A DNA stretch of 64,000 nt from a virus. The translations under genes were made by a program, and so were the position numbers. Each line of letters opens with the position of its first letter. The stretch's first letter is position 1. The stretch is from the IMG/VR virus record IMGVR_UViG_3300045988_172855; one strand, written 5' to 3'. Below, one piece after another: positions 1 through 64,000 of this stretch. The notes under the pieces are model-generated. The model saw only the letters and a list, made by a program, of their open reading frames with translations. It was not told the origin of the DNA and did no database searches.

Positions 1-619
1 TCGAGCAACCGAGAAGATTGAGAGTGTGATCTGATTTCTGATTGTTTTTAAGTGCACTCCAAAGTCTTGTTCGTAATAATTTACCTATTCTGTAATTTTT
101 ATCTAATTTATATTTTTTATTTTGATATTCATTAAATCTTCCGTTTAATATCCTCTTCATATAAATATATTTACGAACTTTCTTACCTTTCTCTGATTGT
201 TCGTATTTTTCATTGCCTCTTTTAAGAGCTTTCTTACCTTTTTCCGATTGAATATATCTCAATCGCACTTCCCTATAAGTATTTGATTTTCGGCGTTCGA
301 GTTCATGTCGAATCCCTTGTTCTGATCTTCGGTATTTCTTCGTAGCTCTTTTATAAATCTCTTTTCCGTGTTCTGTTTTTTGAAGTTTTTGAGTAGAACG
401 TCTTTGACATTCTTTACCCTTTTCTGTTTGATAATATTTTCGTCTTGCTTCTGATGCAACCTCCTTTCCTCTAGGAGATTTTCTATACTCAGCTACACAA
501 TCTTTACATCGTGTATTTAACCCATCGGATTTCGATTTATCCTTTTGAAAATGATCAATGGGAAGTTCCCTCTTGCATTTTGAACAAATCTTCGTTCCTT
601 TTTCAAAATTTGCTTTCAT
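1..619 (-). CDS. Zn-ribbon, Lys/Arg-rich repeat protein (3' end lies beyond window start)
   Basis: Own translation. ATG at 619-617, and the frame stays open to nt 1 (no in-frame TTA/CTA/TCA on the + strand). N-terminus is MKANFEKGTKICSKCKRELPIDHF..DGLNTRCKDC (CxxC..CxxC), followed by repeated basic Y..SEKGK-type units. It is missing from the track because no stop falls inside the window. Confidence 0.55.
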   Translation of the reverse strand, partial: MKANFEKGTKICSKCKRELPIDHFQKDKSKSDGLNTRCKDCVAEYRKSPRGKEVASEARRKYYQTEKGKECQRRSTQKLQKTEHGKEIYKRATKKYRRSEQGIRHELERRKSNTYREVRLRYIQSEKGKKALKRGNEKYEQSEKGKKVRKYIYMKRILNGRFNEYQNKKYKLDKNYRIGKLLRTRLWSALKNNQKSDHTLNLLGCS

Positions 620-662
620 AATTTTTACAGATATATTATAACTATTGATTCCTATTTCTGAT

Positions 663-695
663 ATAAAAAATTATGGCAATAAAATTGCCATAATT
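663..695 (-). terminator. intrinsic terminator after tail tube gene
   Basis: Perfect 12-bp stem AATTATGGCAAT/ATTGCCATAATT (669-680 / 684-695) with a 3-nt loop, followed on the - strand by a U-run (A-run 664-668 on +). Confidence 0.7.
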
Positions 696-704
696 TATTG
701 ATTG

Positions 705-1187
705 TTAAAGTTCTAACGTTGAAATCGGATTTAAGTACAGACCTGTTATCGAATAACCTGCAATGCCACCTTCAGCCAAACTAAAGGCTTGATTGTTTAC
801 GAAACAAGGATTCAACAAACAAATTGTTTGTCCGGTCGGATCTACCTGAGTCACCATTTTTGTATTCGAATCTTGACTTTGAATCGTCTTAGAATAAATC
901 GCAAGAGCAAAACCAAGTTCACCAAGAACAAGTGTATCTACAATAGCTTTCACTGAACCAAGTCTATGCATCATTCCTTCCATAACAGGTTGTTTGAAAT
1001 CGATAAAGAATTGATCTACAGTAAAAGTACATTGATACCCAACAGGAGGCACTTCTTGTAACAGAAGATTACCTAATCCTTGTACATTTGCTCGATTCAC
1101 ATTTTCTGCAAACTGCAGGTTACGAACGTAACCTGCAACTTTGTTATCTATTTTTATATACGCTCTAGGCGCTGTAAATACTGCCAT
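705..1187 (-). CDS. putative tail tube protein
   Basis: A 160-aa ORF immediately downstream of the sheath-like gene, which is the canonical sheath-tube order. It is beta-rich and followed by a strong terminator. Confidence 0.5.
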   Translation of the reverse strand: MAVFTAPRAYIKIDNKVAGYVRNLQFAENVNRANVQGLGNLLLQEVPPVGYQCTFTVDQFFIDFKQPVMEGMMHRLGSVKAIVDTLVLGELGFALAIYSKTIQSQDSNTKMVTQVDPTGQTICLLNPCFVNNQAFSLAEGGIAGYSITGLYLNPISTLEL

Positions 1188-1205
1188 AATTATAATCTGT
1201 TACAA

Positions 1206-2849
1206 TTATCCACGAATTAAATAACCGGTAAAAAACAATTTCGTAATTTCGTTGTTTACTACAATCTTATAAGTTGTAAAATAAGCATCGTCTTTACGAG
1301 TTGTTACTACATCTCGGAATGATAATAACAAATTGTCTTGTTCAGTTGTCGCGGTTCTAGACTGAAGATATGCTACCGTCCAATCTTTAACTGCACCAGC
1401 AGATAGAGAATTTGCATTAACACCATTTTCTTGACCCAGCAAATCAATAGAAGCATTGACAATCAATTCTTTATTGATTTGAGCCACAACACGCATAAAT
1501 TGAATTGAGTAAGATTGTCCTTTTGCATTGAACAAATTAGCATTATCTTGTAATGTATTTACTCCTTGCAAAACTTCAAATTTACCCGAATAATCATTTA
1601 ACACGGTTACAAGAATACCATATTTCAAAGCCTTTTTCTTTTCAGACTCAGTTAATATGTGTTTAACCCGATCTACACCGATAGATTTAAATGTTACCGG
1701 TATATAAGGAGCTTTTCCTGAAACACGACCAACGATTGCACACGTATTATATAACGCAGGCCACCAACGAATCTTTTGAGCATCAAATGCTGATACCAAA
1801 CCAATACCACCGTGAACCAACTGAACATAACAGTTATTAAACGCTTGTGCAAAAGTAATCTCTTTAGAGAAATCTGCCGGATCATCATAACCTGTCGCAT
1901 ACAAGAAATGAGAAAATTTAGCATCCTGAGTGATGTGTTTGATAACAGCTTTTGTTGTAGTTGAATTTGCATTGGTACCAACCTGATCAGTCATAACAAT
2001 ACTATAATCCAAACCGATAATCTGATCTAATACAGCATTTAAATCATCTGCATCGAAAGATTCTGTACCACCTGATGCTAAAATATACGATTTATTATTC
2101 AAAGCGGTTGTAATATCGTCTTGAGTGACTTCTCCAGTACCTTCCGCCTTTGAAGTTGAATCTAAAACAAATAACAATCCAAAATTTGAATCATTGTTAG
2201 CCCAATCAATCAATTCTTGAATATTATTGAATTCAGGTGATTCCAATACCAATTCAGGATCAGCGTTATTCTGAGCAATGTCACCGTAAGGTAATCCATC
2301 AGTATAAGTGCCAGTATAAGTACCACGCCAAAATTGCATAATCCATTTTTCAGGATTTTCTACTCCTGCAACAAATGTAGCTCCATAACCAGTAGTTAAT
2401 AGAGTGTTACCAAACAATGTACCATTTGCAACCAATCCTTCGTCTAAAGTTTTAATTACAAATTTACCTCCTGATGTAGTTGCAAAAGCAATTGTTGCTC
2501 CTGTTGTTGTTGCAGCACGAACAAATTGAAGTTGTGATACTCCAACTGCATCGGGATTACTTGGATCAGGTGCAAATAACGCTTCTGCAACTCTCCACCA
2601 CAAACCGCCTTTCATAAAACCACGAAAATCGGAAATTGTATCGAATGTATAGATAGCATTCTGACCGCTCGTATTTTCACCATTGATACCAGCACCACCA
2701 CCAAAACCTGCAGAGTAAGCACCTGTATCGATTACAAGAACTTTTCCATAATCAAGTTGGCGAGCTGGACCAGTCTCTCCACTTACAATAGTACTATATG
2801 CACCTGGAAGAGATATCTGTTTGTTGTTCCAATAAAAAACTGATGCCAT
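1206..2849 (-). CDS. putative contractile tail sheath protein
   Basis: 547 aa, Gly/Thr/Ala-rich like sheath proteins. It sits after the neck genes and before the tube-sized ORF. The call rests on position and composition only. Confidence 0.6.
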   Translation of the reverse strand: MASVFYWNNKQISLPGAYSTIVSGETGPARQLDYGKVLVIDTGAYSAGFGGGAGINGENTSGQNAIYTFDTISDFRGFMKGGLWWRVAEALFAPDPSNPDAVGVSQLQFVRAATTTGATIAFATTSGGKFVIKTLDEGLVANGTLFGNTLLTTGYGATFVAGVENPEKWIMQFWRGTYTGTYTDGLPYGDIAQNNADPELVLESPEFNNIQELIDWANNDSNFGLLFVLDSTSKAEGTGEVTQDDITTALNNKSYILASGGTESFDADDLNAVLDQIIGLDYSIVMTDQVGTNANSTTTKAVIKHITQDAKFSHFLYATGYDDPADFSKEITFAQAFNNCYVQLVHGGIGLVSAFDAQKIRWWPALYNTCAIVGRVSGKAPYIPVTFKSIGVDRVKHILTESEKKKALKYGILVTVLNDYSGKFEVLQGVNTLQDNANLFNAKGQSYSIQFMRVVAQINKELIVNASIDLLGQENGVNANSLSAGAVKDWTVAYLQSRTATTEQDNLLLSFRDVVTTRKDDAYFTTYKIVVNNEITKLFFTGYLIRG

Positions 2850-2883
2850 TTTATTATTATCAATTAATTTTCACGAATTCTAA

Positions 2884-2935
2884 AAATCACATAAATATAC
2901 ATCTTATTTTTCTTCTCGCAAAATAAATCACATAA
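2884..2935. repeat. 11-nt direct repeat aaatcacataa x2 upstream of sheath gene
   Basis: Copies at 2884-2894 and 2925-2935, inside the 91-nt gap between 2941..3636 and the sheath start. Confidence 0.6.
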
Positions 2936-2940
2936 TTTTG

Positions 2941-3636
2941 TTAAATTATTTCAGACTCTACACCAGGAAGACCTAAATTCGAACAATTTCCTCTAGGATT
3001 TATCGCTGCTTTACCCGCATCTTCAAAAATAAGTTTGTTGAGTAAACCTTCATCTACAAGAGTAGGAATTAATTCATCTGACGCTAAATCAATTCTTAAT
3101 GATCTAAAGAAAATTGGTAGAGGCATCAAATCCTGCTCTGCTATCAATTCAGTCATATTAAAATCGATCTTGTAAAACATTGTCGATAATACATTATAAG
3201 CTCCTAACATAAGAGCATACAATATTTCAGACATTAAAATCGACTCTAAAATATTATCAGCTAAACACATAACATCGAAATTATATGCTCGACTATCTCT
3301 GACTTCAAACCCTCCATTAGGCGTCATCATTCCTGTTAATTTACCAATACTCTGCGCCATACCTGAATTTTTACCTGGCTCTCTAATTACGTAACAAGGT
3401 AAATTAGTCTTATCTTTAGGAAACTCAATTCTTACTTGAATTTTACGAGGATCTTCACTTGTTCGTAAAAACATTTTCTTCGCTTGTTCGTAAAAGTCAA
3501 AACTACCGTCTTTTGTACCGTATAAAATTTGATACAAAAAAGTCTTCGTTTCGTCATCTTTGTAATTCTCATAATCTGTCGGAATATATTCCAACAACTG
3601 ATTGAGAATATCTTTCATTCGCACGATCTGTAACAT
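2941..3636 (-). CDS. hypothetical virion protein (neck/tail-terminator region by position)
   Basis: Track ORF with an ATG start, tightly packed between the capsid and sheath genes. Confidence 0.4.
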   Translation of the reverse strand: MLQIVRMKDILNQLLEYIPTDYENYKDDETKTFLYQILYGTKDGSFDFYEQAKKMFLRTSEDPRKIQVRIEFPKDKTNLPCYVIREPGKNSGMAQSIGKLTGMMTPNGGFEVRDSRAYNFDVMCLADNILESILMSEILYALMLGAYNVLSTMFYKIDFNMTELIAEQDLMPLPIFFRSLRIDLASDELIPTLVDEGLLNKLIFEDAGKAAINPRGNCSNLGLPGVESEII

Positions 3637-3638
3637 CT

Positions 3639-4421
3639 TTATCTATTTAATAGTTGTTCTAATGTTTCATCTATAGCCATACTAGCTACTTTATCTATCT
3701 CTGCGGCCTCCAAAGCTCTATCCATGAGACGTTTGGCAGTAATACCACCATTCCACCAACTGTTTGGATCTGAAGTGTCACTTACTCGTCTAAATGTAAA
3801 ATAATTTCCTCTTTTTTCTATTTCTGAACTTTCAGCTTTAACTCTCACAAGACCTTCATATTTTGCAGCCTTATGTACGTATTCAGGAACTTTCAATCCT
3901 GGAATATTAATTTCTTTTCTTACACCTAATATTTGATGTTCAGAAGGTAAATCGCTTCGTTTTAACGGTTTAGGTGAATTCTTTGCTAAATCGTAAATAC
4001 TTTGTGGCATTATAGATTTAAAAATTTCTGACTCTGCAATAGCTTGTGGTGTCGCATGTCTAAATGGCACTGTCAAATACCAACCGAGACCGTTTTTCTT
4101 TTGTTTGGCTTTACTAGATTTTTGAAATCCCGGTTTTTCATCAAATGGACTTGCACCTTCTTCAACCATTAATGCTAAAGGAGATTCTCTTACAGATAAA
4201 CCAAACACAACTTCTAAAGAAGACGGTCGTTCGATATAAACTGCACGTAAATATTCTTCTCTAGATTGTTTTAATTCTTTATTTATCAAATTCTGCCATT
4301 TAGACGAATACTCTTGAACCACTCTATCAATAATAGCGGCTCCTAACATATTGGCAGAATTTTCATCAAGATTAAATTCTGTCACTACATCACTTAAATC
4401 TATTCTAATTGGCAAACTCAT
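3639..4421 (-). CDS. hypothetical virion protein (head-tail joining region by position)
   Basis: Track ORF whose start overlaps the upstream gene's stop by 4 nt. Confidence 0.4.
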   Translation of the reverse strand: MSLPIRIDLSDVVTEFNLDENSANMLGAAIIDRVVQEYSSKWQNLINKELKQSREEYLRAVYIERPSSLEVVFGLSVRESPLALMVEEGASPFDEKPGFQKSSKAKQKKNGLGWYLTVPFRHATPQAIAESEIFKSIMPQSIYDLAKNSPKPLKRSDLPSEHQILGVRKEINIPGLKVPEYVHKAAKYEGLVRVKAESSEIEKRGNYFTFRRVSDTSDPNSWWNGGITAKRLMDRALEAAEIDKVASMAIDETLEQLLNR

Positions 4422-5194
4422 ACATCGTCATTTCTCATTAATCCCGATCCATCAAACATTGGTTTTGACACATCAATAAGGTGACTTCTTCTCGCAATCG
4501 CTTGAATAGGGAGTTGAATTTTTTCTTGTTTTCCTGTCGTTCTTTCCATCTTCCATGAAGCACGTATTTCGTGAGGCAAATCAATTACATGATATTCCGG
4601 GCAATGTTTGTAATAAACACTTAAACATCCGTTTTCAGGAGGCTCTTCATCTAAAATCAAACAATACGGATTATCAGGATTTATGTGATATGCCATCGTT
4701 TTATTCAGTTTCTGATTAGAATTAACGAAGGTATATATTGCTAACACTTGAACAGGCTTATACGTTGTAAAAACAAAATAAACCCCTTGTGATCCTTTTC
4801 TTATAATAAGGTTCTCGCTATAATAAGAATACTCTGTTTCAAATGTAACTCTATCGTACCAAGATAAATTAGCTTTATTTACATCCATCACTGTAATAGC
4901 TATTGTTCCAAGTAACGTTTCTGACCAATTCTTATATTGATTATTCTGATTTACACCTGTAATAAGAGCTTTTGTTCGTACTGAATTTACATAAAAATAA
5001 CCTGTTCCATAACAGTTTTGACAATCAAGTAAAGAAGCTTCGACTCCATTACAAGGACATCTCAACGCACGTTCTAATTGGACCCAATATCCTTTATTCC
5101 ACGTCGCCGCATCAAAATCTTCTTTAACAAATTCGGGACTCGGTCTACCTACAAGATTAGGCGCTGATTGTGTTAAGATATTTTTCGCTTCCAT
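4418..5194 (-). CDS. hypothetical virion protein with Cys cluster
   Basis: Track ORF containing a CPC..(10)..CQNC cluster near the N-terminus. Translationally coupled to its neighbours. Confidence 0.4.
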   Translation of the reverse strand: MEAKNILTQSAPNLVGRPSPEFVKEDFDAATWNKGYWVQLERALRCPCNGVEASLLDCQNCYGTGYFYVNSVRTKALITGVNQNNQYKNWSETLLGTIAITVMDVNKANLSWYDRVTFETEYSYYSENLIIRKGSQGVYFVFTTYKPVQVLAIYTFVNSNQKLNKTMAYHINPDNPYCLILDEEPPENGCLSVYYKHCPEYHVIDLPHEIRASWKMERTTGKQEKIQLPIQAIARRSHLIDVSKPMFDGSGLMRNDDV

Positions 5195-5994
5195 TACATT
5201 ACCATAAATTTAGGTTGATCGTAAACTAATTTTAATCTACCTGTCGTTTCCTTGATTTGTTTTTCGTATTGTATCAATCTTGCGCCATAACCCGCATTTG
5301 TTGCTGATGCAGTGGTAGAAATACTTTGACTAAGACCGTCTATACTTAACGATTGACTTGCAATACCTGCAGAACCTAAAATTAAATCACCGGCAATTCC
5401 TAACGGTCCAAATGATGCAACCATACCAACTACATTAATAAGATCCATCGGCATTTGATCTATATCCCAACCTGTTATATATTGAATTCTCCAATAATCA
5501 GGTATCATATTAAATCTTTGCATTCCGACTTGAGAAGTGATACCTGTTAAAATAATTTCAGCATTTCCTCGTGTAGATGAGCCAGTTGGAACAACACTTA
5601 TTCTTCGTTTACCTTGTCCCATCAAAGTATCGTATTCGCAGAATAACCAACCTTGAGGATAAACAATTTGCTCCATTTTATTCAACATACCTATCATTGA
5701 CAACGGTTCTCTTACAGGATAATTCGTCTGTAAAATAGGAAATGTTTGCCAATAATCTGTTCTGTAGTAAGTGATTGTTTGGTCAGCTAACTGTTTAATA
5801 AATTTCAAGTTGTAATAATTTTCGATTTCTCGCTGAGCTGCAACCAAATAAAATCGCATTGATTCGTCAGAGAAATTAGATCCTTCTCCTCCTTGAATTT
5901 TGATTCCGTACAAAAACAATTCCCATAATTCAGCTACGGAAATAACTAAACCGGTATTTTTACGATACTTGATATTAAAAGTTAGCTGAGCCAT
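5194..5994 (-). CDS. hypothetical virion protein (connector region by position)
   Basis: Track ORF with a 1-nt overlap with the downstream gene. Confidence 0.4.
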   Translation of the reverse strand: MAQLTFNIKYRKNTGLVISVAELWELFLYGIKIQGGEGSNFSDESMRFYLVAAQREIENYYNLKFIKQLADQTITYYRTDYWQTFPILQTNYPVREPLSMIGMLNKMEQIVYPQGWLFCEYDTLMGQGKRRISVVPTGSSTRGNAEIILTGITSQVGMQRFNMIPDYWRIQYITGWDIDQMPMDLINVVGMVASFGPLGIAGDLILGSAGIASQSLSIDGLSQSISTTASATNAGYGARLIQYEKQIKETTGRLKLVYDQPKFMVM

Positions 5995-6006
5995 AATAAC
6001 ACTGTT

Positions 6007-6570
6007 TTATGATTTTGACATGATCATTTTAATGATCTCATCTTTCTTTTTATTTTTTAAATCTTTTTCTTCGAAACCACCGCCTTCTTCTGTCATTCCC
6101 ATTTCAATTAATTGTTTGACAGTCAAAGTATTGAGTTCGTTGAACAACTCATCGTCAATATCTTCATCACCTTTTTCTGCTTTTTCGGTTTCTATTTCTT
6201 TATCATCTTTCTTTTCTTCTTTAGAAGGAGAAATACCTTTTTGTAAATCTTCAACAGCTTTTTTCCAAGATTTAATTTCTTCATCTTTTTTGTCAAGCTC
6301 GACTTTTTGAGATTCAATGATATTCTTCAAACGATTGATCTCGTTTTTAAACTCTTCATTACCTTCAGAAACCTCTTGTCTCAATTTACTTTCAAGAGAA
6401 GTTTTGTATTCAGGTTCATCGCCTTCTTTATAAATATTAGGGAGTTTGCGATCAACGAGCTCTTGATACAATTCTTCAGAAATATCTGCATTTCCATTTA
6501 TAAAATGAATTACTCCACCATTTAATTTAATTTTTTGAGAGCTATACACTCTACTTCTTACTTTTACCAT
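6007..6570 (-). CDS. acidic coiled-coil protein downstream of capsid gene
   Basis: The track start at 6576 is TTG; the first ATG is at 6570. Central Glu/Lys-rich coiled coil. The C-terminal LTVKQLIEMG...KDEIIKMI resembles a SAP/Rho_N-like helix pair. Confidence 0.4.
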   Translation of the reverse strand: MVKVRSRVYSSQKIKLNGGVIHFINGNADISEELYQELVDRKLPNIYKEGDEPEYKTSLESKLRQEVSEGNEEFKNEINRLKNIIESQKVELDKKDEEIKSWKKAVEDLQKGISPSKEEKKDDKEIETEKAEKGDEDIDDELFNELNTLTVKQLIEMGMTEEGGGFEEKDLKNKKKDEIIKMIMSKS

Positions 6571-6596
6571 AATCAATTTGTTTTAGGTTTTCAAAA

Positions 6597-6636
6597 AGAG
6601 AAAGGAGAGGAGTTTATGATCTCTCCTCCCCTTTCT
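6597..6636 (-). terminator. hairpin after major capsid gene
   Basis: Purine/pyrimidine arms AGAGAAAGGAGAGGAG / CTCTCCTCCCCTTTCT give about 12 bp of pairing with one mismatch. On the - strand it is followed by CTTTTTG. Confidence 0.55.
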
Positions 6637-6656
6637 TTAGTTGTTTTTATTTGTTT

Positions 6657-8177
6657 TTAAACAAGACCTTCTTCACCGATATTCACGATACGAACAATCT
6701 TAGCAGGCTGATACAATACCGGAGTACCGTAATTCAAAATTGCAAATCTACGAGAAGGAGCTGTAATAGCAAAATCCATCTTCATAGTATCAGCAAACTG
6801 CAAATATTCGTTAATCTGATTATCATTGTAGTAAATCAATGCAGATTTTGTACCTGCAATGATACGATTGCGGTCACGAACACAATTAGCAGCAGCACCA
6901 TCCCATCCACTAGCCATTTGAGAAGCAGGAACTTCAAAGATAGGATAATATTCTGTTGTATTGTTAAGCGCAGCATCTTTCTTTGTACGATAAATTACGA
7001 AGCAAGTAGCTGCATAAGCACCACCAACACCGGCAGTAAATCCAAATTCAACTGAATCAGTTGCTGCAACAGCTTGAGCACCTCCTGAAGTAATATTCAA
7101 AGGAGCAGATTCACCGTAACGGTTCTTAGCAGTAACCAAATAACCGTAAGTACCTGCATGACGACCGAAGTTTGTCTTAGTGTCATTATTGTTTACTTTA
7201 ATAGCAGTTCCGACAACTGGAATAACCGGAGCTTTAGGTGAAGTTGCTTGTTTTCCTACAGTGATCGGTTTACGTTCATCAAAGAAACGGTCGTTTTTGA
7301 TATTGATCTTACCAAACTGAGTAGTAACATCATTTACACTCTGACCCATTGTTGCACCGGTTACAGAAGCAGCCAAACCTACAATAACACGTTTTGATTC
7401 GTGGAACAATTTAACGTAATTGTTAAATACAATCGGGTTAGAAATGATGCGATCAATATAACCGTTATACACGTTAACAACAACGTTAGCTGCATCCTGA
7501 ATCAAATTGTCATTCAAAACCTGATTCTGAGCATCAATAACAGCCGGAGAATTGAAATAATTATCAAGTAACTGTTCTGAAGTCTTACCTTCTGCAGTAC
7601 CTCCATCCATTTCGTTTACACCAAGCATGTGTTGACGGAATACGCCATCAAACTGTTCAGGGACACAAGTAGAGTCTGCATCAACCAAACGAGCATCCAA
7701 AATAGTTTGTAACAAAATAGTCTTATTCTCAACTTCTTTGGTGTACATATTCATACCACCAGCCAATCTAGCGAGCATTGCAGGATGAGTAACCTGACCT
7801 GTAACACCCATAAATTTGGTGATGATTGACTTACGTCTGTACTGAGAATCGGTTTCTTCCGGAGTTTCACCTTCAGTATTAAAGATACCAACTTCTTCAC
7901 CATACTTATACAACTGATTATACTGATGTACTGTATTGTCGATCTTATGTTTCGGCATTTCCATCAAGTAAACCAACTGATTTAAGCGGTTACCCAAGAT
8001 CTTTAATGTAGAGTCGAGTGATTCAACTTTCAGACCACCACCATTGTTGATCTGATTGTTATATTGCATACCGGTCTGAAGACCAGCTTCCATTGCTTTC
8101 AAAATGTCTTTTGCGGAAATTTCATCCAACAAGTTCGCTCCTGAAGCATCGTTAGTATTGTAATTATACAGATCCAT
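6657..8177 (-). CDS. putative major capsid protein
   Basis: 506 aa, directly after the protease- and scaffold-like genes and followed by an attenuator hairpin. The call rests on position and size. Confidence 0.6.
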   Translation of the reverse strand: MDLYNYNTNDASGANLLDEISAKDILKAMEAGLQTGMQYNNQINNGGGLKVESLDSTLKILGNRLNQLVYLMEMPKHKIDNTVHQYNQLYKYGEEVGIFNTEGETPEETDSQYRRKSIITKFMGVTGQVTHPAMLARLAGGMNMYTKEVENKTILLQTILDARLVDADSTCVPEQFDGVFRQHMLGVNEMDGGTAEGKTSEQLLDNYFNSPAVIDAQNQVLNDNLIQDAANVVVNVYNGYIDRIISNPIVFNNYVKLFHESKRVIVGLAASVTGATMGQSVNDVTTQFGKINIKNDRFFDERKPITVGKQATSPKAPVIPVVGTAIKVNNNDTKTNFGRHAGTYGYLVTAKNRYGESAPLNITSGGAQAVAATDSVEFGFTAGVGGAYAATCFVIYRTKKDAALNNTTEYYPIFEVPASQMASGWDGAAANCVRDRNRIIAGTKSALIYYNDNQINEYLQFADTMKMDFAITAPSRRFAILNYGTPVLYQPAKIVRIVNIGEEGLV

Positions 8178-8212
8178 AATTTATTTAGTTTTTAGTTTTC
8201 TCCGAATTCTTA

Positions 8213-8875
8213 TTATTTGCACAATTTAATATCGCATTTATCATACATATATTGAGCGAGTTCTTGACCAACGGTTTCAGCTTCCGGATTTGTCAAATAC
8301 GCCAACATATCACCTTCCATTGATTTCTGTAAAGTTTCAGACATCTGATCGTAAGCCTTTTCAATTGCCTTTACAACCAACGGACGTTGAGAAATAATAT
8401 TCATCTCATATTTATTATTCTCGTCTTTAGCGATCTGCATTGATTTCTGAATAGCATTTACATTTTCCAATCCAGCAGAACGGAAACTCGGCGTCTGTCC
8501 GCCAATTTTATCAATCTTATCACTCAATACATCCAAAGTTTCAGCCATCTTCTCCATAATAGGAGCAAATACGCCCATAGATTTAGCAAAGGTTTCTTCT
8601 ACAGCTTTTTTGATGCCTTCAGCATCACGATCTTCTGCAGTATCTTTTTCATCGTCCTTTACTTTTTCTTCTTTCTTAACAGCTTCTTTTTCGAGTTTAT
8701 CGATATCTTTTTCCTGCTTTGTTTCAGATTCGTGATCACCTGCAGCGGCAGCGTCTTCACTCTTCTCGATTTTGATATCGCCTTTTTCAATACTTTTTGC
8801 GATATAATCTTCAGTGAAACCCATAGCTAACATGGATTTAACTATCGCGTTGTCTTTGTAGTCTTCAAACTTCAT
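8213..8875 (-). CDS. putative scaffolding protein
   Basis: 220 aa, strongly acidic and Lys-rich helical sequence (EKEAVKKEEKVKDDEKD...), located between the protease-like and capsid genes. Confidence 0.55.
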   Translation of the reverse strand: MKFEDYKDNAIVKSMLAMGFTEDYIAKSIEKGDIKIEKSEDAAAAGDHESETKQEKDIDKLEKEAVKKEEKVKDDEKDTAEDRDAEGIKKAVEETFAKSMGVFAPIMEKMAETLDVLSDKIDKIGGQTPSFRSAGLENVNAIQKSMQIAKDENNKYEMNIISQRPLVVKAIEKAYDQMSETLQKSMEGDMLAYLTNPEAETVGQELAQYMYDKCDIKLCK

Positions 8876-8935
8876 AATTACTGAATTTTATTTGTTTATG
8901 TAAAAATAGAACCAAAATTTTACTTATCAAATTAA

Positions 8936-9715
8936 TTAACGAAAATTTTGCAAGTAGTCCCATAAAATTTTCGAAGAAATGTGACCCTCCATATAACTTT
9001 TATACAATTCTTTAAAGTCGTCACTCTCTACTCCTTCTGTCGGAAATGCTTTCAAAACAAAATTTTTATCAATAGAAAGAAGATATCCATTCTTTTCCAT
9101 TTCTAAAAGAATATTAGTTTGTTTAAAACTAACGCTATCGCTTTCAGAACAATCAATATAATCCTGTTTCTGAATACCCTTAACTATATCAGCATAAGTA
9201 TTTGCATTAACAGGAGTCATTGTCATTGCTACATTTGTAATTAATGCTTTTGTAATTTTTTTCGGATTCTTTTTATCTCTTTCTAATGCCTTACCTTCAA
9301 TACTAAAACCAGGTTTACGATTTGTTCCCGATTCTTGCATTTCTAACGCTTTATCATAAAAAGCTCTAGCTTCAGGAGATTTTTTCCACAATTGACACTT
9401 GACAAAAAATTTATTGTCTTTGACTTTAGCATCTAAAGGGGCTCCTATCCAAAATCGAGACTTGTTTATCGGACTACGCGAAGTAAGATGATCTAGATTT
9501 ATCAATCCGTGTTTCAAAAAACGATCAATAATAAAACCATTTGGTTCCATTGATTCTTCTTCTGAATCTTCGGACGCATCGGAAGCCAAACCCTCAAAAA
9601 TCATTCTTTCGTACCGCTTATCGTCTCCTACTGGATAATCAAGCGGATTGAATTTAGAAGATTTTTCAAGATTGGCTTCTGTGAAAAAATTAAACTTAGC
9701 ATCTATATCAAACAT
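8936..9715 (-). CDS. putative prohead maturation protease
   Basis: 259 aa upstream of the scaffold and capsid genes. Segments GFSIEGK...NVAMTMTPVN resemble prohead protease families. Not verified by any search. Confidence 0.45.
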   Translation of the reverse strand: MFDIDAKFNFFTEANLEKSSKFNPLDYPVGDDKRYERMIFEGLASDASEDSEEESMEPNGFIIDRFLKHGLINLDHLTSRSPINKSRFWIGAPLDAKVKDNKFFVKCQLWKKSPEARAFYDKALEMQESGTNRKPGFSIEGKALERDKKNPKKITKALITNVAMTMTPVNANTYADIVKGIQKQDYIDCSESDSVSFKQTNILLEMEKNGYLLSIDKNFVLKAFPTEGVESDDFKELYKSYMEGHISSKILWDYLQNFR

Positions 9716-10565
9716 CCTTTATATGTTCCATTGTCAACGAATTTACGAAATTATCAATCAATTTATCTATTTCTCGATACTTTCTGACTTGCTTCCAATC
9801 TTCAATATCGACTTCCTTATGAATCCCCATTAATGCTCCAAATAAAGCTGCATTTGTATCCGTATCAAATCCTAAATTCACTACGTCACAAAGGTCTTCT
9901 TTTAAGGTAGAACTCTTTGTTCTCAATTTCAAATAATTATCTAAAATCAAGTTATATGTATTAATAACATCTCCTCGATTTTGATAACTATCAACCGAAA
10001 AATCGAACTTGATATTTTCTTGCGGTAAAGCTCTCAACAATTTTTCAAGTAAGCAACAATAATTACCACCAAACTTAAAACAATTAGGATTATTATGAGT
10101 GAATAAGCTAAAAAAGTTGAATAAACTCATAGTCTCTGAAGCTACGAACTCCTTTTTCGTAGATCTATAAATTGCAACAGGAAGAGCATAAAACATTGCA
10201 CCGTTTCCCATCGAATCTGTTCTCGGACAACCATTCCTCATAATAGAAGATGATGTTTGCGATCCTATATCGAATAATCCTTCTCCTGCATTGAAACCTT
10301 TATTATGATACCAATCCTTTAGATTATCTCTCATTTTATTAAAAACATCCATCATATTATTCGTCTTAATAGAAAGTGCATCTATAAGACATAACAGAAT
10401 AGATGTATCGTCAGACCAAGTGCCAATCGGTTGATTATGATATCCTCCTTTTGAAAATCCGACGCAATTAAATTTGGTCGGATTTTGAAATTCAAAAGGA
10501 ACTCCTAAAGCATCGCCAATTATATAAGCTCTGATACTATTCTTTATCTTTTCTATCGTTTTCAT
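9708..10565 (-). CDS. ADP-ribosylglycohydrolase (ARH/DraG family)
   Basis: N-terminal IIGDALGVPFEF, WSDDTS, and C-terminal GFDTDTNAALFGALMG are the hallmark ARH metal-binding motifs. Confidence 0.85.
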   Translation of the reverse strand: MKTIEKIKNSIRAYIIGDALGVPFEFQNPTKFNCVGFSKGGYHNQPIGTWSDDTSILLCLIDALSIKTNNMMDVFNKMRDNLKDWYHNKGFNAGEGLFDIGSQTSSSIMRNGCPRTDSMGNGAMFYALPVAIYRSTKKEFVASETMSLFNFFSLFTHNNPNCFKFGGNYCCLLEKLLRALPQENIKFDFSVDSYQNRGDVINTYNLILDNYLKLRTKSSTLKEDLCDVVNLGFDTDTNAALFGALMGIHKEVDIEDWKQVRKYREIDKLIDNFVNSLTMEHIKDV

Positions 10566-10710
10566 CCGTTTCCGAATTTAAGCTGTTTAAAATTAGTCTT
10601 ACAGACTCTGTTTTTAACTTCTCTACTTCTTCTTTAGAAGGTTCACTAACAACTATTGATATTGATTCTCCATCTTCTTCCCATCTAGGATGTACTTTTT
10701 TCTTTGCCAT
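10537..10710 (-). CDS. small ORF (57 aa) overlapping ARH start
   Basis: Own translation: MAKKKVHPRWEEDGESISIVV.... It starts at the first ATG downstream of promoter 10746-10777 and overlaps the ARH start by 29 nt. Just below the track size cut-off. Confidence 0.3.
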   Translation of the reverse strand: MAKKKVHPRWEEDGESISIVVSEPSKEEVEKLKTESVRLILNSLNSETDENDRKDKE

Positions 10711-10745
10711 AATTTTAATTTTTTAATTACTATTCTTTTGAATGC

Positions 10746-10777
10746 CTAAAGATACACCTTTTATTTCATTCGGACAA
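10746..10777 (-). promoter_or_regulatory. Bacteroidota-type promoter (TTG-N20-TATCTTTAG)
   Basis: The - strand reads TTGTCCGAATGAAATAAAAGGTGTATCTTTAGGCAT. Same consensus as about 17 other copies in the window. Confidence 0.6.
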
Positions 10778-10783
10778 CAATTA

Positions 10784-13300
10784 TTAAACAATTTCGACAA
10801 CAATAGAATTTGTTCCTCTTGCAAGTACTTTATACTTTAATCCAGCTTGAGCTAAATATTCACTTTCGACAATATTATCTACATTCATAACCGGATCTCC
10901 TTTCTTAGCTAACAAAGTTAAATGAAGATCTGATCCAAAATCAGTTTCATGTTTCATTCCAAACGATACAAAAGATTTATCTTCAATTACTTGACCTACT
11001 TTTGCATTAAGCCATGTACTAAGATTATCTCCATTCCCTCTAATTTCCAATCTTCTGTTTAATACCATATTTCGCTTCAGAGGATTTTGTTCAATAGCTT
11101 CTTTAATAAGACCTATTCTCGTTTTAGTACTCTCTATTTTTTCTTCTGAAAAGACCTTTGATTTTGGTGATTCTGTTAGAATATCTCTTATTGCCATATA
11201 ACCTGAACCTGTATAATTTTTTATCGCTTTACGTTGATCATCTGTCCATTTGGTCGACGTTTCTTTGGCGTCTTTTTGATATATCTCGAAAAACTTTTCT
11301 TTATCTTCAAATGAATTATTCTTATTAATATACAAATAATCTTCTTTATTGTAATTATGATAAACCAATCCATTTACAACCGGAGCATATCCTCGTGTAA
11401 TTAACATTGCGTTAATTGCTTTTTTATTTTTATCATTAGAAAGACCATATTGCTCTATTATTTCACCAAAATTATAATCATCGATAAAGCCAAATATCTT
11501 TGATTTTAAATCGGAAGTTTTAGAAGACAAATCCTTAGTAAGATATTTATCTGCATCGGATTTCATTTTCTCAACCTCTTCTTTAGCGTAAAGGTTAGAT
11601 AATTCCGATCTCTTTTCATTCCAATCATAAAATTGCTTTACTGTTTCAAAATTCTTACCTTCAGCAAAAGATAATTTCTCTTCTTTCTTTTCTGTTTTCG
11701 TAGATTGTTGTTTATTCAACTCTTCTTTAATGCGTTTCTTAAAATCAACCAACGATTCATAAGGCTTCGACTCTAATTTAAATCCAGGAGAAGTTGCTTT
11801 ATACTGATTATCGCCTTTCATTTTAATAACGACAGTCTTACCGTCTTGTTTAACATAGGTTTGAGTGATTTTCTTAAACCCAGTCATATCGCTTATTTTT
11901 TTATCAATTTCGCCGGTTATTTCTTGTTTTAACTTATCTAATTTATTATCTATAGATTCTTTCTCACTCTCTTTCTTTTTCTTAAATTCTTGAAGCTTTT
12001 CCTGAATTTTATCCAAAACATCCTGATCTAATTCGAGTTCACCTTTTTCTTGAGCTTCAAGAAGATTTTTATAAGCATCTTCTACAGTAAATTGTTTATT
12101 CGATTTATCGTCAGAATCTTGTTGCTCATTTCTTTTATTTAATTCTTCTTGAGCAACTTTCTTTAATTCGGAGTTGGCTTCAGGATCTTTTATAGCCGCT
12201 TTCAATTGTTCGTCTGTTGCAGATGTAGCTTGTTTAGCCAAAATTTCTGTAGAAGATTGTTTTGAAGTCGACTCTTCTTCATTCTTCTTTCCTCCCTTAG
12301 CTTTTGGCTTCCAACCCTTTTCAGTTTTAATATATAATTTACCGCCCCACGTCTTTTCTGTCCCAATAGGTGAACCTTTCTTCGCTTTTTCTATAATTTC
12401 CATAGATTTTGTAATCGTCTGATTATAAATTTTCCACGAATTCAATTTCGCATACTTCATCGCCTCTTTTCTATCTTCTTTCCACTTTTTAACTTCTTCT
12501 GCAGTTCCTTGAGGCTTTTCTTTATTGTAAACGTATTCCCAATCAAAAGATTTCTTATCTTTTTGAGGATATACTGTGACATCTCCGATTGTAAAAGATT
12601 GTTTCTGAACCTCTTTATTCTTCTGTGCTTTTTCTTGTCTTTTATTTTCTAAATAGGATTTGTATTCACTTTTAGTGCGATTAAAATCCATCCACTTTTC
12701 TACAAAAGAATAAAGTAACGCATATTCACTTTCTTCTATCCCTATTTGTTCCAATACTTTTAATATACCCTCTCTTTTAGGTAAATCCAATAGTTCAAAA
12801 TTATTAGACTCTTTTATAATTGTCTCATAATTTTTCTTAGACGAAAGTCTTTCGACATCAGAAATAATCTTTTTTAAATCTTCGGTTTTATAACCGTAAG
12901 CTGTGTTAATTGATATATCTGAAGAACCGTCTCCGTAAAGATTAAAATCAATGCCTAAATCAGTTTCTTTATCCTGATTCTTCTTTGTATGATTCGAAAT
13001 TCTTATATCAAAGTCGCTATTTTTCTTTTTAAATTTAAAATAAGAAGAAGCTGTTGATTTACTTTCAATATATTCATATCTTATCCCCTCATTCTCTAAC
13101 CACTTCTTAAACGACTTAGCGATTTGCTTTGGATTGACATTAGTCATTTCTATAACATCCTGCTTCTTATTGATGATTTTGGAACGACTTTCTATCTCCT
13201 TTTCTTCATAAACGTATCGAAAACCACCTTTCCCATCCGGCTCTTTTCTAATGTATTTATGAAAAATAGCTTTCTCTAAAAGATCTTTGATTTTCTCCAT
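10784..13300 (-). CDS. large virion-module protein with C-terminal ADP-ribosyltransferase (Alt/C3-like R-S-ExE) domain
   Basis: The C-terminus has KNYTGSGYMAIRDIL, NRRLEIRG, KSFVSFG (S-x-S) and VESEYL (ExE, codons 10859-10867). The track start at 13399 runs through the upstream hairpin, so ATG 13300 (MEKIKDLLEK) was used. Confidence 0.75.
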   Translation of the reverse strand: MEKIKDLLEKAIFHKYIRKEPDGKGGFRYVYEEKEIESRSKIINKKQDVIEMTNVNPKQIAKSFKKWLENEGIRYEYIESKSTASSYFKFKKKNSDFDIRISNHTKKNQDKETDLGIDFNLYGDGSSDISINTAYGYKTEDLKKIISDVERLSSKKNYETIIKESNNFELLDLPKREGILKVLEQIGIEESEYALLYSFVEKWMDFNRTKSEYKSYLENKRQEKAQKNKEVQKQSFTIGDVTVYPQKDKKSFDWEYVYNKEKPQGTAEEVKKWKEDRKEAMKYAKLNSWKIYNQTITKSMEIIEKAKKGSPIGTEKTWGGKLYIKTEKGWKPKAKGGKKNEEESTSKQSSTEILAKQATSATDEQLKAAIKDPEANSELKKVAQEELNKRNEQQDSDDKSNKQFTVEDAYKNLLEAQEKGELELDQDVLDKIQEKLQEFKKKKESEKESIDNKLDKLKQEITGEIDKKISDMTGFKKITQTYVKQDGKTVVIKMKGDNQYKATSPGFKLESKPYESLVDFKKRIKEELNKQQSTKTEKKEEKLSFAEGKNFETVKQFYDWNEKRSELSNLYAKEEVEKMKSDADKYLTKDLSSKTSDLKSKIFGFIDDYNFGEIIEQYGLSNDKNKKAINAMLITRGYAPVVNGLVYHNYNKEDYLYINKNNSFEDKEKFFEIYQKDAKETSTKWTDDQRKAIKNYTGSGYMAIRDILTESPKSKVFSEEKIESTKTRIGLIKEAIEQNPLKRNMVLNRRLEIRGNGDNLSTWLNAKVGQVIEDKSFVSFGMKHETDFGSDLHLTLLAKKGDPVMNVDNIVESEYLAQAGLKYKVLARGTNSIVVEIV

Positions 13301-13314
13301 AATAATATAAAATA

Positions 13315-13333
13315 GGAGGAGGATATCTCCTCC
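13315..13333 (-). terminator. short hairpin after Nudix-protein gene
   Basis: GGAGGA..TCCTCC 6-bp stem, followed on the - strand by TATTTTATATTATT. Confidence 0.35.
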
Positions 13334-13338
13334 ATTAA

Positions 13339-15483
13339 TTAATGTAACTGTAAACGATATTTGGTTTGTTTCAATGTAGCAAGGAAATCTTCTGTCCAAG
13401 ACTTTTCACCAACATAATCAGTATGATCATCAATTTTACCATAGAACTTCTTGGTACGATCTATGATCAAATCAATCAAACCAATAGGATCGTTGACTTC
13501 AATTTCTTCACCATTTACAGAACCGTCTTCAAATCGACCAAATTCACTTTGACCTGCTTCCATGATCTTGTCTTCGTAATCAGAAAGTTCCTCAATCAAA
13601 TCATCGAGATAAACGTGTTTGGAATTATCTAACTCTCCCCAATGTACATTTTTTGATCTTGTTTTCGCACCTTCAAGAAAATTAGCATAATCAACGAAAA
13701 CGTTATACATAGCATCTTTAGCTTTTTGAACACCATCGTCTAAAGACGGATCTCTATGAATCTCGTCGTGTATCTCGTCAATACCCCATGCTTTTTCAAT
13801 CTCCTCGTTCTTAGTTTCAATCGAAGCAATATCTAATTTACCTGAATCTTTCATTTCATCAACCAATGACTTAAACATCTCTGCTTGATCTAAATCATTA
13901 AAATTGATTAATATATTGAAACCTTGTACATCGTCTTCAACTTTCTGAGATTTTTCAATATTCTCAGTCTTCTGAAGACTATACATGCGAATATTGCCCT
14001 TAAAATCCCAAGTTTGCTCACCATTTTCTTCTGTAGACAATGTTATAGAAAATTTCCTTCCTAAGTTAGATACCTTTTGTAACGTTCCTAAGAAATCAAA
14101 TAATTTATCACCATTACCACCGTCATTATCGCTATAACCAAAACTTGCATTTCCGTATGTATATTTTTTAGGATTTTCAGTAGCATCGACAACTCTCTCT
14201 ACATACTCAACCTTTTTAAAAGTAATTGCCTTTTCGATACCATCTCCGTCAGGTTTCTTTGTCTCACCCTCAAGACTTTCCTTACAAATTGCATTCACGT
14301 CATTACAATCCATAGTTTTTTCAACCTCGTTCCATGATTCAGGTAATTCGTTTGTTGCACCAAGATCTTTTGCTCTGCGTTTCAAATAAGCAATTACATC
14401 TGATTTAGGAAGGTCTGAATTACCAACCAACTTGATTGCGTTTTTCAGATCAGAACGATTGCGAACAGGAAAACGACCGCCTACCATAGCTTTTCCTTCT
14501 TTCTCAAGTTTTGCACGCTCTTTCTCAGAAATATAAGATTTTGCTATACAAGATAATTCAGGCTTATTGACTTCTTTTTCAATTTCCTCTTTATGTTTTT
14601 TACAAAAATCTTCAAAAATCTTTTCATTGATCTCACCTCGAGCAAATGCCTTTGTTATAATCTGAATAGGTCCTTCCGGACACTCTCTACCAAGAATCTT
14701 TTTGATATTTTCTTTCATATCAAAAATAAAATCGTAGTCATCTAACTCTGTTCTAGTATCGATCCAAGTACTTCCAACTTCTTCTTCGCTATCGACAATA
14801 ATCTGTATAGGCGATTCATCGTCAACGTGACCTAAGAAATAATGAATCTCGTAATCTTTGCCTTTTGCAACACCTGCTTCAATCAAAAGATCTTCGGGGA
14901 TCTCAATACCTGTTTCTTCAAACAATTCTCTTGCGGCTGCTTCGAGAAAACTTTCTCCTGGATCAACGTGACCGCCAGGTATACACCATTGTTGTGTACT
15001 TGCTCCGTATTCACCAGCTCTTTGTAAAATCAAAAGTTTATCACCTCTAAACAACAATACATCGGCATAGCGTACTTTACCAGTCTTAGCCTTGATTATA
15101 TCATTATAAACTGATTTCGAAATATTCCCTTTCTTTAATTCGTTCTTTGCTGAATAGATGTTATAAATATCATTCAAAGTATCACTTATCTCTTTATCGG
15201 CAGATAATTTTGATAACGATTTAAAAATCTGTTCTCTTTTTCTTTGAACAATAGCAATATTTTTAGCATGTTCTTCTAAAAATTCATTATAACGTTTTTC
15301 TGCATCTACTCGCTCCTTCTCATCTAAAGTTGAAAAACTTTTAGCGATTGAACTTTTTTCAGCAAAAAGAGTTGATAAATCACTTATTTCGTTCGCAATC
15401 TCGAAAGATTTCTTCAACAAACTTCTATATTCAGCAACTTTCTCTGAATTAGATTGTAAATTAAATAATTTCTTAATATTCAT
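13339..15483 (-). CDS. 714-aa Nudix-domain protein (virion module)
   Basis: Perfect Nudix box GHVDPGESFLEAAARELFEETGI (14905-14976 also covers the Gly residue before it; fits GX5EX7REUXEEXGU). N-terminal coiled coil. The C-terminal KNVHWGELDN..LDDLIEEL..D.IMEAG is weakly Dps/ferritin-like. Confidence 0.8.
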   Translation of the reverse strand: MNIKKLFNLQSNSEKVAEYRSLLKKSFEIANEISDLSTLFAEKSSIAKSFSTLDEKERVDAEKRYNEFLEEHAKNIAIVQRKREQIFKSLSKLSADKEISDTLNDIYNIYSAKNELKKGNISKSVYNDIIKAKTGKVRYADVLLFRGDKLLILQRAGEYGASTQQWCIPGGHVDPGESFLEAAARELFEETGIEIPEDLLIEAGVAKGKDYEIHYFLGHVDDESPIQIIVDSEEEVGSTWIDTRTELDDYDFIFDMKENIKKILGRECPEGPIQIITKAFARGEINEKIFEDFCKKHKEEIEKEVNKPELSCIAKSYISEKERAKLEKEGKAMVGGRFPVRNRSDLKNAIKLVGNSDLPKSDVIAYLKRRAKDLGATNELPESWNEVEKTMDCNDVNAICKESLEGETKKPDGDGIEKAITFKKVEYVERVVDATENPKKYTYGNASFGYSDNDGGNGDKLFDFLGTLQKVSNLGRKFSITLSTEENGEQTWDFKGNIRMYSLQKTENIEKSQKVEDDVQGFNILINFNDLDQAEMFKSLVDEMKDSGKLDIASIETKNEEIEKAWGIDEIHDEIHRDPSLDDGVQKAKDAMYNVFVDYANFLEGAKTRSKNVHWGELDNSKHVYLDDLIEELSDYEDKIMEAGQSEFGRFEDGSVNGEEIEVNDPIGLIDLIIDRTKKFYGKIDDHTDYVGEKSWTEDFLATLKQTKYRLQLH

Positions 15484-15514
15484 AGCTATTCATATTTTGG
15501 CCTAAATATACGGA

Positions 15515-15961
15515 TTAATTTTTACATCTTATACTTTTAATACAGATATTGTCTGCATAAAAACATCCACCATCAATATCTATATTATAAAAAAATCTAT
15601 TTACAGTCTCCATTCGTTCAATTTGATCGATAACAACATCACCTTCTTTAGACGATAGTATTTGTCCTAATTTTAAGTCCTTTACTTGAGTATCAACTAA
15701 ATATTTCTCACCTTGTCGTTTTACAAGTATAACTTGATCTCCTGAAATACGATCTAAAACTCCTTCTCTATCTTTGTTGTGATAATAGATGTTGAACACT
15801 TTTTCATCAAATCTCGCTGTTCTTTGAAAAATACCTTTTACTTTAGAATAACCCAATGTAGACAATACAATGTCACCAACCTTGAGATCTCTGATAAATT
15901 TATCACCTTCTAATGTTCGAATCTCAATAAAACTAGAATTAAATCCACCCTTCATGTTCAT
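15515..15961 (-). CDS. free-standing Hint (intein/hedgehog-like) domain protein
   Basis: SFIEIRTLEGDKFIRDLKVGDIVL matches Hint block A. FFYNIDIDGGCFYADNICIKS matches blocks F/G. The TxxH position reads SGDQ and there is no terminal HN. Confidence 0.5.
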   Translation of the reverse strand: MNMKGGFNSSFIEIRTLEGDKFIRDLKVGDIVLSTLGYSKVKGIFQRTARFDEKVFNIYYHNKDREGVLDRISGDQVILVKRQGEKYLVDTQVKDLKLGQILSSKEGDVVIDQIERMETVNRFFYNIDIDGGCFYADNICIKSIRCKN

Positions 15962-16511
15962 GATTTGTTGTTACAATAATATCGTTATCTATAAGTAATG
16001 CATATTCAATAGGAAGATCGAGATTATAGATACGACCTTCATAAAATTGCTCCCTATTGTCCATAATCTCAAGTTTTTTTAAATCAAAACTCGTCTCCAT
16101 ACATTTTTCGACACGTTCAACATAATTGTCAATAGATTCATTTTCTTCAGCACATATCAAACATAAACAAGTTGCTTTAGCTAATACATTGTCTTCTGTT
16201 AATTGATCAAAAGTTTTCTCATCTATTATAGGTAAACAATCAGGATGAAAGTAAGTACACGTCAAAAGGTTTTGATCTTTACAACAAATCAAATGTTGAT
16301 CGTCAGATAATGTAATAAAATTAACTGAACCATTATAATCACTTGACGACAAACATCCTTTGATGTAAGTGATACTTCTATTAGGTAAATAAACTATACG
16401 AACATAATCTTCGTCTGTTACTTCGCTGATTTTGATCTTTGGAAAATTCATTTGTCCAAATTCATCTAATCTCAATACAGTTACTAATACATCTCCTCTA
16501 TATCCTGTCAT
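15939..16511 (-). CDS. Hint-like domain protein
   Basis: YRGDVLVTVLRLDEFG..KIKISEV is block A-like. TLSDDQHLI is block B-like. GRIYNLDLPIEYALLIDNDIIVTTN is F/G-like. It overlaps MuF by 4 nt and the next Hint ORF by 23 nt. Confidence 0.4.
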   Translation of the reverse strand: MTGYRGDVLVTVLRLDEFGQMNFPKIKISEVTDEDYVRIVYLPNRSITYIKGCLSSSDYNGSVNFITLSDDQHLICCKDQNLLTCTYFHPDCLPIIDEKTFDQLTEDNVLAKATCLCLICAEENESIDNYVERVEKCMETSFDLKKLEIMDNREQFYEGRIYNLDLPIEYALLIDNDIIVTTNHEHEGWI

Positions 16512-17458
16512 ACTTCAAAAGTTTTATCTCCTACATAAATCTTAACCTTACTTCTTCTTTCGATCTTTGGCTTGTAATCTTTAGGTGGTGCAAAAATCTG
16601 TCTTTCTTCATCCCACACATAACCTTTCGGTAAGTATCGTAATTGGCATCTACAAAACGGATGAATTCCTTGTAGTGTGGGTGCCCAATCTTTCGCTTTT
16701 CTTCCTATATTATCACCATTAGCTATCAAATCAACTAATTTAAACAATCTAGGTTTTGAACCTGAACCATTGGTAGTATAGAGTCTCAAACAGTGTTTGC
16801 ATGCGCCTGGAAAAACTTCCTTGTAAACTAAAGCATCTAACCCATGTTCACTCATTATCGTTTCAGCAATACCGATTTGATAAATGCCTTGCATTTCTGT
16901 CTCGACTATTCTTCCCCAATCTCTGTTCCAATCATTAAGAGAATGTCCTATATTACTTATAATTGATTGAACTGATCTTCTTTTTAAAACACCTTCTGTA
17001 ATTTCTTTCTTTATCGTTCCTAATTCAAGTTGTCTTTGTTGTTCAGTCAATAGCTTTACATCTTCTTGAGAAATTGCATTAGAAAGTATATCTCTCATTC
17101 TTTGACCCATCGTCTTGATATAAGAATACGTTCTTGTTGCTGCAGCATTATAAACAGCCTTTTCTCTCGTAGAAAGTGCTTTAAATTGGTTTCTTTCTAC
17201 AAACAATAAGAAGTCTCTATAATCAACTGATCTCAATTGAGCAGGAGTTAAAACGCCGGATAACCTACCAAAAAGAAATGATTGATAATAAGGTGGAATT
17301 TTTTTCAATTCTTTAGCCCAATCATAACCATTTCTTTTTAACAATTCCTTATCCTCAGGTTTTAATGCATCGCCACCTAATACATCAGCAACTATCCTAG
17401 CTAAACGATAATCAATGATGTCGAATAATCTTTGTATTTCTTCAGGAGTAAAAATCAT
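16508..17458 (-). CDS. head morphogenesis protein, MuF / SPP1 gp7 family
   Basis: The PGACKHC....HPFCRCQLRYLP Cys/His motif is typical of this family, and the gene sits directly after the portal region. Confidence 0.7.
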   Translation of the reverse strand: MIFTPEEIQRLFDIIDYRLARIVADVLGGDALKPEDKELLKRNGYDWAKELKKIPPYYQSFLFGRLSGVLTPAQLRSVDYRDFLLFVERNQFKALSTREKAVYNAAATRTYSYIKTMGQRMRDILSNAISQEDVKLLTEQQRQLELGTIKKEITEGVLKRRSVQSIISNIGHSLNDWNRDWGRIVETEMQGIYQIGIAETIMSEHGLDALVYKEVFPGACKHCLRLYTTNGSGSKPRLFKLVDLIANGDNIGRKAKDWAPTLQGIHPFCRCQLRYLPKGYVWDEERQIFAPPKDYKPKIERRSKVKIYVGDKTFEV

Positions 17459-17658
17459 TGTTTTGATATATTAAGCATTTCTTTTGTCAAGTCGGCCATC
17501 ATATTGTTTGTTTGAGTAGAAAAAATAACTTGCGCTAAGCCTTCATACCCACACTGAACCTTAGGATATCTTATAGGATCCTTTGTATGATATATTATAT
17601 TAGATGTTTTAGCCATCTGCTTTACATCTATACCATTTATGTGTTTTATAGGAGGCAT
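17455..17658 (-). CDS. hypothetical protein
   Basis: Track ORF with an ATG start, coupled between the portal and MuF genes. Confidence 0.5.
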   Translation of the reverse strand: MPPIKHINGIDVKQMAKTSNIIYHTKDPIRYPKVQCGYEGLAQVIFSTQTNNMMADLTKEMLNISKQ

Positions 17659-19364
17659 TACTTATACAAATTTTTTCTATAATAATCAATTGCCGGTCCC
17701 ATTATAGGATCGTTTGAAAATGACTTGTATTTGTCAAAAGGATTCTCTTCCATTTCTTCATCCATTGGAACACCTTCTTCCTCACTTTCTCCTGGAACAG
17801 AAGCTCCGTACATCTCTTGTTGTTGTTTTGTTGCCTGTGCCGTTTGATAAACCTGATTCAAAATAATGTCGTTCTCAGGATCAAACTCTCTACCTGAATA
17901 TTTCTTAAAGATATCTTGCATAGCAACCATACCCATTTCTAATTTATCTTTATCGAGTTTTACTTGAGCTTCTTCGTCTTCTACTTCAATACCCGTAAAA
18001 ACAAACTCGAAATCTTCATTTAATTCACTTACAAGATATTCAGTGATAATATTCTGCAAAAAAATCAATAATGGTTTTAAACCCTTTTCTCTACTATGTT
18101 GCAAACGTTGTTTTTGGCCATCTTGTCCAAAAATTTGAGCTTGGTCTTTAAATTGAAAACCTAACTCTGTAGGATCCATTCGATAAACAGCACAACTAAT
18201 AATAATCAAAAATTTCAACCACTCATTGAATTCCATATCTCTATTGTTCTTTTGCAGATCAATCCACTCAAGATCAATTCCGTTGATTACAGGAACCCTA
18301 TGACTATTCTGAACACCTTTCATTGTTTGTGACCAGGCTTGTCTAAACTCGTTAAGTGTAGAATTTGAAATATTTGCATTTTTTACATTGATAAATCCTT
18401 TAGGTTGTGAACCTTGACTAAAGAAGTTACCATTATATTGCATGCCCCATAAAATCCAAGTTATTATCTCAACCAAAGTTTCGAGTTCAGATGTTCCATA
18501 ACCATTTCTTCGAATATTAGACGATTTATTTCGAATACCGAAACCCAATTCCCATGGATAATATAATATAGGTTCTTTTGTTATAGGATTTTTCAAAATC
18601 AATTCATCCCACACCATACAATAACGAGGAAGATATCCTCTATAACGATAATCTTCTAACGATTCTCTTTGTCTAGGATCAACACTATCTAAAAAACGAA
18701 TCATCGAAGCGTCTACAGCTCTGAATTTATTTAACTCCCAATTACGATTTCGTACAATTTCAAATGCAAGTTGATCGAGTGTAAGACTATCGAATGTTAT
18801 CTTACGAACAAATGTTTGCAGATCATCAACGTTATCCCACTTTTCTGTCCATCCACCTCGTTCTAAAAACTTAACAATATTTTCTATCTTTTTCTTATCT
18901 TCTTCGCTTAATTCTTCTTCATCTCGATCTTTAAAAAGACCTTTCTTTCTACGAATCGTAAATCCTTCTTTTTGTTCATCTTCTGAGAAGTGAAGAAAAT
19001 TTTGAATTTGCTCAATACGAGTATTGACGATAGCACGAATAATCCATAAGTCACCCATCTTTCGAAGAGTTTCGAAAGACAAAATCCCCCTAGAATCTTT
19101 AAAACCCTTTCCATTACCTGATAAATCGTTAGGATCAAAGAATACAGAGGTGATCTTACCTGAATTTGGATTCAATTCACCTAAATATAAATTCGCTTTC
19201 ATCAACTCATTAGGATCATTTGAATTTAATGACGCTTGTAGTTTGCTTTGAAATGCATAAGGAATTGCTTTCTGCAACTTATTGAGATCGTCTAAAGAGA
19301 GATCAGTCAGGTTTTCAAAACCTGACTGTTGACTCTTATAATTAGTTTTTCTTTTTCTTCCCAT
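17658..19364 (-). CDS. putative portal protein
   Basis: 568 aa, immediately upstream of MuF, with an acidic C-terminus. The call rests on position and size. Confidence 0.6.
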   Translation of the reverse strand: MGRKRKTNYKSQQSGFENLTDLSLDDLNKLQKAIPYAFQSKLQASLNSNDPNELMKANLYLGELNPNSGKITSVFFDPNDLSGNGKGFKDSRGILSFETLRKMGDLWIIRAIVNTRIEQIQNFLHFSEDEQKEGFTIRRKKGLFKDRDEEELSEEDKKKIENIVKFLERGGWTEKWDNVDDLQTFVRKITFDSLTLDQLAFEIVRNRNWELNKFRAVDASMIRFLDSVDPRQRESLEDYRYRGYLPRYCMVWDELILKNPITKEPILYYPWELGFGIRNKSSNIRRNGYGTSELETLVEIITWILWGMQYNGNFFSQGSQPKGFINVKNANISNSTLNEFRQAWSQTMKGVQNSHRVPVINGIDLEWIDLQKNNRDMEFNEWLKFLIIISCAVYRMDPTELGFQFKDQAQIFGQDGQKQRLQHSREKGLKPLLIFLQNIITEYLVSELNEDFEFVFTGIEVEDEEAQVKLDKDKLEMGMVAMQDIFKKYSGREFDPENDIILNQVYQTAQATKQQQEMYGASVPGESEEEGVPMDEEMEENPFDKYKSFSNDPIMGPAIDYYRKNLYK

Positions 19365-19383
19365 CTTAACTCTTCTTTAGATG

Positions 19384-20868
19384 TTATACACCTGCTTGTG
19401 TTAAAGTAACTGTAATAGTTTTACCTCCTTCACTTGCAGCAACCTTCGCTTGTCCTGTTCTTTGAGAACCTGTGTTATTTGCAGCAATTACAGAATATTC
19501 AGAATCTCCTTTAGAAAAACCTTCTCCTGTAACAGTTGTAGTATAATTCACAGCAGAAGCTGGACCACTAATTTTACCATTTGCTTTCTTTTGTTTCTTA
19601 CTTGAAACGCTAAAAATTTTCGTTTCACCTGCTGCGATAAATGAAAGTGAATCAGGATCTACATCTAAAGTATATTCATAAGTTACAACAGCAGCAGCTT
19701 GTGTAAGAGTAATTTCAGCAGTCTTTCCACCTTCAACAGCAGAGATAGTCACCTTACCTGTTCTTTGTGATTCAGCAGTATTTTCAGCCGCTACAACTGT
19801 TGTATCATTACTACCTTTCGTAAATCCTGCTCCTGAAACAGTAGTCGTGTAACCTACATTAACAGGAGAACCTGAATCGTTACCATTCAATTTTTTCTGT
19901 TTTACAGAAACAACATTAAACGATTTAGATTCACCTGCTGCAGCGAATGAAATATTTGTAGGAGTAGGAAGTAAGGAGTATTCATACGTAATAACTGATG
20001 CAGCTTGTGTAAGATTAACTGTCGCACTCTTACCACCTTCATCCATAGTAATCGTGATTTCCCCAGTTCTCTGTGTATTACCTGGATTTTCTTCTGCTTT
20101 GATATTAAATCCATCTGAAATAGCACTATAAGAAAATCCTACACCAGCAACTTCAATATGTGTTCCAATATTCGTAGGATTTCCGGAAGGTTTTCCGTTT
20201 ATTATAACTTGTTTTGTTGATGTAACAGTAATCTTTTTTGTTTCACCTGTATTTACAAACGAAAGTGAATTAGGATCTATTGTTAAGTTATATGTATAAC
20301 TTACTGTAGAAGCTTCTTGTGTAAGATTGATAGTAATCTTCTTATTACTTTCATGTTGTGTTACAGTTAAAACACCGTTTCTTACAGAAGTAGTCGGATT
20401 TTCAGCAATAGTTACTGTACCACCTTTACTTACTGTGTAAGGAGATTTTGTTTCAAAGTCAACTTCCAACGGTGTTTGTACACCTGTCGGCTTTCCGTTT
20501 ACATAAAGTTGCTTATAGGAAGTAACAACAGCCTCTATGCTGTCACCTTCCTTGGGAAACGCCATTGTCTTATCTTGCGGAATAAGAAAATAACGCATCT
20601 CTTCAACTATATCAACGAGAATCTGCTCCTTTCCTTCATATTCTTCAGGATAAGCAATGAGACGTAATATATTATTCATTGCCCATTCTTTAAATTGACC
20701 TATATTATAGGTGAGACCTGCTCGAATAACTATTCCGAGACTTTCAAAGTAATCCACATCTCCCACTGTATTCTCTGTAACAAATACATTCAACTGACTG
20801 TCGATACCGTCAGTAATAACAGTCAGTTGATGGAGATTATCTTTTGTTGTAAATAATAATCTATACAT
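19384..20868 (-). CDS. virion-module protein with 3-4 tandem BACON/Ig-like repeats
   Basis: Repeats of about 101 aa each end ..N(T/P)..QRTG.(V/I)T....GGK....(L/V)TQA(A/G). The N-terminal ~100 aa is paralogous to 20874..21455. Confidence 0.5.
   Translation of the reverse strand: MYRLLFTTKDNLHQLTVITDGIDSQLNVFVTENTVGDVDYFESLGIVIRAGLTYNIGQFKEWAMNNILRLIAYPEEYEGKEQILVDIVEEMRYFLIPQDKTMAFPKEGDSIEAVVTSYKQLYVNGKPTGVQTPLEVDFETKSPYTVSKGGTVTIAENPTTSVRNGVLTVTQHESNKKITINLTQEASTVSYTYNLTIDPNSLSFVNTGETKKITVTSTKQVIINGKPSGNPTNIGTHIEVAGVGFSYSAISDGFNIKAEENPGNTQRTGEITITMDEGGKSATVNLTQAASVITYEYSLLPTPTNISFAAAGESKSFNVVSVKQKKLNGNDSGSPVNVGYTTTVSGAGFTKGSNDTTVVAAENTAESQRTGKVTISAVEGGKTAEITLTQAAAVVTYEYTLDVDPDSLSFIAAGETKIFSVSSKKQKKANGKISGPASAVNYTTTVTGEGFSKGDSEYSVIAANNTGSQRTGQAKVAASEGGKTITVTLTQAGV
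19387..20304 (-). repeat. three full ~303-nt tandem coding repeats (a degenerate fourth copy extends to ~20556)
   Basis: The protein repeats span aa 189-289, 291-391 and 393-494, as aligned by eye. Confidence 0.6.
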
Positions 20869-20873
20869 GATAT

Positions 20874-21455
20874 TTATGCATTGTTAGCTGTAAGCTCGAA
20901 TTTTTGTGTTTCGCCATTAGCAAAAACAACAACATTCAAATCCTCTTTTGCATCTAATCCAAGATCTTCAAGTGTAAACGCCATTGGATGATTAGAAAGA
21001 ACTTTCGAAGCTAATGTCTTGCGATCACCTCTAATTACACCGTAACGTCCAGCAGATTCATTTAAATTGACGCTATTAGGGAAATATATTTCAACATCCT
21101 TCTTTGCTGGAATTGTAGTTGTAATATTGATTACACAAGCATCTTCGTCATTCCATTCAGCAGTTACAGCAACAATCTCATTTAAACCTTGAGGATCAAG
21201 TTGCAATTCTAATCCATTATTTTCTGCAAATGCAATTAATTCTTCGTGCATAACAGATTGACCGACAACCCAATTAAATCCCAATTTCTTCAACGCATCA
21301 CTTCCTTCAATCTCGTCTTCTGTAGCATTTACATTGCCTGGAGCAACAATATTTCTCAGTTCTGTAATAAACACTCTTTTTTGATCGCAACTACCATCTG
21401 TTACAACAATCGCATCAATTTTCTTATCTGTATCAATAAATCTATATAGTCTCAT
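20874..21455 (-). CDS. hypothetical protein, N-terminal paralog of 19384..20868
   Basis: Both proteins begin M(Y)RLYRF.DT....(L/A).V(I/V)TDG.....VF(V/I)TE. Confidence 0.5.
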   Translation of the reverse strand: MRLYRFIDTDKKIDAIVVTDGSCDQKRVFITELRNIVAPGNVNATEDEIEGSDALKKLGFNWVVGQSVMHEELIAFAENNGLELQLDPQGLNEIVAVTAEWNDEDACVINITTTIPAKKDVEIYFPNSVNLNESAGRYGVIRGDRKTLASKVLSNHPMAFTLEDLGLDAKEDLNVVVFANGETQKFELTANNA

Positions 21456-21484
21456 GTTCTTTTTCTTTTAATTGTTTATAATTG

Positions 21485-22396
21485 TTATTTTTTGTTAAAT
21501 CCAATCAATTTACTCCGATCTCTAGGATCATCGCTTCCGATTTTTTGACCACTTGCAACACGTTGTTCATGTTCTTTTCGAAGTTGTTCGCCTATTTTGC
21601 GAGCTTCCTCGATTTCTCTAGCGAATTTATTTTTCTTTGGTTGTTTTTCTGAATATGTATATTTTTTATCACCGAATTCCTTAAGAAGCTCATAATATTT
21701 TTCATTCCCCTTTTTATTGACATCTCCGGAATTTTTAAGATATCCCTCCTTAGCAAGTTTAGGAGAAGTTCCTCTTTTCATTCTTGCGGCATATAAATCT
21801 CTGAAAAGACGATATCTTTCGAATTTATCTTTATCATGAGTAACAGTAACTAATTCACCGTCCTCATCCAACTCTTCTTTTTCAGACTCCTTCTTACCTT
21901 CATCTTTCTTCGTCGAAGAACCTTTGGCTTTTAATCTCCAACCTTTTCCGGTTTTAACGTAAAGTTTGCCGCCATAAGTCTTTTCTGTTCCGATAGGAAG
22001 AGCTTTTGCTTTTTCAATTGCATCTTCGTCAGCACAATTGATACCAGCGATTCCTTTCAATATATTCAAAGAAGTCTCTTTAAACTTACGACACATTTTA
22101 TCGTTAATAGATTTGAAGATACCATCAGGTATTTCTACTTCTTCAGTTTGATTTTCTCTATAATAAACAGTTCTTTTGACTAAATCGTTACCAACAATAA
22201 TAGCAGGTGTTAATGATGCAAAATCGGCTGCAGCACACGATTTCTCAAATTCGTCAATTTCATTCTTTTCAGACTTTTCTAAGAGATCCTTACAAAAGGC
22301 ATTTACAGTTTCTGCAGAAAATACCTCGTAATTATGCTTTTCAACAAAAGCATTGAATTCATCTTGCGTATATTCCAATGGAGTATTTTTAATCAT
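21485..22396 (-). CDS. hypothetical Lys/Glu-rich protein sharing a ~30-aa motif with the ART protein
   Basis: EKAKALPIGTEKTYGGKLYVKTGKGWRLKAKG (the core from PIG to KAKG maps to 21920-21997), compared with EKAKKGSPIGTEKTWGGKLYIKTEKGWKPKAKG in 10784..13300. Confidence 0.5.
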   Translation of the reverse strand: MIKNTPLEYTQDEFNAFVEKHNYEVFSAETVNAFCKDLLEKSEKNEIDEFEKSCAAADFASLTPAIIVGNDLVKRTVYYRENQTEEVEIPDGIFKSINDKMCRKFKETSLNILKGIAGINCADEDAIEKAKALPIGTEKTYGGKLYVKTGKGWRLKAKGSSTKKDEGKKESEKEELDEDGELVTVTHDKDKFERYRLFRDLYAARMKRGTSPKLAKEGYLKNSGDVNKKGNEKYYELLKEFGDKKYTYSEKQPKKNKFAREIEEARKIGEQLRKEHEQRVASGQKIGSDDPRDRSKLIGFNKK

Positions 22397-22425
22397 AACT
22401 TTTTAATTTGAATTAATTCATTGCC

Positions 22426-22457
22426 TAAAAGTATAAATAAATTTCATTATCTCCAAA
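22426..22457 (-). promoter_or_regulatory. Bacteroidota-type promoter (TTTG-N20-TACTTTTA)
   Basis: The - strand reads TTTGGAGATAATGAAATTTATTTATACTTTTAGGCAAT, 30 nt upstream of ATG 22396. Confidence 0.5.
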
Positions 22458-22474
22458 AAGTTTCTTATTTATTT

Positions 22475-22834
22475 TCATTTTCTCCTTGATCCTCTGAGTT
22501 GATCTTTTCTCATTTTACCCAAATCTATGCCTGTAGACTCTTTTAAAGCATCGTAAGAAACTACTACCCAACCATCTTTATAAGGGTAACATAAATTGTT
22601 ACACATCTCTTTTCTTGTTGGCTTTTCTTCTCTAAAAAACTTCAAAGGGAACTCGGATTCTAATCTCTTCTTTGCTTGTGATTTTGTATCACCCATCAAT
22701 TCAGCTAAAGCCTCTCTTCTTTCAACCATAGATGTTTTTACGGAAAACAACTGCATGATATCTAATCCTTCAAATAAACCTTCAAATATATCAGGATTTT
22801 TAATCTCCATTGGGAAAATCGAATTCTTTTTCAT
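22475..22834 (-). CDS. hypothetical protein
   Basis: Track ORF with an ATG start. Confidence 0.5.
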   Translation of the reverse strand: MKKNSIFPMEIKNPDIFEGLFEGLDIMQLFSVKTSMVERREALAELMGDTKSQAKKRLESEFPLKFFREEKPTRKEMCNNLCYPYKDGWVVVSYDALKESTGIDLGKMRKDQLRGSRRK

Positions 22835-22845
22835 ATTCTTAAATT

Positions 22846-23625
22846 TTAAATTGCATTATTATATATTTCAGGTAGTACAAAATCTTCTTCACAATCTATT
22901 TCGTAACACTTAATTCTTTCTTTAGACTTGATCTTTATACATTTTTCTTTTTCAAAAACTTCCATCACTTTCTTTAACTCTCTTTTTCTAGGGATATCGA
23001 GTGTATATGTCATTGAATAGGGATGCTTTCTGAAAAACTTCTCGCTTTGCATTGCTCTTCTAAAACATCTCTTTCCAAATAAGCGTTTAAACTTGTTTAT
23101 TACATTAACAACTTCAGCTCTTGTCAATCCAAACTTTTCAGCTATACTATCGATTTTTTGGTAGAAAATACTCTTGATTTTCAATAACATTTCATTCTCT
23201 GAACATCTGCAATCATAAACACCTCTTACAGCATCAACGTAATTAAATATCATTTGATCTAAGATCGTCCAAGTGACCTTACTTCCATCTTGTAAATAGA
23301 AGGTCTTTTTCATATATAGAGGAATTCTTGTATAAAAATACGCACTATGAATATCATTCATGCGTTTATTGATGACGATATATTCTTTCTCTTTATTGTA
23401 AGAGAAATATCCTTTCAATTTAAGCCTTAAAAGAGATCTTCTAATAACTTCCTGACTATAATTAAGATTGGAGCTTATATATTCGATTAATTGAGTCTCA
23501 CTTGAAACGAGAATATATTTTTTATTTTTAACTATCAAACCTTTTTCAGTTCGAGTAAACATTGCTATTTTGGTTAATTCTGCAAAGACAAATTTGTCTT
23601 TATATGATATATTTATTGTTTTCAT
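22846..23625 (-). CDS. putative DNA-binding protein (two HTH-like segments); first gene of the morphogenesis-side operon
   Basis: LIEYISSNLNYSQEVIRRSLLRLKLKGYF and IDSIAEKFGLTRAEVVNVINKF look like wHTH/HTH. It could be a regulator or a small terminase. Position-based speculation. Confidence 0.35.
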   Translation of the reverse strand: MKTINISYKDKFVFAELTKIAMFTRTEKGLIVKNKKYILVSSETQLIEYISSNLNYSQEVIRRSLLRLKLKGYFSYNKEKEYIVINKRMNDIHSAYFYTRIPLYMKKTFYLQDGSKVTWTILDQMIFNYVDAVRGVYDCRCSENEMLLKIKSIFYQKIDSIAEKFGLTRAEVVNVINKFKRLFGKRCFRRAMQSEKFFRKHPYSMTYTLDIPRKRELKKVMEVFEKEKCIKIKSKERIKCYEIDCEEDFVLPEIYNNAI

Positions 23626-23649
23626 TTTATCCTTTCTCTTAAATTTGAT

Positions 23650-23681
23650 GTAAAGATAGACTTTATCTCTTTCAATTGCAA
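23650..23681 (-). promoter_or_regulatory. Bacteroidota-type promoter (TTG-N20-TATCTTTAC)
   Basis: The - strand reads TTGCAATTGAAAGAGATAAAGTCTATCTTTAC, 25 nt upstream of ATG 23625. Confidence 0.6.
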
Positions 23682-23682
23682 A

Positions 23683-23798
23683 AATAAAAAAAAAGAAAGA
23701 TACGCTTATCTTTCTTTTAAAATTTTAAGAAAAAAATAAATATGAAAAATTTAAACATATCTTAAGTCAACAACTATCTTCGCAGACCGTTTCTGTTT
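23683..23798 (-). ncRNA. candidate ~115-nt small RNA (promoter-to-terminator unit without a credible ORF)
   Basis: Bounded by the consensus promoter at 23805-23838 and the terminator at 23692-23717 plus its U9 tract. It contains only 8- and 13-codon ORFs. Confidence 0.3.
23692..23717. terminator. bidirectional-looking intrinsic terminator
   Basis: Perfect 11-bp stem AAAGAAAGATA/TATCTTTCTTT with loop CGCT, flanked by an A-run (23681-23691) and a T-rich tract (23718-23730). Confidence 0.6.
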
Positions 23799-23804
23799 GA
23801 CATT

Positions 23805-23838
23805 GTAAAGATACGATCTTTCTGTTAATCCAACACAA
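23805..23838 (-). promoter_or_regulatory. Bacteroidota-type promoter (-7 box TATCTTTAC)
   Basis: The - strand reads TTTGTGTTGGATTAACAGAAAGATCGTATCTTTACAATG. The -33 spacing is 17 or 22 nt, slightly off consensus. Confidence 0.45.
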
Positions 23839-23875
23839 ATTAGGGTCTCAACTTTGATTATATTTTTCTTTTCAT

Positions 23876-24048
23876 CTGATTATCAGTATTTTATCGACTT
23901 TTGATTATATAATATATTATACATTGTATAATGAGCTTTCTTTTTCTCTTTATATTCCTAATTCATAATAACAATAATAATGATATCATTAAACTTCAGT
24001 TTAATTACTTACTTAATCAAAAGTCGATAACTGTCTGATTATCAGTAT
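23876..24048. repeat. nested direct and inverted repeat cluster in the control region
   Basis: Direct repeat ctgattatcagtat at 23876-23889 and 24035-24048; its core CTGAT-T-ATCAG is itself palindromic. Perfect 16-bp inverted repeat tatcgacttttgatta (23892-23907) / taatcaaaagtcgata (24014-24029). Central 17-nt palindrome attatacattgtataat at 23916-23932. Confidence 0.75.
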
Positions 24049-24083
24049 ATGTTTTTGATATAAATTTAATGTATTTGGACAAC

Positions 24084-24113
24084 TTGTTTAATCGTATTTT
24101 TGTTTATCTTTAT
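24084..24113 (+). promoter_or_regulatory. candidate + strand promoter (TTG-N18-TATCTTTAT)
   Basis: The same -7 box as the - strand promoters, here on the + strand, 25 nt upstream of ATG 24139. Confidence 0.45.
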
Positions 24114-24138
24114 GATCGTAATTTAAAATTGATGTATT

Positions 24139-24594
24139 ATGAAAATTATTTACAATTCAAAATTGGCACGACTTTTGTTGCCAAATTTCAAAATGATCCT
24201 AATTACGTTTATCTTATTATGTAAAAAGGACAAAAGTTATTATGACGAAGAAGATCTTGAACATGAACGTACTCACGCTTATCAATGGACAACTTTATGT
24301 CTATCTAGTTTGATTATGTTCTATATTTTAGGATTGATATTTGACAATTATTGGCTGATATTGATTTCACCTTTTACTTTTTATATTTGGTACCTAATCG
24401 ATTGGTTCTTTAGATTTGTTTACAGGTTCGTTAAAAATCCTCCTTCTTTTAAATTGGGGTTTAAGAACTACTTTAAAGCTGTAGGTGAGATAAATCACGA
24501 AGCATATCGTGCAATCGTATTTGAAAAAGAGGCTTATGCAGTTGAAAAAGGGATGACGTCTTACGCATTATTTTCATTCCTTCTTTATTATTGA
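24139..24594 (+). CDS. multi-pass membrane protein with HExxH motif (putative membrane metalloprotease-like)
   Basis: The only credible + strand gene. HERTH lies at aa 42-46 (24262-24276). A later FEKEAY could supply a third ligand. There are 3-4 hydrophobic segments, and the gene has its own promoter and terminator. Confidence 0.55.
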   Translation: MKIIYNSKLARLLLPNFKMILITFILLCKKDKSYYDEEDLEHERTHAYQWTTLCLSSLIMFYILGLIFDNYWLILISPFTFYIWYLIDWFFRFVYRFVKNPPSFKLGFKNYFKAVGEINHEAYRAIVFEKEAYAVEKGMTSYALFSFLLYY

Positions 24595-24702
24595 TAACCC
24601 TTTATTAGATTTGTATAAAAATAAAAACTATCTTTAACATGTTTTATCAACAACGGGTTAATGGATAATTTTCTTTACGTGTGATTAAGTATTTGCCATA
24701 GA

Positions 24703-24740
24703 AGGCCGATAACTTGTGAAAGCTGTCGGCCTCTTTATTT
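24703..24740 (+). terminator. intrinsic terminator with GUGA tetraloop
   Basis: AGGCCGA..CTT-GTGA-AAG..TCGGCCT (loop at 24716-24719) followed by CTTTATTT. Confidence 0.65.
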
Positions 24741-24744
24741 ACAC

Positions 24745-24930
24745 TTATTTTAAGTCTGAATTATAAACGAAACATATTTCAACTGTATTACCCATAACAG
24801 AAAATACCATAACACAAGGATATTCTAAAGGTCGATTAAATTCACCATTAACGTCTGTTATTCCGTAAGTTTTCCAAATATCCTTTTGAATATCAAAGTC
24901 TTTAGGATTGTTCAATGAGATCTTAGTCAT
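24745..24930 (-). CDS. hypothetical protein
   Basis: Track ORF with an ATG start. Confidence 0.5.
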   Translation of the reverse strand: MTKISLNNPKDFDIQKDIWKTYGITDVNGEFNRPLEYPCVMVFSVMGNTVEICFVYNSDLK

Positions 24931-25067
24931 AATTCGCTAATTTTTAGCTCTGCATATTTTTCCATTGCTCTGATAATAGCTTGGAATGTTTCTTCATAAA
25001 GTTCTACTTTATGGTCAGGAAGTTCCTTTAATTCATTTTTAAGAATTTCTTCAGCATCGTAATTCAT
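24927..25067 (-). CDS. small hypothetical protein (46 aa)
   Basis: Own translation: MNYDAEEILKNELKELPDHKVELYEETFQAIIRAMEKYAELKISEL. It fills the gap exactly and makes an ATGA-type overlap with the downstream start. Confidence 0.4.
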   Translation of the reverse strand: MNYDAEEILKNELKELPDHKVELYEETFQAIIRAMEKYAELKISEL

Positions 25068-25069
25068 AA

Positions 25070-25279
25070 TCATTCGTTTTTAAAATTTTCACTATTTCCT
25101 AAACAATGTAACATAATTGCTGTAACAAAAGGTGTAAAGCAAATTGTAGCAAAAGTCCAAAAGAATTGATTTCTTTGTAGTCTTCCAGCATATTTAACAC
25201 ACATACCACAAAACGTTACATAAATTGCGCCATATATAAGCGAAGTAAAATAAGATATTAAAAGTACTGTTTCTTCCAT
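25070..25279 (-). CDS. small membrane protein (2 predicted TM)
   Basis: Track ORF with two hydrophobic stretches. Confidence 0.5.
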   Translation of the reverse strand: MEETVLLISYFTSLIYGAIYVTFCGMCVKYAGRLQRNQFFWTFATICFTPFVTAIMLHCLGNSENFKNE

Positions 25280-25281
25280 AA

Positions 25282-25530
25282 TTATTCAGTTCTATACATT
25301 GACAATAATTCTATCTCTAATTCTCTCGATCCTGTCATTTTAGCCAATTCTTTTAAAGCGTGTCTATAATGACAGGATGTACTAGTTAATGAATCGTTAT
25401 GATAATCCTTATTCCATTCAGTTGTTTCATAAGGAATGTTCACAATAGTATCTTCAGTATTAGAAGGAGTCTCTTTATAACAACTCACTTTCGGTCGCCA
25501 CTGACATAAGAAATTATCTACTTGTAACAT
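25282..25530 (-). CDS. hypothetical protein
   Basis: Track ORF with an ATG start. Confidence 0.5.
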   Translation of the reverse strand: MLQVDNFLCQWRPKVSCYKETPSNTEDTIVNIPYETTEWNKDYHNDSLTSTSCHYRHALKELAKMTGSRELEIELLSMYRTE

Positions 25531-25533
25531 GAT

Positions 25534-25767
25534 TTATTCATTAAAATAGTCGGTCAATAAATTAGCTAACTTCTTAGACTCTTGATTTTGAACGAATACT
25601 CTTGTAATAGAAACATCTCCTTCATCATCTACACGATAACTAATTGATGCTGAACTATTTTCAACAGTTGACGAAATTTCTTGTCCGTAAAATTGAGAAG
25701 TAATTTCTTTTTGAATTTCTATTGCCAAAGCAACGATATCTACGCATTGTTCACATGATAACGTCAT
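25534..25767 (-). CDS. hypothetical acidic protein
   Basis: Track ORF with an ATG start. Confidence 0.5.
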   Translation of the reverse strand: MTLSCEQCVDIVALAIEIQKEITSQFYGQEISSTVENSSASISYRVDDEGDVSITRVFVQNQESKKLANLLTDYFNE

Positions 25768-25769
25768 AA

Positions 25770-25886
25770 TTACATTCCTCCGTAAATTACTTCAGGGTTA
25801 CACAATGTACAAAGAATACTGCATATTGCAAATACAATTGATCCAAAGATCAAATAGTTTATCACTTTTCTTTCTGTTGCTGTCAT
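25770..25886 (-). CDS. small membrane peptide (38 aa)
   Basis: Own translation: MTATERKVINYLIFGSIVFAICSILCTLCNPEVIYGGM. It fills a gap and overlaps the upstream ORF's stop by 4 nt. Confidence 0.35.
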   Translation of the reverse strand: MTATERKVINYLIFGSIVFAICSILCTLCNPEVIYGGM

Positions 25887-26041
25887 ACTCGTTGATTTTT
25901 AATTAAACATTCGTATGCTTCATTAGCACTGTTATAAACTCTAGTCCACTTCTTAGATAGGATCATTAATTTTCCATTGAATAGATAAGTCACCTTATAA
26001 CCCATCTTTTCAAGTCTTTTAACCACATCATCTCTTCTCAT
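25883..26041 (-). CDS. small hypothetical protein (52 aa)
   Basis: Own translation: MRRDDVVKRLEKMGYKVTYLFNGKLMILSKKWTRVYNSANEAYECLIKNQRV. Confidence 0.4.
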   Translation of the reverse strand: MRRDDVVKRLEKMGYKVTYLFNGKLMILSKKWTRVYNSANEAYECLIKNQRV

Positions 26042-26065
26042 AATACTGATAATTAATATAATTAG

Positions 26066-26212
26066 TTATTTTTGGTTTTTCCACATCTTATAATCGGTTG
26101 TAGACTCAAAGCACATAAAGCCACCATACACCTTAGCTACATTAGACGGAGTAAAAGGACATTCTTTAATTGCTTTATATCTCGTTTCTACTTGTGCAAA
26201 ATACGTCTTCAT
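26066..26212 (-). CDS. small hypothetical protein (48 aa)
   Basis: Own translation: MKTYFAQVETRYKAIKECPFTPSNVAKVYGGFMCFESTTDYKMWKNQK. It replaces the antisense track ORF 26072..26335. Confidence 0.4.
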   Translation of the reverse strand: MKTYFAQVETRYKAIKECPFTPSNVAKVYGGFMCFESTTDYKMWKNQK

Positions 26213-26262
26213 AATACTGTAAATTTATATGTTAAACTTCGTTTTATCGAAGATTCGGTCTA

Positions 26263-26556
26263 TCAACGACCGAATCTATTGAAATCATTTAATACTGTTA
26301 AATACTCATCGTTTTCGAATGACCAACCGTTATAGAGATCATTCATAAATGATTTAATCATTCTCTTGATAACACCTTGTGCACGATTAACTTTTGTAGC
26401 TATTTTAAGATATTTGTCTACTGCATCGAAATTATAAGTTCCGTCATTTTTGACAGTTTTAAGTTCCCATGAACTTCTTTCTTCCTTCAATTCACTCAAA
26501 TTACGGATCTTACTGATTATCTCATTTCTTCTTGTTGTTAAATTTTTTGTTGCCAT
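26263..26556 (-). CDS. hypothetical protein (97 aa)
   Basis: The track start at 26634 is the TTG of the -33 promoter element. The first ATG downstream of the promoter (MATKNLTTRR) is at 26556. Confidence 0.5.
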   Translation of the reverse strand: MATKNLTTRRNEIISKIRNLSELKEERSSWELKTVKNDGTYNFDAVDKYLKIATKVNRAQGVIKRMIKSFMNDLYNGWSFENDEYLTVLNDFNRFGR

Positions 26557-26602
26557 ATCTTCTGTTGTTTTAATCATTAATACTCTTGTTCCTTTTGGAT
26601 GC

Positions 26603-26634
26603 CTAAAGATACACCTATTAATAAAACGGACCAA
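26603..26634 (-). promoter_or_regulatory. Bacteroidota-type promoter (TTG-N20-TATCTTTAG)
   Basis: The - strand reads TTGGTCCGTTTTATTAATAGGTGTATCTTTAGGCATCCAAAAGG. The leader is nearly identical to that of the 32153 copy. Confidence 0.65.
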
Positions 26635-26677
26635 CAGATACTAAAAGTTTATCTCTCATTTTAATATTTATTAAGAA

Positions 26678-26708
26678 AGCCGATCTATTCATCACGAACA
26701 AACCGGCT
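26678..26708 (-). terminator. GUGA-capped hairpin
   Basis: AGCCG/CGGCT outer stem with inner wobble-rich pairing. The loop reads GTGA on the - strand (tcac at 26692-26695). Confidence 0.4.
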
Positions 26709-26747
26709 CAAACAACAATTTAAATATTATTATAATAATAAAGGAAA

Positions 26748-27149
26748 TTACTTAGTTTGTAATGGATCCATCAATGCAACAATATCGATATCATCAAGAA
26801 GTTCGATAAGACGTTGCCAAGGTAGGATCATAGCAGGACAATCGTAAATAACTTGTCCTTTATCAACTAAAAAAGCTGCTGACGAGAGATCATCTAATCT
26901 TACATCACTAACAGGAACTGCTGATTCGTTATCAATTCTTTCTATCAATTTTTTAAGACCTATACTAGAAATATTAAGACCTGGAAATAAAACAAGAACA
27001 TCTTTAGCAGGAAACTGAAGAACATCTTCATACAAAGGTTTCAATTTCTCGGCAATAATTTTTGTATCACTAAGAAGCACTAGTTTGTTAGAGTCACAAA
27101 GAAAATCTATATATTTTGATTTTCCTCTTGTGTAAGAGAATTGTTCCAT
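26748..27149 (-). CDS. hypothetical protein
   Basis: Track ORF with an ATG start. Confidence 0.5.
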   Translation of the reverse strand: MEQFSYTRGKSKYIDFLCDSNKLVLLSDTKIIAEKLKPLYEDVLQFPAKDVLVLFPGLNISSIGLKKLIERIDNESAVPVSDVRLDDLSSAAFLVDKGQVIYDCPAMILPWQRLIELLDDIDIVALMDPLQTK

Positions 27150-27343
27150 ACTTCGCTGTTTAAAATTTCACTTAACTCATTGCTGTCGTAAAGATAGGAA
27201 GAAATCTCTTCATCTCCCAATACGGGTGCGACAAAATCCTCGTGTAACAGGATCATTGTTCCGTCAACACTTCTTCTTGCGTGGATGGGCGGAACAATTC
27301 CATGTTCCATACACCATTCTATTGTTACTATAACGTATCTCAT
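27107..27343 (-). CDS. hypothetical protein
   Basis: Track ORF with an ATG start. Its 43-nt overlap with the downstream ORF leaves the 3' end or the neighbour's start uncertain. Confidence 0.45.
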   Translation of the reverse strand: MRYVIVTIEWCMEHGIVPPIHARRSVDGTMILLHEDFVAPVLGDEEISSYLYDSNELSEILNSEVWNNSLTQEENQNI

Positions 27344-28770
27344 TTTGTTATCAAATTTTCAAGTACATAATTAATCAAATCCTGTTCGGTGAATCCGTCA
27401 TTCTGTTTGGTGGGAACGGAATCGAAACCGATGGAACCGTAGAAAGCCATATTCATATAAGATGAACCATAGCTACTAAAAAACATTATGCTGTTATTAC
27501 CACCATCAGTAGGATTAACGATTGTTACTATTTGCTTTTTATTTAGCAAATTATTTGGAACCTCAGCTTCATTTAATATACCATCCAAATAAGTTACACC
27601 ACCTGTATTTCTAAAATTGTAGGCTGTAATGTTAGGTTGTATGTATATAGAAAAGCTGTCTTGAGCATACCAAGTCTTATATAACCTCAATGGATTTGCT
27701 GTCATAAACAACACCTTAACGCCCTGTTGCAAGTTCTGCACCTGCCCGTAATCATCCACTCCATCAGTTACTAGGGCGTTGGGGTAGGATAGGATTTGCT
27801 CAATTGTGATATTACAGGTATGAGGATAGGAGTTTACTAAAATAGCCCATCCCATATTAAAATTACCTTCTATGGTATTATTTGACGGTAATTCATATTC
27901 ACCATCTTCCTTTATATCAAAACTTACTAGTGTTCCGCTTGCGTTTATATATTTATAAGCTACCGTTTCATCAACTATACCATCTATTCTAACTTTGAAT
28001 TTTTTAGCATACGAAGGCACTTTAGTTTCCATGATATTATAAGAACCTAACGCAGAAGTAACAGTCAGTTTATGCGGTTCTATGGCTCCATTAAATCTAC
28101 TTCCTAAAAACCTAGCCCATATACTTTGGTCAGTCCAATTTAATTCATACCCTCCCACACCGCTCATTGCGGCAAATAGGAAGTTATTCAATTTAAGCGG
28201 TCTGTTGTTCCCACTGAAATCCTGCAAATAAGGATTAGCTTTTAGTATTTCGTTTGTGGGAACGGATTGTTTTGTAGGTATTTCTTCTACCACAATATTA
28301 CAATCCACATCATTCACATTATCACCTGCCAAATAAAATCCGGGATATGACGTATTTGTTGTACTACTGTTAGTATATGAATTTACATCATACTCCCCAT
28401 CAGAAGTTATCTGAATACTATCATACCCTAATCGTCCTTTCATAGTAAATCCCTCGGGCAATCCTGTCACCCGTATTTTATAGGATTCAACAGTCTGTAA
28501 CGGTTTTACAATTATTTGCCAAAATGCAATATTATTGTTATTTGTAGGTGTATGGGTTATTATACACTTATTTATAGTCTTATCATAAGTTATTTTTCCA
28601 CCACCATTAACAAAAGGATTTGCATAGGTAACGCCAGGAATATATGTATCCACAGGCTTTGACATATCATACCAAAACACCATGTGTTCTTTCACCCATT
28701 TCGCATAATCAGGCGGAAGCGGTCCACCGCTTCCTGCCCTTCGTCTGAAAATAGTTCCGATTCCAATCAT
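27340..28770 (-). CDS. LamG/concanavalin-like jelly-roll protein (possible receptor-binding or glycan-binding)
   Basis: 476 aa and beta-rich. LQDFSGNNRPLKLNN resembles the D.SGNGN..L motif of LamG-fold proteins. The C-terminal half is about 42-48% G+C in counted 100-nt samples, against about 27-30% nearby. Confidence 0.4.
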   Translation of the reverse strand: MIGIGTIFRRRAGSGGPLPPDYAKWVKEHMVFWYDMSKPVDTYIPGVTYANPFVNGGGKITYDKTINKCIITHTPTNNNNIAFWQIIVKPLQTVESYKIRVTGLPEGFTMKGRLGYDSIQITSDGEYDVNSYTNSSTTNTSYPGFYLAGDNVNDVDCNIVVEEIPTKQSVPTNEILKANPYLQDFSGNNRPLKLNNFLFAAMSGVGGYELNWTDQSIWARFLGSRFNGAIEPHKLTVTSALGSYNIMETKVPSYAKKFKVRIDGIVDETVAYKYINASGTLVSFDIKEDGEYELPSNNTIEGNFNMGWAILVNSYPHTCNITIEQILSYPNALVTDGVDDYGQVQNLQQGVKVLFMTANPLRLYKTWYAQDSFSIYIQPNITAYNFRNTGGVTYLDGILNEAEVPNNLLNKKQIVTIVNPTDGGNNSIMFFSSYGSSYMNMAFYGSIGFDSVPTKQNDGFTEQDLINYVLENLITK

Positions 28771-28773
28771 AGA

Positions 28774-29094
28774 TCAATAACCAATATTAAATTGTGCTGT
28801 AGTACCGTCTTTAAACACTTTATCAACCAAATAAGGTAGAGGATAACCGAGAGAAGCATTAACTTCAACTTCAGAAATAACATAATCTTCGAGTGAAGAT
28901 GCTTGTACGAAGTGAACTTTGATAACGCCACTAGTAAGAGGAATTATTAAAAACGGTTCATTTTCATTATCACTCGAAGTGAACTTTGATAACGCCACGT
29001 CTTCTTGTGGTGTACCTATTGTTATTGCTCTTGATATGCTGACAATTGAAACGTCTCCTTGTCTATTAGCTATACATTGTCTTGTTGGATACAT
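28774..29094 (-). CDS. hypothetical beta-rich protein
   Basis: Track ORF immediately upstream of the LamG-like gene. Confidence 0.5.
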   Translation of the reverse strand: MYPTRQCIANRQGDVSIVSISRAITIGTPQEDVALSKFTSSDNENEPFLIIPLTSGVIKVHFVQASSLEDYVISEVEVNASLGYPLPYLVDKVFKDGTTAQFNIGY

Positions 29095-29128
29095 AATATT
29101 TCTTATTTAGAGTTCTCGAATTTTTGTT

Positions 29129-29160
29129 GTAAAGATACTAATTAAATTTAAGAACCGTAT
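29129..29160 (-). promoter_or_regulatory. -7 box TATCTTTAC without a clear -33 TTG
   Basis: The - strand reads TATCTTTACAACAAAAATTCG, 35 nt upstream of ATG 29094. The -33 position lacks TTG. Confidence 0.3.
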
Positions 29161-29456
29161 ATTTCATTTAGTTCATTATTTTCTTTTTTAATGACTTCTC
29201 TCAACTTTTCAGCACCTTCATAATCCTCAGCTTTAATACATTCTGCATATATTGCTTTAAGCATTTCGATGTGTCTTATACGCAATCTCATGTCCATACT
29301 AGATTGTATATCTGTTTGAGTTCCAATTTCATCATATAGATCTGCAATAGTCTTTAAAACATCTTGAATGCTTCCATGGATTTTAAAGATAATTAAACAC
29401 GCAACTATTACGCTTACCAATATCATGCCGATCAATAGAGTTATCAGGTTAATCAT
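29148..29456 (-). CDS. single-pass membrane protein with coiled-coil/UVR-like tail
   Basis: N-terminal TM segment LITLLIGMILVSVIVACLIIF. The C-terminal KAEDYEGAEKLREVIKK is UVR-motif-like. Confidence 0.5.
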   Translation of the reverse strand: MINLITLLIGMILVSVIVACLIIFKIHGSIQDVLKTIADLYDEIGTQTDIQSSMDMRLRIRHIEMLKAIYAECIKAEDYEGAEKLREVIKKENNELNEIYGS

Positions 29457-29647
29457 AATCTAATCATTTTTAATGTTGTTTTTAAACTTTGATAGTCATT
29501 TTCTGTAAGTGACCATATACGAACAATATCGCAGTCAACAACGCACATGAGATTCTTCGCAACACACCATTTTTCTATAGACTCAATCTCTTCTTTAGAT
29601 AGATGATATAATTCTACATCCATCGATATTTGTATTTCTTTCTTCAT
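29453..29647 (-). CDS. hypothetical protein
   Basis: The track start at 29683 is TTG. The first ATG (MKKEIQISMD) is at 29647. Confidence 0.45.
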   Translation of the reverse strand: MKKEIQISMDVELYHLSKEEIESIEKWCVAKNLMCVVDCDIVRIWSLTENDYQSLKTTLKMIRL

Positions 29648-29736
29648 AACTATTTTCTTTAATAGGATTACTGTTTGAACCAAAAATCATTGAAATGATT
29701 ATAAACGCAATTATAACAATAACGATCAATTTAAAT

Positions 29737-29961
29737 CTAAACCAAAGATGTTTCATAATATAAACTATTTCTCAAAATTTGACCTATAAAAATGATAGCA
29801 ATTAATGATATAATTAGAATGAGACTGATCAAAAGATTTTCATTTAAACTAAATTCTGAAAAATCTTTTACAAACTTTGCAAGTGCAATTATCCATAATC
29901 CATAGCAAAGCACAGAAATAAGTACAGCAATAAATGCTTTAGCATATACTATTGATTCCAT
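29737..29961 (-). CDS. small membrane protein (2 predicted TM)
   Basis: Track ORF, hydrophobic throughout. Confidence 0.5.
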   Translation of the reverse strand: MESIVYAKAFIAVLISVLCYGLWIIALAKFVKDFSEFSLNENLLISLILIISLIAIIFIGQILRNSLYYETSLV

Positions 29962-30443
29962 TAGTTCTTATATCTATTCTCTTTTACAAATTGTTTTAAA
30001 CCTTCAATTAACTCATCCCGCTCTTTAACATACACGGAAAGTGTTTCTTGTACATCTTCAATTGCTTCAGATTCAAATAGACAAGCAATCATACTAGAAA
30101 GATGAATAAGTCTACTACAAAACTCTTTATAACGATTCAAAATACCTGCTCTACGAGCCATTCGTGATATAGGTGGAAGAATGATCCCTTGATCTCTGAA
30201 GTATTGAGGATTGTCACGTTCAATGTTTTTCAATCTTCGAGCTTGTTCTATATACTCGTGTTTGAGTTTTCTCTGCATAGCAGCACGTTCCTCTTTGTGT
30301 TCTTTATTGTAAAGAGCTCTACATGATTTACATCGCGATACCAAATAAGGTCTATTTTCACTATTATTTCTTCGATAAAACTCAGTGCGCGGCAGAAATC
30401 TACCGCAACCACTGCAGTACTTTGGTTTATCATCTTTTATCAT
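29961..30443 (-). CDS. Zn-ribbon protein, paralog of the N-terminus of 1..619
   Basis: KYCSGCGRFLPRTEF....LVSRCKSCRALYNKEHKEE, compared with KICSKCKRELPIDHF....LNTRCKDCVAEYRK. Confidence 0.5.
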   Translation of the reverse strand: MIKDDKPKYCSGCGRFLPRTEFYRRNNSENRPYLVSRCKSCRALYNKEHKEERAAMQRKLKHEYIEQARRLKNIERDNPQYFRDQGIILPPISRMARRAGILNRYKEFCSRLIHLSSMIACLFESEAIEDVQETLSVYVKERDELIEGLKQFVKENRYKN

Positions 30444-31326
30444 ATTCTGTACCTTTAATATATTTTAAATAAACTCTACGAACATTTGTATAAGTGCAAT
30501 TAAGCAATGACTTAATTTTATAGTGAGTCCAAGTCGGATGCTCGATCATCATATTGTAAATTGCAAGTGACTGAGGTCCATTAGGAATATCGCTTTCAGT
30601 GCGTTTTTTACGTTCAACAGATTTCTTAGGATAGAGAATGATTGAATGTAAAGCATTGTCAAAGCAATAGAAATTAGTCTTAAACTTTTTGCTATCCTTA
30701 TATTCTTGAACAGCGGCTTTATAACTCTCTTTAGAGAAATTGATCGAAATCTTTGTAGAGTCTTCTTTAGTCTCGATAACAATTGTACCGTTATGCTTTT
30801 CTACGAATTCGTAGAAAGAAGGTTCTTCTGTAATCATAGGATTGATCTCAATTGATTTAGCAGACTCTTCGACCTCAACGACCGGTTCTTCGGCTTTAGG
30901 TTGTGTTTTACCTTTCTTTGACTTTATCCACAATACATGAGAATTTTTATTTTCAATTCTAAAGCAGTCTCCGTATCTTTCTTTCAACTCGCGAAGATTG
31001 CTTTCCATTTCTTCTTCTTCGACCTTTCTGAAATCGTTTCCGTCTTTTGCCCAATGCTGTTTTGATAGTCTTATACTTTCTTCTCCTGTCTCTCGGTCAG
31101 TAAAGATTGTAGGATCATAAAGCCAATTTTTCTCACCTATAAAATCGCTATTCTTCAATTCGTTTAGGATCCCTTGAATATCTTTTGCAGATACAGATTC
31201 TTTGATTAAGATTTCTTTGATCAAATTTTCCTTAACATACGTCTTAACGTTTTTGATACCAAGTTCTTTAGCATAAGATCTAAGATCAACTACTTTCATG
31301 TTCTGCAATTCTTCTGATGTTTTCAT
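30430..31326 (-). CDS. protein with N-terminal Rho_N/SAP-like motif and C-terminal HTH-like segment
   Basis: MKVVDLRSYAKELGIKNVKTYVKENLIKEIL fits the Rho_N/SAP pattern. Confidence 0.4.
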   Translation of the reverse strand: MKTSEELQNMKVVDLRSYAKELGIKNVKTYVKENLIKEILIKESVSAKDIQGILNELKNSDFIGEKNWLYDPTIFTDRETGEESIRLSKQHWAKDGNDFRKVEEEEMESNLRELKERYGDCFRIENKNSHVLWIKSKKGKTQPKAEEPVVEVEESAKSIEINPMITEEPSFYEFVEKHNGTIVIETKEDSTKISINFSKESYKAAVQEYKDSKKFKTNFYCFDNALHSIILYPKKSVERKKRTESDIPNGPQSLAIYNMMIEHPTWTHYKIKSLLNCTYTNVRRVYLKYIKGTEYDKR

Positions 31327-31367
31327 ATCGCTTTAAATTTAAATTGTTGTTGAATTATTTTAACGCT

Positions 31368-31399
31368 GTAAAGATACTACTTTGTTATGTCACAGGCAA
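31368..31399 (-). promoter_or_regulatory. Bacteroidota-type promoter (TTG-N20-TATCTTTAC)
   Basis: The - strand reads TTGCCTGTGACATAACAAAGTAGTATCTTTACAGC. Confidence 0.65.
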
Positions 31400-31423
31400 C
31401 ACTTTTGCGAAATTTATTTTTGA

Positions 31424-31660
31424 TTAAAATTCAACTATTATTGATCTTTTCGAGTCACCTGATTTCTTCACCCATAAATGATGAGATCCATAACCAAACA
31501 CATAACTTCTAGAATTTCTAATTCTTTTAAAGAGTGCGTTTATATTCTCTCTTAATGATTCTTCATCATAAGAACGTGTGATAGTTTCAAGTAAAATGAT
31601 GAAAAAGAATTGTTCTTCTATCGTTTCAAACACTGGCGTATATTCTATAATTGCTTTCAT
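31424..31660 (-). CDS. hypothetical protein
   Basis: Track ORF with an ATG start. Confidence 0.5.
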   Translation of the reverse strand: MKAIIEYTPVFETIEEQFFFIILLETITRSYDEESLRENINALFKRIRNSRSYVFGYGSHHLWVKKSGDSKRSIIVEF

Positions 31661-31675
31661 ATTCTTCTATATTGC

Positions 31676-31693
31676 GCAGGGCTTTCGCCCTGC
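31676..31693 (-). other. GC-rich hairpin with GAAA tetraloop
   Basis: The - strand reads GCAGGGC-GAAA-GCCCTGC (7 bp, all but one G:C) in an AT-rich intergenic gap. No U-tract follows. Confidence 0.6.
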
Positions 31694-31702
31694 CGATTTA
31701 TG

Positions 31703-31912
31703 TTAATGCGTTTTATCCTCATGTAATAACTCGCAGTAAACTGGTGTTGTGGCATCTGTGTGCTTATTGGCTATAAGAACCTCATTACTATCCCAGTTAA
31801 TATATACCTGTGTAGCAAATGCACCGAAAAACTGAATTTCTTTCGTGCCAAACAATACCACCGCGTCATCATTTACATTTGCAAGTGCTGCAATTAATTC
31901 TTTCTTGGTCAT
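31703..31912 (-). CDS. hypothetical protein
   Basis: Track ORF with an ATG start. Confidence 0.5.
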   Translation of the reverse strand: MTKKELIAALANVNDDAVVLFGTKEIQFFGAFATQVYINWDSNEVLIANKHTDATTPVYCELLHEDKTH

Positions 31913-31934
31913 ATCTTATATGTTTTAATTGTTA

Positions 31935-32105
31935 TTACTTATTTACTTTTCTACAAACATCTTCAACTTTAACGTGCAATACTTTCCAAGTACCTATTGC
32001 CAAATCAAGTGTTCCATTAGGATTGATTTTCTCAATCGTAAACTTTTTCATTGGATAAAAATTGTAGGTTACCATACGTCCTAATTTTGCGTTAAACTTT
32101 TTCAT
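31935..32105 (-). CDS. small hypothetical protein (56 aa)
   Basis: Own translation: MKKFNAKLGRMVTYNFYPMKKFTIEKINPNGTLDLAIGTWKVLHVKVEDVCRKVNK. It starts at the first ATG after promoter 32153-32184. The antisense track ORF 31819..32058 was rejected. Confidence 0.45.
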   Translation of the reverse strand: MKKFNAKLGRMVTYNFYPMKKFTIEKINPNGTLDLAIGTWKVLHVKVEDVCRKVNK

Positions 32106-32152
32106 TGTCTTTATTTTTAATCGTTAATACTCTTGTTGTTCCTTTTGGATGC

Positions 32153-32184
32153 CTAAAGATACACCTTTGTGACATGTGTAGCAA
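32153..32184 (-). promoter_or_regulatory. Bacteroidota-type promoter (TTG-N20-TATCTTTAG)
   Basis: The - strand reads TTGCTACACATGTCACAAAGGTGTATCTTTAGGCATCCAAAAGGAAC. Confidence 0.65.
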
Positions 32185-32277
32185 CACATTCATCAACTTT
32201 ATGGTCTAAATTAAGATCTATTAATATTTGACCACGAGTTTAAACACATTTTAATCATTGAGATATAGGAATGTAAA

Positions 32278-32323
32278 GAGATCGTAGCGAAACTTGAATT
32301 AAACAAGAATCAACTACGATCTC
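32278..32323 (-). terminator. 10-bp hairpin after lysis-cassette genes
   Basis: GAGATCGTAG (32278-32287) / CTACGATCTC (32314-32323) with a 26-nt loop. The large loop and weak U-tract lower confidence. Confidence 0.35.
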
Positions 32324-32353
32324 AACCTGAAAACAAATGATAGATAAAGAAGC

Positions 32354-32968
32354 CTAACTATTGAGTTCCAATGTAAATTCTGCTTTTATTTCATCAATGC
32401 CTGTTTTAATGTTTGCATACGCACGAGCATTGTTCTCACCTGTAGGTGAATAAATTTCATTTTCAATGATTTCAACAAACTTTTTAACCCACTCTATTTT
32501 CATGTAGTCGCTTAATCTTCGTCCTCTCAACATAAAATTACTATATTCAATACTACGATTCTTAAAGATCGCTCCTACACGTGTTTCAATCTTCTTACGA
32601 GTAGCTTCTCGGTCATCGATATTGTTTTCGGCACGCACAGTTTTAACAAGCCGACACAATTTTTCGCAATCGAGATCAAAAAAGTTGCTACATATTGAAC
32701 TGATCTGCATTTGTGAAATCGGTCTTAGTCCTTCGTTAATGTCAGCTAAGACGCTGTTTTGTTGTTTAGTCTCATTAAGTAGAGTCTGCATTGTTTCTTC
32801 TTGTCGAGTAACAATACCTTCAATCAAATGTCTAAACCATTTGAAAACAAAAAACCACATCATTCCCGTTATTACGAGAAATAGAGCACATATCATAATT
32901 GTGATGCCATAATTACTGACACCTTCTGCAGTTTCAAGTACTGCCTTTGTTCCAGTAGGTAAATCCAT
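32354..32968 (-). CDS. membrane protein downstream of endolysin (holin/spanin candidate)
   Basis: N-terminal hydrophobic segment GITIMICALFLVITGMMWFFVF, located directly after the M15 peptidase gene. Confidence 0.4.
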   Translation of the reverse strand: MDLPTGTKAVLETAEGVSNYGITIMICALFLVITGMMWFFVFKWFRHLIEGIVTRQEETMQTLLNETKQQNSVLADINEGLRPISQMQISSICSNFFDLDCEKLCRLVKTVRAENNIDDREATRKKIETRVGAIFKNRSIEYSNFMLRGRRLSDYMKIEWVKKFVEIIENEIYSPTGENNARAYANIKTGIDEIKAEFTLELNS

Positions 32969-32991
32969 GTTATACTATATTTTATGTTAGA

Positions 32992-33465
32992 TCATGCTTT
33001 AAAATAAGTTATTTTATCCCAAGTTCCCATATCATAAACGTCAAAGTGTAACCAAGTAACATCTTTCTCAAGACGAATAGGATATGGAAGTTTATGTTTA
33101 TTGAGATCAATCAACTTTCGTGCTTCTTCAGCACTCATACCGACAACAGTAATATCGAACGCATTTCCTGTACAATGAGCACTCATATAGACTTTTTCGA
33201 GTCTTGTCTTTTCTTTAGGGATTTGACAGAGATTACAACGCAGTCCTCTTTGAGTATAATTCCCTGATGGCGATTTCCAGTTATTAATTATAAACGGTTT
33301 CTTAATAATATCACGTCTCAAAACGAGTAAGGTCTCCAATGCTTGTGTAGAGAAGAATGACCATATCTGTGTTTCGTTATATTTATTCATAACGTGTTTA
33401 CAGACAAGTTCTTCGAGTTTGAAAAACTTTTTAATCTCACTTATAAGTTCAACTCTATTCATCAT
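32992..33465 (-). CDS. peptidase M15 family endolysin (VanY/L-Ala-D-Glu peptidase-like)
   Basis: SAHCTGNAFD fits the SxHxxGxAxD zinc-site motif. The C-terminal WLHFDV supplies the second His. Confidence 0.7.
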   Translation of the reverse strand: MMNRVELISEIKKFFKLEELVCKHVMNKYNETQIWSFFSTQALETLLVLRRDIIKKPFIINNWKSPSGNYTQRGLRCNLCQIPKEKTRLEKVYMSAHCTGNAFDITVVGMSAEEARKLIDLNKHKLPYPIRLEKDVTWLHFDVYDMGTWDKITYFKA

Positions 33466-33488
33466 AATTGTTTTGGTTTAATAAAGAA

Positions 33489-33520
33489 GAGTTCGCTAAC
33501 ATTTTACTGCCAACGAACTC
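33489..33520 (-). terminator. hairpin upstream of endolysin gene
   Basis: GAGTTCG/CGAACTC 7-bp stem with an 18-nt loop, followed on the - strand by TTCTTTATT. Confidence 0.35.
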
Positions 33521-33603
33521 TCTTCAACTTTTACTAATAATTTATATAACTTCTACTCTGTAAAAGTACTCAATTCAATTTAGTTATGAATAGAAAAAGG
33601 TTC

Positions 33604-34074
33604 TCATCCTTCTTTAATCTCTTCTACTTTTGGTTCAAATGACGTTTTCTTCCATTGATCAATAAAGTGTTCGATCAATCTCCTGCCTTCAATTGCGACT
33701 TTTTCGAGTCGTTCATCCGGTTCCATAAACTCTTCTGCCATTACAGATGCGATACGTTTGACCTTACCAACATATTCGATAAGGTCATCTTTCTTATCCA
33801 ACTCGTCTACAGACTTCTTTGTAATGATATTGAAAGCAATCGCTTCGACAACATTTTTATACTTATTGACACTAGAAACAGCTTTTTGTGCCTGTTGAAC
33901 GTAATCGTTGACAGATTGTGCATTTTGAAAATCTTCTTCAGACCAACCTTCAAGTTTACGTGCTGCCTGATAAATTGTTCTCAACTCCTGCATATTCAAT
34001 GCAATACCTGCCTGTGCGACTTCTAAGCAAAATAATGAAAAACGTACATCGTTTGTTGTTTGATTGTTGTTCAT
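33604..34074 (-). CDS. hypothetical protein
   Basis: The track start at 34086 is TTG. The first ATG (MNNNQTTND) is at 34074. Confidence 0.5.
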   Translation of the reverse strand: MNNNQTTNDVRFSLFCLEVAQAGIALNMQELRTIYQAARKLEGWSEEDFQNAQSVNDYVQQAQKAVSSVNKYKNVVEAIAFNIITKKSVDELDKKDDLIEYVGKVKRIASVMAEEFMEPDERLEKVAIEGRRLIEHFIDQWKKTSFEPKVEEIKEG

Positions 34075-34078
34075 AATT

Positions 34079-34333
34079 TTATCCAATAAATTCTTTATAA
34101 TCTACGTCATTAATATCTTTGATTTTCCAACACTTATTTTGATTCTCGTCTAACGAGACAACAAATCGACATTTTAGAACAAGAGATTCGACTAAAATCT
34201 CTTCATCTACTTTACCCTCCCATGATCGTGAAGGTGTACAGACTGTGTAATATGTTCCAATGTCAAAAAGTGCTACTTTAGGACACTTAGTCTGTAGCAC
34301 TTTTTCTAATTCACTCAAAACTTCTGTCGTCAT
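34079..34333 (-). CDS. hypothetical protein
   Basis: Track ORF with an ATG start. Confidence 0.5.
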   Translation of the reverse strand: MTTEVLSELEKVLQTKCPKVALFDIGTYYTVCTPSRSWEGKVDEEILVESLVLKCRFVVSLDENQNKCWKIKDINDVDYKEFIG

Positions 34334-35064
34334 TCGTTTTTAGAGTTCAAATCAACGAATTCAGTGACCTCACCTTGTTTGTTGACAATAAGAAGTTTGT
34401 TACGATCCTTACTCAAGAAAACATAACGGTCTTCGTCAACAAGAACAGCAAAATCGAACTCTTCACCTTTATATCGATACTTGACCTCAGTCGTCATCTT
34501 AGCATCATCAGTAGAAATCTTTTTTTTGTCCCATTTTGATTTATAGACAATTGATTTAAGTTCTTCATCTGATAAATATACAGTGAAAAGAATTTTCGGA
34601 TAACTTTCGGGCACGATTGAAGTACTTCCGTCTTCTTCAATTGAAAGTCCAAAATTAATAGGTGAATTTTCGAGATGTGAAATGGTTTCTTTAATAAGTT
34701 CTTCATCATCTCCTAATTCAAACAATACTCCGTCTTTTAATGCTTCAACGAGTTCTTTAAGGTCATTTGGTTTCGCCCAACTTTCAACTAACATTTCGAA
34801 GTCACAATATTCCATAGACTCGACCTGATGTAGAGACGATTCACTTTCAACGTTAATTTTGATTGCCTTTTGACCGTTCTTAGTACGAAATGCTGTTAGA
34901 TGAAATGCGAAACCACATTCTTCTAGAATCGCAATTGTTTTATAAACAGCATCATCAACAGCATCTTCATCGTTCTTTTCAATAAATTGATTGAAATCAA
35001 TCGTAAGCTCTTTGTTTGAAAGAAGTTTTTTTAATTCTCTTCTAATTTTCTCCTTTGTTTTCAT
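34330..35064 (-). CDS. hypothetical acidic protein
   Basis: Track ORF with an ATG start, preceded by a ~125-nt structured leader. Confidence 0.5.
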   Translation of the reverse strand: MKTKEKIRRELKKLLSNKELTIDFNQFIEKNDEDAVDDAVYKTIAILEECGFAFHLTAFRTKNGQKAIKINVESESSLHQVESMEYCDFEMLVESWAKPNDLKELVEALKDGVLFELGDDEELIKETISHLENSPINFGLSIEEDGSTSIVPESYPKILFTVYLSDEELKSIVYKSKWDKKKISTDDAKMTTEVKYRYKGEEFDFAVLVDEDRYVFLSKDRNKLLIVNKQGEVTEFVDLNSKNE

Positions 35065-35194
35065 TGTTTTTAACTGTTTAATTTAATATTCGATAGAGGA
35101 AAGAAGAACGATTCGTCTGTGTGATATAATTAAAAGTATAACATGGATTAATAATAAATTGTTTATCAAACTCTTTCGTTCTCCTTTCAATGCT

Positions 35195-35226
35195 GTAAAG
35201 ATACTACTTTGTTATCTCTTCAACAA
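35195..35226 (-). promoter_or_regulatory. Bacteroidota-type promoter (TTG-N20-TATCTTTAC)
   Basis: The - strand reads TTGTTGAAGAGATAACAAAGTAGTATCTTTACAGC. It overlaps the 3' end of 35204..35521. Confidence 0.6.
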
Positions 35227-35521
35227 CACTGTCGTTATTTTCGGTCCTCTTTTCCATTGAATTGTAGATATTAAGAATTGTATCTACAGTATTAAGTTCT
35301 ATAATTTCCGATTTATCTTTCGCTATATATAAGTTATCAATCAGCTGGATATACAACATTCCTTTATAATTAAAAACTTGTTTACGAACTATTTGTTTAT
35401 ATTTCTGTGAAAGATCTGTACAACGAAAACCTTCACCGACAACACTGTAAATACAAAGAACTGTTTTTACGTCATTGTTATTATTAATATAAAAAAGTCT
35501 TTTTTTGATCTTTTGATACAA
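35204..35521 (-). CDS. hypothetical protein (start uncertain)
   Basis: The track start is TTG and overlaps the upstream ORF by 38 nt. There is no nearby ATG. Confidence 0.35.
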   Translation of the reverse strand: MYQKIKKRLFYINNNNDVKTVLCIYSVVGEGFRCTDLSQKYKQIVRKQVFNYKGMLYIQLIDNLYIAKDKSEIIELNTVDTILNIYNSMEKRTENNDSVVEEITK

Positions 35522-36107
35522 AGATATTGTTACAACGATCGCTCGGTGTCACTTCTTCATCTTCAAAAAGAAATGCTGAATATACAATCACCTTAAAATT
35601 CTTTCCGTCATTAAACCAATTATAAATGTATTGCCAACGATACATTTTCTTCAGATCCATAATAAAATCGATCAACGGAATTGTAGGATAGGGATATGAT
35701 AGATTTACATCTTCTTTTACCGATTTATCTGATATAAAAACATTACCGGTGACACGTTTACTTTCTGTTAAATTCATGTTCGAAATCACGTTCTCACAAT
35801 CAAATTCAATAGCAATTTCGTCTAATGTCATACTTAAACTTCTGATACTTTCACATATCGGCATGTTTATACAAAATCCACTGTAATACTTGTTCATCCA
35901 AGACTTCTTTGTGACAAAATCAGTATCTTCTATACTTAGAAAGTCTTTTGCAATTGCCGTAGGTTTTGGTCTCATACACTTTTTCGAATCATAAAAGACC
36001 TTTGCCCCTGTAATCCAATTGATCGCTTCTACAATCTTTATATCAATTGGACCGTCTACGTAAATAATGATGTTTCTCCACTTCTCATTGAATTCTTCTC
36101 TTGTCAT
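35484..36107 (-). CDS. hypothetical protein
   Basis: Track ORF with an ATG start. Confidence 0.5.
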   Translation of the reverse strand: MTREEFNEKWRNIIIYVDGPIDIKIVEAINWITGAKVFYDSKKCMRPKPTAIAKDFLSIEDTDFVTKKSWMNKYYSGFCINMPICESIRSLSMTLDEIAIEFDCENVISNMNLTESKRVTGNVFISDKSVKEDVNLSYPYPTIPLIDFIMDLKKMYRWQYIYNWFNDGKNFKVIVYSAFLFEDEEVTPSDRCNNIFVSKDQKKTFLY

Positions 36108-36110
36108 AGC

Positions 36111-36629
36111 TTAGGATAATTTAAATGTTTCTATTCTGTTTACAATCTTCGATAACTTATAATCAAATGCGTCAAGAATAATCTCCTTGTTAGTTTCGAC
36201 CTCTATTCTCTTTAGCAACACAGTTCCATCACGCTCGTTCTTTGATACTGAATAAGTATACTCATCAGTGTTTCTATAAACACTATCACTCGATACACCA
36301 ATTGATGCATATTGTTCACTTATCTCTAATTTATCTTTAGAGATCACAATGTGTACGTAATCGTTAATCTTCTCCTTAATCTTTTCCATTGTTTCGGGAT
36401 TTATTAATTCAATACGTTCGTCTCTCATAATTTCTAGGAACTTGTTCAACTTCTCTTCGTCATTGAACTTTATCTGTAAAACGGTAATATTATCCTTACC
36501 GTCTACTCTTCTTTTGATGTATCTTCGTGAATGATCGTATAGATACATTGCTTTGTGTAGGGTAGTTTGTTGTTCCCAAGAACAGACTTTAATAAGTTCT
36601 GTGTAATTTATATAAATCTTTCGTTCCAT
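36111..36629 (-). CDS. hypothetical protein
   Basis: Track ORF with an ATG start. Confidence 0.5.
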   Translation of the reverse strand: MERKIYINYTELIKVCSWEQQTTLHKAMYLYDHSRRYIKRRVDGKDNITVLQIKFNDEEKLNKFLEIMRDERIELINPETMEKIKEKINDYVHIVISKDKLEISEQYASIGVSSDSVYRNTDEYTYSVSKNERDGTVLLKRIEVETNKEIILDAFDYKLSKIVNRIETFKLS

Positions 36630-36631
36630 TG

Positions 36632-36808
36632 TTACTTTATTTTTATCGTTAAACTATTCTCATTTGCATAAGCGACTGCTTTCTCTAGTTCATCGAATCG
36701 TTGTGATGAACTATTGTAATACATTCCTGTTCTTACATTGATAAAATTGACCTGATAGCAAGTTCTGCCATACATTCTAACTCGTACTATTTCTGCTATA
36801 TCTTTCAT
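36632..36808 (-). CDS. small hypothetical protein (58 aa), possibly leaderless
   Basis: Own translation: MKDIAEIVRVRMYGRTCYQVNFINVRTGMYYNSSSQRFDELEKAVAYANENSLTIKIK. The ATG lies 3 nt after a -7-like box, TACCTTTAG. Confidence 0.4.
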   Translation of the reverse strand: MKDIAEIVRVRMYGRTCYQVNFINVRTGMYYNSSSQRFDELEKAVAYANENSLTIKIK

Positions 36809-36811
36809 GTC

Positions 36812-36820
36812 CTAAAGGTA
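36812..36820 (-). promoter_or_regulatory. -7-like box TACCTTTAG abutting an ATG
   Basis: The - strand reads TACCTTTAGGACATG. There is no clear -33 TTG, because that region is occupied by the terminator hairpin. Confidence 0.3.
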
Positions 36821-36824
36821 CTAA

Positions 36825-36858
36825 ATTATTAGAAAGAGTGGAACTTAATGTTCCACTC
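36825..36858 (-). terminator. intrinsic terminator after acidic-protein gene
   Basis: Perfect 9-bp stem GAGTGGAAC/GTTCCACTC (36836-36844 / 36850-36858) with a 5-nt loop, then TTTCTAATAAT on the - strand. Confidence 0.65.
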
Positions 36859-36869
36859 AATCATTGTTA

Positions 36870-37292
36870 TTAGAGACTCAATATGAAATTATAAACTTCT
36901 GCAAGACCATCGTAGTCTAATGATTGTAAATCTTCAAAAATCTTTTCTTCACAATATTCACGTTCATCATCTTCATCGTCTTCATCGTCTAAGATAGAAC
37001 GATATTCGTTACCGTTGATCTTTTCGTATACCTTTTTAAGTTGTTCGAGATCAAGCTCACTTATTCTATCAGCCACTTCATCGTACAGATCTGAGTAACA
37101 ACTTTCGAGATCAAAATCACATCCGGCTGGATATGCATCTTCGTCATTTGATTCGAACAATTCGTAACCTTTGTAAAAGTACTCTTTTCCTTGTTCATCT
37201 ACTAGAATTGTAGGATTTACTTGTTTAACTGTCAGTTCAACTCTTCTGCGATTTGAGTAAAACATCACTTCAATTTTGTCATTTGTTGTCAT
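36870..37292 (-). CDS. highly acidic 140-aa protein (DNA-mimic/anti-restriction candidate)
   Basis: By my count about 40 Asp+Glu against 14 Lys+Arg, including a DDEDDEDDERE run. It is a monocistronic unit with its own promoter and terminator. Confidence 0.45.
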   Translation of the reverse strand: MTTNDKIEVMFYSNRRRVELTVKQVNPTILVDEQGKEYFYKGYELFESNDEDAYPAGCDFDLESCYSDLYDEVADRISELDLEQLKKVYEKINGNEYRSILDDEDDEDDEREYCEEKIFEDLQSLDYDGLAEVYNFILSL

Positions 37293-37345
37293 AGTTGTTA
37301 AAATTTTAATTGTTAATACTAATGTGTCTCATTTCTTTCGACGCT

Positions 37346-37377
37346 GTAAAGATACACCTTTTTGATACACTGGACAA
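37346..37377 (-). promoter_or_regulatory. Bacteroidota-type promoter (TTG-N20-TATCTTTAC)
   Basis: The - strand reads TTGTCCAGTGTATCAAAAAGGTGTATCTTTACAGC. Confidence 0.65.
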
Positions 37378-37427
37378 CAATTTCGACCATAAATTTCTAA
37401 AATATTTTTATGTGCTACATTATTATT

Positions 37428-37547
37428 TTTCCATTTATATTGATCTTTCTATATCTCAGTAAATTAGTCGATACACTGCCTAGACATTAATCTCGCTGCA
37501 CAAAACACCAATATTTGCTGTCCAAATTCGATTTCCATTTATATTGA
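37428..37547. repeat. 16-nt perfect direct repeat tttccatttatattga x2
   Basis: Copies at 37428-37443 and 37532-37547, inside a ~180-nt non-coding stretch between a terminator and the next promoter. Confidence 0.7.
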
Positions 37548-37588
37548 AAATAAAATAGGATCAAACAGTCTCACGACTCCTTGATCCT
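37542..37588 (-). terminator. intrinsic terminator with GUGA tetraloop
   Basis: The - strand reads AGGATCAA-GG-AGTC-GTGA-GACT-GT-TTGATCCT (37557-37588), then ATTTTATTTTC. Confidence 0.65.
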
Positions 37589-37622
37589 TCTATAGAATAA
37601 TTAAACTAACTAAACAGAACAC

Positions 37623-37814
37623 TTATGGTTGCCATGTAATTGAGTCAATACTTACCGGAATGTAATCCGGATATTCTTTCTCTAGTCTTTCGAAAATCAT
37701 TGTTTCTTCTTTATCGCTTAGAGGGAGTTTTGTTATTTCTACGTCATTCAATGGAACGTGCATTTGTACTTTTACTCCTTCTTTTTGTTCAAATGTTACT
37801 AATATAACTATCAT
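37623..37814 (-). CDS. 63-aa hypothetical protein with canonical Shine-Dalgarno
   Basis: The track start at 37820 is GTG. The ATG at 37814 is preceded by AAAGGAGGTGAAT (GGAGG 5 nt upstream). The gene is bounded by two terminators. Confidence 0.5.
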   Translation of the reverse strand: MIVILVTFEQKEGVKVQMHVPLNDVEITKLPLSDKEETMIFERLEKEYPDYIPVSIDSITWQP

Positions 37815-37920
37815 ATTCACCTCCTTTCTTCTTTTATTGGTAGTTAAACTTTGTTTTAATTCACTATTTGATAAATATTGCGTTCATTTATTATCTTATA
37901 TGTTGTTTCTTTAATTAAAC

Positions 37921-37959
37921 TTATTTAAACGAATGGACCTATTCTCACGAACCGGTCCA
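37921..37959 (-). terminator. GUGA-capped hairpin terminator
   Basis: The - strand reads TGGACC-GG-TTC-GTGA-GAA-TA-GGTCCA (37934-37959), then TTCGTTTAAATAA. Confidence 0.5.
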
Positions 37960-37992
37960 GTTCTAACAATTAAATTAACTATATGACAACAT

Positions 37993-39105
37993 TCAAATTC
38001 TTTTCATTTGTTTTAATCTTTGTAGCAATTCTTTCTTCTTTTCTTGTCCTACTTTTTCTTCAATCACCTGAGCATCAGTTATTTCTATAGGATTCATTTC
38101 GTGTAGGAATGTTGAATTTGCTACTTGAAGTTCGCCCCAATCGTATGCTTTGATCATGTCTCCGGGCAACTGTATCTTTTCCTGTCCTAATATGTTCTTA
38201 TTGAATCCGTTGAAATCTTTGTACCAACTTGTTGCCAATTGATGTATCAGTATCTCAGGCCTGATGCCCGACTTAGCCGCTACCAATCCTATAATTATGC
38301 TATTTATAGGGATTTCTCGCATGATTCTTGTTACGTTCTCTCCTCCATGTATAGTTGCATTTATATCTATTTTTCCATCAACAGTCAACTTGAGTTCATT
38401 ACCTTTTACTTCTTTTCTCGCTTGTTCGAGTAAATTACGGACTTCTCGTGACATATTCAGAGCTTTTGTCTCTTGGTCGTTATTGATATAGTATTCGTAT
38501 TTTAAGTAGAGATCTGTCAACATATCATTTATGATCTCTAATCGTCCGGATTCTGTTGCGACTTTATATTTATCACTCTTTAACAGATATTTAGCTTGTC
38601 TTGATTCGATTACGTTCTTGTTCTCATTATAGAATTTCGTCAACTCATCATCGTTGAGATCGTAACCTTCTTTTGACTTAATTATCTTTTTTACATCCTT
38701 AGCTGAACACATTGAACCAAATAGGTCAATTAACTGAGGAGTCAACTTTGCTAACGCTTTACTTCTGTCGTTATAGAGATCAAACGTATTATAATATCTT
38801 TGTTTTGCATGATTATATTCTGCGATCAAAGGAAGTATTATTTCTTTCCTAATTTCCTGAGCATCAGCAATATCCTCGTCTCTTGCTCCTCTTGATTTCA
38901 TAATACCTTTTACGTTGACGTACTTTAGATCAATGACATGCGTTTCGTTGTTCTTTCCTATGTATGTCAAAAAACGGTCCGAACTCTCGTCTAAAGCCCG
39001 TCTCTTGAGCTCGTAATCAATATACGAATTCTGCATGTGTGCCGAAGCAATTTGTACGAAATCCGGTGCTTCTTTTAATATCTCACTTCTATCAATTTGT
39101 TTCAT
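37993..39105 (-). CDS. hypothetical 370-aa protein (monocistronic unit)
   Basis: Track ORF with an ATG start, its own promoter (39132-39163) and its own terminator. No motif recognised. Confidence 0.5.
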   Translation of the reverse strand: MKQIDRSEILKEAPDFVQIASAHMQNSYIDYELKRRALDESSDRFLTYIGKNNETHVIDLKYVNVKGIMKSRGARDEDIADAQEIRKEIILPLIAEYNHAKQRYYNTFDLYNDRSKALAKLTPQLIDLFGSMCSAKDVKKIIKSKEGYDLNDDELTKFYNENKNVIESRQAKYLLKSDKYKVATESGRLEIINDMLTDLYLKYEYYINNDQETKALNMSREVRNLLEQARKEVKGNELKLTVDGKIDINATIHGGENVTRIMREIPINSIIIGLVAAKSGIRPEILIHQLATSWYKDFNGFNKNILGQEKIQLPGDMIKAYDWGELQVANSTFLHEMNPIEITDAQVIEEKVGQEKKKELLQRLKQMKRI

Positions 39106-39131
39106 TTCTACTATCGTTTACTATTTTATGC

Positions 39132-39163
39132 GTAAAGATATAGATAATAGTTTGATCTCGCAA
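39132..39163 (-). promoter_or_regulatory. Bacteroidota-type promoter (TTG-N20-TATCTTTAC)
   Basis: The - strand reads TTGCGAGATCAAACTATTATCTATATCTTTACGCAT. Confidence 0.6.
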
Positions 39164-39252
39164 TAGTAAAATTCAAATTAGTACCATATATTGTTTACCA
39201 ATTGTGAATCTTCATTTGTTTCTGTTTTGATTTCTTGTTGTTCCATGTGTCT

Positions 39253-39444
39253 TTAATTTATAGGTTCAAAATCTAATCTTTTTATTTTGCACTTTTCTCG
39301 TGCCTTTAATTTAGGAGATTCAAGTATTCGATATCCGTCATTGTGTTCTAAACGAAATGACTTTCCTCTGATATAATAAAGGCAATTCAAACATTCGTAT
39401 CGAGATTTGTTTCCTCTACAATACAGTTTATACTTTTTATCCAT
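39253..39444 (-). CDS. small Cys-rich protein
   Basis: The track start at 39456 is TTG; the ATG (MDKKYKLYCRG) is at 39444. Contains a C..(9)..CLNC pattern. Confidence 0.45.
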   Translation of the reverse strand: MDKKYKLYCRGNKSRYECLNCLYYIRGKSFRLEHNDGYRILESPKLKAREKCKIKRLDFEPIN

Positions 39445-39715
39445 CTTTTTCAACAATATTCTTTTTGTTCACTCTTAAATCAGTCATAGATGCCTCTTTA
39501 TATGGATAATCTGCAACTACATTTTGTTGAACAAGTTGATCTTTGACTTCTTCATCGTTTTTAACAAGCCATATCTTTATTCTTGTACCTTCACCAAAAC
39601 CACAAATACCGACAATGTGACGATATCTGTCGTTGTTCTTTAAAGTCGTTCCTTTTTTCAAATCATTTGTATAGTAGATTTGAATCTCTTCATCGAAAAT
39701 TAAAATTGTTATCAT
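39437..39715 (-). CDS. hypothetical protein
   Basis: Track ORF with an ATG start. Confidence 0.5.
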   Translation of the reverse strand: MITILIFDEEIQIYYTNDLKKGTTLKNNDRYRHIVGICGFGEGTRIKIWLVKNDEEVKDQLVQQNVVADYPYKEASMTDLRVNKKNIVEKDG

Positions 39716-39915
39716 AATGTTGCAGTTTTAAGTACAGTATCCAATCCAAGTAATATGTTATCTTTCTCTTCTTCTGTATCAAAATAGAAGTGTTCCCAAA
39801 CATTCGAGATTTTGATCGCAATTACAAACTTCTTCGTTGACGAAGTCTTACCGAGATCTTTGTATCGTCCAATTGACGTAATTTTGATTCGTTGATCGTT
39901 AATTCTTATAAACAT
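39712..39915 (-). CDS. hypothetical protein
   Basis: Track ORF with an ATG start. Confidence 0.5.
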   Translation of the reverse strand: MFIRINDQRIKITSIGRYKDLGKTSSTKKFVIAIKISNVWEHFYFDTEEEKDNILLGLDTVLKTATL

Positions 39916-40261
39916 AAGGCAATTTATTTAAATCTTTATACCATTGATTAACTGTCTCTTGTGCTCCCATTACTTCTAGATTGCCAGTAAGTTCTTGTAC
40001 TGAAAAGACTCTTATTTTAGGAGTATATGCTTTACCGTTATTAATAGTTGTATTCGGTATCGAATATACTTCTAATTCAAACAAATAACCCATAACTAAC
40101 GGTCCAAAGTGCGGTTCGATATTCATAGTATAAACTGACATTTTACGATCTTTATCATCTACGCCTTTATATTCGATAATAAACGTACATACAAAGTGAC
40201 CTTCATTGTCATAGATCTTCGTTACTTGATTCTTGTGTATCGTTCCAATTATCTTCTGCAT
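39899..40261 (-). CDS. hypothetical protein
   Basis: Track ORF with an ATG start. Confidence 0.5.
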   Translation of the reverse strand: MQKIIGTIHKNQVTKIYDNEGHFVCTFIIEYKGVDDKDRKMSVYTMNIEPHFGPLVMGYLFELEVYSIPNTTINNGKAYTPKIRVFSVQELTGNLEVMGAQETVNQWYKDLNKLPYVYKN

Positions 40262-40719
40262 AAATATTGATTAGTATTTATATTTATATTTAGAAAGGCT
40301 TCTATTGAAGCTCGTTCTATCAACTCTTCCTCAGATTTAGTTCGATCATAAAAAGCGGCGTTTAGATCGATAGATGTGAAAATATATTGATTTGGAATAT
40401 CAAAGTCTTTATTATAAATCCGACCAAATTCAAACACTGTATTACAAATTACGATTTGATTCTTTTCGTTTATGGCAAAATCAATATCATTGTTAATGCA
40501 CTCTTGAGAAAGAAGTTCAATTAGTCGTAATATAACAATTTCAGGTCTTTCATAAGGTATCCAAACGCGATTCTTAATCTTTAAAAATGAGAAGCAATTG
40601 AGTTGAGCAATTCCAATCAACGTCCATACAAATAAAAGATTTCTTTCATCGTTTTCACAAGACTCTTTATTGAAAATTTGATGTAACTTTTCAACATCTA
40701 CTTGTTGTTTTGTTGTCAT
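40249..40719 (-). CDS. hypothetical protein
   Basis: Track ORF with an ATG start. Confidence 0.5.
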   Translation of the reverse strand: MTTKQQVDVEKLHQIFNKESCENDERNLLFVWTLIGIAQLNCFSFLKIKNRVWIPYERPEIVILRLIELLSQECINNDIDFAINEKNQIVICNTVFEFGRIYNKDFDIPNQYIFTSIDLNAAFYDRTKSEEELIERASIEAFLNININTNQYLCRR

Positions 40720-40892
40720 AAATCTTCATTATTTAATTTCTGTATATCGTTTCTATCGATATCTGTATCGTAACCTGAACTTTTTACATCAATACATTGT
40801 GACTTATCATCGTAAGGACAATTTGTCGCATATTGACAACTTAAACATGCGTTCGATAGACTTTTATTTATGTCTTTAACTTCACTTGCCAT
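40716..40892 (-). CDS. small Cys-containing acidic protein
   Basis: The track start at 40928 is TTG. The ATG (MASEVKDINK) is at 40892, just after the upstream stop. Confidence 0.45.
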   Translation of the reverse strand: MASEVKDINKSLSNACLSCQYATNCPYDDKSQCIDVKSSGYDTDIDRNDIQKLNNEDL

Positions 40893-40896
40893 AATT

Positions 40897-41100
40897 TTAC
40901 TTTTTGGGTTGATTATTTGCTTTTTCAATTAATTGTAAATTTTGAGGCCAAAATGCTCTTTGCTCACCATCAATCTTCAAATGATAATATTTAGAAGATC
41001 CTTTCCCACACACACTTGCAATTGTGCTTATTTGACCTTTCAGAGCTAAATTAGAAGAGTGTAATATCTTTACTCTATCACCTACACCAAATGTTGCCAT
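40897..41100 (-). CDS. small SH3/KOW-like protein
   Basis: The track start at 41145 is TTG. The ATG at 41100 gives MATFGVGDRVKILHSSNLALKGQI.... Confidence 0.45.
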   Translation of the reverse strand: MATFGVGDRVKILHSSNLALKGQISTIASVCGKGSSKYYHLKIDGEQRAFWPQNLQLIEKANNQPKK

Positions 41101-41102
41101 TC

Positions 41103-41246
41103 TTATTTTCTTTTTGAGATTATAAATTGCATTTGCGACATCCAAAGTGTTATGAACATGATCGTTAAGAAATACGGCTCTAAATAATTTTTTACGATCA
41201 CTAATCCCACTGGGAATAAATTCATTAAATCAATAAATTCTTTCAT
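41103..41246 (-). CDS. small hydrophobic ORF (47 aa)
   Basis: Own translation: MKEFIDLMNLFPVGLVIVKNYLEPYFLTIMFITLWMSQMQFIISKRK. It starts at the first ATG after promoter 41270-41301. Confidence 0.3.
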   Translation of the reverse strand: MKEFIDLMNLFPVGLVIVKNYLEPYFLTIMFITLWMSQMQFIISKRK

Positions 41247-41269
41247 ATCGTTTTTATTTTAATTGTTAT

Positions 41270-41301
41270 CTAAAGATACTACTTTGTTATCGAAGGATCA
41301 A
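41270..41301 (-). promoter_or_regulatory. Bacteroidota-type promoter (TTG-N20-TATCTTTAG)
   Basis: The - strand reads TTGATCCTTCGATAACAAAGTAGTATCTTTAGATAAC. Confidence 0.6.
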
Positions 41302-41530
41302 CTTTCAATTGATAATTTTTCACCAATTTGTATCCCATTTCTTTTAGGAAAACCTGCACAACCATATAGTTAATGATCTCTTTCCCATTGTGTTTATAAG
41401 ATCCTATGAGATTGTTGTTATAAGACCATTTTTGAAATTTATTTGATCCAATAAACTTCCACAATAAATCATCGTATTCTTTATCTGAAAGAATCTTTGA
41501 TTCTCCTTGAGGATTTGTCAACTTTACCAT
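41279..41530 (-). CDS. hypothetical protein
   Basis: The track start at 41533 is GTG. The ATG is at 41530, in a TGATG overlap with the upstream stop. Confidence 0.5.
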   Translation of the reverse strand: MVKLTNPQGESKILSDKEYDDLLWKFIGSNKFQKWSYNNNLIGSYKHNGKEIINYMVVQVFLKEMGYKLVKNYQLKVDPSITK

Positions 41531-42066
41531 CACTCTAATTGTTTATGATACGAAACTTCTTCTAATTGCGACATCATAAGCATTGCTTTTTTCAGTTCTT
41601 CCCATTTTTCAAAAGTCATTTCACTTTTAGTTGCTGTTTCTTTATCATCTGAAAAAATATTATGTTTATTAACAAATGAAATTGCTAATGTATCTAGAAT
41701 TTTAGCACGTTCTTTTTTTAATTGTTTCCAATAAAAATCAAACATACTTCTAAGATCAATTTCTTGTGTCTTAGTCAGTGAAAAGTAGATTATATTCGAG
41801 TATTTATTGTGTTGATAACTAATTTCTTTTCTGTTAGTTATCTTACAATAACATTGAAAAAGAAGTCTTCTTGCTAATTTATCATTATAAGGTAATTTAA
41901 AAGAAACCCATTCCTCTTTTTCGTCAAAAAGAGTATCAATATCAATGTTATATTGAGCACATAAATCATCCAATGCTCTTTTGGCAGCTAAAACCTCGCC
42001 TCTTTCACCTCGATCAACAAGAGCTTGTAATTTTTTGACTTTGTCAATTACTTTTTCGTATTCCAT
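41530..42066 (-). CDS. hypothetical protein, N-terminus DUF2786-like
   Basis: The track start at 42075 is TTG; the ATG is at 42066. VIDKVKKLQALVDRGERGEVLAAKRALDDLCAQYNI resembles the DUF2786 helix pair. From memory only. Confidence 0.35.
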   Translation of the reverse strand: MEYEKVIDKVKKLQALVDRGERGEVLAAKRALDDLCAQYNIDIDTLFDEKEEWVSFKLPYNDKLARRLLFQCYCKITNRKEISYQHNKYSNIIYFSLTKTQEIDLRSMFDFYWKQLKKERAKILDTLAISFVNKHNIFSDDKETATKSEMTFEKWEELKKAMLMMSQLEEVSYHKQLE

Positions 42067-42075
42067 ATTAATCAA

Positions 42076-42348
42076 TTATTTTAAATCCAAAAATTTAGCT
42101 ACTTTATTTGCAACACCTGTAGGAGTTGAACAATTAGAAGCAGTTTCGATAGCATGATCTATACCGTCTTGCCAATAAGTAATTTGAATCGTAATTTTAT
42201 TTCCAGTGAAATAATAATGCAAACAAGCGCATTTGTCTCCTTTACGAATATCGCCTTTGAAATAATTGTAACTACGTCCATCAAGTTTACTTGTTAAAGC
42301 GTCTTTAATTTCTTTTTTGCTTGTCGGTGTAAGAATTTGTCTTGTCAT
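42076..42348 (-). CDS. hypothetical protein
   Basis: Track ORF with an ATG start. It is the first gene after promoter 42395-42425. Confidence 0.5.
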   Translation of the reverse strand: MTRQILTPTSKKEIKDALTSKLDGRSYNYFKGDIRKGDKCACLHYYFTGNKITIQITYWQDGIDHAIETASNCSTPTGVANKVAKFLDLK

Positions 42349-42394
42349 AATCGTTCTTTTTTAATTGTTAATACTGTTCGTTTCTTTTGGTGTT

Positions 42395-42425
42395 GTAAAG
42401 ATACACCTTTTATCTCAGATACCAA
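42395..42425 (-). promoter_or_regulatory. Bacteroidota-type promoter (TTTG-N19-TATCTTTAC)
   Basis: The - strand reads TTTTGGTATCTGAGATAAAAGGTGTATCTTTACAAC. Confidence 0.6.
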
Positions 42426-42461
42426 AAGTTTATCTCAAAATTGTGGTCTTATTAAGATTTA

Positions 42462-42501
42462 TTAAGAAAAAGGACAACTCGTTTCACAACGAATCGTCCT
42501 T
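42462..42501 (-). terminator. intrinsic terminator with GUGA tetraloop
   Basis: The - strand reads AAGGACGATTCGTT-GTGA-AACGAGTTGTCCTT (14 bp with 2 mismatches), then TTTTCT. Confidence 0.65.
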
Positions 42502-42517
42502 AAAATCAAAAAGTAAA

Positions 42518-42946
42518 TTAGCATGAAATAAATTCTTTTATCTTGGTCTCTGAGATTTGAACGACACGAGACTCATTTATAATCTCCTCTTTTAATATTT
42601 TAGAGGTTATTATTCCGGCTTCAGTATTGTTCGCAGCCTCAACTAAATACGAGATCTTATTTTCTTTAACTTTATCATTCGTGTCATTTACAGTTAAGAA
42701 AATGCACTTACACAAAAACCAAAATCCCTTTTCTTTATTCGGATGAACTTCACTTACACCTATCTCTTTTATAGGTGAAATTACGTAATCGACATCAAGA
42801 TTTTCGTTAGCCCATTGTGTCGCTTGAGCTTCAGCATCTGTATAATTCTCAGCTTTACACGCGATTACATCTGAAAACTTCTTCATTTTGGGATAACGAG
42901 AATCAGTATCGTCATCCCAATAAGTTATCGTTATTTCAAAGAACAT
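42518..42946 (-). CDS. hypothetical protein
   Basis: Track ORF with an ATG start. It overlaps the DpdA-like gene by 11 nt. Confidence 0.5.
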   Translation of the reverse strand: MFFEITITYWDDDTDSRYPKMKKFSDVIACKAENYTDAEAQATQWANENLDVDYVISPIKEIGVSEVHPNKEKGFWFLCKCIFLTVNDTNDKVKENKISYLVEAANNTEAGIITSKILKEEIINESRVVQISETKIKEFISC

Positions 42947-43721
42947 CGTTACAACATTCTCTTAAAAAGTTAACATTCTTTTTTATAAGATCCATTATAT
43001 TAGGATCGATTTCACGATCAAAGTAATCTGCAGGAGTTGGAACTCTTACGAATTTTTCACTGTCACTCAAATCAATACCGTTCATTGCAGCGAGAATAGG
43101 ATAACAACTGTCTGTCGATCTAAACCTCATACCTGTGTACGGAATGAACTCTCTCGGATCACCTTGACCTAAGAAATGTAACTGTTTGCGTAACAAATTC
43201 ATACTCTTCAAACGTGACACAACTACTGATCGAGAATAAGCTATATTATCACTCTCCATAATATGCGGAATCGCCTTCTTACTCATACCAATACAAGTCA
43301 CGTATCTACTCATCAAAAAGAATCTGTAGCAATCAAGCCATTCATCCCAATTCTTACCTTGAGGACAAGCAAGTAGACTTGTAAACATTAAGTTACTCTT
43401 TGCTCTTTCGATTTTCAACCACTCAACAAATTGATTAAAATTTCTCATCGTCTCATTGCGATTGTATAGAACATCTAAAGGAATGACCTCATTCGGTTGA
43501 ATCTCTTTCGTCAGCTTAAACAACTCTTCGTTAGTCAACACTTCGCCTTCATCACCAACACCCGAATCCAATATTGTGAAACGACCGTCTGCAATTGCTT
43601 TTTTAGTATATTCTCGATACTCAGAACTCTTCTTATACAATTGTCCTAAGATATAAAAATTCTTATCGCCTAGTTCACTTAACTCTAAATGACTCATAGG
43701 AGGTGTTACAAATACTCTCAT
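42936..43721 (-). CDS. dpdA: tRNA-guanine-transglycosylase-fold protein, DpdA-like DNA transglycosylase
   Basis: ILDSGVG matches TGT DSGGFQ. LLACPQGKNWDEW matches GIVQGG. LHFLGQGDPREF...FRSTDSCYPILAAMNG matches YLMGVGxPxD...MFDCVxPTRxARNG. At 261 aa it is the size of phage DpdA proteins. Confidence 0.6.
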   Translation of the reverse strand: MRVFVTPPMSHLELSELGDKNFYILGQLYKKSSEYREYTKKAIADGRFTILDSGVGDEGEVLTNEELFKLTKEIQPNEVIPLDVLYNRNETMRNFNQFVEWLKIERAKSNLMFTSLLACPQGKNWDEWLDCYRFFLMSRYVTCIGMSKKAIPHIMESDNIAYSRSVVVSRLKSMNLLRKQLHFLGQGDPREFIPYTGMRFRSTDSCYPILAAMNGIDLSDSEKFVRVPTPADYFDREIDPNIMDLIKKNVNFLRECCNDVL

Positions 43722-44635
43722 TCTTCAACGTTTTTTATTATAGTTAAATTATCATATTCTTCGTTTATAAGATATTCAATAAAATCATCGAAACCAATTG
43801 ATTTCTCGCCACTCAAAACATCTTCGAATGATTTATCTTTATCTTTCGAAAACAATCTCTTTTCAAATCGAAGTCTTCTTTTAGATTTAGGTACAGAAAG
43901 ATATATTACATGATAATCTTTTTGATCTAAACCTAATGTAACCCCTTTAAACACTTCAATCTGTCGACAACCTGTAACAATAATGTTCTCACAACCTTCA
44001 GAAATAGCTGATTTTATCAAATCGTTAAGCATCTCAACAATACTTTCATTAAGACACTTATTAAAAATTCTATCTTGTGTGTTTGTCAAATGACGAACAA
44101 TATCACCTACTTCAAATATAACATGTTTTTCACCTACATTTTTCTTCTTGTCTGATAACTTTTGAGTAAAATAAGTTTTACCCGAACAACAACCGCCTAC
44201 AACGAAAAGTATATTCACATTCTGTTTAGAATTACATTCACTTTGTTGTTCTTTTTCACCATCTTCAGGAACTTTTTTTACAACAGCATAGTTTTCACCA
44301 TCTTCACTTACTTCCACCTCTTCGAAATCAAATTGCTTTAACACTTTCTTAGCAATCTGTTCGCAAGATTGACTTCCGAAATCATATATTGCTGTACCTG
44401 CAATGATGGGTGTATTGTGTTTTATATAACTTTCAACTCTATTCTTGAGTAATATAAACTCTTCATCACGATTATCGTGATTAACCCGTTTTTTACAATT
44501 AAATTTGAAAAGATGACGGTGCGGTTGCTCAAGAAACTTAACACCATCACCGTGATTTGCTGAAGCATTTGGATAACAATGCATACCTTCGATTTCGAAT
44601 TTAATCCCAACCAATGTTTCTAATTTTGTTCTCAT
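43718..44635 (-). CDS. fusion of QueD/PTPS-like T-fold domain and P-loop NTPase/kinase domain
   Basis: The N-terminal half has a His triad GMHCYP...EQPHRHLF, compared with QueD AAHRLP...RLHGHSF. The C-terminal half has a Walker A motif, VVGGCCSGKTYF. Confidence 0.45.
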   Translation of the reverse strand: MRTKLETLVGIKFEIEGMHCYPNASANHGDGVKFLEQPHRHLFKFNCKKRVNHDNRDEEFILLKNRVESYIKHNTPIIAGTAIYDFGSQSCEQIAKKVLKQFDFEEVEVSEDGENYAVVKKVPEDGEKEQQSECNSKQNVNILFVVGGCCSGKTYFTQKLSDKKKNVGEKHVIFEVGDIVRHLTNTQDRIFNKCLNESIVEMLNDLIKSAISEGCENIIVTGCRQIEVFKGVTLGLDQKDYHVIYLSVPKSKRRLRFEKRLFSKDKDKSFEDVLSGEKSIGFDDFIEYLINEEYDNLTIIKNVEE

Positions 44636-44636
44636 A

Positions 44637-44891
44637 TCAATAAGTTATGTTAAATCTTTCTTTCGCTTTCTCAGGTCCTATACCGTAAGTCTTACATAGA
44701 CATCTCTTCTTATATTGACATAAATTAACAGGACCTCTATAAATCACTTTTCCATCAAATACCAATCTCATTATCTTTTCGCCGTTGATATTTTTATTTC
44801 TACTTTTACGAAAATTTTTTCGTTCTTCATCAGTCATTGATTTCGACCAACCATTTTTATGATAAATGAAATTTTTTAATGTTTCGTCCAT
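44637..44891 (-). CDS. hypothetical basic protein
   Basis: The track start at 44897 is TTG. The ATG is at 44891. Confidence 0.5.
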   Translation of the reverse strand: MDETLKNFIYHKNGWSKSMTDEERKNFRKSRNKNINGEKIMRLVFDGKVIYRGPVNLCQYKKRCLCKTYGIGPEKAKERFNITY

Positions 44892-44893
44892 AA

Positions 44894-45223
44894 TCAATCT
44901 CCCGGCTCAATTATACATATCGGTATCGCTGGATATTGTAGAACTAAAGGAATACACCTCGAATCGACTTTAGTATTCTTTCTCTTTAGATCTGCCATTA
45001 CTTGTGTAAATTTCTCTCTTTCTATTTTAATACACAATGGCTTAGGTCTATACTTCGAATCTTTCTGAGTCTCAATTCGTTCCATCTGCATGTGAATTTC
45101 AAGTGCTTCTTTACAAGGTAGGAATTTTTCAAGACTAGGAATCTTATTCGCACTAATTAACATTACTTTATCACCGCGTACCGTTTCATTAATGACAGGT
45201 ACAAACATCTTTTCTTTTTTCAT
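44894..45223 (-). CDS. hypothetical protein
   Basis: The track start at 45232 is GTG. The ATG (MKKEKMF) is at 45223. Confidence 0.5.
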   Translation of the reverse strand: MKKEKMFVPVINETVRGDKVMLISANKIPSLEKFLPCKEALEIHMQMERIETQKDSKYRPKPLCIKIEREKFTQVMADLKRKNTKVDSRCIPLVLQYPAIPICIIEPGD

Positions 45224-45233
45224 ATTTTTCACT

Positions 45234-45323
45234 TTAATTTATATAATCATATTCATCGTCATCTTCGAGATCAAACTCTTCAAAGTCACTTTGCGTAGTA
45301 ATTTCGTAATCACTCATATTCAT
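45234..45323 (-). CDS. 29-aa very acidic peptide
   Basis: Own translation: MNMSDYEITTQSDFEEFDLEDDDEYDYIN. It fills the gap after the helicase gene. Confidence 0.3.
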   Translation of the reverse strand: MNMSDYEITTQSDFEEFDLEDDDEYDYIN

Positions 45324-45329
45324 TTGATT

Positions 45330-46787
45330 TTAAATTGAACAATATATTAACTCACGTTTTGCTCTTGTAATTGCTACGAACTTGAGACAATATTCACTAT
45401 ACAGAGCTTCTTGTGTTCTGACCTTATCGCTAGGGATCAAACCAGGATTTAAAAAGAATACTCTATCACTTTCAAGACCCTTTGACTTATGTATTGTACT
45501 TAATACAATACCTTCAACATCTTCTGTGTAAATCCTTTTAATATTTTCCTCCATTATAGAAATATTGTTCCATATACTTGATAATCTATCTATAATGGAA
45601 CATTTCTCAACAAGATTTTCATAAGATGGTTGTTGAATTGCTGATGCGCGACTCATACCTTTATCCATCAATTCTTGTATCTTCTGTTTTTTAAGAATTT
45701 CAAGATCTTGAAAATTAGTGATCTTATCTAAAATCGCACACAGTGCATTGCCGAAGTCTTTATCTTTAATTGTAGCCTTTTTGCTGTTTTGCAAAAGATT
45801 TATAAATGCCTCTACAAGTGGTAAATTATTTCTACATAAAACAAAATCACCTGAATTAGCCTCTTTTAATTCACCTAATCTTACACAACCTTGAATTGCA
45901 TTCTCTGAAGCTTCGATACCATTTGAAAAAACAGTTTTAGCTTCATTTACAATTGACTTAGCGCATCTATATGTTATATCAAGAGGCAATGTCACTGTAT
46001 TAGCAAGATTTTGTAAAAGTTTAAAATTTGATACACTCGCGCCCTGAAATGTGTAGATGTTTTGCCTTGGATCACCAACAGCTATAAATCTGCCTCCAAT
46101 AGGTTTGATATATCTTAATAGAAGTTCTCTCTGAATTGTATTCATATCTTGAACTTCATCTGCAACAACAAGATCGTATTTAGGAAAATCGTCTTCGTCA
46201 ACGAGAATGTATGGAAGATACAACATATCTGTAAAATCCATCTCAAAATCACGATTACTATTGATCTTACGAGTTCGCTTTATCCATTCCTGCTCAATAT
46301 CTACGATATCTTGAACCATTCGATCACGAAATTCAATATCCTTATCAACGCATATATTGTTTATATCATTTTGATAATCAACGAGTAAATTCATACGAAT
46401 AGCATTCCATATATCTTGTAATTCAAATAGATATCTCAATTGCTGCTTTTCAGGTACGTCTTCTAAATTCAATATCTGTCGTCCTATTTTAAAGCATTTG
46501 TTTTCACTTAATTTTAATTTGAAATTAAAATTACGAAGCAATACTTTAAGTCCTTTAGAATGAAATGTACTTACTTCAACTCTTTCAGGCAATCTAGTTT
46601 TCAGTTCTTCAGCAATGCTCTTATTAAACGCTGAAAAGAAACACTTCTTATAAGGTGCAGTTCTTCGACAACACTCTACAATCGTTGTCGTTTTTCCGGA
46701 CCCTGCTGTAGCCTCTATTACTATATTTTGACTCGTTTTTGCATACGTATCAAAAACTGCATTTTGACGATCACTCCAATTTTTCAT
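45330..46787 (-). CDS. UvrD/Rep/PcrA-type SF1 DNA helicase
   Basis: Walker A ATAGSGKTTT, DExx VVADEVQDMN, TIHKSKGLE and VAITRAKREL motifs. Confidence 0.85.
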   Translation of the reverse strand: MKNWSDRQNAVFDTYAKTSQNIVIEATAGSGKTTTIVECCRRTAPYKKCFFSAFNKSIAEELKTRLPERVEVSTFHSKGLKVLLRNFNFKLKLSENKCFKIGRQILNLEDVPEKQQLRYLFELQDIWNAIRMNLLVDYQNDINNICVDKDIEFRDRMVQDIVDIEQEWIKRTRKINSNRDFEMDFTDMLYLPYILVDEDDFPKYDLVVADEVQDMNTIQRELLLRYIKPIGGRFIAVGDPRQNIYTFQGASVSNFKLLQNLANTVTLPLDITYRCAKSIVNEAKTVFSNGIEASENAIQGCVRLGELKEANSGDFVLCRNNLPLVEAFINLLQNSKKATIKDKDFGNALCAILDKITNFQDLEILKKQKIQELMDKGMSRASAIQQPSYENLVEKCSIIDRLSSIWNNISIMEENIKRIYTEDVEGIVLSTIHKSKGLESDRVFFLNPGLIPSDKVRTQEALYSEYCLKFVAITRAKRELIYCSI

Positions 46788-47254
46788 TTCAAATGATTTT
46801 CGTTACCAACTAAAGAAATTATTTGTTGAGAATATTTGAAAATACTTACATAATCCTTCTGTCTTTTCAAAGCAATCTTTTTCTTTAAAACACTCATTAT
46901 ATCGGCATAACGAATATCATCTTGACATAAGAATCTATTGTAATCAAATTCCTTAACAACCCAAACATCAAATATGATTTGATTAAAACAAAATCTAAAA
47001 TGATTTTCTATTGTTGGATAACGACAGCTATCATCGTGACCTTGATATGTTGAATTTAGCAATTTCAATATCTTGATTATGTTAGGATCATCTGTTCTCA
47101 ATTCCAAATCGATATCGTTCGGCTGACAATCAAATCCATGTTGGTAAAGTGCCAAACTTCCACCAACAATAAAGTCTTTGCTAATTTCTTTTTCAAATTT
47201 TTTTAACGCATCAATCATTATCGATACATTAACTGCAATTTCAAAATCTTTCAT
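46784..47254 (-). CDS. putative Pol-beta-superfamily nucleotidyltransferase
   Basis: GGSLALYQHGF....NDIDLEL fits the G(G/S)...h...D.D minimal NTase motif. Confidence 0.4.
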   Translation of the reverse strand: MKDFEIAVNVSIMIDALKKFEKEISKDFIVGGSLALYQHGFDCQPNDIDLELRTDDPNIIKILKLLNSTYQGHDDSCRYPTIENHFRFCFNQIIFDVWVVKEFDYNRFLCQDDIRYADIMSVLKKKIALKRQKDYVSIFKYSQQIISLVGNENHLK

Positions 47255-47733
47255 TCTGCTTCAATTTTATCTAGTTCGTATTCAGTAAAATTCTTATAAT
47301 TAGCTAATATATCAGCTACTGCATTACCATAAACAATTGGATCGTTTATATTCTTTTTGTGACCTGGATGCCATATTAATCTTAATCTAAGTTTCTTACG
47401 ATCTTTGAGTTCCTTTAATATAGCTTTCCACAGATCAACATTCATACATCCTTTCCAATCATTATCAACCCATTCTTTAATGTTTTTAACAAGACCATCG
47501 ACAACATATTGACTATCACTATAAACCGTAGCACTTATAGGAATATCTTTTCTTAGAGATTGAATTGCTGTCAATAATGCTCTCATTTCACATCTACCAA
47601 TTGTAGTTTTCTTATAACCTTTTGAAATGAAAGTTTCTTCACCGTCACAAATCATATAGACGCCAATTCCTCCCTTTTTGATTTTCCAATAACAGCTTCC
47701 GTCTGTAAAAATTGTTATCTCTTTTCTTTCCAT
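47251..47733 (-). CDS. rnhA: ribonuclease HI
   Basis: IFTDGSC...GGIGV, GRCEMRALLTAI, VYSDSQYVV, W.PGH...GN..AD.LA: the RNase H1 catalytic D-E-D-D framework. Confidence 0.85.
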   Translation of the reverse strand: MERKEITIFTDGSCYWKIKKGGIGVYMICDGEETFISKGYKKTTIGRCEMRALLTAIQSLRKDIPISATVYSDSQYVVDGLVKNIKEWVDNDWKGCMNVDLWKAILKELKDRKKLRLRLIWHPGHKKNINDPIVYGNAVADILANYKNFTEYELDKIEAE

Positions 47734-47735
47734 GC

Positions 47736-47767
47736 CTAAAGATACTACTTTGTTATCGATAAATCAA
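47736..47767 (-). promoter_or_regulatory. Bacteroidota-type promoter abutting the RNase H ATG
   Basis: The - strand reads TTGATTTATCGATAACAAAGTAGTATCTTTAGGCATGG. The ATG begins 2 nt after the 9-mer box. Confidence 0.55.
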
Positions 47768-49452
47768 GACTTCGTGTTCTTATTCTTTGACTTTAACCTC
47801 TTAATTAAGGCCCAATCTGTCGATTCGTCGTTATTAGAAACTGTATCGTGACCTTTAATTACTGCATTCGTTATCACAGTCTTTTCATCAATAACTTCCT
47901 TTAAATCTGCATCAATAGTTTCGCTCGATAATATATAATATATATTCATCTCCTGTTTTTGACCCATTCTATCTATACGAGCTTTAGCTTGATCAAGATC
48001 TGAAGGTCTAGGAGGCAATTCTAAAAACAACATATTACTACAATGTTCTTGTAATCCATCTACACCTGTAGAAAGTGTTGCAATATTAGCAAAAACAAAC
48101 TGTTTATCTCTTTTAAATTCTTCAACTCTCCTCATCTTCTCATCTGTTGTTTGTTCACCGATCACCAATACACTATCTTTTGCAAATTCTTTTTGCAATT
48201 GTTTTAGAGGCTCGGTTCTTACACCAAAAACGATTAATTTTTCATCTTCTGCAATCTCTTTCCATTCTTTTAAAAATGCGGTAATGAATTTCATCTTACC
48301 TTTAATGGATAGATCTTTCAAATTCGCTAATTTAACTAAATGTTCAGCTCGTCTCGCTCTCTCTGCAGCCTCAAGGTCTATATCTTCAAGATACTCAATG
48401 AAATTTTCTTCGGCTTTTTGATACTCTTTCTTATTCGTTATCTCGCATTCGATTGTTTGTTCTATAACATTAGGAAGCTCTTTCAAAACATCGTTTCTTT
48501 CTTTTCGATAGTAACAGTAATGTTTCAATATATTGTGTAACTCTAATGTGTATGTAGCTCCTGAGCAATCTAATCCAAATCTCGTTATTTTTGCATTACA
48601 ATATCTATTTAAAAAATATTTCATATTCGGAAATATTTCGTCAAATCGTCCTAATATCCTTAGAATATTTATAAGCTCTTGAGGTCTGTTCTGAATAATC
48701 GTTCCGCTCAATGCAAAGACTTTATGTGCTTTTTTCACAATTTTTTCAACAGCCTTCGACCTCATTGTTTTGGGATTTTTACATAAGTGTATCTCATCGA
48801 GAATAACACATCCCCATTTTTTAGACAAACTTCTGCTATACCTTAATTTTAACTCTTCGCCCCTTTTTGTTTTTTTAAACAAGTAATCGTAGTTTATAAT
48901 AGTAACGTCTACTTTCCAATCTAAATCATCACCATCTTTAGAGTCTATAATATGTATTGTCCTATTAGGATTACACCTTTTCCATTCTCTCTCCCAAGAT
49001 GTCTTGACTGTAGACGGACATATAACTAAACACGGGAAAAGATCAAGTAATTCAACTGTTGCAATTGATTGGCGTGATTTACCTAATCCCATAGAGCAAC
49101 CGTTGATACAATTATCGTGATTTATCATATAAGTTACTCCCTCAATTTGATAATCTCTCAAATTAAGAGGTAACTTAAGAAAGTCAATTAATTGTTTCAC
49201 TTCACTTTCTTCAACATAATTGTGTATAGGATTTAATTTGATTTCTTGAGGCCGATAAATTCGTTTATTTTCAAAATTATTTTCCTCAAGAAATCCCTTT
49301 AATCTAGACGATATCTCTAAATTAAGTTGTAAATACCATTCTTTAGTTGCATTATTATATTTAGCTTTGAATCTCTTCATAGCTTCAACTAAATGCGGTC
49401 TATAATCAAAACCTATATATATCCAATCTTTTTCTCTATAGTAATATCTCAT
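47764..49452 (-). CDS. SNF2-family helicase/translocase
   Basis: DYQIEGV...MGLGKSRQ, ILDEIHLCKN, LSGTIIQNRPQEL, TGVDGLQ and DQAKARIDRMGQK motifs. The track start at 49476 (TTG) lies in a hairpin, so the ATG at 49452 was used. Confidence 0.85.
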   Translation of the reverse strand: MRYYYREKDWIYIGFDYRPHLVEAMKRFKAKYNNATKEWYLQLNLEISSRLKGFLEENNFENKRIYRPQEIKLNPIHNYVEESEVKQLIDFLKLPLNLRDYQIEGVTYMINHDNCINGCSMGLGKSRQSIATVELLDLFPCLVICPSTVKTSWEREWKRCNPNRTIHIIDSKDGDDLDWKVDVTIINYDYLFKKTKRGEELKLRYSRSLSKKWGCVILDEIHLCKNPKTMRSKAVEKIVKKAHKVFALSGTIIQNRPQELINILRILGRFDEIFPNMKYFLNRYCNAKITRFGLDCSGATYTLELHNILKHYCYYRKERNDVLKELPNVIEQTIECEITNKKEYQKAEENFIEYLEDIDLEAAERARRAEHLVKLANLKDLSIKGKMKFITAFLKEWKEIAEDEKLIVFGVRTEPLKQLQKEFAKDSVLVIGEQTTDEKMRRVEEFKRDKQFVFANIATLSTGVDGLQEHCSNMLFLELPPRPSDLDQAKARIDRMGQKQEMNIYYILSSETIDADLKEVIDEKTVITNAVIKGHDTVSNNDESTDWALIKRLKSKNKNTKS

Positions 49453-49475
49453 CACATCAATTTTTATATAAAGCA

Positions 49476-49507
49476 AAGTGGATCTTATTTCACAACAAAA
49501 TCCACTT
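49476..49507 (-). terminator. GUGA-capped hairpin after ligase gene
   Basis: The - strand reads AAGTGGAT-TTTGTT-GTGA-AATAAG-ATCCACTT (14 bp including wobbles), then TGCTTTATAT. Confidence 0.55.
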
Positions 49508-49545
49508 CAATACTCAATTTATAAATTTAAAGCAAAATGTTAAAG

Positions 49546-51486
49546 TCAGCAGAGGAATTTCTCTTTGAACTCCGTGGCTGTAAAGATCGGAATTCCTAGA
49601 CTCTCTGCCTTCAATTCCTTTGTCGAATTGCTTCCCTTTTCTTTTACCACCACGCACGTTGTTTTCTTACTCACCGAAGATCCTATCTTATGACCCATTT
49701 CAGTAAGTTTTCTCTCCCAATCTTTATTTCTGAATCCGGTAAAAACAATTGTCATCTGACCATCAAACGATTTCTCTTCAAGACCGTAATATGTAATAGG
49801 AATTGTAAACAAATCTGATGTCCATGACATCCACCAATCCATAATCCCCATGATGAAAGCGTAAGCTGTATTAAAACCCACTCCTTCTACACATCCTTCA
49901 ATCTCAGATGCCCAATTCTCATTACACTCCTTGGCAAAAGAAGATATGTCTTCGTAAGTATATAGTTTCAATCCATTGAGAATCTTTTGACACGTTTTCT
50001 CAGCTATAACTCCTTTAAAAAAATTATAAGCTGTCATCATTTTTGCAAAATTAGTACCTTTCTTTCTCAGCTCTTCAAATTGTTTCGAAAGTACTTTTGC
50101 CGCAACATTACCAAGACCTTCAATGTTTTTGAGTTCATTTTCATTCAATCTAATAATGGATGTAGGATCTTTATATCCTGCATTAAAAATCTTCTTGATA
50201 GTTGGTTCTCGAAACTCTTTAAAGTCAAGTATAGAGAAAAAATAAACACATCTAGATAATAATACGCCTTCACATTGCGAATTCGTACACATCAAGTCTA
50301 CATTATTCGAATCCCACACTAATTCTTTACCACATATTGGACAAACTGTAGGAGTCTTTGAATATGTATTTGTATACGAAACTGTTTTAAGATGTTTTGG
50401 AATAACGTCTCCTGAACGACATATCACTACTCTTGCTCCCGGAACAATATTGTTCTCAACGATATAACGAGCATTATATGCAGTACATTTTGATACAGTC
50501 GCGCCACACAATTCAATCGGTTCAATCTCAACAACAGGAGCTAATCTTCCGTCCTTAGAAATTTGCCAACGAACCTCTTTTACAACAGTTTCTTCTCTTT
50601 CTGACCATTCAGGATTTTTATAAGCAATAGCATATCTAGGATTATTATTCGCAAGTCGTCCTAATTCTCTTCTTTTCTTTGCATTGTTTACATCAATCAC
50701 AAGACCGTCACATTTATAACCTTTTGTCAATTTTTCAAATAAACTATTCATAAGATTGACAAAACCGTCTTCGTCTTCAAGTGATTTTACTGTAATTGTT
50801 GAGAAATTAACTCTACTTTGTTCGCAACTACACTCGTTTAAAATTTCGAGTTGCTTCTTCTTATCCCAATCCTCATTGTCACATCCATATCTTACATAAT
50901 TAACGTATTTTACAAACTCACTAACATTTGGTGAGTTGAGAAGACCTGCAACAGCATTTCTTGCAGATTTATATCCTGCTTCATCTTTGATTTTCAAAAA
51001 ATCTGCTGTTTTAAAAATCGCTTCACCGAATGAGAAAATCGGAAGTTCGTTGTCAAGAGATTGTGTATAAATTGCATTGTTTATACATTTTTCAAAATGT
51101 TCAGTACAATTTTGTCCAAATTCTCCATCACCACGAGTCCAAGCATTTCCAACTGTCTCTAATACACATAATGAAATCCCGTCATATTTAGGTGTAACAA
51201 TCAATTCATCTGTAGATTTTAAATCAATAGATTTGATCCATCTCAAAATCTCTTCGTGCGACTTCACCTTCTCAAGTGAGAACATAGGAATCGGAAGTTT
51301 CTCCTTTCTATCTTCAGACACTTTGTCTTGTACACCTTTCTTAAACCATTCAGAATCCGGATTTAATTCTTGTAATTGATCAACAAGTTGATCAAATTCT
51401 TGATCCGTTACTAATGGATTACCTTTTCGATACGCATCATTATATCTACGTATCAAACATTCTAATTCTAAAACTTCTTTATCCAT
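49546..51486 (-). CDS. ligA: NAD-dependent DNA ligase
   Basis: Adenylation motif VTPKYDGISL, Zn finger CPICGKELVWDSNNVDLMCTNSQC, HhH region, and C-terminal BRCT-like FTGFRNKDWE... Confidence 0.9.
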   Translation of the reverse strand: MDKEVLELECLIRRYNDAYRKGNPLVTDQEFDQLVDQLQELNPDSEWFKKGVQDKVSEDRKEKLPIPMFSLEKVKSHEEILRWIKSIDLKSTDELIVTPKYDGISLCVLETVGNAWTRGDGEFGQNCTEHFEKCINNAIYTQSLDNELPIFSFGEAIFKTADFLKIKDEAGYKSARNAVAGLLNSPNVSEFVKYVNYVRYGCDNEDWDKKKQLEILNECSCEQSRVNFSTITVKSLEDEDGFVNLMNSLFEKLTKGYKCDGLVIDVNNAKKRRELGRLANNNPRYAIAYKNPEWSEREETVVKEVRWQISKDGRLAPVVEIEPIELCGATVSKCTAYNARYIVENNIVPGARVVICRSGDVIPKHLKTVSYTNTYSKTPTVCPICGKELVWDSNNVDLMCTNSQCEGVLLSRCVYFFSILDFKEFREPTIKKIFNAGYKDPTSIIRLNENELKNIEGLGNVAAKVLSKQFEELRKKGTNFAKMMTAYNFFKGVIAEKTCQKILNGLKLYTYEDISSFAKECNENWASEIEGCVEGVGFNTAYAFIMGIMDWWMSWTSDLFTIPITYYGLEEKSFDGQMTIVFTGFRNKDWERKLTEMGHKIGSSVSKKTTCVVVKEKGSNSTKELKAESLGIPIFTATEFKEKFLC

Positions 51487-51487
51487 A

Positions 51488-51595
51488 TCATTTCATTATT
51501 TGAGACAATTCTGCTTTTGAATTTTCTTTGATGGGATTTGTGATATTCTTTACGATAAAATCACGATCTGAATTTGTTAATTTTTGACTTGCCAT
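51488..51595 (-). CDS. small ORF (35 aa) coupled to ligase start
   Basis: Own translation: MASQKLTNSDRDFIVKNITNPIKENSKAELSQIMK. Its stop lies 1 nt before the ligase ATG. Confidence 0.3.
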   Translation of the reverse strand: MASQKLTNSDRDFIVKNITNPIKENSKAELSQIMK

Positions 51596-51606
51596 AATTA
51601 TATGTA

Positions 51607-51927
51607 TTAATAAACATTTTCTTTATTCGAAATCATCCATATATAATTCTCATGTCCAAATTTGAAATCCTTTTTTGGTCTACTTTGAACACGATCTTCA
51701 AGAGTTATAGGATTTAATTCTGCCATCTGAAATGGTAAATGAATTGAAAAATCTGTAATATCTTGAGCTCCTCGAACTTCGTTAAAGAAAACATCTCTCA
51801 CTTTAGGTGAGAAGCTCTCGACAATATAAGCTCTCAAGTCTCCAAAAAAATCTATAACGATTACTTGCTTCTGTGTCGCAGCAACAAGTGTCCATAGATT
51901 GTCTAATGCTTTTTGACTTATTTCCAT
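51607..51927 (-). CDS. hypothetical protein
   Basis: Track ORF. Its ATG lies 17 nt after the promoter -7 box. Confidence 0.5.
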   Translation of the reverse strand: MEISQKALDNLWTLVAATQKQVIVIDFFGDLRAYIVESFSPKVRDVFFNEVRGAQDITDFSIHLPFQMAELNPITLEDRVQSRPKKDFKFGHENYIWMISNKENVY

Positions 51928-51943
51928 CTCTTTTATTTTTGTT

Positions 51944-51975
51944 GTAAAGATACTATTTTATTATGTCAATTGCAA
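51944..51975 (-). promoter_or_regulatory. Bacteroidota-type promoter (TTG-N20-TATCTTTAC)
   Basis: The - strand reads TTGCAATTGACATAATAAAATAGTATCTTTACAAC. Confidence 0.6.
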
Positions 51976-51976
51976 C

Positions 51977-52309
51977 TTAATCGAGACCAAAAAATTGTTT
52001 AGTTACTTGTTCTCGCTTATGTTTGATGACCTCTGAAATATTTTCCTTTTTTAAATTATCTCGATAACGCTTTTTAAGCATACTTGCTTTATCTTCATTA
52101 CTCTTTGAATTAAACGAAGTAAAACTAACATTTATACCATTTCCTTTTCGCAATTCTTCTCTATAAGACATCTCTTTTCCACATATAGGACATCTTGGTA
52201 TATTAGAGAGAACTGTTTCACCATTCTCATACTTAAATTCTGCTTTAACTAGAATATCTTCTTTAGCATGATTTGAACATGCTTCGTTATTACACCATAC
52301 GTATATCAT
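51977..52309 (-). CDS. Zn-ribbon protein
   Basis: CNNEACSNH...CPICGKEM Cys pairs. Confidence 0.45.
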   Translation of the reverse strand: MIYVWCNNEACSNHAKEDILVKAEFKYENGETVLSNIPRCPICGKEMSYREELRKGNGINVSFTSFNSKSNEDKASMLKKRYRDNLKKENISEVIKHKREQVTKQFFGLD

Positions 52310-52312
52310 ATC

Positions 52313-52801
52313 TTATAAATTTTTTCTACGACCATATTCTGCAATTAACAACGAATCTGCAAAATTATCGTCTTCATTTTTACATCTTTCTGTTCTTCTT
52401 AAATCTACAGTTGGAAATAACTTGTGACAAGCCATAAAACTCATTACCTTTTTATCGTCATTCTTAGCAATACCTTGGTGCATCACCTTTTGCCATGTTT
52501 TAGGTGCAACCTTTGTATATGGTAATCCTAATGTTGATAAAGTACCTTCTATCACTCCTACGATCCAACCGAAATTAAAATTTGATTTCGCAGATGAACC
52601 AAAAATCGAATGTACGTCCTCGAGTACAACATGACACCTTCCTTCGTAAATGCTCAAGTCGAATAAGTTTTGACTTATTTCAACAACGTCAACGACTTTT
52701 GAATTTTTCAATAAAGGGAAAGATTTAATCACTTTCCCATCTACGTTTACAATCGATACAAATCCTTTTTGACCAGGATCGATCCCTATATACACTTTCA
52801 T
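52313..52801 (-). CDS. RuvC-like Holliday junction resolvase
   Basis: N-terminal KVYIGIDPGQKG (catalytic Asp), VLEDV, and C-terminal DNFADSLLIAEYG. Confidence 0.65.
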   Translation of the reverse strand: MKVYIGIDPGQKGFVSIVNVDGKVIKSFPLLKNSKVVDVVEISQNLFDLSIYEGRCHVVLEDVHSIFGSSAKSNFNFGWIVGVIEGTLSTLGLPYTKVAPKTWQKVMHQGIAKNDDKKVMSFMACHKLFPTVDLRRTERCKNEDDNFADSLLIAEYGRRKNL

Positions 52802-54804
52802 TCTTCTAGTCTACTTATTCCGTTTTCTTTTATAATTCGAATTTGACTTATCTCTTCATTAATTTTAGGTACATGCGTAACAATTATAGACGATTGTTTC
52901 AAAAATTTAATTGAAGAGATGATGTTTTCAATTCCCAACGAGTCAGCACTCTCAAGTATTTCGTCAACTAACAAAAATTGCATTCCACCATATTGCTTCG
53001 TCGCATTGATCATTTGTTGGATTGCTAATATTAATGCAATTTCTGTTCTCGCCTGTTCTCCTCCTGAGTAATAGAAAAAAGACTCCATCTCATCGCGAAA
53101 TACATAAGGAGTTATTTCTTCTTTAACTTTTCCTTTTGCATCAACTTTAAAACCTTCAATCATTAATCTAAGATCACTTCCCATTGATTTAAGTATCTCG
53201 TTAGCACGAGATTGGATATTTTTTAATTGCTCCATAGCGAGATACATTTTAAAATCTTTAAATCGTTGTGTCCACCTTTGAATTTTAAAGATTTCATCAT
53301 TTTTGTTTGTAATCTTCTTACATTGATCATCAATAAGATGTTCGGTTTCTTTGATGGTGTTTTCAATCTCATCAGTACTTTTCTTTACCACCTTAGTGTT
53401 TTTCAGATCCTTAATGTAAGCTAATTTCAAAGAAATTAAATTCTCACCATTTTCAATCTCATTTTGCAGTGTCTTTACAAGATTTTCTTTTGATTTTATC
53501 TGTTGATCTAAACCTCCTATATTGTGTTCGAGTTCAAGGATCTTCTTTTTCAAACTTCTCTGTTGATTTGCAACTTCATCAAACTCTTTATCAGTCTGAG
53601 ATTTCAAAGACATATATTCATCTAAAACGGAATCAAGCTCTTCAATTGATTTTTCTGCAATCTTCTTTTCTTCAGACTCTTTATTTAACTCAATTTCAGC
53701 AGCTTCCTTTTGTTTTTTAATCTCTTGAACCGTTTTATCTGTTTTAAGAAAAAACTCGTGTTGACAATTAGGGCAAACTATAATTCCCGAAAGTAAAACT
53801 TCTATTTTATTAAGAGTTCTCTTAATGTCAACAATTCTATTTTGAATAACATTTAGAGAGTTCTCTTTAGTCCGCTTTTCTTGTCTACACACATCTACAT
53901 CTTCGTCAATTTCTTTGTAAATTGTATCAAAATTAGAAGTATCTATGTTCGAGAGTTCCTCTGAAACCTTTGTACGTAATTTTTCCAATTCACTTAAAGA
54001 ATGCTTTAAACCTAAAGCAGATTGTTGCTCTTTTGAAATACGAAGTTCGTTTGATTCAATAGCCTTTTTAACATCTTCAATGTAATCTTCAGCTTTTTTG
54101 ATTTCTTGAAGCTGCTCCTCTTCAGGATTACTATCAAGAATTTCTTGAAGCTGTTCCTGATATACCGAAAGTTTCCCTTCATAAGACGCTTTTGATCGAT
54201 CCAATGCCTGTTTTTCTTCGTTTAAAACCAAAACCTTATCATCTATAATGGATTTTGTTTTATCTAACATAGAGAAGTTTATAAACCGACTTATTAAAGC
54301 TAACTTTTCTGTGTTAGATGATCTAAAAAACGAATTATAATTACCTTTTGAGACAATATAATATGACTTTGCATCTTCGGCCGAAATTTCAACCCAATTA
54401 GCAATATATCTATTACCATCGAGAACTGTTGCAAATTGAACTTTCTCGATCTCAATCTCATCACCGTCATGGATCAAATATATTGCTAACACAGAAGATC
54501 CTTTTGCTCTTAGCTCTCTTTCGATTTTTAGAGTTTGTCTGCGAATTGGACAATAAATAAACACGCAGATATATGCCGTATCAAATCCCTTGCGTATTAA
54601 CTTCTTATCTTGTTTATCACGAAGATTTACTCCATAAATTCCGTAAAATAATCCTTGTTCTAAGAACGATTTACCTGATCCATTTGACAACTGATCGTCT
54701 TGAGTACGATTTTCACCAATGACAGCGATCGCCTCTTGTTGAAAATCGTACTCAATAGATTCAAATGGACCGAAATTTTTCAATACTATTCTTGTTGGGT
54801 ACAT
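52798..54804 (-). CDS. sbcC: SbcC/Rad50-like ATPase (T4 gp46-like)
   Basis: N-terminal LKNFGPF...NGSGKS Walker A, long coiled coil with a central CPNC hook-like motif, C-terminal YSGGEQ signature and LLVDEILES Walker B. Confidence 0.85.
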   Translation of the reverse strand: MYPTRIVLKNFGPFESIEYDFQQEAIAVIGENRTQDDQLSNGSGKSFLEQGLFYGIYGVNLRDKQDKKLIRKGFDTAYICVFIYCPIRRQTLKIERELRAKGSSVLAIYLIHDGDEIEIEKVQFATVLDGNRYIANWVEISAEDAKSYYIVSKGNYNSFFRSSNTEKLALISRFINFSMLDKTKSIIDDKVLVLNEEKQALDRSKASYEGKLSVYQEQLQEILDSNPEEEQLQEIKKAEDYIEDVKKAIESNELRISKEQQSALGLKHSLSELEKLRTKVSEELSNIDTSNFDTIYKEIDEDVDVCRQEKRTKENSLNVIQNRIVDIKRTLNKIEVLLSGIIVCPNCQHEFFLKTDKTVQEIKKQKEAAEIELNKESEEKKIAEKSIEELDSVLDEYMSLKSQTDKEFDEVANQQRSLKKKILELEHNIGGLDQQIKSKENLVKTLQNEIENGENLISLKLAYIKDLKNTKVVKKSTDEIENTIKETEHLIDDQCKKITNKNDEIFKIQRWTQRFKDFKMYLAMEQLKNIQSRANEILKSMGSDLRLMIEGFKVDAKGKVKEEITPYVFRDEMESFFYYSGGEQARTEIALILAIQQMINATKQYGGMQFLLVDEILESADSLGIENIISSIKFLKQSSIIVTHVPKINEEISQIRIIKENGISRLEE

Positions 54805-55772
54805 AACTCTTTCTTTACGGTTTCATATATTTCATTAAATAACTCTTGATCCTCAATAAGCGATTCGCGAACAGAATCCATACCTTGACCTAATTTATAA
54901 TCGTCTCCATAATAAAACCACGAACCTCTTTTTTGACAGATACCTAATTTTACAGCTAACTCAACTGCTTCTTGAATTGTATCGAATCCTATTCCGAAAC
55001 GCAACATCACTTCACAGTTTCTAAATGGAGGAGCTATTTTATTTTTAACAACTTTGATTTTTGTTTTATTTGCAACAGCAATGTCACCATCTTTATCCGT
55101 TCCGATTCGAGCAAATTCAACTCTTTGCGTTGAATAGAATTTCAATGCCTTGCCTCCAGGTGTCATTGTTGTTGCTCCTCCAAAACCAAAACCTCCACCA
55201 ACCTTATCTCTTAATTGGTTAATACAGAATAGTATATTATTGTTCTTTTTACATACATTTTTCAAGATACTTAATTGAGCTGACAATAGTCGAGCAACAA
55301 GTGCTACCTTTGCATCACCACTTTCTCCTTGTAGAGTTGCTTGTGGTACAAGACCTGCAACAGAATCAAGAACAACTAAACCTATTTCAGGACACATTAA
55401 CATTTCGCGAATAATTTCCATCGCTTCTTCTGCTGAGTTTGGCTGCGATAAAATCCAATTATCATTAGAAATATCTACACCAAGTTTTCTCGCATAATCC
55501 AAATCTAATGCCTGTTCAACATCAACATATCCTACAGCTTTCTTCTGTGTTTTTTGTACAGATGCACAAAGATGTAATGCACACGTACTCTTTCCACTAC
55601 TTTCATTCCCAAAACACTCATGAATTCGGCCTAAAGCCCATCCTCCACCAAGAACATTATCTAACGCTAGAGATCCTGACGATACAGTCTCGACTTCTAC
55701 ATTAGTTCCCACAATCGCTTCTTTTCCAAATCTCTTTTCAATTCTACCGAATAAATCGTCCAATCTACCCAT
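54786..55772 (-). CDS. recA: RecA recombinase
   Basis: FGKEAI...SSGSLALDNVLGGGWALGRIHECFGNESSGKSTCALH is collinear with the bacterial RecA N-terminus and Walker A. Confidence 0.9.
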   Translation of the reverse strand: MGRLDDLFGRIEKRFGKEAIVGTNVEVETVSSGSLALDNVLGGGWALGRIHECFGNESSGKSTCALHLCASVQKTQKKAVGYVDVEQALDLDYARKLGVDISNDNWILSQPNSAEEAMEIIREMLMCPEIGLVVLDSVAGLVPQATLQGESGDAKVALVARLLSAQLSILKNVCKKNNNILFCINQLRDKVGGGFGFGGATTMTPGGKALKFYSTQRVEFARIGTDKDGDIAVANKTKIKVVKNKIAPPFRNCEVMLRFGIGFDTIQEAVELAVKLGICQKRGSWFYYGDDYKLGQGMDSVRESLIEDQELFNEIYETVKKELCTQQE

Positions 55773-56806
55773 TATAATACTTGCTTTAAAATGTTATAAC
55801 CTTCTTCGTAATTGTAATCGTTTTCTTTGCACCAATCTTTAAATTTAACAGCAATATCACTATTAGAGAGAGCTTTCACTTCTTCAGCAACTTCAATTTC
55901 TGCAACTTCAAGTTCCTTTGCCTTCAATTTAACATCAATACCAAGTTCTTGATAAACCTTCTTATCGATTGATTTTAATTGATCTTGACTACCAACTATT
56001 TCGACACGAACATAATCATCGGGATTATTTTCTTTCAGTGCTTTAATAACCTTATCTACTTGTTTGAAAGTCATTTCATCTAAGTTCACGACCTCCTTTT
56101 TATATCTCTTACCATCAGAAGGTATTAAATTATACGAAAGATCTTCGTATAATATCCAAAATCCCTTTCTGTCATCCTCACCAAAATTATTTTGAGTAAT
56201 AGATCCCAAATGGATAACGTTTTTAGTCAACTCTTGATGATCATGATAATGACCAAGAAATACTTTACCCCAATCTTTAAATAGAGAAGGTTTAATTTCA
56301 CTTTCCACTTTAGAACCATCGTTGTTTCTACTACCTTGCATTGCAATATGAGAAAACAGTACACTATGACCTGGCCTTTCAATTGATTGATTAGAGATTT
56401 CATCTAACCATATTTCGTTATCAAAAAACGGTAAAAAATAACAGTGTACACCATTTACTTCACGAAAATCAAACATATCGATAAGATCAAAATTCGGATG
56501 ATATTTATATACATCGAGAAAAGATTTTTCGCTATCGTAACTTGTTTTATCGTGATTACCTGGAATACAGATTATTTTTTGTCCTTCTTCTTCATACATC
56601 TCAATTATTTCAGTCAAAGCATCGAGCGTTTCTTGTCTTTGACTAATACGCGAATCAAATATATCGCCGAGCCATATATGAGTATCGATACCCATATCTT
56701 TAGCTATCCATATCTCTTGACGAGTCAATTCTTTAATGTCTTCAAGGTTAGAAGGTTTAAGATGCCAATCGGTACTCATTACCGCTATAGGTTTTATTTC
56801 TGCCAT
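55772..56806 (-). CDS. sbcD: SbcD/Mre11-like nuclease (T4 gp47-like)
   Basis: Calcineurin-fold motifs STDWHL, LGDIFD, PGNHD and LGHYH. Confidence 0.85.
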   Translation of the reverse strand: MAEIKPIAVMSTDWHLKPSNLEDIKELTRQEIWIAKDMGIDTHIWLGDIFDSRISQRQETLDALTEIIEMYEEEGQKIICIPGNHDKTSYDSEKSFLDVYKYHPNFDLIDMFDFREVNGVHCYFLPFFDNEIWLDEISNQSIERPGHSVLFSHIAMQGSRNNDGSKVESEIKPSLFKDWGKVFLGHYHDHQELTKNVIHLGSITQNNFGEDDRKGFWILYEDLSYNLIPSDGKRYKKEVVNLDEMTFKQVDKVIKALKENNPDDYVRVEIVGSQDQLKSIDKKVYQELGIDVKLKAKELEVAEIEVAEEVKALSNSDIAVKFKDWCKENDYNYEEGYNILKQVL

Positions 56807-57426
56807 AAATTATAAGTTAAAGTTGCTCCTACAAATAAATCGATTTTTTTAGAAAACATTCCGTAACCAACACCAATAGAAGGTCCAATAGAAAATCTAG
56901 GTTTTTTCTGTCTTTCGTTCCAGGTAATTACGTTTTCAATCTTTCCAGGAAGGTACGAATTTATTTCCAAACGATTATTATCACCAACTTGTTGACGGGT
57001 TATAGTAAATTCATTTGTAAGATTAAATATAAGTTTATATTTCCACAAATGAGAAGACCATATTTTAAGATCATATCCTATTGTATCGGTTTGAATGTTA
57101 AAATGATAGAGAGAGTCTTTTTCAATTTGTTTGTCAATAACTTCTTCCTTACCTTCGTATTTATATTTATATTCAAATCGAATCGCTTCAACCAAAGCCT
57201 CCTTATCTTTCAGTTGCTTATAAAGCTCCTCATTCTTCTTTTTCAATTCAGAAAATTTAGACGAAGGATATAATTTGGTATATCGATTCAAAGAATCTGT
57301 ATAAAATTCAATCTCATTTTGCAATGCTTTAATATCTCGATCCTTTTTGTTCGATCTGATATTAAAAAACAACAAACCAACGAATAATCCGACTATCAAA
57401 ATAATAAAAATCCACTTATCTTTCAT
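56794..57426 (-). CDS. N-terminally anchored membrane protein inside the recombination module
   Basis: The track start at 57474 is GTG and runs through a palindrome. The ATG at 57426 gives MKDKWIFIILIVGLFVGLLFF. The C-terminal part is beta-rich. Confidence 0.45.
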   Translation of the reverse strand: MKDKWIFIILIVGLFVGLLFFNIRSNKKDRDIKALQNEIEFYTDSLNRYTKLYPSSKFSELKKKNEELYKQLKDKEALVEAIRFEYKYKYEGKEEVIDKQIEKDSLYHFNIQTDTIGYDLKIWSSHLWKYKLIFNLTNEFTITRQQVGDNNRLEINSYLPGKIENVITWNERQKKPRFSIGPSIGVGYGMFSKKIDLFVGATLTYNLWQK

Positions 57427-57441
57427 ATAAATCGAATTTAT

Positions 57442-57461
57442 GGGGAAGAAATTTCTTCCCC
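57442..57461 (-). terminator. perfect 20-nt palindrome after SSB gene
   Basis: GGGGAAGAAATTTCTTCCCC is self-complementary and lies 10 nt after the SSB stop. The downstream U-tract is poor. Confidence 0.45.
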
Positions 57462-57470
57462 ATGATTTTA

Positions 57471-58844
57471 TCACTTCTTACCTCTCTCAGCACGCAATCT
57501 TGCTAATTTATCTTTAACAGATTCAGAAACAGCTCTAGATGCCTTTGTTGCTGCTTTTTCTACAGGCGACTCATCTGCAGCGGCGGCTTCTTGTGAATCA
57601 CCCTCATCAAAAGGGAGGTCTTCAACAACTTTTTCTTTATAGTCGTCAAACGGAAGCATCATCCCTTGTTTCATCAAATCGTACCACTTACGCATTTCTA
57701 CGATAGGTAGATCAGGTAATACTTCAGTTCCTTCGTATTCTGTTTCGATATATTGTTTCAATTCCGCCTTCATTTTGATCAATGGAGGATAACCTGAAGT
57801 TGTTGATTTTGAAGCTGTTTGTGTTGGCTTTGCAGAAGGTTCGCGTTTGACAGAAACTCTAACTTCGTCCTCTTGCTCATCTTCTTCATCATCATTAGAA
57901 GAAACTGTAGTTTTCTTAACGTCTTCAACTTCCGGAACAAGTGCTTCCAATTGTTCCAAACGATCTAAAAATTCATCGTTTTCAAAAACATCAAAACCAT
58001 ACTTTTCATCAATTCTTTTAAGACCTTCAAGCTGCATATCCCAATCCTTGCGCGAAAAGACGTCTACATATTGATCTTCTAATGAAGGTAATTGATCTAA
58101 TACTTCAAGAACTGAATCAGGCACTCTATTAGATTCGAAAAACTCATCCCAAGTCTCACCTACTTCAGGCAAACCACAAGAAAGATCGTAAACATTTTTC
58201 TTCTTTTCATCCTTGTAATAGTTGATAATCAACGGATACCCTGTTTCGTGATCAGAAAATACGTCCAAACTCACTGCCTTCTTTGATCTCTCAATAGAGA
58301 TTGACTTCATAGCCTTCCACCATTGAGGACGAATATCCATGCGGTGAATTTCCTTGTCATATAAAACATAAGCTACGTAATTCAATGTAGGAGCTATTCC
58401 CCATACCCATTCACCGTTTGTTTTACGAAATCCAGTAATAGGAGCTCTAAATTTCTTACGCTCATCAGAATCCTGAATTTCTGCAGCCATTTTATCTATA
58501 TATTCAATATATATCGCAACAGCATCTTGACCTTGCATTCGATCACTGTGTACATCTGATGTAAAGACGTCTTTCATTCGAATCTCTTTTTTACCAGTAT
58601 CTTTACCATCTTTGTCAAAAACAGTACACTCGATAGGTAATTTTGCACACTTGCGAGGAATATACGGTCTTTGAGTTTCAGAAGGTAAAATTCGAATCTC
58701 ATAACGACCTTCTTTTGCAAGGGATAAAAAACTTGCTCGACCGCCTTGTTTGCCGAACTGACTCATTGTTTCTTGAGCTTTATTCAAGTTTTCATCTACT
58801 TCTTCAATGTTAGCTTTTTTAAATTTCGAACGATCAAATGCCAT
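57471..58844 (-). CDS. gp32-like single-stranded DNA-binding protein
   Basis: GRYEIRILPSE parallels T4 gp32 GQAVIRFLPSK. It has an acidic, Ala-rich C-terminal tail and sits next to the recombination genes. Confidence 0.5.
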   Translation of the reverse strand: MAFDRSKFKKANIEEVDENLNKAQETMSQFGKQGGRASFLSLAKEGRYEIRILPSETQRPYIPRKCAKLPIECTVFDKDGKDTGKKEIRMKDVFTSDVHSDRMQGQDAVAIYIEYIDKMAAEIQDSDERKKFRAPITGFRKTNGEWVWGIAPTLNYVAYVLYDKEIHRMDIRPQWWKAMKSISIERSKKAVSLDVFSDHETGYPLIINYYKDEKKKNVYDLSCGLPEVGETWDEFFESNRVPDSVLEVLDQLPSLEDQYVDVFSRKDWDMQLEGLKRIDEKYGFDVFENDEFLDRLEQLEALVPEVEDVKKTTVSSNDDEEDEQEDEVRVSVKREPSAKPTQTASKSTTSGYPPLIKMKAELKQYIETEYEGTEVLPDLPIVEMRKWYDLMKQGMMLPFDDYKEKVVEDLPFDEGDSQEAAAADESPVEKAATKASRAVSESVKDKLARLRAERGKK

Positions 58845-58848
58845 AATT

Positions 58849-59136
58849 TTAATTTTTTAATTTGTTAATAATTTTATTTACTACTTCGTTACTGATTTCT
58901 TTATACTGATTAATATACTCTTGAAATGTTTTAAAATCTTCCTCTTTTTCAAAAATTTCAAAGTCTGCAATCTTTTTAGAAAGATGTTCAAGCGAAAGAC
59001 CATAAGCAATTGCAGTTTCAACTCTCACATTCTCCTTTCCTCCTCGATTACCGTAAGAGACTTTAATCAAATCCCAATTAAAGGGTGCATGTAAACATTG
59101 TTCTATGAAAAATGTTTCAGTTAATTTTATCCTCAT
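58849..59136 (-). CDS. hypothetical protein
   Basis: Track ORF. Confidence 0.5.
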   Translation of the reverse strand: MRIKLTETFFIEQCLHAPFNWDLIKVSYGNRGGKENVRVETAIAYGLSLEHLSKKIADFEIFEKEEDFKTFQEYINQYKEISNEVVNKIINKLKN

Positions 59137-59663
59137 TGTTTCGGTTTATGTATTATAAATGAATTAATTTTGCCTTCAACCAATTCTTGAAAAAATTCCT
59201 TTGGTACAACTTTAGGGAGTAAATTATTCAACTTTTGATCTTTACTTCTGATTGCCCAAAATAAAGAATCGAGTTTATCTCTCTTAGATTCAAGTTCAAT
59301 CTGATCTAGTACCGCTTTTTGATACTCCTCATTCAAAAGAATGATTTCATCAAGACCTTTTTCTGTCAACTTTACAGCTTCACCATCAACAGAAACTTGT
59401 CCGTGATTTTTCAGAGCTTCTCTACGATACTTTTTCTTTAATTGAGATACAAAAACGTCACAATAAAGTTTAGCTTCTTTAGCTTTTCGCTCATACTCAG
59501 CTTTCCACATTCCAACCTTATTTAGCAAAGCTGAAATCGTTACAGCTTCACCATATAAGTTTGAATAGTTAATCGTTGTTACTTCATCTAATTCAATATC
59601 TTCATCTGCATCAGGTGAATGTAAAACGATTGTTTTATCTCCTTCTTCTACTATGATATTCAT
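59133..59663 (-). CDS. hypothetical coiled-coil protein
   Basis: Track ORF with an ATG start, 22 nt after the promoter box. Confidence 0.5.
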   Translation of the reverse strand: MNIIVEEGDKTIVLHSPDADEDIELDEVTTINYSNLYGEAVTISALLNKVGMWKAEYERKAKEAKLYCDVFVSQLKKKYRREALKNHGQVSVDGEAVKLTEKGLDEIILLNEEYQKAVLDQIELESKRDKLDSLFWAIRSKDQKLNNLLPKVVPKEFFQELVEGKINSFIIHKPKQ

Positions 59664-59684
59664 ATCTATCTTTGTTTTATATAG

Positions 59685-59716
59685 GTAAAATTACTGTTTA
59701 TTTTAGTTTAATCCAA
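59685..59716 (-). promoter_or_regulatory. Bacteroidota-type promoter (TTG-N20-TAATTTTAC)
   Basis: The - strand reads TTGGATTAAACTAAAATAAACAGTAATTTTACC. Confidence 0.5.
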
Positions 59717-59759
59717 CAAACTTTTCTTGAATGAGTCATTGTTTGTTTTGAATTTTTCA

Positions 59760-62700
59760 TCAACTTAAAACAGTAAATGACGTATTCAAATTTGTTTGTA
59801 GAACATATTCTTGTCTCCACTTGTCAAATTGAATATATCCATCTACCAATAGAAGATTGTTTTTACTTTCTCTCAAAAAGTCGGCATATTCAGCGAACAA
59901 ATCAGGGAAAACAATTACATTTATAAATTCGTAATTACTTTCTAAAACTATTGTTGCGAACAATCCTTTCTTCGATTTACGCTCGATAATATCAATAACA
60001 AAACCTCCGATAATCGCACACTTAGAGCGATCGTTGCCATCCCAATATTTCAACTCACTTACATCAAAATATTCTGCATCTGAAAATGCATCGTCTGAAT
60101 GATACTCCTCAATTAGACGTTTATAATCAAAAGACGCAAATCCGGATAACTTCTTCTGTTGTAACGTCCACCACCAATCGTTTTTCTCCTTTCTTGCTTT
60201 TATAATGTTAGTTAAAAGATCCTTATCTTCAAGAATTTTTACTCTCTTATTCTCACGATAAGACTCTATTAATCTCAATCGTTCGTGTGGTGCAGTGATG
60301 TTTTCAAGTTTATCGAACGCTCCACTATAAATGAGATTTTCAATAACTGACTTATTGACTGGCGAACCTTTTACAACACAACGATCAATAAATTCATCTA
60401 ATGAGAAAAATTCACCATGTTTTTCTCGTTCATTGTGAATAAACTCTTGAGCTTTATCTCCACATTGCTTCACTGAATTCAAAGCCCAATACATACTACT
60501 TGTTTTGACATCAGAAACAATGTTTATATCACTTTTATTTATATCAACAGATTTAATTGTAATATTACCTAACTTCTGAATTTCATTGATGTAAAACGGA
60601 TAATCCTCAATCTTCGCATGTGAGAATGTTACAGACCAAAACTCAATGGGATAATGAGCTTTCAGCCAAATGCAGTTATATCCATTTCTCGAGTACGCAA
60701 TTGCATGACTAAAATTAAAAGCATACTTACCAAACTCCTCCATCTGTTTCCAAAGATCTTGAGCATACTTTTCTTCAACTCCAAAACGCTCAACATAACC
60801 TTTTACAAATTTATCGCCAAAACTCTTTAATTTAGATGTAATTTTTTTACCCATGCAATTATGAGCTAAAATTCCACCTACAAAAGCGTACGGGCTTCTA
60901 TCAGATGTCATTGTAAAATCATAAACAGGAAGTTTACCAACCCTATCGTAAGATTCTACTTTCAAAAAACAGAATTCTCTTTTTAAAATGTTTTCAAGAT
61001 ATTTACTTCTTCCACATCTTTTCAATATTTTTTCAGCTCTCCTATAAGTCAAGTCAAAAGGACGATTGATTCCGTAATTCAAAATATTCTTTCCTAACAA
61101 CTCATTGCAATTATATCCGGAATGATCAATGAGATTTTTAATAATAGGTTGCCAAATTTCAAAAGGTATTTTGTATTGACTATAAGAATCTAGATCAAAA
61201 TCCTCTAACTTAAAATTAAATCGTTCTTTAATTTTTGTCGAATATGGTTCGAGCATTGCTTTGATCTTCAAAGCGTCTTCAATAGAAGAAATTCCTATAT
61301 CATAATATTTCTCAGGATATTCTGCAAAACTTCTTGAATTTGTTGTAGTTAAAACTCCAAGACAACTAAAAAGAATATTTATCTGATCAATCAATTCCTT
61401 TGATTTAGAAGAATAACCTATTAATAACCCTCCCTTTTTAGAAGCAACATAGCCATCAAAATCAATTAATTTCCCAAGAACAAATAATTGACATTCTTCA
61501 TTTAAAGAAAAAATGTAGTCAGGTAACCTTTTTTCATCTGATTTAACAAATTCAAGACCTAAATCTGTAACAACAGAGTCTTTTATCTTTAAGCTCGTAC
61601 ATCCTGTATATTGATTATAATATTCTTTAGGCTCTTCTCGAACAAATTCTTTATAACATCTTTTAAATTCACTCAATTCTGACTCATCTTTATTAACAAA
61701 ATTACACGAACCAATAGTTCCTATAGATCCTTCTGTCAATAAAGCTATCATTAAATAAAGTTCTTCTTTAGATTTAGATAGTGTTCCAAATCTTCTACTA
61801 AGATCTTTGTAAACATAGTGTCCTACACAATCCTTAGCTTCTAACCAACCAACTTCTGTTAATAATTTATGATCCGGAGTGCATGTAAAGTGATTGTCTC
61901 CTTGCATATTCAATTTAATACACTCCTTTTCTTTTTTATAAACTCTTCTATAAACCTTATTCCATTTGAAACAACACTCTTTTTCATTATACGTAGTAAC
62001 GGAAGTAAATGGTTTTATATTTTTAATTTTAACAGCTCCATCAGGAGTCCAAAACAATTCTTCACCCCAAATACATTTTCTCACTGAATCTGTCGTTTCT
62101 AGGTCAAATCCTGCCAAATGCTGACATAATCTCATTATATCCTCCTGAGTAATCAATAATCCTAAATGTGGACGAAGAATATCTTCTGCTCCTATAGGAT
62201 ATTCGATTTCACTTTCACCTCTCTTTCTCAAGATATATTCATTGTGATAATTATTTTCAATTGGACCAGGACGATATAATGCTGCACATAATCCCATTTC
62301 ATCGAGACTGTGTGGTTTCATCTGTACACAATACGAAGAAAGTCCTTTTGCGCCAAAATGAAAAACGTCACCTAAATAACCTTTTTCAATGTACTCAAAA
62401 ACAATTGGATCGTCTAAAGGAACGTCATTATAAAGATCTAATTTGATACCACGATTTTTCTCAATCAATTTTAAAATATCAGCTAATTTATCAAGCTGAG
62501 CAATTCCTAAAATATCTTCTTTCAAAAAACCAGCTTCTTCAATTTCTGCACCTTCCCATTCTGTCACTACCAGTCCATTAGACTCTCTAACTGGCACCCA
62601 TTGTGCTGACGATTTCTCATCAGGATATACGACTGTACCACATGCGTGAATTGATGCTGATTTAGGAGAATTCAAACAAACCATAACGTCATTGATTAAT

Positions 62701-63044
62701 TCTGTATGACTTTTAACAAACTCTCTTAACTCTGTATCACTGCAGATAACTCTGAAAAAATCTTCAATACTTTTCATACCCTCCTCGTCTCTCAATTTAG
62801 AAGTAATTCTTCTAACTGTTCCTATCGAAATACCTTCACAACGAGCAAGATCTGTAATTGCAGCTTTTAATTGCATTGTCGTATATGTTCCAAGTGACGT
62901 CACTTGCGTTATACCAAATCTTTTTTCCATATACTCTTTAACTCGAGGGCGTTGTTGGCCTTCAAAGTCTGTATCAATATCAGGCATCGATCCGAGTTGT
63001 CTTATTTCTTGAACTTCTTTTTTAAGACTTTTAATCGTTATCAT
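59760..63044 (-). CDS. dnaE: DNA polymerase III alpha (DnaE-type), C-terminal 4/5, intein-containing
   Basis: It starts just before the catalytic PDIDTDF. It also has GTVVYP and FLKEDILG, the RK-[intein]-CMGKK motif (E. coli RRAMGKKK), FNFSHAIAY, and a C-terminal OB-like region. Confidence 0.85.
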   Translation of the reverse strand: MITIKSLKKEVQEIRQLGSMPDIDTDFEGQQRPRVKEYMEKRFGITQVTSLGTYTTMQLKAAITDLARCEGISIGTVRRITSKLRDEEGMKSIEDFFRVICSDTELREFVKSHTELINDVMVCLNSPKSASIHACGTVVYPDEKSSAQWVPVRESNGLVVTEWEGAEIEEAGFLKEDILGIAQLDKLADILKLIEKNRGIKLDLYNDVPLDDPIVFEYIEKGYLGDVFHFGAKGLSSYCVQMKPHSLDEMGLCAALYRPGPIENNYHNEYILRKRGESEIEYPIGAEDILRPHLGLLITQEDIMRLCQHLAGFDLETTDSVRKCIWGEELFWTPDGAVKIKNIKPFTSVTTYNEKECCFKWNKVYRRVYKKEKECIKLNMQGDNHFTCTPDHKLLTEVGWLEAKDCVGHYVYKDLSRRFGTLSKSKEELYLMIALLTEGSIGTIGSCNFVNKDESELSEFKRCYKEFVREEPKEYYNQYTGCTSLKIKDSVVTDLGLEFVKSDEKRLPDYIFSLNEECQLFVLGKLIDFDGYVASKKGGLLIGYSSKSKELIDQINILFSCLGVLTTTNSRSFAEYPEKYYDIGISSIEDALKIKAMLEPYSTKIKERFNFKLEDFDLDSYSQYKIPFEIWQPIIKNLIDHSGYNCNELLGKNILNYGINRPFDLTYRRAEKILKRCGRSKYLENILKREFCFLKVESYDRVGKLPVYDFTMTSDRSPYAFVGGILAHNCMGKKITSKLKSFGDKFVKGYVERFGVEEKYAQDLWKQMEEFGKYAFNFSHAIAYSRNGYNCIWLKAHYPIEFWSVTFSHAKIEDYPFYINEIQKLGNITIKSVDINKSDINIVSDVKTSSMYWALNSVKQCGDKAQEFIHNEREKHGEFFSLDEFIDRCVVKGSPVNKSVIENLIYSGAFDKLENITAPHERLRLIESYRENKRVKILEDKDLLTNIIKARKEKNDWWWTLQQKKLSGFASFDYKRLIEEYHSDDAFSDAEYFDVSELKYWDGNDRSKCAIIGGFVIDIIERKSKKGLFATIVLESNYEFINVIVFPDLFAEYADFLRESKNNLLLVDGYIQFDKWRQEYVLQTNLNTSFTVLS
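60858..62075 (-). mobile_element. 406-aa intein with LAGLIDADG homing endonuclease, inserted in the DnaE RRAMGKK motif
   Basis: Starts CIWGEELFWTPDG (Cys1 codon 62075-62073). Block B is TCTPDH. Two LAGLIDADG motifs: LMIALLTEGSIG and VLGKLIDFDGY. Ends VYDF...FVGGILAHN (Asn codon 60860-60858), with a +1 Cys. Confidence 0.8.
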
Positions 63045-64000
63045 AATCTAATAATATATCTCCTTCTTTTAATTCACCTGCTTTAACTATCATCTTTTCT
63101 TCGTTTCTAAAGATACGAACAAAACTTGTACAAGGTATAATAATAGGTGATGAACTTTCTTCGTTAATGATAACCTCTTCAATCTTATCGTGACGTATCA
63201 AACGACCTGTTGTTAAGAATCTTTCAAATAGTAGATCGTAATCAAGAGGATTAATATAATTCAATCCTAGTAAATACGAAATCAAACATCCACAAGCTGA
63301 ACCACGACCAGACCCAATTAGAATGTCTTCTTTCTTACACCACTTTACAATGTCTCTAAGCATTAAAAAATAGTCGACTACTTCACCATCTTCGATTACC
63401 TTCATCTCTTTTTCAAGTCTCTCAACAACTTCATCTTCAGAATAATTTTCAAGTATCTCAGGATGTTCTTCGAGTCCTTTGATTATGAGATCTTCAAACA
63501 TAGCAATATTATCTTCATATTGTAAAGCCTCTTCGTCAGTCATGTAATATACAGGCATGTGTCTATTTTGAGTCTCTATTACAAAGTTACATTCAAAAGA
63601 AATTTCTTTCAAATTTTGAACAGCTTTTTCAAATGTATCAAAAAACGCCTCATCGTCTCCGAACAACTTACCAAGCTCTTCAAAATATTCTTGATAATTT
63701 TTCATATATTGATTATCACTTTCATAAGTAACGACCTTCGCTAAGGTATTCATTTTTCTCTTAATAGGAGACCATTCTTTTTCAACATAATACGCATCAC
63801 ACATTGCAACCGGATTCATTTTACTGTCAAAAAACTTTTTCAAATTTTTCAAGTAAAATTCATCACGATCATCTTTTTCGTATTCAACTGTATCTAATTG
63901 ATAAAATGAAATAATTTTCTTGAGTTCTCTTGGAATCTTCGTATAATCAATTGTTTTAGGATCCCATATAAAAATCAAACCCTCTTCACTCTCAAGAATA
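63031..64000 (-). CDS. dnaE: DNA polymerase III alpha (DnaE-type), N-terminal part (5' end beyond window)
   Basis: GSGRGSACGCLISYLLGL..INPL.YDLLFERFL matches E. coli GPGRGSGAGSLVAYALKI..LDPL.FDLLFERFL. The frame stays open to nt 64000 (the track 'start' at 63978 is an internal TTG). It ends in a 56-aa non-DnaE tail and overlaps the next ORF by 14 nt. Confidence 0.8.
   Translation of the reverse strand, partial: ILESEEGLIFIWDPKTIDYTKIPRELKKIISFYQLDTVEYEKDDRDEFYLKNLKKFFDSKMNPVAMCDAYYVEKEWSPIKRKMNTLAKVVTYESDNQYMKNYQEYFEELGKLFGDDEAFFDTFEKAVQNLKEISFECNFVIETQNRHMPVYYMTDEEALQYEDNIAMFEDLIIKGLEEHPEILENYSEDEVVERLEKEMKVIEDGEVVDYFLMLRDIVKWCKKEDILIGSGRGSACGCLISYLLGLNYINPLDYDLLFERFLTTGRLIRHDKIEEVIINEESSSPIIIPCTSFVRIFRNEEKMIVKAGELKEGDILLDYDND

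Follow-up and report, generated by a model that had tools for sequence, protein, structure and literature searches.

The genes that separate the portal gene from the prohead protease gene in an uncultured human-gut phage of approximately 105 kb, whose host is probably a member of the Bacteroidota, can be read with moderate confidence as an accessory part of the late head operon, which would supply a packaged ADP-ribosyltransferase (ART) effector, a late-made ADP-ribosyl hydrolase (ARH) as eraser or immunity protein, a Nudix protein independent of both, and a former intein that no longer splices. In the window, the 64,000 nucleotides of IMG/VR record IMGVR_UViG_3300045988_172855 that were analysed, this block comprises eight tightly packed ORFs, all on the minus strand. 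It is bounded upstream by the gene of a 568-aa portal protein (17658..19364; Pfam Phage_portal, 1.9e-17; PHROG 12, 1.4e-34) and downstream by that of the prohead maturation protease (8936..9715; PHROG 1028, 4.8e-37), past which the scaffold (8213-8875) and major capsid protein genes (6657-8177; PHROG 752, 2.5e-49) follow, all on the same strand. Adjacent ORFs overlap or are separated by 31-73 nt, and the ARH gene runs 8 nt into the start of the protease gene (GATGTTTGA). The location inside the head operon agrees with the original prediction, whose count of six genes missed a 57-aa ORF (10537..10710) and a 67-aa ORF (17455..17658). The latter keeps its position between the portal and MuF-like genes and has tblastn matches in 85 related loci (49-100% identity; dN/dS 0.18); family searches with it gave no match.

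The putative effector is a modular, polyvalent-type protein of 838 aa (10784..13300), in which an N-module (aa 1 to approximately 300; 12401-13300), a 30-aa motif (aa 307-336; 12293-12382) and a K/E-rich middle region precede a C-terminal ART domain (aa 676-825; 10826-11275). A TTG-extended ORF of 871 aa proved to be an artefact, the true start being at 13300. The ART was not detected in a domain scan of the full-length protein, whereas the last 199 aa matched PF03496 with 39.4 bits (E = 5.4e-10; cut-off 23.4 bits). The catalytic R, STS and ExE of VIP2 are matched in the alignment by R749, S779 and E812-x-E814, profile searches retrieved VIP2 (9vej, 2.6e-6) and Lmo0066 (8za7_B, 1.3e-4), and the R, S and ExE residues are invariant across ART domains that are just 31-48% identical. 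With the ExE motif and an ARH of the DraG/Tri1 class as the only indications, the enzyme would be of the arginine type. Relatives combine a constant C-terminal part of approximately 555 aa with a variable N-module, which may be PBECR1 (PF18809), MuF_C (PF18819), a second ART or none of these. The N-module of the window protein, whose sole recognisable effector domain is the ART, also occurs alone in phages without ART. An HMM of the 30-aa PIGTEKTYGGKLYVKTGKGW motif found two proteins only in the window, with 51 bits each: the polyvalent protein and a 303-aa ORF upstream of the portal gene (21485..22396, minus strand), homologs of which carry the motif in 72 related loci. The ARH lacks it in the same search.

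The hydrolase (285 aa; 9708..10565) is of the DraG/Tri1 class of ADP-ribosyl(arginine) hydrolases (Pfam ADP_ribosyl_GH, 7.8e-28), and has kept the metal-site motifs GDALG, SDDT and DTDT. Its profile matches in the PDB include Lmo0067 (8za7_A, 9e-18), Tri1 (6dre, 1.2e-11) and DraG (2woe); the match to the NCBIfam Tri1 model (1.7e-16) stays under the equivalog cut-off. ART and ARH thus match chains B and A of one complex, Lmo0066/Lmo0067 of Listeria (8ZA7), and by sequence both are homologous to the bacterial toxin/immunity pairs Lmo0066/Lmo0067, Tre1/Tri1 of Serratia (6DRE) and DraT/DraG. In the Listeria T7SS locus, lmo0066 occupies the toxin position (PMC5417603). As in these pairs, a modular delivery protein ends in the ART, and the gene for the hydrolase follows shortly downstream in strict linkage. 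The differences are that delivery would be by the phage capsid instead of a T6SS or T7SS, that the window proteins score far under the NCBIfam equivalog cut-offs (60 versus 490 bits), and that the 57-aa ORF intervenes, overlapping the ARH start by 29 nt. This ORF keeps its position in relatives whose neighbouring polyvalent protein is just 47% identical; ORFs of 49-57 aa stand at the equivalent place in L003, L004, L005 and L007 and share the segments RW(N/E)...S(I/V) and, C-terminally, (N/D)ERK(D/N)K.

Comparison with 86 related loci, 81 of which span the region from Nudix to protease, divides the block into a clade-wide core, made up of the MuF-like protein, the Hint ORF(s) and the Nudix/Dps-like fusion, and a linked but optional ART/ARH cassette in a hypervariable slot that directly precedes the prohead protease gene. 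The slot measures 131-1241 bp where empty and 2.8-4.7 kb where filled. ART and ARH occur together in 22 spanning loci, are both missing from 59 and are never found one without the other, although this co-occurrence is far weaker evidence than the raw counts imply, because the protease and capsid trees require a minimum of only two presence/absence changes. Locus L003 has exchanged its ART domain (34% identity) but kept an ARH that is 100% identical, a further departure from known immunity pairs. This speaks against an inhibitor in tight co-evolution with the ART and is in line with a general catalytic eraser; such an eraser could just as well be packaged too. Mobile elements in the relatives include mini-inteins in MuF and a TnpB insertion. 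At the boundary between core and cassette, the 38-nt gap between the Nudix and polyvalent genes holds a terminator-like GC hairpin with a T-run (13315..13333, minus strand), a weak call given that 12 such sites occur in 17 kb against 5.7 +/- 2.7 expected.

The Nudix protein (714 aa; 13339..15483; Pfam NUDIX, 3.3e-18) carries its Nudix domain at aa 138-242 (14758-15072), with a perfect box G171-x5-E-x7-REUxEExGU at aa 170-193 (14905-14976), and ends in a Dps-like DUF5856 domain (aa approximately 594-713; 13345-13704; 3.3e-6) with 38% identity to a crAss001-type 'putative DpsA'. PHROG 15528, a 'portal protein' family with a Nudix segment, matches it at 2.3e-10. The closest families (MutT, RppH, Ap4A hydrolase, NudE and NadM-Nudix) give no single specific match. 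The position between MuF and prohead protease is shared with other phage Nudix proteins of the head module, such as those resembling T4 NudE (Iyer et al., 2022; PMC9503650); the window protein differs from these in being a large fusion with the Dps-like domain and variable inserts, and NudE is just one of its 22 weak NCBIfam matches. Profile searches bore out the predicted Nudix, ART and ARH domains; the three enzymes are not one co-evolving set, however: the Nudix fusion occurs in all 81 spanning loci, and its presence in the 59 without ART and ARH, as well as in DAC19, a cultured Bacteroides phage with no ART/ARH (DAC19_206, located between MuF and protease), makes it independent of the cassette.

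The MuF assignment of the 316-aa protein encoded next to the 67-aa ORF (16508..17458) has remote support. The protein itself matches no curated family above threshold, Phage_Mu_F is the most frequent sub-threshold family among its relatives (6/32, best E = 3.6e-4), and its AF2 model (pLDDT 82) retrieves 'Phage head morphogenesis domain' and 'MuF-like minor capsid protein' entries in BFVD (E = 3.7e-4 and weaker). Its motifs C220-x2-C223 and H266-P-F-C269-R-C271 mark an intein-free allele: F268|C269 is the insertion site in sister phages, whose MuF homologs of approximately 460 aa contain a mini-intein at HPF|C...N|CRC. The free-standing 148-aa HintC (15515..15961) shares 40% identity with the MuF mini-intein of P0160 (BLASTP, E = 8e-26) and matches the gp41-1 intein by profile (6qaz, 9.5e-10); it derives from the element interrupting MuF in sister phages. 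Its nearest relatives are genuine class-1 mini-inteins, which sit in the motif of MuF that is most conserved. HintC has the Hint fold by sequence, yet Cys1 is replaced by Gly and block-B TGNH by SGDQ, and the terminal Asn and +1 Cys are lost. Cys1, TxxH and the terminal Asn are kept in 18 of 18 inteins, whereas Cys1 and the block-B His are missing from all eight free-standing copies. Without nucleophile, block-B His and terminal Asn, neither splicing nor cleavage of the BIL or PT-HINT type is expected, and HintC, with its origin in a MuF mini-intein, is not the effector domain once proposed. The second presumed Hint ORF, the 190-aa HintB (15939..16511), is a real conserved gene of a family of 185-202-aa proteins, found in 73 loci, and is possibly related to Hint/intein domains: its best PDB profile match is the KlbA intein (E = 0.006), but hhalign against inteins gave a probability of only 3-7% and Foldseek matches of its AF2 model (pLDDT 48) all had E>1. 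That both ORFs are decaying, functionless debris of excised or duplicated inteins seems very improbable. The loss of all splicing residues from HintC, its possible C-extein vestige (IRC versus CRC) and the lack of a detectable family for HintB in family searches would agree with decay; against it, dN/dS is 0.087 for HintC (84 loci) and 0.09 for HintB, similar to MuF (0.083) and the capsid protein (0.067), and lengths stay within 138-157 aa (84 loci) and 185-219 aa (73 loci) even where identity falls to 23-40%. HintC therefore appears to be an ex-intein that lost splicing and was retained as a functional protein under purifying selection and, unlike mini-inteins, BIL and PT-HINT domains, outside any host protein.

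T4 Alt is a capsid-packaged ART of the same R-S-E class, also from a large tailed phage, and the window ART is plausibly delivered with the DNA in a similar manner. No sequence match between the two was obtained and no capsid-targeting sequence was identified in the window protein, which moreover has a partner ARH; to our knowledge, T4 has none. That phages package ART, Nudix and polyvalent proteins in the head had been predicted already (Iyer et al., 2017, PMC5512222; Iyer et al., 2022, PMC9503650), so that the claim of an undescribed system was too strong. The later study extends the Alt case to ARTs that have a portal gene as neighbour or MuF as fusion partner, and takes a Nudix gene between MuF and prohead protease as evidence of packaging. 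The earlier one describes PBECR and MuF_C modules fused to MuF and portal proteins; no mention of ADP-ribosylglycohydrolase was found in it. The window protein resembles such effectors as a long modular protein among head genes, whose ART is combined with PBECR1 or MuF_C in relatives and whose domains shuffle between close relatives. It differs in that MuF is a separate gene and that one recognisable effector domain plus the N-module is followed by a cognate ARH gene.

Co-packaging and co-injection of ART, ARH and Nudix as one NAD-centred set of writer, eraser and cleaner acting early in infection, as first proposed, is unlikely in our view. In its favour, the three genes share a single, closely packed late operon, ART and Nudix proteins have been predicted to be packaged in the head and Nudix fusions to MuF, portal and protease reported (PMC9503650), a Nudix segment is present in one PHROG 'portal' family, and the constancy of the ARH in L003 is as expected of a general eraser. 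The Nudix genes of loci lacking the cassette and the unspecific Nudix affinities speak against the set; moreover, injecting writer and eraser together would abolish the signal if both had the same targets, the closest characterised ARH relatives are immunity or antitoxin proteins, and the ARH lacks the 30-aa motif. Given the strict linkage and this homology, the ARH is at least as likely a late-made neutraliser as a co-injected eraser. Somewhat less likely again, nothing except MuF is packaged and the slot is an accessory ('moron') hot-spot, with ART/ARH as an intracellular toxin-antitoxin-like module in, for example, superinfection exclusion, addiction or late host manipulation. The optional, freely recombining cassette and the resemblance of both proteins to toxin/immunity pairs would suit this, but toxins of the classic type II kind are small and stand alone, whereas this ART ends a long modular protein whose alternative modules are typically fused to MuF or portal, and the cassette is embedded in, and translationally coupled to, the head operon. 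ART-ARG toxin-antitoxin pairs have been reported in Aeromonas phages (PMC9503650).

The gene position and the analogy to known effectors thus favour an ART that is probably packaged in the head. It would be made late, enter the head via the MuF/portal neighbourhood, and be injected with the DNA, so as to ADP-ribosylate host proteins when the next infection begins. Late expression of this operon would also yield the ARH, which would neutralise or reverse the ART in the cell that produces the phage, much as Tri1 counteracts Tre1, resulting in an 'on early, off late' pulse, while the Nudix protein would act apart from both on some nucleotide-diphosphate substrate. Most of the island beyond the intein-derived genes fits published predictions; these genes, with HintC kept as a functional, non-splicing protein, appear to be its new part.

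Coding in the window lies almost entirely on the minus strand, at a G+C content of 29-36%. The block under study is bordered upstream by the portal gene (17658-19364, minus strand; Pfam Phage_portal, 1.9e-17) and downstream by the prohead protease gene (8936-9715, minus strand; PHROG 1028, 4.8e-37), which is followed by a scaffold gene and the gene of the major capsid protein (6657-8177, minus strand; PHROG 752, 2.5e-49). The original prediction had placed six genes between portal and protease, but eight tightly packed minus-strand ORFs are found there, which overlap their neighbors or lie 31-73 nt apart. In transcription order these are a small ORF of 67 aa (17455-17658), a MuF-like gene (316 aa, 16508-17458), two ORFs of 190 aa ("HintB", 15939-16511) and 148 aa ("HintC", 15515-15961), the gene of a Nudix protein (714 aa, 13339-15483), that of a predicted ADP-ribosyltransferase (ART; 838 aa, 10784-13300), a second small ORF (57 aa, 10537-10710), and a predicted ADP-ribosylhydrolase gene (ARH; 285 aa, 9708-10565), whose stop codon overlaps the protease ATG. 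An 871-aa form of the ART ORF, extended to a TTG start, is an artefact, because a 100% identical database protein (P0001) was called with 838 aa. The 57-aa ORF overlaps the ARH start and had no match in a family search; ORFs of 49-57 aa with similar termini are found at the corresponding place in four diverged relatives. The 38 nt that separate the Nudix stop from the ART start contain a hairpin resembling a terminator, GGAGGAGATATCCTCCTCC with a T-run after it (13315-13333, minus strand), at the border of the conserved core and the variable cassette described below. In a promoter scan, sigma-70 sites were not above the level of shuffled sequence; the sigma-70 model is unsuited to a Bacteroidota-type host. 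Megablast, run with the complete region against 50,697 phage records, found nothing.

A survey of 80 IMG/VR loci, collected via the MuF family, and six others, all annotated by tblastn, revealed the extent to which this block is conserved. The gene order in every surveyed locus is portal, 67-aa ORF, MuF, (190-aa ORF), 148-aa ORF, Nudix/Dps, protease, scaffold, and capsid. The interval between the Nudix and protease genes is a variable slot, which measures 131-260 bp when empty, about 1.2 kb when it holds only the N-terminal module of the ART protein, and 2.8-4.7 kb when it holds the complete ART gene, the small ORF, and ARH. Both ART and ARH occur in 22 loci, 59 have neither, and no locus is discordant. 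On the protease and capsid trees, parsimony needs just two changes to explain this distribution; with about two independent events, the co-occurrence has small statistical weight although the pattern is clean. In one related phage (L001, MT835500), an inserted TnpB/OrfB_IS605 gene (13734-14945; Pfam, 2.1e-24) separates the 67-aa ORF from MuF, and the head module thus tolerates mobile-element insertions.

The R-S-ExE ART domain that had been read at the end of the 838-aa protein is well supported. PF03496 (ADPrib_exo_Tox) matches within the last 199 aa (aa 676-825) at 39.4 bits against a cut-off of 23.4 (E 5.4e-10); the Pfam scan of the full-length protein missed the domain, which is a filter artefact, since it was recovered when the domain was scanned alone. 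Single-sequence phmmer searches of the PDB with the whole protein, its ART domain, or the MuF-like protein found nothing, so that profiles were needed. A profile of ten diverse homologous ART domains matched VIP2 (2.6e-6), Listeria Lmo0066 (8za7_B, 1.3e-4), and also C2-I. R749, S779, and E812-S-E814 are aligned to VIP2's YRW, STS, and EKE motifs, and the catalytic R, S, and ExE residues are invariant in the 10 domains, which share 31-74% identity. By profile threshold and catalytic motifs the protein thus belongs to the R-S-E transferases of the VIP2/C2/C3/Alt class. Specificity for arginine would be predicted only from the ExE motif and the DraG/Tri1 class of the partner. A tblastn search with the 838-aa protein against the 50,697 phage records gave no match.

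Homologs of the ART protein share the C-terminal ~555 aa, in which the ART is joined to a motif of 30 aa, a region rich in K/E, and a small repeated domain. Their N-termini vary: the window's copy carries a ~300-aa module to which Pfam, NCBIfam, and PDB profile searches assigned no match, 555-aa forms have no such module, and others carry PBECR1 (PF18809) or MuF_C (PF18819). Some contain an additional internal ART. The pairs PBECR1+ART, MuF_C+ART, and ART+ART thus occur among the relatives, next to the functionally unassigned N-module plus ART of the window; some phages without ART carry this N-module as a gene of its own (343 aa). Polyvalent proteins were defined as virion-delivered multi-effector proteins, with PBECR and MuF_C modules described as fusions to MuF and portal proteins (Iyer et al. 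2017, PMC5512222); modules of these kinds are carried by the window protein's relatives. Judged by these module combinations, by domain shuffling, and by its place among virion genes, the ART protein is predicted to be a modular protein of the polyvalent type. A phage that is otherwise 97-100% identical to the window (locus L003) has its polyvalent gene broken into ORFs of 681 aa and 384 aa (12037-13191). The 384-aa ORF carries a different ART domain (34% identity), and the ARH is identical to that of the window. The 30-aa motif, KKGxPIGTEKT(W/Y)GGKLY(I/V)KTxKGW(K/R)xK, has just two matches in the window, one at aa 307-336 of the ART protein (12293-12382, minus strand) and one in a 303-aa ORF upstream of the portal gene (21485-22396, minus strand). 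It recurs in 72 related loci, where the homolog of the 303-aa ORF contains it, and is inserted in the Nudix protein of some relatives (the Nudix genes of L007 and L016). It is a candidate for a common binding or head-targeting tag.

The assignment of the 285-aa protein as an ARH is also well supported: Pfam ADP_ribosyl_GH (PF03747) matches with 7.8e-28 and 98.4 bits (threshold, 26.2), and the binuclear-metal ligand motifs GDALG, S51-D-D-T, and D-T-D-T are intact in the alignment with Listeria Lmo0067. The best solved relatives are Lmo0067 (8za7_A, 9e-18), Serratia Tri1 (6dre, 1.2e-11), and DraG. Among NCBIfam models, Tri1 and DraG again score best, at 60 and 38.7 bits, far under the respective cut-offs of 490 and 337. 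The protein is therefore predicted to be of the Tri1/DraG class and to differ from either. The chains matched by ART and ARH are partners in a single solved complex (8ZA7), and lmo0066 occupies the toxin position of a Listeria T7SS locus (PMC5417603); a literature search on the function of Lmo0066/67 found nothing specific beyond this context. The gene order, in which the C-terminal ART of a modular protein is followed by the 57-aa ORF and ARH, matches that of polymorphic-toxin immunity pairs, and the genes are co-inherited. ART and ARH behave as one cassette that resembles bacterial pairs of ART toxin and ARH immunity protein, with toxicity and neutralisation being putative.

The 714-aa protein does contain the textbook Nudix box that had been noted, a perfect GX5EX7REUXEEXGU at aa 170-193, and Pfam NUDIX (PF00293) matches with 3.3e-18. 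Its C-terminus is a DUF5856/Dps-like domain that shares 38% identity with the "putative DpsA" of crAss001-type phages. The substrate is less apparent: the 22 NCBIfam matches, spread across MutT, RppH, NudE, NadM-Nudix, and NudC, are weak and far under their cut-offs, the PDB matches are equally generic, and neither source gave a specific match to an ADPRase, NudC, NudE, or NadM-Nudix. With the Nudix domain alone as query, the relative MT835500, which is unannotated, was the sole match. In the cultured Bacteroides phage DAC19, a distant relative (34% identity of the capsid protein), a Nudix gene (DAC19_206) likewise lies between MuF (DAC19_201) and protease, and ART and ARH were not found there. 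DAC19-type phages of Bacteroides thetaiotaomicron are the nearest relatives in culture. The Nudix protein is part of the conserved head module and does not depend on ART or ARH.

These observations bear on how the cassette may act. According to the original prediction, ART, ARH, and Nudix are packaged together and injected as a writer, an eraser, and a cleaner. The ARH may be co-injected, but the Nudix part is not supported, as this protein is shared with phages that lack the other two. Among the window ORFs scanned, NAD-salvage, Macro, and NADAR genes were not seen. The replication module contains a gene for an NAD-dependent DNA ligase (49546-51486, minus strand) with adenylation, OB, and BRCT domains, near genes for RecA, an SbcCD-like pair, and UvrD-like and SNF2-like helicases. 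The resemblance of the cassette to bacterial toxin/immunity pairs leads us to prefer a different mechanism. The ART protein would be made late and loaded into heads, as its gene position and the MuF- and portal-type modules of its family suggest, and would become active when the next infection begins. The ARH would be made in the producing cell, where it would neutralise or reverse the ART. The unchanged ARH beside the swapped ART domain of L003 suggests that such protection may be catalytic rather than partner-specific.

The MuF-like protein had been assigned to the MuF/SPP1-gp7 type, which is probable but weak. Pfam, PHROG, and NCBIfam gave no match to the window protein, including PF04233 at its threshold, and its fold had no match in the PDB. 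Phage_Mu_F is the commonest sub-threshold family among its relatives (6/32, best 3.6e-4). The structure model (pLDDT 82) has a "Phage head morphogenesis domain" as best Foldseek match in BFVD (E 3.7e-4), followed by weaker matches to a portal fusion and a "MuF-like minor capsid protein," with low TM-scores of 0.2-0.28. These matches and the position directly after the portal gene are the reasons for accepting the name "MuF-like." The protein has a predicted zinc-ribbon region at C220-C271. About one fifth of the listed MuF relatives are 450-490 aa long instead of 316 and carry Pfam annotations as PT-HINT, Hint_2, or Intein_splicing. The extra length is a mini-intein of 140-173 aa, of one of two types, located exactly in the invariant motif HPF|C...N|CRC.

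Two free-standing Hint-like ORFs had been proposed after MuF, and for the 148-aa ORF this holds. It is 40% identical across its whole length to the type-1 MuF intein of the database protein P0160 (E 8e-26), which places it in the Hint superfamily, and a joint profile of the ORF and intein family matches the gp41-1 intein structure (9.5e-10) and a BIL domain (6.6e-6). It is no longer an intein: it is free-standing, Cys1 is replaced by Gly, TGNH by SGDQ, and (S/H)N-C by KS-I. All 18 in-MuF inteins have Cys1, the block-B TxxH, and the terminal Asn, whereas in all eight free-standing copies examined the block-B His is missing and Cys1 is replaced by Gly or Ile. Gene debris was rejected as an explanation, because 84 related loci carry the gene, its length is preserved, and its dN/dS is 0.087, similar to MuF (0.083) and the capsid protein (0.067). 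In L005, MuF contains a type-1 intein and the free-standing gene is absent; in L007 and L083, MuF contains a type-2 intein and the free-standing gene is present as well. In a neighbor-joining tree, which is weak because the sequences are short and support values are lacking, free-standing copies fall at two places, one clade being sister to the type-1 inteins and the other (L001/L084) nested among them. This topology hints at two independent origins of the free-standing gene. The 190-aa ORF is likewise a real gene (73 loci, dN/dS 0.091), but its match to Hint domains falls short of significance and it is not called one here. Weak pointers to inteins recur: the KlbA intein (E 0.006), Pfam Intein_splicing in one of nine family members (0.077), hhalign probabilities of 3-7% for both intein types, and six of the top 16 Foldseek matches (all E>3, from a poor AF2 model with pLDDT 48). 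A word-indexed search found three close homologs, and an exhaustive one found a small orphan family and a spurious repeat protein. A fusion of the two ORFs by frameshift was rejected, as they lie 2 nt apart without overlap in other lineages. A literature search found nothing specific on inteins in MuF or free-standing Hint genes in phages. Elsewhere in the window, two overlapping ORFs (63031-63978 and 59760-63044, minus strand) together encode DNA polymerase III alpha, with Pfam DNA_pol3_alpha positions 9-98 in the first and 100-260 in the second. Within the 1094-aa part, LAGLIDADG_3 matches aa 522-579, a stretch flanked by the finger domain and HHH_6. This is probably an intein that carries a homing endonuclease; the genome would thus host inteins elsewhere too.

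A joint reading can be drawn from these data, although as a whole it is rather unlikely to hold. The small post-MuF genes would be domesticated inteins that lost all splicing chemistry and were long kept as a separate head-module protein, and the neighboring cassette would deliver with the phage a self-limiting pulse of arginine ADP-ribosylation by ART and ARH. The mini-intein would have left the invariant HPF|CRC motif of MuF, possibly twice independently, and the ex-intein perhaps binds the motif it formerly spliced. As for the host, distant capsid similarity to Bacteroides and Chryseobacterium phages and a BACON domain are the sole features that suggest an association with Bacteroidota. This domain (1.7e-15) occurs, together with three tandem copies of fn3-like repeats, in a 494-aa protein just upstream of the portal gene (19384-20868, minus strand), which is possibly a decoration or adhesion protein.

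The general idea is already known, in spite of the initial view, in which this combination and order of genes was not recognised as a described system. According to a 2022 survey of viral NAD/ADP-ribose systems (Iyer et al., PMC9503650), ARTs are often encoded beside the portal gene or fused to MuF, Nudix domains are fused to MuF, portal, and capsid protease, ARH-class (ARG) domains are rare in phages, and Aeromonas phages possess ART-ARG toxin-antitoxin pairs. What appears to be new is the tie of an ARH to a polyvalent ART within the head operon, the hypervariable slot ahead of the protease, and the conserved ex-intein gene or genes. The phage clade is common in human-gut metagenomes, with protein clusters of up to hundreds of members and many contigs of 100-108 kb. 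If packaging is not confirmed, the region would still be a well-defined, though ordinary, hot-spot of accessory genes. Sister phages with or without ART and ARH, and with varied N-modules on one carrier, offer natural isogenic-like contrasts for the function of virion-associated ARTs. An ARH is tied to an ART in the head operon, and the homologs of the two form a single solved complex; this provides a concrete model for how a toxic ART may be produced in bulk without self-poisoning in the late phase. The dead-intein genes that adjoin a gene with a live intein in sister phages form an unusually clean system for intein loss, movement, and domestication and, if the domestication is real, would be an example of exaptation, from intein to virion-assembly or cargo-loading factor.

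Follow-up and report, generated by a model that had tools for sequence, protein, structure and literature searches.

A DraG-like ADP-ribosylhydrolase gene behind a polyvalent ADP-ribosyltransferase gene in the head module of a gut Bacteroidota phage: a candidate eraser of the phage's own effector

Several systems are known in which the genes for an ADP-ribosyltransferase (ART) and an ADP-ribosylhydrolase (ARH) are paired. In Listeria monocytogenes, Lmo0066 and Lmo0067 (PDB 8ZA7) adjoin as writer and eraser, the latter with a DraG-like fold. Tre1 and Tri1 of Serratia proteamaculans (6DRE, 6DRH) are an arginine-specific ART of the R-S-E type and a DraG-like ARH that reverses the modification, and Tri1 immunity combines occlusion with erasure (PMC8120803). 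DraT and DraG form a side-by-side pair for reversible arginine ADP-ribosylation, the hydrolase of which is of the same superfamily as the phage ARH described here, with the E-D-D and di-metal motifs. Phage T4 packages the ART Alt, and we know of no eraser encoded alongside it. Head-packaged ARTs and polyvalent proteins have been described (PMC5512222, PMC9503650), including, like the locus considered here, R-S-E ARTs encoded in or near the head module (T4 Alt and polyvalent ARTs; Iyer et al. 2017, PMC5512222). ART-ARG toxin-antitoxin pairs, in which a phage ARH lies beside an ART-fold protein, have been predicted in Aeromonas phages (Iyer et al. 2022, PMC9503650). The pairing of writer and eraser is already known, and its phage setting here is new.

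The window (the whole stretch of DNA analysed, 64,000 nucleotides) comes from an uncultured human-gut Bacteroidota phage. The ART and ARH genes are adjacent on the minus strand (ART stop, 10784; ARH start, 10565) and belong to a cassette of ~3.6 kb (about 9716-13338) that lies between the gene for a NUDIX head protein and the prohead protease gene, with ARH as its last gene (Table 1). The GC content of the cassette is 30.9%, compared with 32.6% for the window, so that composition gives no mark of foreign origin.

Table 1 Features of the ART-ARH cassette and its flanks (positions in the window)
Feature	Position	Strand	Details
Intrinsic terminator	about 6593..6636	-	14-bp stem and U-run; dG -22.7 kcal/mol, z -4.35
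Major capsid protein (MCP) gene	6657..8177	-	last gene of the operon; weak SU10_MCP match
Scaffold-like protein gene	8213..8875	-	assigned by position and composition; same operon
Prohead protease gene	8936..9715	-	phrog_1028, E 5e-37; ATG overlaps the ARH stop (ATGTTTGA)
ARH gene	9708..10565	-	285 aa; DraG/Tri1-like di-metal ADP-ribosylhydrolase
ARH motif D234-T-D236-T237	9849-9866	-	start of DTDTNA(ALFGALMG)
ARH motif FD99IG	10263-10274	-	
ARH motif S51-D52-D53-T54	10401-10418	-	
ARH motif E25	10488-10517	-	in GDALGVPFEF
ORF57	10537..10710	-	57 codons; 29-nt overlap with the ARH start, +1 frame
Promoter-like site	10746..10777	-	-33 TTG at 10775-10777, 20-nt spacer, -7 box TATCTTTAG at 10746-10754
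Polyvalent effector gene	10784..13300	-	~838 aa from the ATG at 13300
ART domain	10826..11275	-	PF03496 match
ART catalytic E845-x-E847	10856-10867	-	ESEY
ART catalytic S809	10961-10975	-	SFVSF
ART catalytic R782	11051-11059	-	NRR
Hairpin between the NUDIX and ART genes	13315..13333	-	7-bp GC stem and U-rich tail; z -1.9, weak
Head-module protein gene, NUDIX and DUF5856	13339..15483	-	714 aa; PF00293, E 3e-18; upstream border of the cassette

By its motifs, the ARH is an intact, active-looking DraG-like hydrolase. The GDALGVPFEF motif that the earlier note had called clear and the DTDT motif were both located, and the protein matches PF03747 in the Pfam profile scan (E 7.8e-28; 98.4 bits against a cut-off of 26.2) and phrog_6572 in the PHROG scan (1e-35). 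The metal-binding and E-D-D motifs are invariant or nearly so among 20 homologues, and the metal-binding and catalytic motifs are kept in 55/55 phage copies. The best sequence matches in the PDB are 8za7_A, 6dre_A and DraG. The AF2 model (pLDDT 91.7) has an all-alpha fold superposable on solved members of PF03747; the top Foldseek matches are 8za7_A and Tri1 (6dre/6drh), both at TM 0.83, followed by DraG (0.78-0.80), with the Ser-type ARH3 at ~0.65. Lmo0067 is the best match both by sequence (E 9e-18) and by fold (TM 0.83, 24% identity). With two solved ART/ARH pairs as the top fold matches, the writer/eraser logic of Tre1/Tri1, invoked previously for this locus, is indeed the right comparison. 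At the level of equivalogs, the best NCBIfam model, Tri1 (NF041672), scores 60 bits, below its cut-off of 490, and the DraG model TIGR02662 scores 38.7 bits, below its cut-off of 337. PADLOC yielded no match for ARH, ORF57 or ART.

The ART is the C-terminal domain of a polyvalent protein, the ORF of which is open from a TTG at 13399 (871 codons) and which consists of an N-terminal domain without a recognised family, a low-complexity linker and the ART. Full-length Pfam and PHROG scans of the 871-aa ORF gave no match, and the ART was seen only when the C-terminus was scanned alone (PF03496 on the isolated 258 aa; E 1.7e-9, 37.8 bits against a cut-off of 23.4); in this form, the earlier identification of an ART gene beside ARH holds, and its R-S-ExE residues are intact. 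A single-sequence search of the PDB with the ART fragment returned chance matches only, and a profile search matched VIP2, C2-I, Lmo0066, Certhrax and SpvB, among which Lmo0066 (E 1.3e-5) is the partner chain of the best PDB match of the ARH. The R, S-x-S and ExE elements, a signature of arginine specificity, are invariant in the alignment, and the R, S and ExE residues are kept in 58/58 copies from ARH-bearing loci, some contigs being counted twice. The search for ART homologues gave at least 8 close relatives, and the wider set came from scanning viral contigs for a sequence pattern. The first 330 aa of the polyvalent protein matched nothing in Pfam or the PDB; its middle and C-terminus share homology with polyvalent proteins of related phages in which PBECR1, linker and ART are encoded within the same gene, and MuF_C is present in island copies (see below). 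The gene lies between the portal and protease genes, within the head-morphogenesis module, and the protein is presumably packaged in the head and injected.

The sigma-A consensus of Bacteroidota consists of a -33 box TTTG and a -7 box TAnnTTTG, at 19-21 nt spacing. The promoter-like site upstream of ORF57 is a conserved candidate promoter of this type. The pattern TTG-N20-TATCTTTAG occurs in 5 exact copies in the window, with 0.01 expected (13 with at most one mismatch, 0.92 expected), and no exact copy other than the site in question lies between 0.7 and 22.4 kb. TTG-N20-TATCTTTA(G) is strongly over-represented and intergenic, and the -7 box here ends in A, not in the consensus G. The promoter core AAAAGGTGTATCTTTAG is invariant in relatives with diverged flanks, and transcription would be expected to start a few bases downstream of the -7 box. 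The consensus site reported previously stands, but the second copy claimed upstream of the gene at 21485-22396 is TTG-N20-TACTTTTAG, with two mismatches in the -7 box; weaker -7-like boxes are found near 15505, 8908 and 2899. Other putative promoters lie at 26603, 32153 and 47736. Sites of this motif class cluster in the replication and small-ORF region of the window, which makes the early-type label given to the promoter circumstantial; sequence cannot show timing.

Contrary to the earlier suggestion, the promoter is also not private to ARH. Because the ARH stop overlaps the protease ATG and there is no terminator until past the MCP gene, it apparently heads the entire ORF57-ARH-protease-scaffold-MCP operon. 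The ARH-protease junction ranges from -13 to +14 nt in the 15 loci scored, the window included, and the scaffold-like gene is syntenic in all relatives. In tblastn searches, the MCP matches major capsid proteins of the Bacillus phages SP-10, Nachito and YungSlug as well as syntenic ORFs of Bacteroides phages. A hairpin equivalent to the terminator follows the MCP gene in relatives, with different stem sequences; the weak hairpin between the NUDIX and ART genes is possibly an attenuator or a terminator, and an Rfam scan of 6000-14000 gave no match. In the sister phage that is free of the cassette, a promoter-like site is found at the same position before the protease gene, and relatives without ARH have a promoter-like site, a small ORF and the protease.

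Among related gut phages, every ARH-bearing locus detected (29 loci and further ones, about 35 contigs or loci altogether) runs NUDIX, ART, promoter, small ORF, ARH, protease, and in these about 35 loci ARH was never seen without ART directly upstream. The converse does not hold: five distinct contigs (L070, L071, L073, L074 and L076) carry ART without ARH, and L075/L077 is a sixth case, with ART and protease on separate loci from opposite ends of one contig. In L070, L073, L074, L076 and L075/L077, the ART occupies the corresponding position and retains R, S-x-S and ExE. The presence of ARH tracks one ART subfamily (40-100% identity), the ARTs of ARH-less phages being 26-32% identical. In the sister phage L001 (MCP 71% identical), NUDIX and protease genes are separated by 128 nt, and ART, ORF57 and ARH are all missing; every relative has the NUDIX protein, even where ART and ARH are lacking. 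The closest non-phage homologues of the ARH (44-50% identity) are encoded in integrative islands of Bacteroidales, where no ART lies within 8 kb. These islands also carry a 3' fragment of the phage NUDIX gene, a polyvalent leader and an ORF57-family gene.

The 57-codon ORF that was noted to overlap the ARH start does exist and is conserved. The family comprises 76 protein clusters of about 50-100 aa without a Pfam domain, and AF2 predicts for ORF57 an extended N-terminus with an RW motif followed by one long helix (residues 26-56), with low confidence (pLDDT 70). ORF57 is homologous to the C-terminal half of a 119-aa ORF that precedes an island ARH (HMM 3e-20), and in island relatives the upstream small-ORF domain or N-terminal extension is fused to ARH; profile comparison revealed no significant similarity between ORF57 and the linker of the fused ARH P0020 (hhalign probability 1.8%). 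In L016/L065, a second polyvalent ART protein begins with an ORF57-like segment. The identity of ORF57 is 91% where that of ART is 71%, and about 30% where that of ART is 42%. ARH-less phages with an ART have a non-homologous small ORF in the ORF57 slot, and the ART-less sister phage has none. Probably, ORF57 is a binding partner of ARH or ART. A programmed +1 frameshift fusing ORF57 to ARH was considered and judged unsupported, although the frame relation is conserved, because ARH starts from an ATG of its own, at which a conserved helix begins, its frame opens no more than 4 codons before this ATG, and the overlap varies in length from 23 to 32 nt with no conserved slippery site visible.

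The best reading of these observations, to which we assign a probability of about one half, is that the ARH undoes the ADP-ribosylation of arginines by the phage's own ART, providing immunity to the producing cell and/or a temporal reset. The ARH would be made from one operon alongside the abundantly expressed head proteins and, in the producing cell, would remove the ADP-ribose that newly made ART attaches to arginines; should the promoter fire early, ARH would also end the pulse of modification caused by the injected ART. The packaged ART would then enter the next host without ARH. The divergence of ART, ORF57 and ARH outpaces that of the flanking protease and MCP, which matches the behaviour of conflict genes and was counted in favour of this reading. 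Self-immunity, the first hypothesis of the earlier note, thus becomes the leading one, but it is weakened by the relatives with an intact ART and no ARH, which imply that a packaged ART is not strictly dependent on ARH. Phage T4, with its packaged Alt and no known eraser, also speaks against it. Synteny within a single phage clade is itself weak evidence of functional coupling, and the island ARHs without a nearby ART indicate that this ARH subfamily can act without a cis-encoded writer.

The ART-bearing relatives without ARH and the island ARHs without ART fit a different, unlikely scenario, in which ARH is aimed in trans at foreign ARTs, such as those injected by rival phages of its family, T6SS ART effectors or protein-targeting ART defences of the host, and its adjacency to the phage ART reflects a shared cargo hot spot. 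The promoter, an exact consensus otherwise found before replication genes and strings of small ORFs, is in line with this possibility, as is the proposal that host ARH systems without ART counter viral ARTs (PMC9503650). On the other side, the phage ARH always directly follows ART (about 35 loci) and correlates with one ART subfamily, and there is no PADLOC match. The specific proposal that ARH counters defences of the DarT or CmdT type finds no support, given that base-linked ADP-ribose of DNA or RNA is reversed by other enzyme families, the known erasers being macrodomain, NADAR and PARG proteins, and that the ARH-like enzymes assayed were inactive on base-linked ADP-ribose (PMC11833690, PMC11825919).

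It is improbable that the ARH, possibly guided by ORF57, is itself an injected effector that erases regulatory or defensive arginine ADP-ribosylation of the host on entry. The locus does hold presumed packaged effectors (the NUDIX protein and the polyvalent ART), and both the ORF57-like N-terminus in L016/L065 and the extensions fused to island ARHs could be read this way, but the ARH is a separate small protein outside any polyvalent polypeptide, with no packaging signal, and a phage that packaged both writer and eraser would defeat its own purpose, except where the two act on different targets. Least probable of all is a role in which ARH and the NUDIX protein degrade free ADP-ribose derivatives (O-acetyl-ADPr, ADPr-1''-phosphate or signalling nucleotides) or salvage NAD for the NAD-dependent DNA ligase of the phage (49546-51486). 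The NUDIX gene lies two genes upstream of ARH and ARH3-type enzymes hydrolyse O-acetyl-ADPr (PMC9503650); however, the NUDIX protein is kept in relatives with or without ARH, so that the two are not coupled, by fold the ARH is close to Tri1, DraG and Lmo0067, which erase ADP-ribose from protein arginines, and distant from ARH3, and phage ARG domains have been argued to prefer macromolecular adducts (PMC9503650).

The eraser-of-own-ART reading has an elaboration that is more speculative and, on balance, unlikely. ORF57 and ARH may constitute a split, two-part immunity of the Tri1 kind, a peptide that binds or occludes ART plus an eraser, so that ART is neutralised in the producing cell and freed by packaging and injection, in a temporal discrimination of self from non-self. 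The module may be traded by recombination with satellite-like Bacteroidales islands, and islands with near-identical pieces of the effector locus may use the same ARH to disarm injected phage ART, an anti-phage use. Hints in this direction come from the lack of a Tri1-type extension in the ARH together with the predicted extended segment and helix of ORF57, the divergence of ORF57 in step with ART, the contents of the slot in ARH-less and ART-less phages, the fusion of the small-ORF domain to island ARH, and the NUDIX 3' fragment, polyvalent leader and ORF57-family gene of the islands.

If ARH indeed erases the modification made by a capsid-delivered ART of the phage itself, these phages, which are abundant in the human gut, would show how a virus carries a potentially self-harmful injected enzyme: the antidote would be made in the producing cell and the toxin would be shipped alone. 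The effector/immunity logic of secretion systems would thereby extend to virions, and the ART domain, the ARH and the 57-aa partner would be a tractable set for finding host targets of ADP-ribosylation in Bacteroides. The ARH and partner gene in chromosomal islands that share effector-locus sequence with phages point to an arms race or an exchange of cargo between phages and island or satellite elements in the gut.

Compared with the described pairs, the phage locus is distinct in several respects. Lmo0066/Lmo0067 is encoded in a bacterial type VII secretion region (PMC5417603), not in a phage head module, shares low identity with the phage proteins, has no small ORF or promoter between the genes, and is delivered by secretion, as opposed to the presumed capsid delivery of the phage ART. 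Tre1 is a T6SS effector and not phage cargo. In Tri1, an N-terminal extension of ~65 residues occludes the active site of the toxin (PMC8120803); the phage ARH, which is no Tri1 equivalog, is without it, its alignment starting at Tri1 residue 67-68, and a separate 57-aa gene overlaps its start instead. DraT/DraG regulates nitrogenase, with no role in conflict, and the transferase is of a different family. The Aeromonas phage Aeh1 gp142 ARH is 23-24% identical to the phage ARH over its full length, but it adjoins a protein longer than 1,099 aa that has a weak PARP-type match (E 1e-5, below the Pfam cut-off), the 7.8-kb stretch examined around the pair contains small hypothetical genes and no head gene, and the phages are T4-like and infect Proteobacteria. 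In relatives the ART is fused to PBECR1, and MuF_C is found in island copies, both being hub domains of polyvalent proteins. T4 and the described polyvalent proteins have no known eraser encoded in cis, whereas here the ARH directly follows the ART.

All long ORFs of the window lie on the minus strand. The major capsid protein shows 71% identity to that of MT835500, an unannotated human-faecal phage contig, and about 34% identity to those of the Bacteroides phages DAC19-23 and a Chryseobacterium phage. Because, in addition to these matches, IMG/VR and gut metagenomes contain near-identical contigs of 60-106 kb, the window is part of an uncultured human-gut Bacteroidota phage of ~100 kb. Since an NAD-dependent DNA ligase (phrog_3869, E 2e-124) is among its gene products, phage replication itself requires NAD+.

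Features of the window, with the genes around the ADP-ribosylhydrolase (ARH) and ADP-ribosyltransferase (ART)
Feature	Coordinates	Strand	Remarks
Structural block	0.7-22.4 kb	-	
Many small ORFs without assigned function	23-45 kb		
Replication genes	45-63 kb	-	DNA polymerase, SbcCD, UvsX, helicases, NAD-dependent ligase, RNase H
NAD-dependent DNA ligase	49546-51486	-	
NUDIX/DUF5856 protein	13339-15483	-	714 aa
Polyvalent ART gene	10784-13399, likely ATG 13300	-	871-codon ORF
ORF57	10537-10710	-	57 codons
ARH	9708-10565	-	285 aa
ARH stop/protease ATG overlap	9708-9715	-	ATGTTTGA
Prohead protease	next after ARH	-	phrog_1028
Major capsid protein	6657-8177	-	
Terminator hairpin, 14 bp + U-run	~6593-6636	-	-22.7 kcal/mol, z -4.35; directly after capsid gene

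The ARH gene described in the earlier note is borne out: both quoted motifs are present in the ORF, which matches PF03747 (E 7.8e-28) and the PHROG 'ADP-ribosylglycohydrolase' family (1e-35). The residues at the di-metal and catalytic positions of DraG-like enzymes are complete (E25, S51-D52-D53-T54, D99, D234-T-D236-T237); they are conserved across 20 diverse homologues and likewise in each of the 55 phage copies examined. The best sequence matches in the PDB are Lmo0067 (8ZA7 chain A, E 9e-18), Tri1 (6DRE) and DraG. The confidently predicted structure (pLDDT 91.7) matches the folds of 8za7_A and Tri1 with a TM score of 0.83 and DraG with 0.78-0.80, compared with only ~0.65 for the serine-specific ARH3.

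The adjoining ART gene is likewise genuine, the C-terminal 258 residues of its ORF matching PF03496 above the cut-off. The profile of this domain matches VIP2, C2-I, Lmo0066, Certhrax and SpvB in the PDB, and the motifs R782, S809 and E845-x-E847 are invariant across relatives; ExE is the signature of arginine-specific transferases (PMC8120803). In many relatives, the N-terminus of this polyvalent protein is a PBECR1 nuclease domain, in place of which the window copy carries an unrecognised domain, with no Pfam, PHROG or PDB match for the N-terminal ~330 aa (12311-13300, minus strand). This looks like module swapping ahead of a common linker (IIEKAKKGSPIGTEKTWGGK...). In L002-L005 and L011/L047, loci of relatives, the polyvalent gene is broken into 2-3 ORFs at positions that differ among metagenome assemblies, which could reflect homopolymer assembly errors or genuine frameshifts; the ART-domain ORF is always intact. 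Locus L016 (3176-6817; same contig as L065) contains two tandem ART-bearing genes; at the start of the second, an ORF57-like segment continues in-frame into the polyvalent linker. Ahead of the ARH of this relative lies an unrelated 60-aa ORF. Upstream of the ART gene, between its ATG and the NUDIX stop, a GC-rich hairpin of 7 bp with a U-rich tract behind it (13315-13333, minus strand) may attenuate transcription entering the gene. In the head-module protein encoded before it, a NUDIX domain occupies residues 138-242 and DUF5856 the C-terminus; this protein is conserved throughout the relatives, even where ART and ARH are lacking, as well as in Bacteroides phage DAC19 and a Chryseobacterium phage, and is probably another packaged NAD/ADPr-related enzyme.

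The 57-codon ORF (ORF57) noticed at the start of ARH exists as well and overlaps it by 29 nt. Its family comprises 76 protein clusters, all tiny and none with a Pfam domain, and the AF2 model (pLDDT 70) consists of an extended N-terminal stretch, bearing a conserved RW motif, and then one long helix. In integrative islands of Bacteroidales, a 119-aa ORF ahead of ARH is homologous to ORF57 in its C-terminal half (HMM 3e-20) and overlaps the ARH start in the identical +1 frame relation; its N-terminal half shares 48% identity with a domain that the ARH homologue P0020 carries as an in-frame fusion, and P0040-type ARHs display a similar motif at the N-terminus. The second ART protein of L016/L065 also carries an ORF57-like segment at its N-terminus. 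Given these relationships, ORF57 is a genuine gene, linked to the ART/ARH module.

The promoter attributed to ARH calls for reinterpretation. The exact TTG-N20-TATCTTTAG motif at 10746-10777 is present, and it is the only exact copy in the structural block; the second example in the earlier note, upstream of 21485-22396, reads TACTTTTAG, with two mismatches, and is therefore just a relative of the motif. Five exact copies occur in the window, each on the coding strand, where chance would give 0.01; with one mismatch allowed, the figures are 13 observed and 0.92 expected. However, the promoter is not private to ARH. The protease is followed by a scaffold-like gene and the major capsid gene, and no terminator separates the promoter from the capsid gene, so that the promoter is best read as the start of an operon of ORF57, ARH, protease, scaffold and capsid. 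In the relatives scored, the ARH-protease junction spans -13 to +14 nt, and an equivalent terminator lies behind the capsid gene, its stem differing in sequence yet still pairing. The promoter core AAAAGGTGTATCTTTAG is invariant in relatives despite diverged flanking intergenic DNA and is thus under selection. The 'early-type' label is plausible, given that sites of this class lie ahead of roughly a dozen genes within the replication/small-ORF half and that the copy at 10754 has extended identity with those at 26603 and 32153, both ahead of strings of tiny ORFs, although timing is not demonstrable from sequence. This identity takes in the downstream GGCATyCAAAAGrAA: the three promoters (10730-10754, 26587-26611 and 32137-32161, minus strand) have in common a stretch past the -7 box, GGTGTATCTTTAGGCATyCAAAAGrAA, which suggests a common initially transcribed or 5'-UTR element. 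The upstream extension falls into two subclasses, AAAGGTG and AAAGTAG.

All phage loci with ARH that were examined (29 in one survey plus further ones; 57-100% ARH identity) have the uniform order NUDIX, ART-bearing polyvalent protein, promoter, small ORF, ARH, protease. In the sister phage MT835500, the order is terminase, portal, g316, g148, NUDIX, 128-nt spacer, protease, scaffold, capsid; ART, ORF57 and ARH are all absent, and the three genes thus behave as a single cassette at a variable spot. The spacer contains a TAnnTTTG-type box (TATTTTTG) 40 nt upstream of the protease ATG, and the window promoter occupies the position expected for the head-operon promoter. More distant relatives, with ART 26-32% identical, have an ART in the corresponding position that retains R, S-x-S and ExE, and none of them has ARH. 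Thus, ARH is not obligatory for carrying ART and accompanies one ART subfamily. In these phages, ART is followed by a promoter-like TATATCTTTA or TATATTTAG, then by a small ORF (54-65 aa) that is non-homologous, sometimes by an InlB-B-repeat protein as well, and by the protease; small ORF and, where present, repeat protein lie at L070 7646-9666, L073 7646-8955, L074 7662-7826 and L076 7750-7926. The repeat protein (364-608 aa, divergent InlB B-repeats; Flg_new_2, E 5e-34) is possibly a capsid decoration protein; L074 retains a mere remnant.

Outside phages, the closest homologues of ARH (44-50% identity) are carried as cargo by small integrative islands of Bacteroidales, together with an integrase, HTH_17, a Phage_CRI replication initiator, T5orf172 and a lipoprotein, and no ART was found near ARH in these islands. 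Some islands (L042-L044, ~6087-8225; L006-L008 and L034-L039, ~6300-10100), with integrase, HTH_17/AlpA and Phage_CRI and in several cases adjoining a DHQ-synthase gene, carry pieces of the effector locus of the phage clade. Among these is a fragment of the NUDIX gene 3' end, followed by a 274-353 aa protein with PBECR1 or MuF_C, whose leader (MSVEFQSGFDELMKARRASVGEIRV) and linker are near-identical to those of the phage polyvalent proteins, and then by a 143-aa ORF, PD-(D/E)xK-like by eye only and without a match in a Pfam search, and an ORF57-family gene. Other variants have an ORF57-like gene and one or two ARHs, without ART. The phage may have satellites or recombination partners in these islands. 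Comparison of the window with its relatives gives identities of 84-93% for capsid and 72-87% for protease, against 57-72% for ARH, 40-71% for ART and ~30% or ~90% for ORF57; the cassette evolves rapidly, in the manner of conflict genes.

The best-supported reading, with a probability of about 0.5, is that the putative ARH activity erases arginine ADP-ribosylation made by the phage's own ART. For polyvalent proteins of the ART-bearing kind, packaging and injection have been predicted (PMC5512222, PMC9503650). Transcribed together with the head genes, which are highly expressed, ARH would outnumber newly made ART in the producing cell, whereas the next host would receive packaged ART alone. If the promoter is active early, ARH would also terminate the initial modification pulse.

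A trans-acting eraser of foreign ARTs, to which the island homologues without ART and the phages with ART but without ARH both point, is a distinctly less likely role. Hypothesis B of the earlier note, an eraser of DarT- or CmdT-type modification, is unsupported: the ARH-like enzymes tested were inactive on base-linked ADP-ribose, which in nucleic acids is removed by macrodomain, NADAR or PARG enzymes (PMC11833690, PMC11825919). That ARH is itself a packaged effector is improbable, and a joint function with the NUDIX protein in small-molecule ADPr metabolism even more so, considering that the NUDIX protein is present irrespective of ARH and that ARH resembles protein-arginine erasers.

Erasure of the phage's own ART product has counterparts in DraT/DraG, Tre1/Tri1 and Lmo0066/67, established writer/eraser pairs with DraG-like erasers. 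The top fold match, 8za7_A, bears the description 'ART-ARH type toxin effector-immunity protein pair', and the ART profile matches chain B of 8ZA7 (Lmo0066) as ARH matches chain A (Lmo0067); hence, both phage halves are related to one solved toxin-immunity complex. By score, the phage ARH is an equivalog neither of Tri1 (60 bits, cut-off 490) nor of DraG (38.7, cut-off 337), and it lacks the N-terminal occluding extension of Tri1 (PMC8120803). [quoted passage not shown] Consistent with that pair, in Aeromonas phage Aeh1 (L078 3498-7852), the gene after that of the ARH gp142 encodes a protein of >1,099 aa whose match to the PARP catalytic domain is weak (E 1.2e-5, just under the Pfam cut-off). 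What is new here is a phage writer/eraser pair in a different lineage and a different context, with the eraser located at the front of the capsid operon, downstream of a polyvalent ART and accompanied by a dedicated small gene, its probable partner. The evidence permits a split Tri1-like immunity and an exchange of the cassette with satellite-like islands, which may in turn employ ARH against the phage.

Follow-up and report, generated by a model that had tools for sequence, protein, structure and literature searches.

The Alt protein of phage T4 is a virion-packaged RNA polymerase ADP-ribosyltransferase (ART), and to our knowledge neither an ADP-ribosylglycohydrolase (ARH) nor a small-ORF partner adjoins Alt in T4. 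A prophage of Bacteroides stercoris encodes the arginine-specific ART Bxa, which is neutralised both by an ARH (BAH) and by a small binding protein (Bsi) (Alexei et al., 2024; PMC11699363). A survey of phages (Iyer et al., 2022; PMC9503650) reports that genes for Alt/VIP2-type ARTs and Nudix proteins typically accompany head genes, infers packaging and describes ARG/ARH domains as rare, so that the pairing of an ART with an ARH in a head module is uncommon. Domains such as PBECR1 and MuF_C have been defined in head-packaged polyvalent proteins (Iyer et al., 2017; PMC5512222).

The window analysed here, i.e., the whole stretch of 64,000 nucleotides from the virus record IMGVR_UViG_3300045988_172855, contains such a pairing, as it encodes on one strand a portal protein and, further on, a Nudix protein, an ART protein, a 57-aa ORF, an ARH, a prohead protease and the major capsid protein:

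17658..19364, minus strand: portal protein (phrog_12, 1.4e-34; PF04860 on a public contig)
13339..15483, minus strand: Nudix protein of 714 aa with an intact Nudix box and DUF5856 at its C-terminus (PF00293, 3.3e-18)
10784..13300, minus strand: gene of the 838-aa multidomain protein (ATG at 13300, stop at 10784-10786; ORF list and public contig calls)
10537..10710, minus strand: 57-aa ORF between ART and ARH, overlapping the ARH start (called on public contigs)
9708..10565, minus strand: ARH of 285 aa (PF03747, 7.8e-28; phrog_6572)
8936..9715, minus strand: head maturation protease, overlapping the ARH stop (phrog_1028, 4.8e-37)
6657..8177, minus strand: major capsid protein (phrog_752, 2.5e-49; tblastn to capsid genes)

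The ART gene is hence co-oriented with the virion genes and lies between the portal gene and those for protease and capsid, an order that recurs in a lineage of 47% identity. In the ORF list the reading frame spans 10784..13399 and is opened by TTG; starting from the ATG at 13300 (the upstream gene ends at 13339), the product has 838 aa, as in the calls on public contigs, eight of which carry it in identical form. With 16.6% Lys and 11.1% Glu, compared to 9.6% and 8.8% in the other long ORFs of the window, this product agrees with the initial annotation, which had described a Lys/Glu-rich protein of ~840 aa.

The phage itself is represented by numerous contigs, the largest of ~100-107 kb, and encodes its own DnaE, ligase and helicases as well as a BACON domain. 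The closest GenBank matches of its capsid protein (tblastn) are phages from human faeces, and it is an abundant, uncultured phage of the human gut. Neither the region nor the ART domain nor the whole protein had a match among 50,697 GenBank phage records (megablast, tblastn). Pattern scans of 185,579 GTDB species genomes, which are weak evidence, detected no relative of either ART or capsid protein and thus give no hint of prophage life.

Three segments can be distinguished in the 838-aa protein:

12440..13300, minus strand: variable N-terminal module with IRISNH, aa 1-287 (R100, S102 and H104 invariant)
11387..12439, minus strand: conserved core, aa ~288-638, consisting of the beta-hairpin motif GTEKTWGGKLYIKTEKGWKP, a helical Lys/Glu-rich stretch, a small beta domain (aa 481-510) and a helical linker (homology, AF2)
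10787..11386, minus strand: C-terminal ART domain, aa 639-838, PF03496 / C3-VIP2-iota-Alt type (Pfam, PDB profile matches, AF2 with Foldseek)

That the last 200 residues form a real C3/VIP2/Alt-type ART domain is well supported. Scanned alone, they match PF03496 (ADPrib_exo_Tox) with 39.4 bits (E 5.3e-10; curated cut-off 23.4), as do 26 of 30 aligned relatives of the domain. The whole 838-aa protein gave no match to Pfam or PHROGs and the ART became visible only with the last 200 aa alone, so that a negative whole-protein scan is not evidence of absence in this Lys/Glu-rich protein; likewise, single-sequence phmmer against the PDB did not rise above noise (RNAP beta and actinin, E >0.2). When a profile of 30 sequences was compared with solved structures in the PDB, it matched VIP2 (3.6e-31), 8za7_B (Lmo0066; 1.4e-29), iota Ia (~1e-26), CDTa (~1e-25) and 6drh_B (Tre1; 5.6e-11), as well as C2I and C3. 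The AF2 model of the domain (pLDDT 92, pTM 0.89) found CDTa, iota, CPILE-a, VIP2 and C3 in Foldseek with E-values of 1e-12 to 1e-9 and TMq of 0.65-0.73. Family, profile and fold thus agree with the initial assignment to the R-S-E clade (C3, iota, T4 Alt), and the fold prediction of the C-terminal domain yields an ART fold with an NAD cleft, on which C3, VIP2, iota and CDTa superpose with TM 0.65-0.73.

The viral structural neighbours include T4-type 'RNA polymerase ADP-ribosylases' (BFVD, E ~1e-7) as well as proteins annotated as minor capsid or head morphogenesis proteins or as MuF-ART fusions. The likeness to Alt is hence one of fold, as the PHROG 'Alt-like' matches of the ART domain are weak (E 1.4e-4), nothing outside the domain matched the Alt-like PHROG profiles and sequence similarity to Alt is marginal. 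With VIP2, iota Ia, CDTa, C2I and C3, in turn, the domain shares the Pfam family PF03496, the fold and the R / S / ExE constellation, which map as follows:

11177-11221, minus strand: KNYTGSGYMAIRDIL, aa 694-708 (motif mapping)
11036-11059, minus strand: NRRLEIRG, aa 748-755 (motif mapping)
11054..11056, minus strand: codon of R749, the predicted catalytic/NAD-binding Arg (invariant in alignments A1 and A2; 240 of 240 domains)
10958-10978, minus strand: KSFVSFG, aa 775-781 (motif mapping)
10964..10966, minus strand: codon of S779, first Ser of the S-T-S motif, here S-F-G (Ser in 237 of 240 domains)
10853-10870, minus strand: VESEYL, aa 811-816 (motif mapping)
10859..10867, minus strand: E812-S813-E814, the ExE (ARTT) motif (E812 in 236 and E814 in all 240 domains)

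All four motifs had been placed correctly when the sequence was first read, with the ExE codons (10859-10867) exact. The motif set is far beyond chance, with a PF03496 score of 39.4 bits against a cut-off of 23.4 and with R749 and E814 invariant in the alignments. In A1, the VLNRR of the window protein occupies the column in which the family consensus vlyRr pairs with ITVYRW of VIP2, and ESEYL the one in which EkEyL pairs with EKEILL. Across the 240 related ART domains over which residue conservation was counted, the middle residue of ExE varies freely. The reading of KSFVSFG as S-x-S holds for its first Ser, but the motif is S-F-G: the +1 position is T or F among the 240 domains and the +2 position is S in most of them and G in the window lineage, with both S-F-S and S-T-S present among the relatives. 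The residue preceding the catalytic Arg is an Asn and not an aromatic one, and an alignment gap ahead of ExE marks an ARTT loop that is shorter than in the toxins. Since S-F-G replaces S-T-S and Asn precedes the catalytic Arg, the activity could be altered.

One could therefore imagine that the ART fold serves as an NAD+ glycohydrolase, in nucleic-acid ADP-ribosylation or in a ModB-like RNAylation with NAD-capped RNA, or that it represents a catalytically dead structural domain. The degenerate serine motif, the lost aromatic residue and the shortened loop would fit such roles, and so would the linked Nudix enzyme, given that the Nudix family is also established to decap NAD-RNA (PMC9503650). 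We nevertheless regard them as very unlikely, because the Arg, the Ser and both Glu residues are essentially invariant across the 240 domains, which speaks against a dead domain, and because arginine-directed protein ARTs are characterised by ExE together with a Tri1/Lmo0067-type ARH partner, Bxa being arginine-specific as well. From our point of view, the C-terminal 200 residues rather represent an NAD+-using mono-ADP-ribosyltransferase of the R-S-ExE family that is predicted to be catalytically competent. Its most likely substrates would be arginine side chains of bacterial proteins, as the motif is ExE and not QxE.

The best solved relatives of the neighbouring ARH are Lmo0067 (8za7_A, 9.2e-18) and Tri1 (6dre_A, 1.2e-11). 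Both are ARHs that confer immunity to an ART toxin, and it is these two toxins (8za7_B and 6drh_B) that the ART profile matches as well. In the ARH of the window, E25 within GVPFEF is the putative catalytic Glu. The adjacent and co-oriented ART and ARH genes are thus each homologous to the respective partner of Tre1-Tri1 and Lmo0066-Lmo0067, and by analogy the ARH probably removes the same modification that the ART adds. Unlike these bacterial secreted effectors, which are directed against other bacteria, the pair in the window resides inside a phage head-assembly operon, and whereas Tre1 carries a T6SS PAAR domain, the ART found here forms the C-terminal end of a phage protein of 838 aa. The 57-aa ORF matches no PHROG and has no recognisable family, but it is 96% identical in the related locus L006 and recognisably conserved in another one (L004). 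Its product may be regarded as a candidate ART-binding inhibitor.

Comparison with a further locus, L003, from a 98-99% identical phage, delimits an exchangeable unit:

10566..11707, minus strand: exchangeable cassette of linker, ART domain and small ORF (L003 comparison)

The flanks of this unit are 98.4% and 99.1% identical in L003, whereas across 10566..11707 there is no nucleotide similarity, and L003 carries a different ART allele (38% aa identity) and a different small ORF instead. The right breakpoint of the swap lies exactly at the ARH start, and the ARH is unchanged. The link between small ORF and ART is suggested by this one cassette swap and by conservation. A strict co-variation of the two would fit L003 but is contradicted by L006, in which the ART is just 72% identical despite the 96% identity of the ORF; the co-variation is consequently not strict.

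The first ~325 aa of the Nudix protein are fused to the ART family of the window in nine other phage proteins. In two of the phages concerned (L007 and L008) the fusion occupies the same slot ahead of protease, scaffold and capsid, and as both are devoid of an ARH, this ART family does not require one. The constancy of the ARH despite the allele swap and these ARH-free fusion phages could be taken to indicate that ARH and Nudix protein are independent counter-defence erasers of host immunity based on ARTs or ADPr signals, untied to the phage ART and adjacent to it only as parts of a common late or packaged toolkit. Iyer et al. (2022; PMC9503650) have proposed such roles for Nudix, Macro, NADAR and ARG domains encoded by phages. 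However, the nearest solved ARH relatives are immunity partners of those toxins that the ART matches, the nine single-polypeptide fusions argue for a functional link between Nudix protein and ART, and an enzymatic eraser would be expected to tolerate ART allele swaps anyway, so that we consider an independent role rather improbable.

The ~650 aa preceding the ART domain had been described as low-complexity and coiled-coil, but they are not merely so, as they include the conserved core, for which AF2 predicts small beta units and helices. The core is common to relatives with other N-termini (~47-75% identity), with ~47% identity over aa ~290-640 in other phage lineages, and is without family or fold match in Pfam, PHROG and Foldseek. 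A MuF head-morphogenesis domain was looked for in the core with Pfam scans and Foldseek and not found. Neither PF04233 (MuF / SPP1 gp7) nor another known capsid-targeting domain was found in the whole window protein or its segments, and of 68 proteins distantly related to the ART domain, just one has PF04233.

The N-terminal module contains one further motif:

12989-13006, minus strand: IRISNH, aa 99-104 (motif mapping)

The module has only 12 homologues, none of them annotated and some of them stand-alone proteins of 250-344 aa. It is missing from a 555-aa form of the protein, and its place is taken by PBECR1 or MuF_C in relatives, which pair either of these domains with an ART or carry two ARTs. 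There was no Pfam match, the sole PHROG match had an E-value of 0.048, hhalign against the PBECR1 and MuF_C modules of the relatives gave a probability of 0.1%, and Foldseek on the model of aa 1-640 (AF2 pLDDT low, 31-60 around aa 100-140) found nothing below E 0.5. A polyvalent-protein linker, as suggested for the IRISNH segment, is consequently unsupported, since the module matches nothing known in these searches, and the same holds true for a PBECR-type nuclease.

Among the known systems, the locus resembles Bxa/Bsi/BAH in that a multidomain phage protein with a C-terminal arginine-type ART is followed on the same strand by a small ORF and an ARH, in the gut Bacteroidales setting and in the modular domain exchange among related proteins, a likeness that is drawn from the published description. 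The question arises whether the protein is likewise a MuF polymorphic toxin, which would not be injected but freed at lysis to hit competing bacteria or mammalian gut cells, with ARH and small ORF serving purely for self-immunity of the producer. The trio of ART, small ORF and ARH mirrors bxa-bsi-BAH (PMC11699363), the BACON domain and the capsid relatives from human faeces point to the human gut, and ART allele and small ORF are traded as one cassette, a feature also of polymorphic toxins. However, Bxa has an N-terminal MuF domain and belongs to a temperate prophage, whereas the window protein is without a detectable MuF domain and is encoded by a phage of ~100 kb that brings its own replication genes and for which the pattern scans (weak, as stated) found no prophage copies. 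Moreover, in MuF toxins a conserved N-terminus precedes C-terminal toxins that vary, whereas at the ART locus it is the N-terminus that varies more, and all relatives found there end in an ART domain. A toxin of this kind is hence an unlikely explanation, albeit one to be kept in mind.

With moderate confidence, we favour a capsid-delivered, arginine-specific ART that is restrained late in infection by the 57-aa protein and the ARH and exchanged under an arms race. The protein would be a modular phage effector, produced together with the head proteins, packed into the capsid and entering the next host cell with the DNA, by analogy with T4 Alt and the polyvalent proteins. There it would modify host targets early in infection, possibly jointly with the neighbouring Nudix protein. 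Late in the producing cell, the 57-aa protein encoded just downstream would block the ART activity and the ARH that follows would erase any modification, according to the two-immunity logic shown for Bxa/Bsi/BAH. The ART and small-ORF cassette and the N-terminal module would be traded between related phages in the course of the arms race. A more far-reaching idea is that Nudix protein, ART, 57-aa protein and ARH constitute one capsid-linked toolkit to write, trim, block and erase ADP-ribosylation. In that case, the injected ART would modify host arginines and the co-delivered Nudix protein would turn the adduct into phosphoribose, beyond the reach of host hydrolases, or destroy ADPr-derived defence signals, while the 57-aa protein would represent a new family of allele-specific ART inhibitors, swapped together with the ART between otherwise identical phages. 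We regard this combination as speculative and rather improbable.

The delivered effector that we favour has counterparts in several respects. Like T4 Alt, it is a large protein encoded with virion proteins and closed by an R-S-ExE ART, packaging being known for Alt and predicted here. Like the polyvalent proteins (Iyer et al., 2017; PMC5512222), it comprises several modules and is encoded with portal and capsid genes, and its family combines ART, PBECR/MuF-C and uncharacterised domains; unlike them, the window protein has one recognisable effector domain next to an uncharacterised N-terminal module. Nudix genes beside, or fused to, head proteins are also part of the described head-module NAD/ADPr toolkits (PMC9503650). 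In contrast to the duplicated ART pair of the binary toxins, there is a single ART domain, which differs from binary and C3 toxins by S-F-G, Asn-Arg, the shorter ARTT loop, the lack of a translocation component and the phage context.

Overall, the 838-aa protein is a fairly ordinary member of the known phage effector class of T4 Alt, the polyvalent proteins and Bxa/BAH/Bsi. As ARTs encoded with head genes are already known, and so are ART-ARH immunity pairs, current concepts are left unchanged. The locus does, however, come with near-isogenic natural variants, namely forms that possess or lack the N-terminal module, carry alternative cassettes of ART and small ORF, or have a second ART inserted. 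As such, it would provide a convenient system for studying the targets of ARTs in Bacteroidota-type hosts, the self-protection of phages from their own effectors and the cooperation of Nudix proteins with ARTs.

The gene for the ADP-ribosyltransferase (ART) protein lies in a single open reading frame in the ORF listing of the window (10784..13399, minus strand), and the upstream gene ends at 13339. Starting from the ATG at 13300, an 838-aa product results, which gene callers also returned on eight public contigs. It is Lys/Glu-rich, as the initial annotation had proposed (K makes up 16.6% and E 11.1%, whereas the window's remaining long ORFs have 9.6% and 8.8%), and all motifs quoted there were recovered at their places:

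aa 99-104: IRISNH
aa 694-708: KNYTGSGYMAIRDIL
aa 748-755: NRRLEIRG
aa 775-781: KSFVSFG
aa 811-816: VESEYL, with E812-S-E814 at 10859-10867

Neither Pfam nor PHROGs returned a match for the whole protein, and a single-sequence phmmer search against the PDB gave noise only. The last 200 aa scanned alone matched PF03496 (ADPrib_exo_Tox; E 5.3e-10, 39.4 bits, cut-off 23.4 bits), of which the ART protein is a member, as did 26 of the 30 aligned relatives. The profile of this alignment matched VIP2 at 3.6e-31 and further CPILE-a/BECa, iota Ia, CDTa, C2I, Certhrax, C3, Tre1, ExoS/T and Lmo0066. In an exhaustive phmmer search, the last 260 aa matched 115 representative proteins, and textbook YxGxxYxxINxxLR, YRG, STS and ExE motifs are found in the more distant relatives of the domain. 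An AlphaFold2 model built with the relatives' alignment (pLDDT 92, pTM 0.89) superposes on C3, CDTa, iota Ia and VIP2 (TMq 0.65-0.73, E 1e-12 to 1e-9). The best matches among predicted viral structures are gut-metagenome phage proteins labelled 'Mono-ADP-ribosyltransferase C3' (46% and 40% identity), followed by entries labelled 'minor capsid protein', 'head morphogenesis protein', 'ADP-ribosyltransferase domain and MuF-like fusion protein' and T4-type 'RNA polymerase ADP-ribosylase'.

Across 240 ART domains from 220 proteins, R749 (240/240), S779 (237/240), E812 (236/240) and E814 (240/240) are conserved, while the middle residue of the ExE varies freely. In the domain of the window, S-F-G replaces S-T-S, Asn instead of an aromatic residue precedes the catalytic Arg, and the ARTT loop is shorter. 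Taken together, the PF03496 match, the profile matches to toxins, the model and the catalytic residues support the earlier assignment of the C-terminal domain to the R-S-E clade of ARTs. As rival readings, the ART fold could serve a non-protein or NADase activity, or the domain could be dead, the latter being unlikely because its catalytic residues are conserved. Arginine specificity is expected of ARTs of this type that retain the ExE, which by analogy predicts an arginine-specific enzyme here; arginine is also the residue modified by Bxa, a Bacteroides stercoris prophage toxin of the same type (PMC11699363).

What the relatives share is the C-terminal ~555 aa, namely core and ART domain, whereas the N-terminus is variable. 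Proteins of 555 aa, without aa 6-285, make up the most populous clusters, and in other lineages the N-terminus is occupied by PBECR1 (P0096) or MuF_C (P0115). Two relatives carry an additional canonical ART (LIRG / STT / QEE, QxE-type), inserted after aa ~447 past a Lys-rich stretch, and thus combine two ARTs of probably different specificity in one protein:

5001-8012 of the related phage contig L005: P0039 / P0090, two-ART relatives

For the N-terminal module of the window protein only 12 homologues exist, of which several are proteins on their own; R100, S102 and H104 are invariant. It matched no Pfam or PHROG family, showed no detectable relatedness to the PBECR1 or MuF_C modules, and its low-confidence predicted fold found no structural neighbours. 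The conserved core (aa ~288-638) has no assignable family and comprises a GTEKTWGGKLYIKTEKGWKP hairpin, helices and a small beta domain.

The ART gene belongs to the head module, in the following local order:

19384-20868 (-): BACON plus fn3-like domain protein, directly beside the portal gene
17658-19364: portal, then three small genes
13339-15483 (-): Nudix/DUF5856 protein, 714 aa
10784-13300 (-): ART protein
10537-10710 (-): 57-aa ORF, overlapping the start of the next gene
9708-10565 (-): ADP-ribosylglycohydrolase (ARH)
8936-9715: head maturation protease, overlapping the ARH stop
thereafter: a 220-aa protein, then the major capsid protein

A lineage with only 47% identity in its ART protein retains the portal-to-capsid order, as does a PBECR1-bearing lineage. 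The phage to which the window belongs is uncultured and present on many public contigs, the longest of about 100-107 kb. Nearly all genes, including almost all ORFs of at least 100 aa, lie on the minus strand, and GC skew is negative in all 2-kb bins across 1-64000, which indicates that the whole 64 kb is transcribed one way. For the capsid protein, the best GenBank relatives come from uncultured phages of human faeces (71%), with Bacteroides phages as distant ones; the BACON/fn3-like protein suggests a Bacteroidota or gut-mucus-associated lifestyle. Besides helicases of the SNF2 and UvrD type, the phage encodes:

49546-51486 (-): NAD-dependent DNA ligase (adenylation, OB, Zn-finger and BRCT domains), another NAD-consuming function in this genome
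52798-56806 (-): SbcC-like (AAA_23/SMC_N) and SbcD-like (Metallophos) gene pair of the replication module
59760-63044 (-): DnaE-type Pol III alpha, with a LAGLIDADG_3 match at aa 522-579 that is probably an intein or homing-endonuclease insertion

The portal gene of the related phage L006 (1-1443, 1005 aa) likewise carries Intein_splicing and LAGLIDADG_3.

The best solved relatives of the ARH are Lmo0067 (8za7_A, 9.2e-18) and Tri1 (6dre_A, 1.2e-11), both of them hydrolase immunity proteins of ART toxins; the toxins paired with them were matched by the ART profile. In the 714-aa protein, direct reading of GGHVDPGESFLEAAARELFEETGI reveals an intact Nudix box. Its first ~325 aa are fused to the ART family of the window in nine other phage proteins, two of which take the same place ahead of the protease, scaffold and capsid genes, and elsewhere to ART-PolyVal, DUF5661, DUF6496 or PF18762; from this recurrence with varied C-termini, the protein looks like another modular carrier of effectors. 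As a rival reading, the ARH and Nudix genes could have independent counter-defence roles of their own.

Up to 11708, the related contig L003 matches the window at 98.4% identity, and beyond the ARH start codon (10565) at 99.1%, with no nucleotide similarity in between. This interval holds another ART allele (38% aa identity) and another small ORF, next to an ARH that is 100% identical. The L003 gene (6001-9191) is called as two overlapping ORFs of 681 aa and 384 aa, so that its ART domain may be a separate protein or frameshift-dependent. The 57-aa ORF encodes a highly charged product without a family match. It is 96% identical in L006, though the flanking genes are at 72-74%, and recognisably kept in L004 (RW..G.SIV, then an acidic helix); judged by this conservation, it is a real gene.

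On the best-supported reading, the head module here encodes an arginine-directed ART effector that is probably delivered with the capsid; packaging, enzymatic activity, the target and what the small ORF does are inferred. In the producing cell, the 57-aa protein would probably block the ART activity and the ARH erase the modification, as was shown experimentally for Bxa with its small binding protein Bsi and its ARH, BAH (PMC11699363). In a new cell, the ART would act on entry, where the late small protein and the ARH would be missing, by analogy with T4 Alt (PMC5512222, PMC9503650). A rival reading is a Bxa-like toxin set free at lysis. As a capsid-delivered effector, the protein would resemble Alt and the polyvalent-protein ARTs in its mode of working, whereas a search for a MuF domain found none, which sets it apart from the MuF toxins.

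The pairing of ART and ARH mirrors Tre1-Tri1, Lmo0066-67 and Bxa-BAH. Since phages are reported to carry ARH/ARG domains only rarely (PMC9503650), the head-module trio of ART, ARH and Nudix is an uncommon combination, although its components and overall logic have all been described already. The value of the locus lies mainly in its near-isogenic variants, which form a ready-made natural series.
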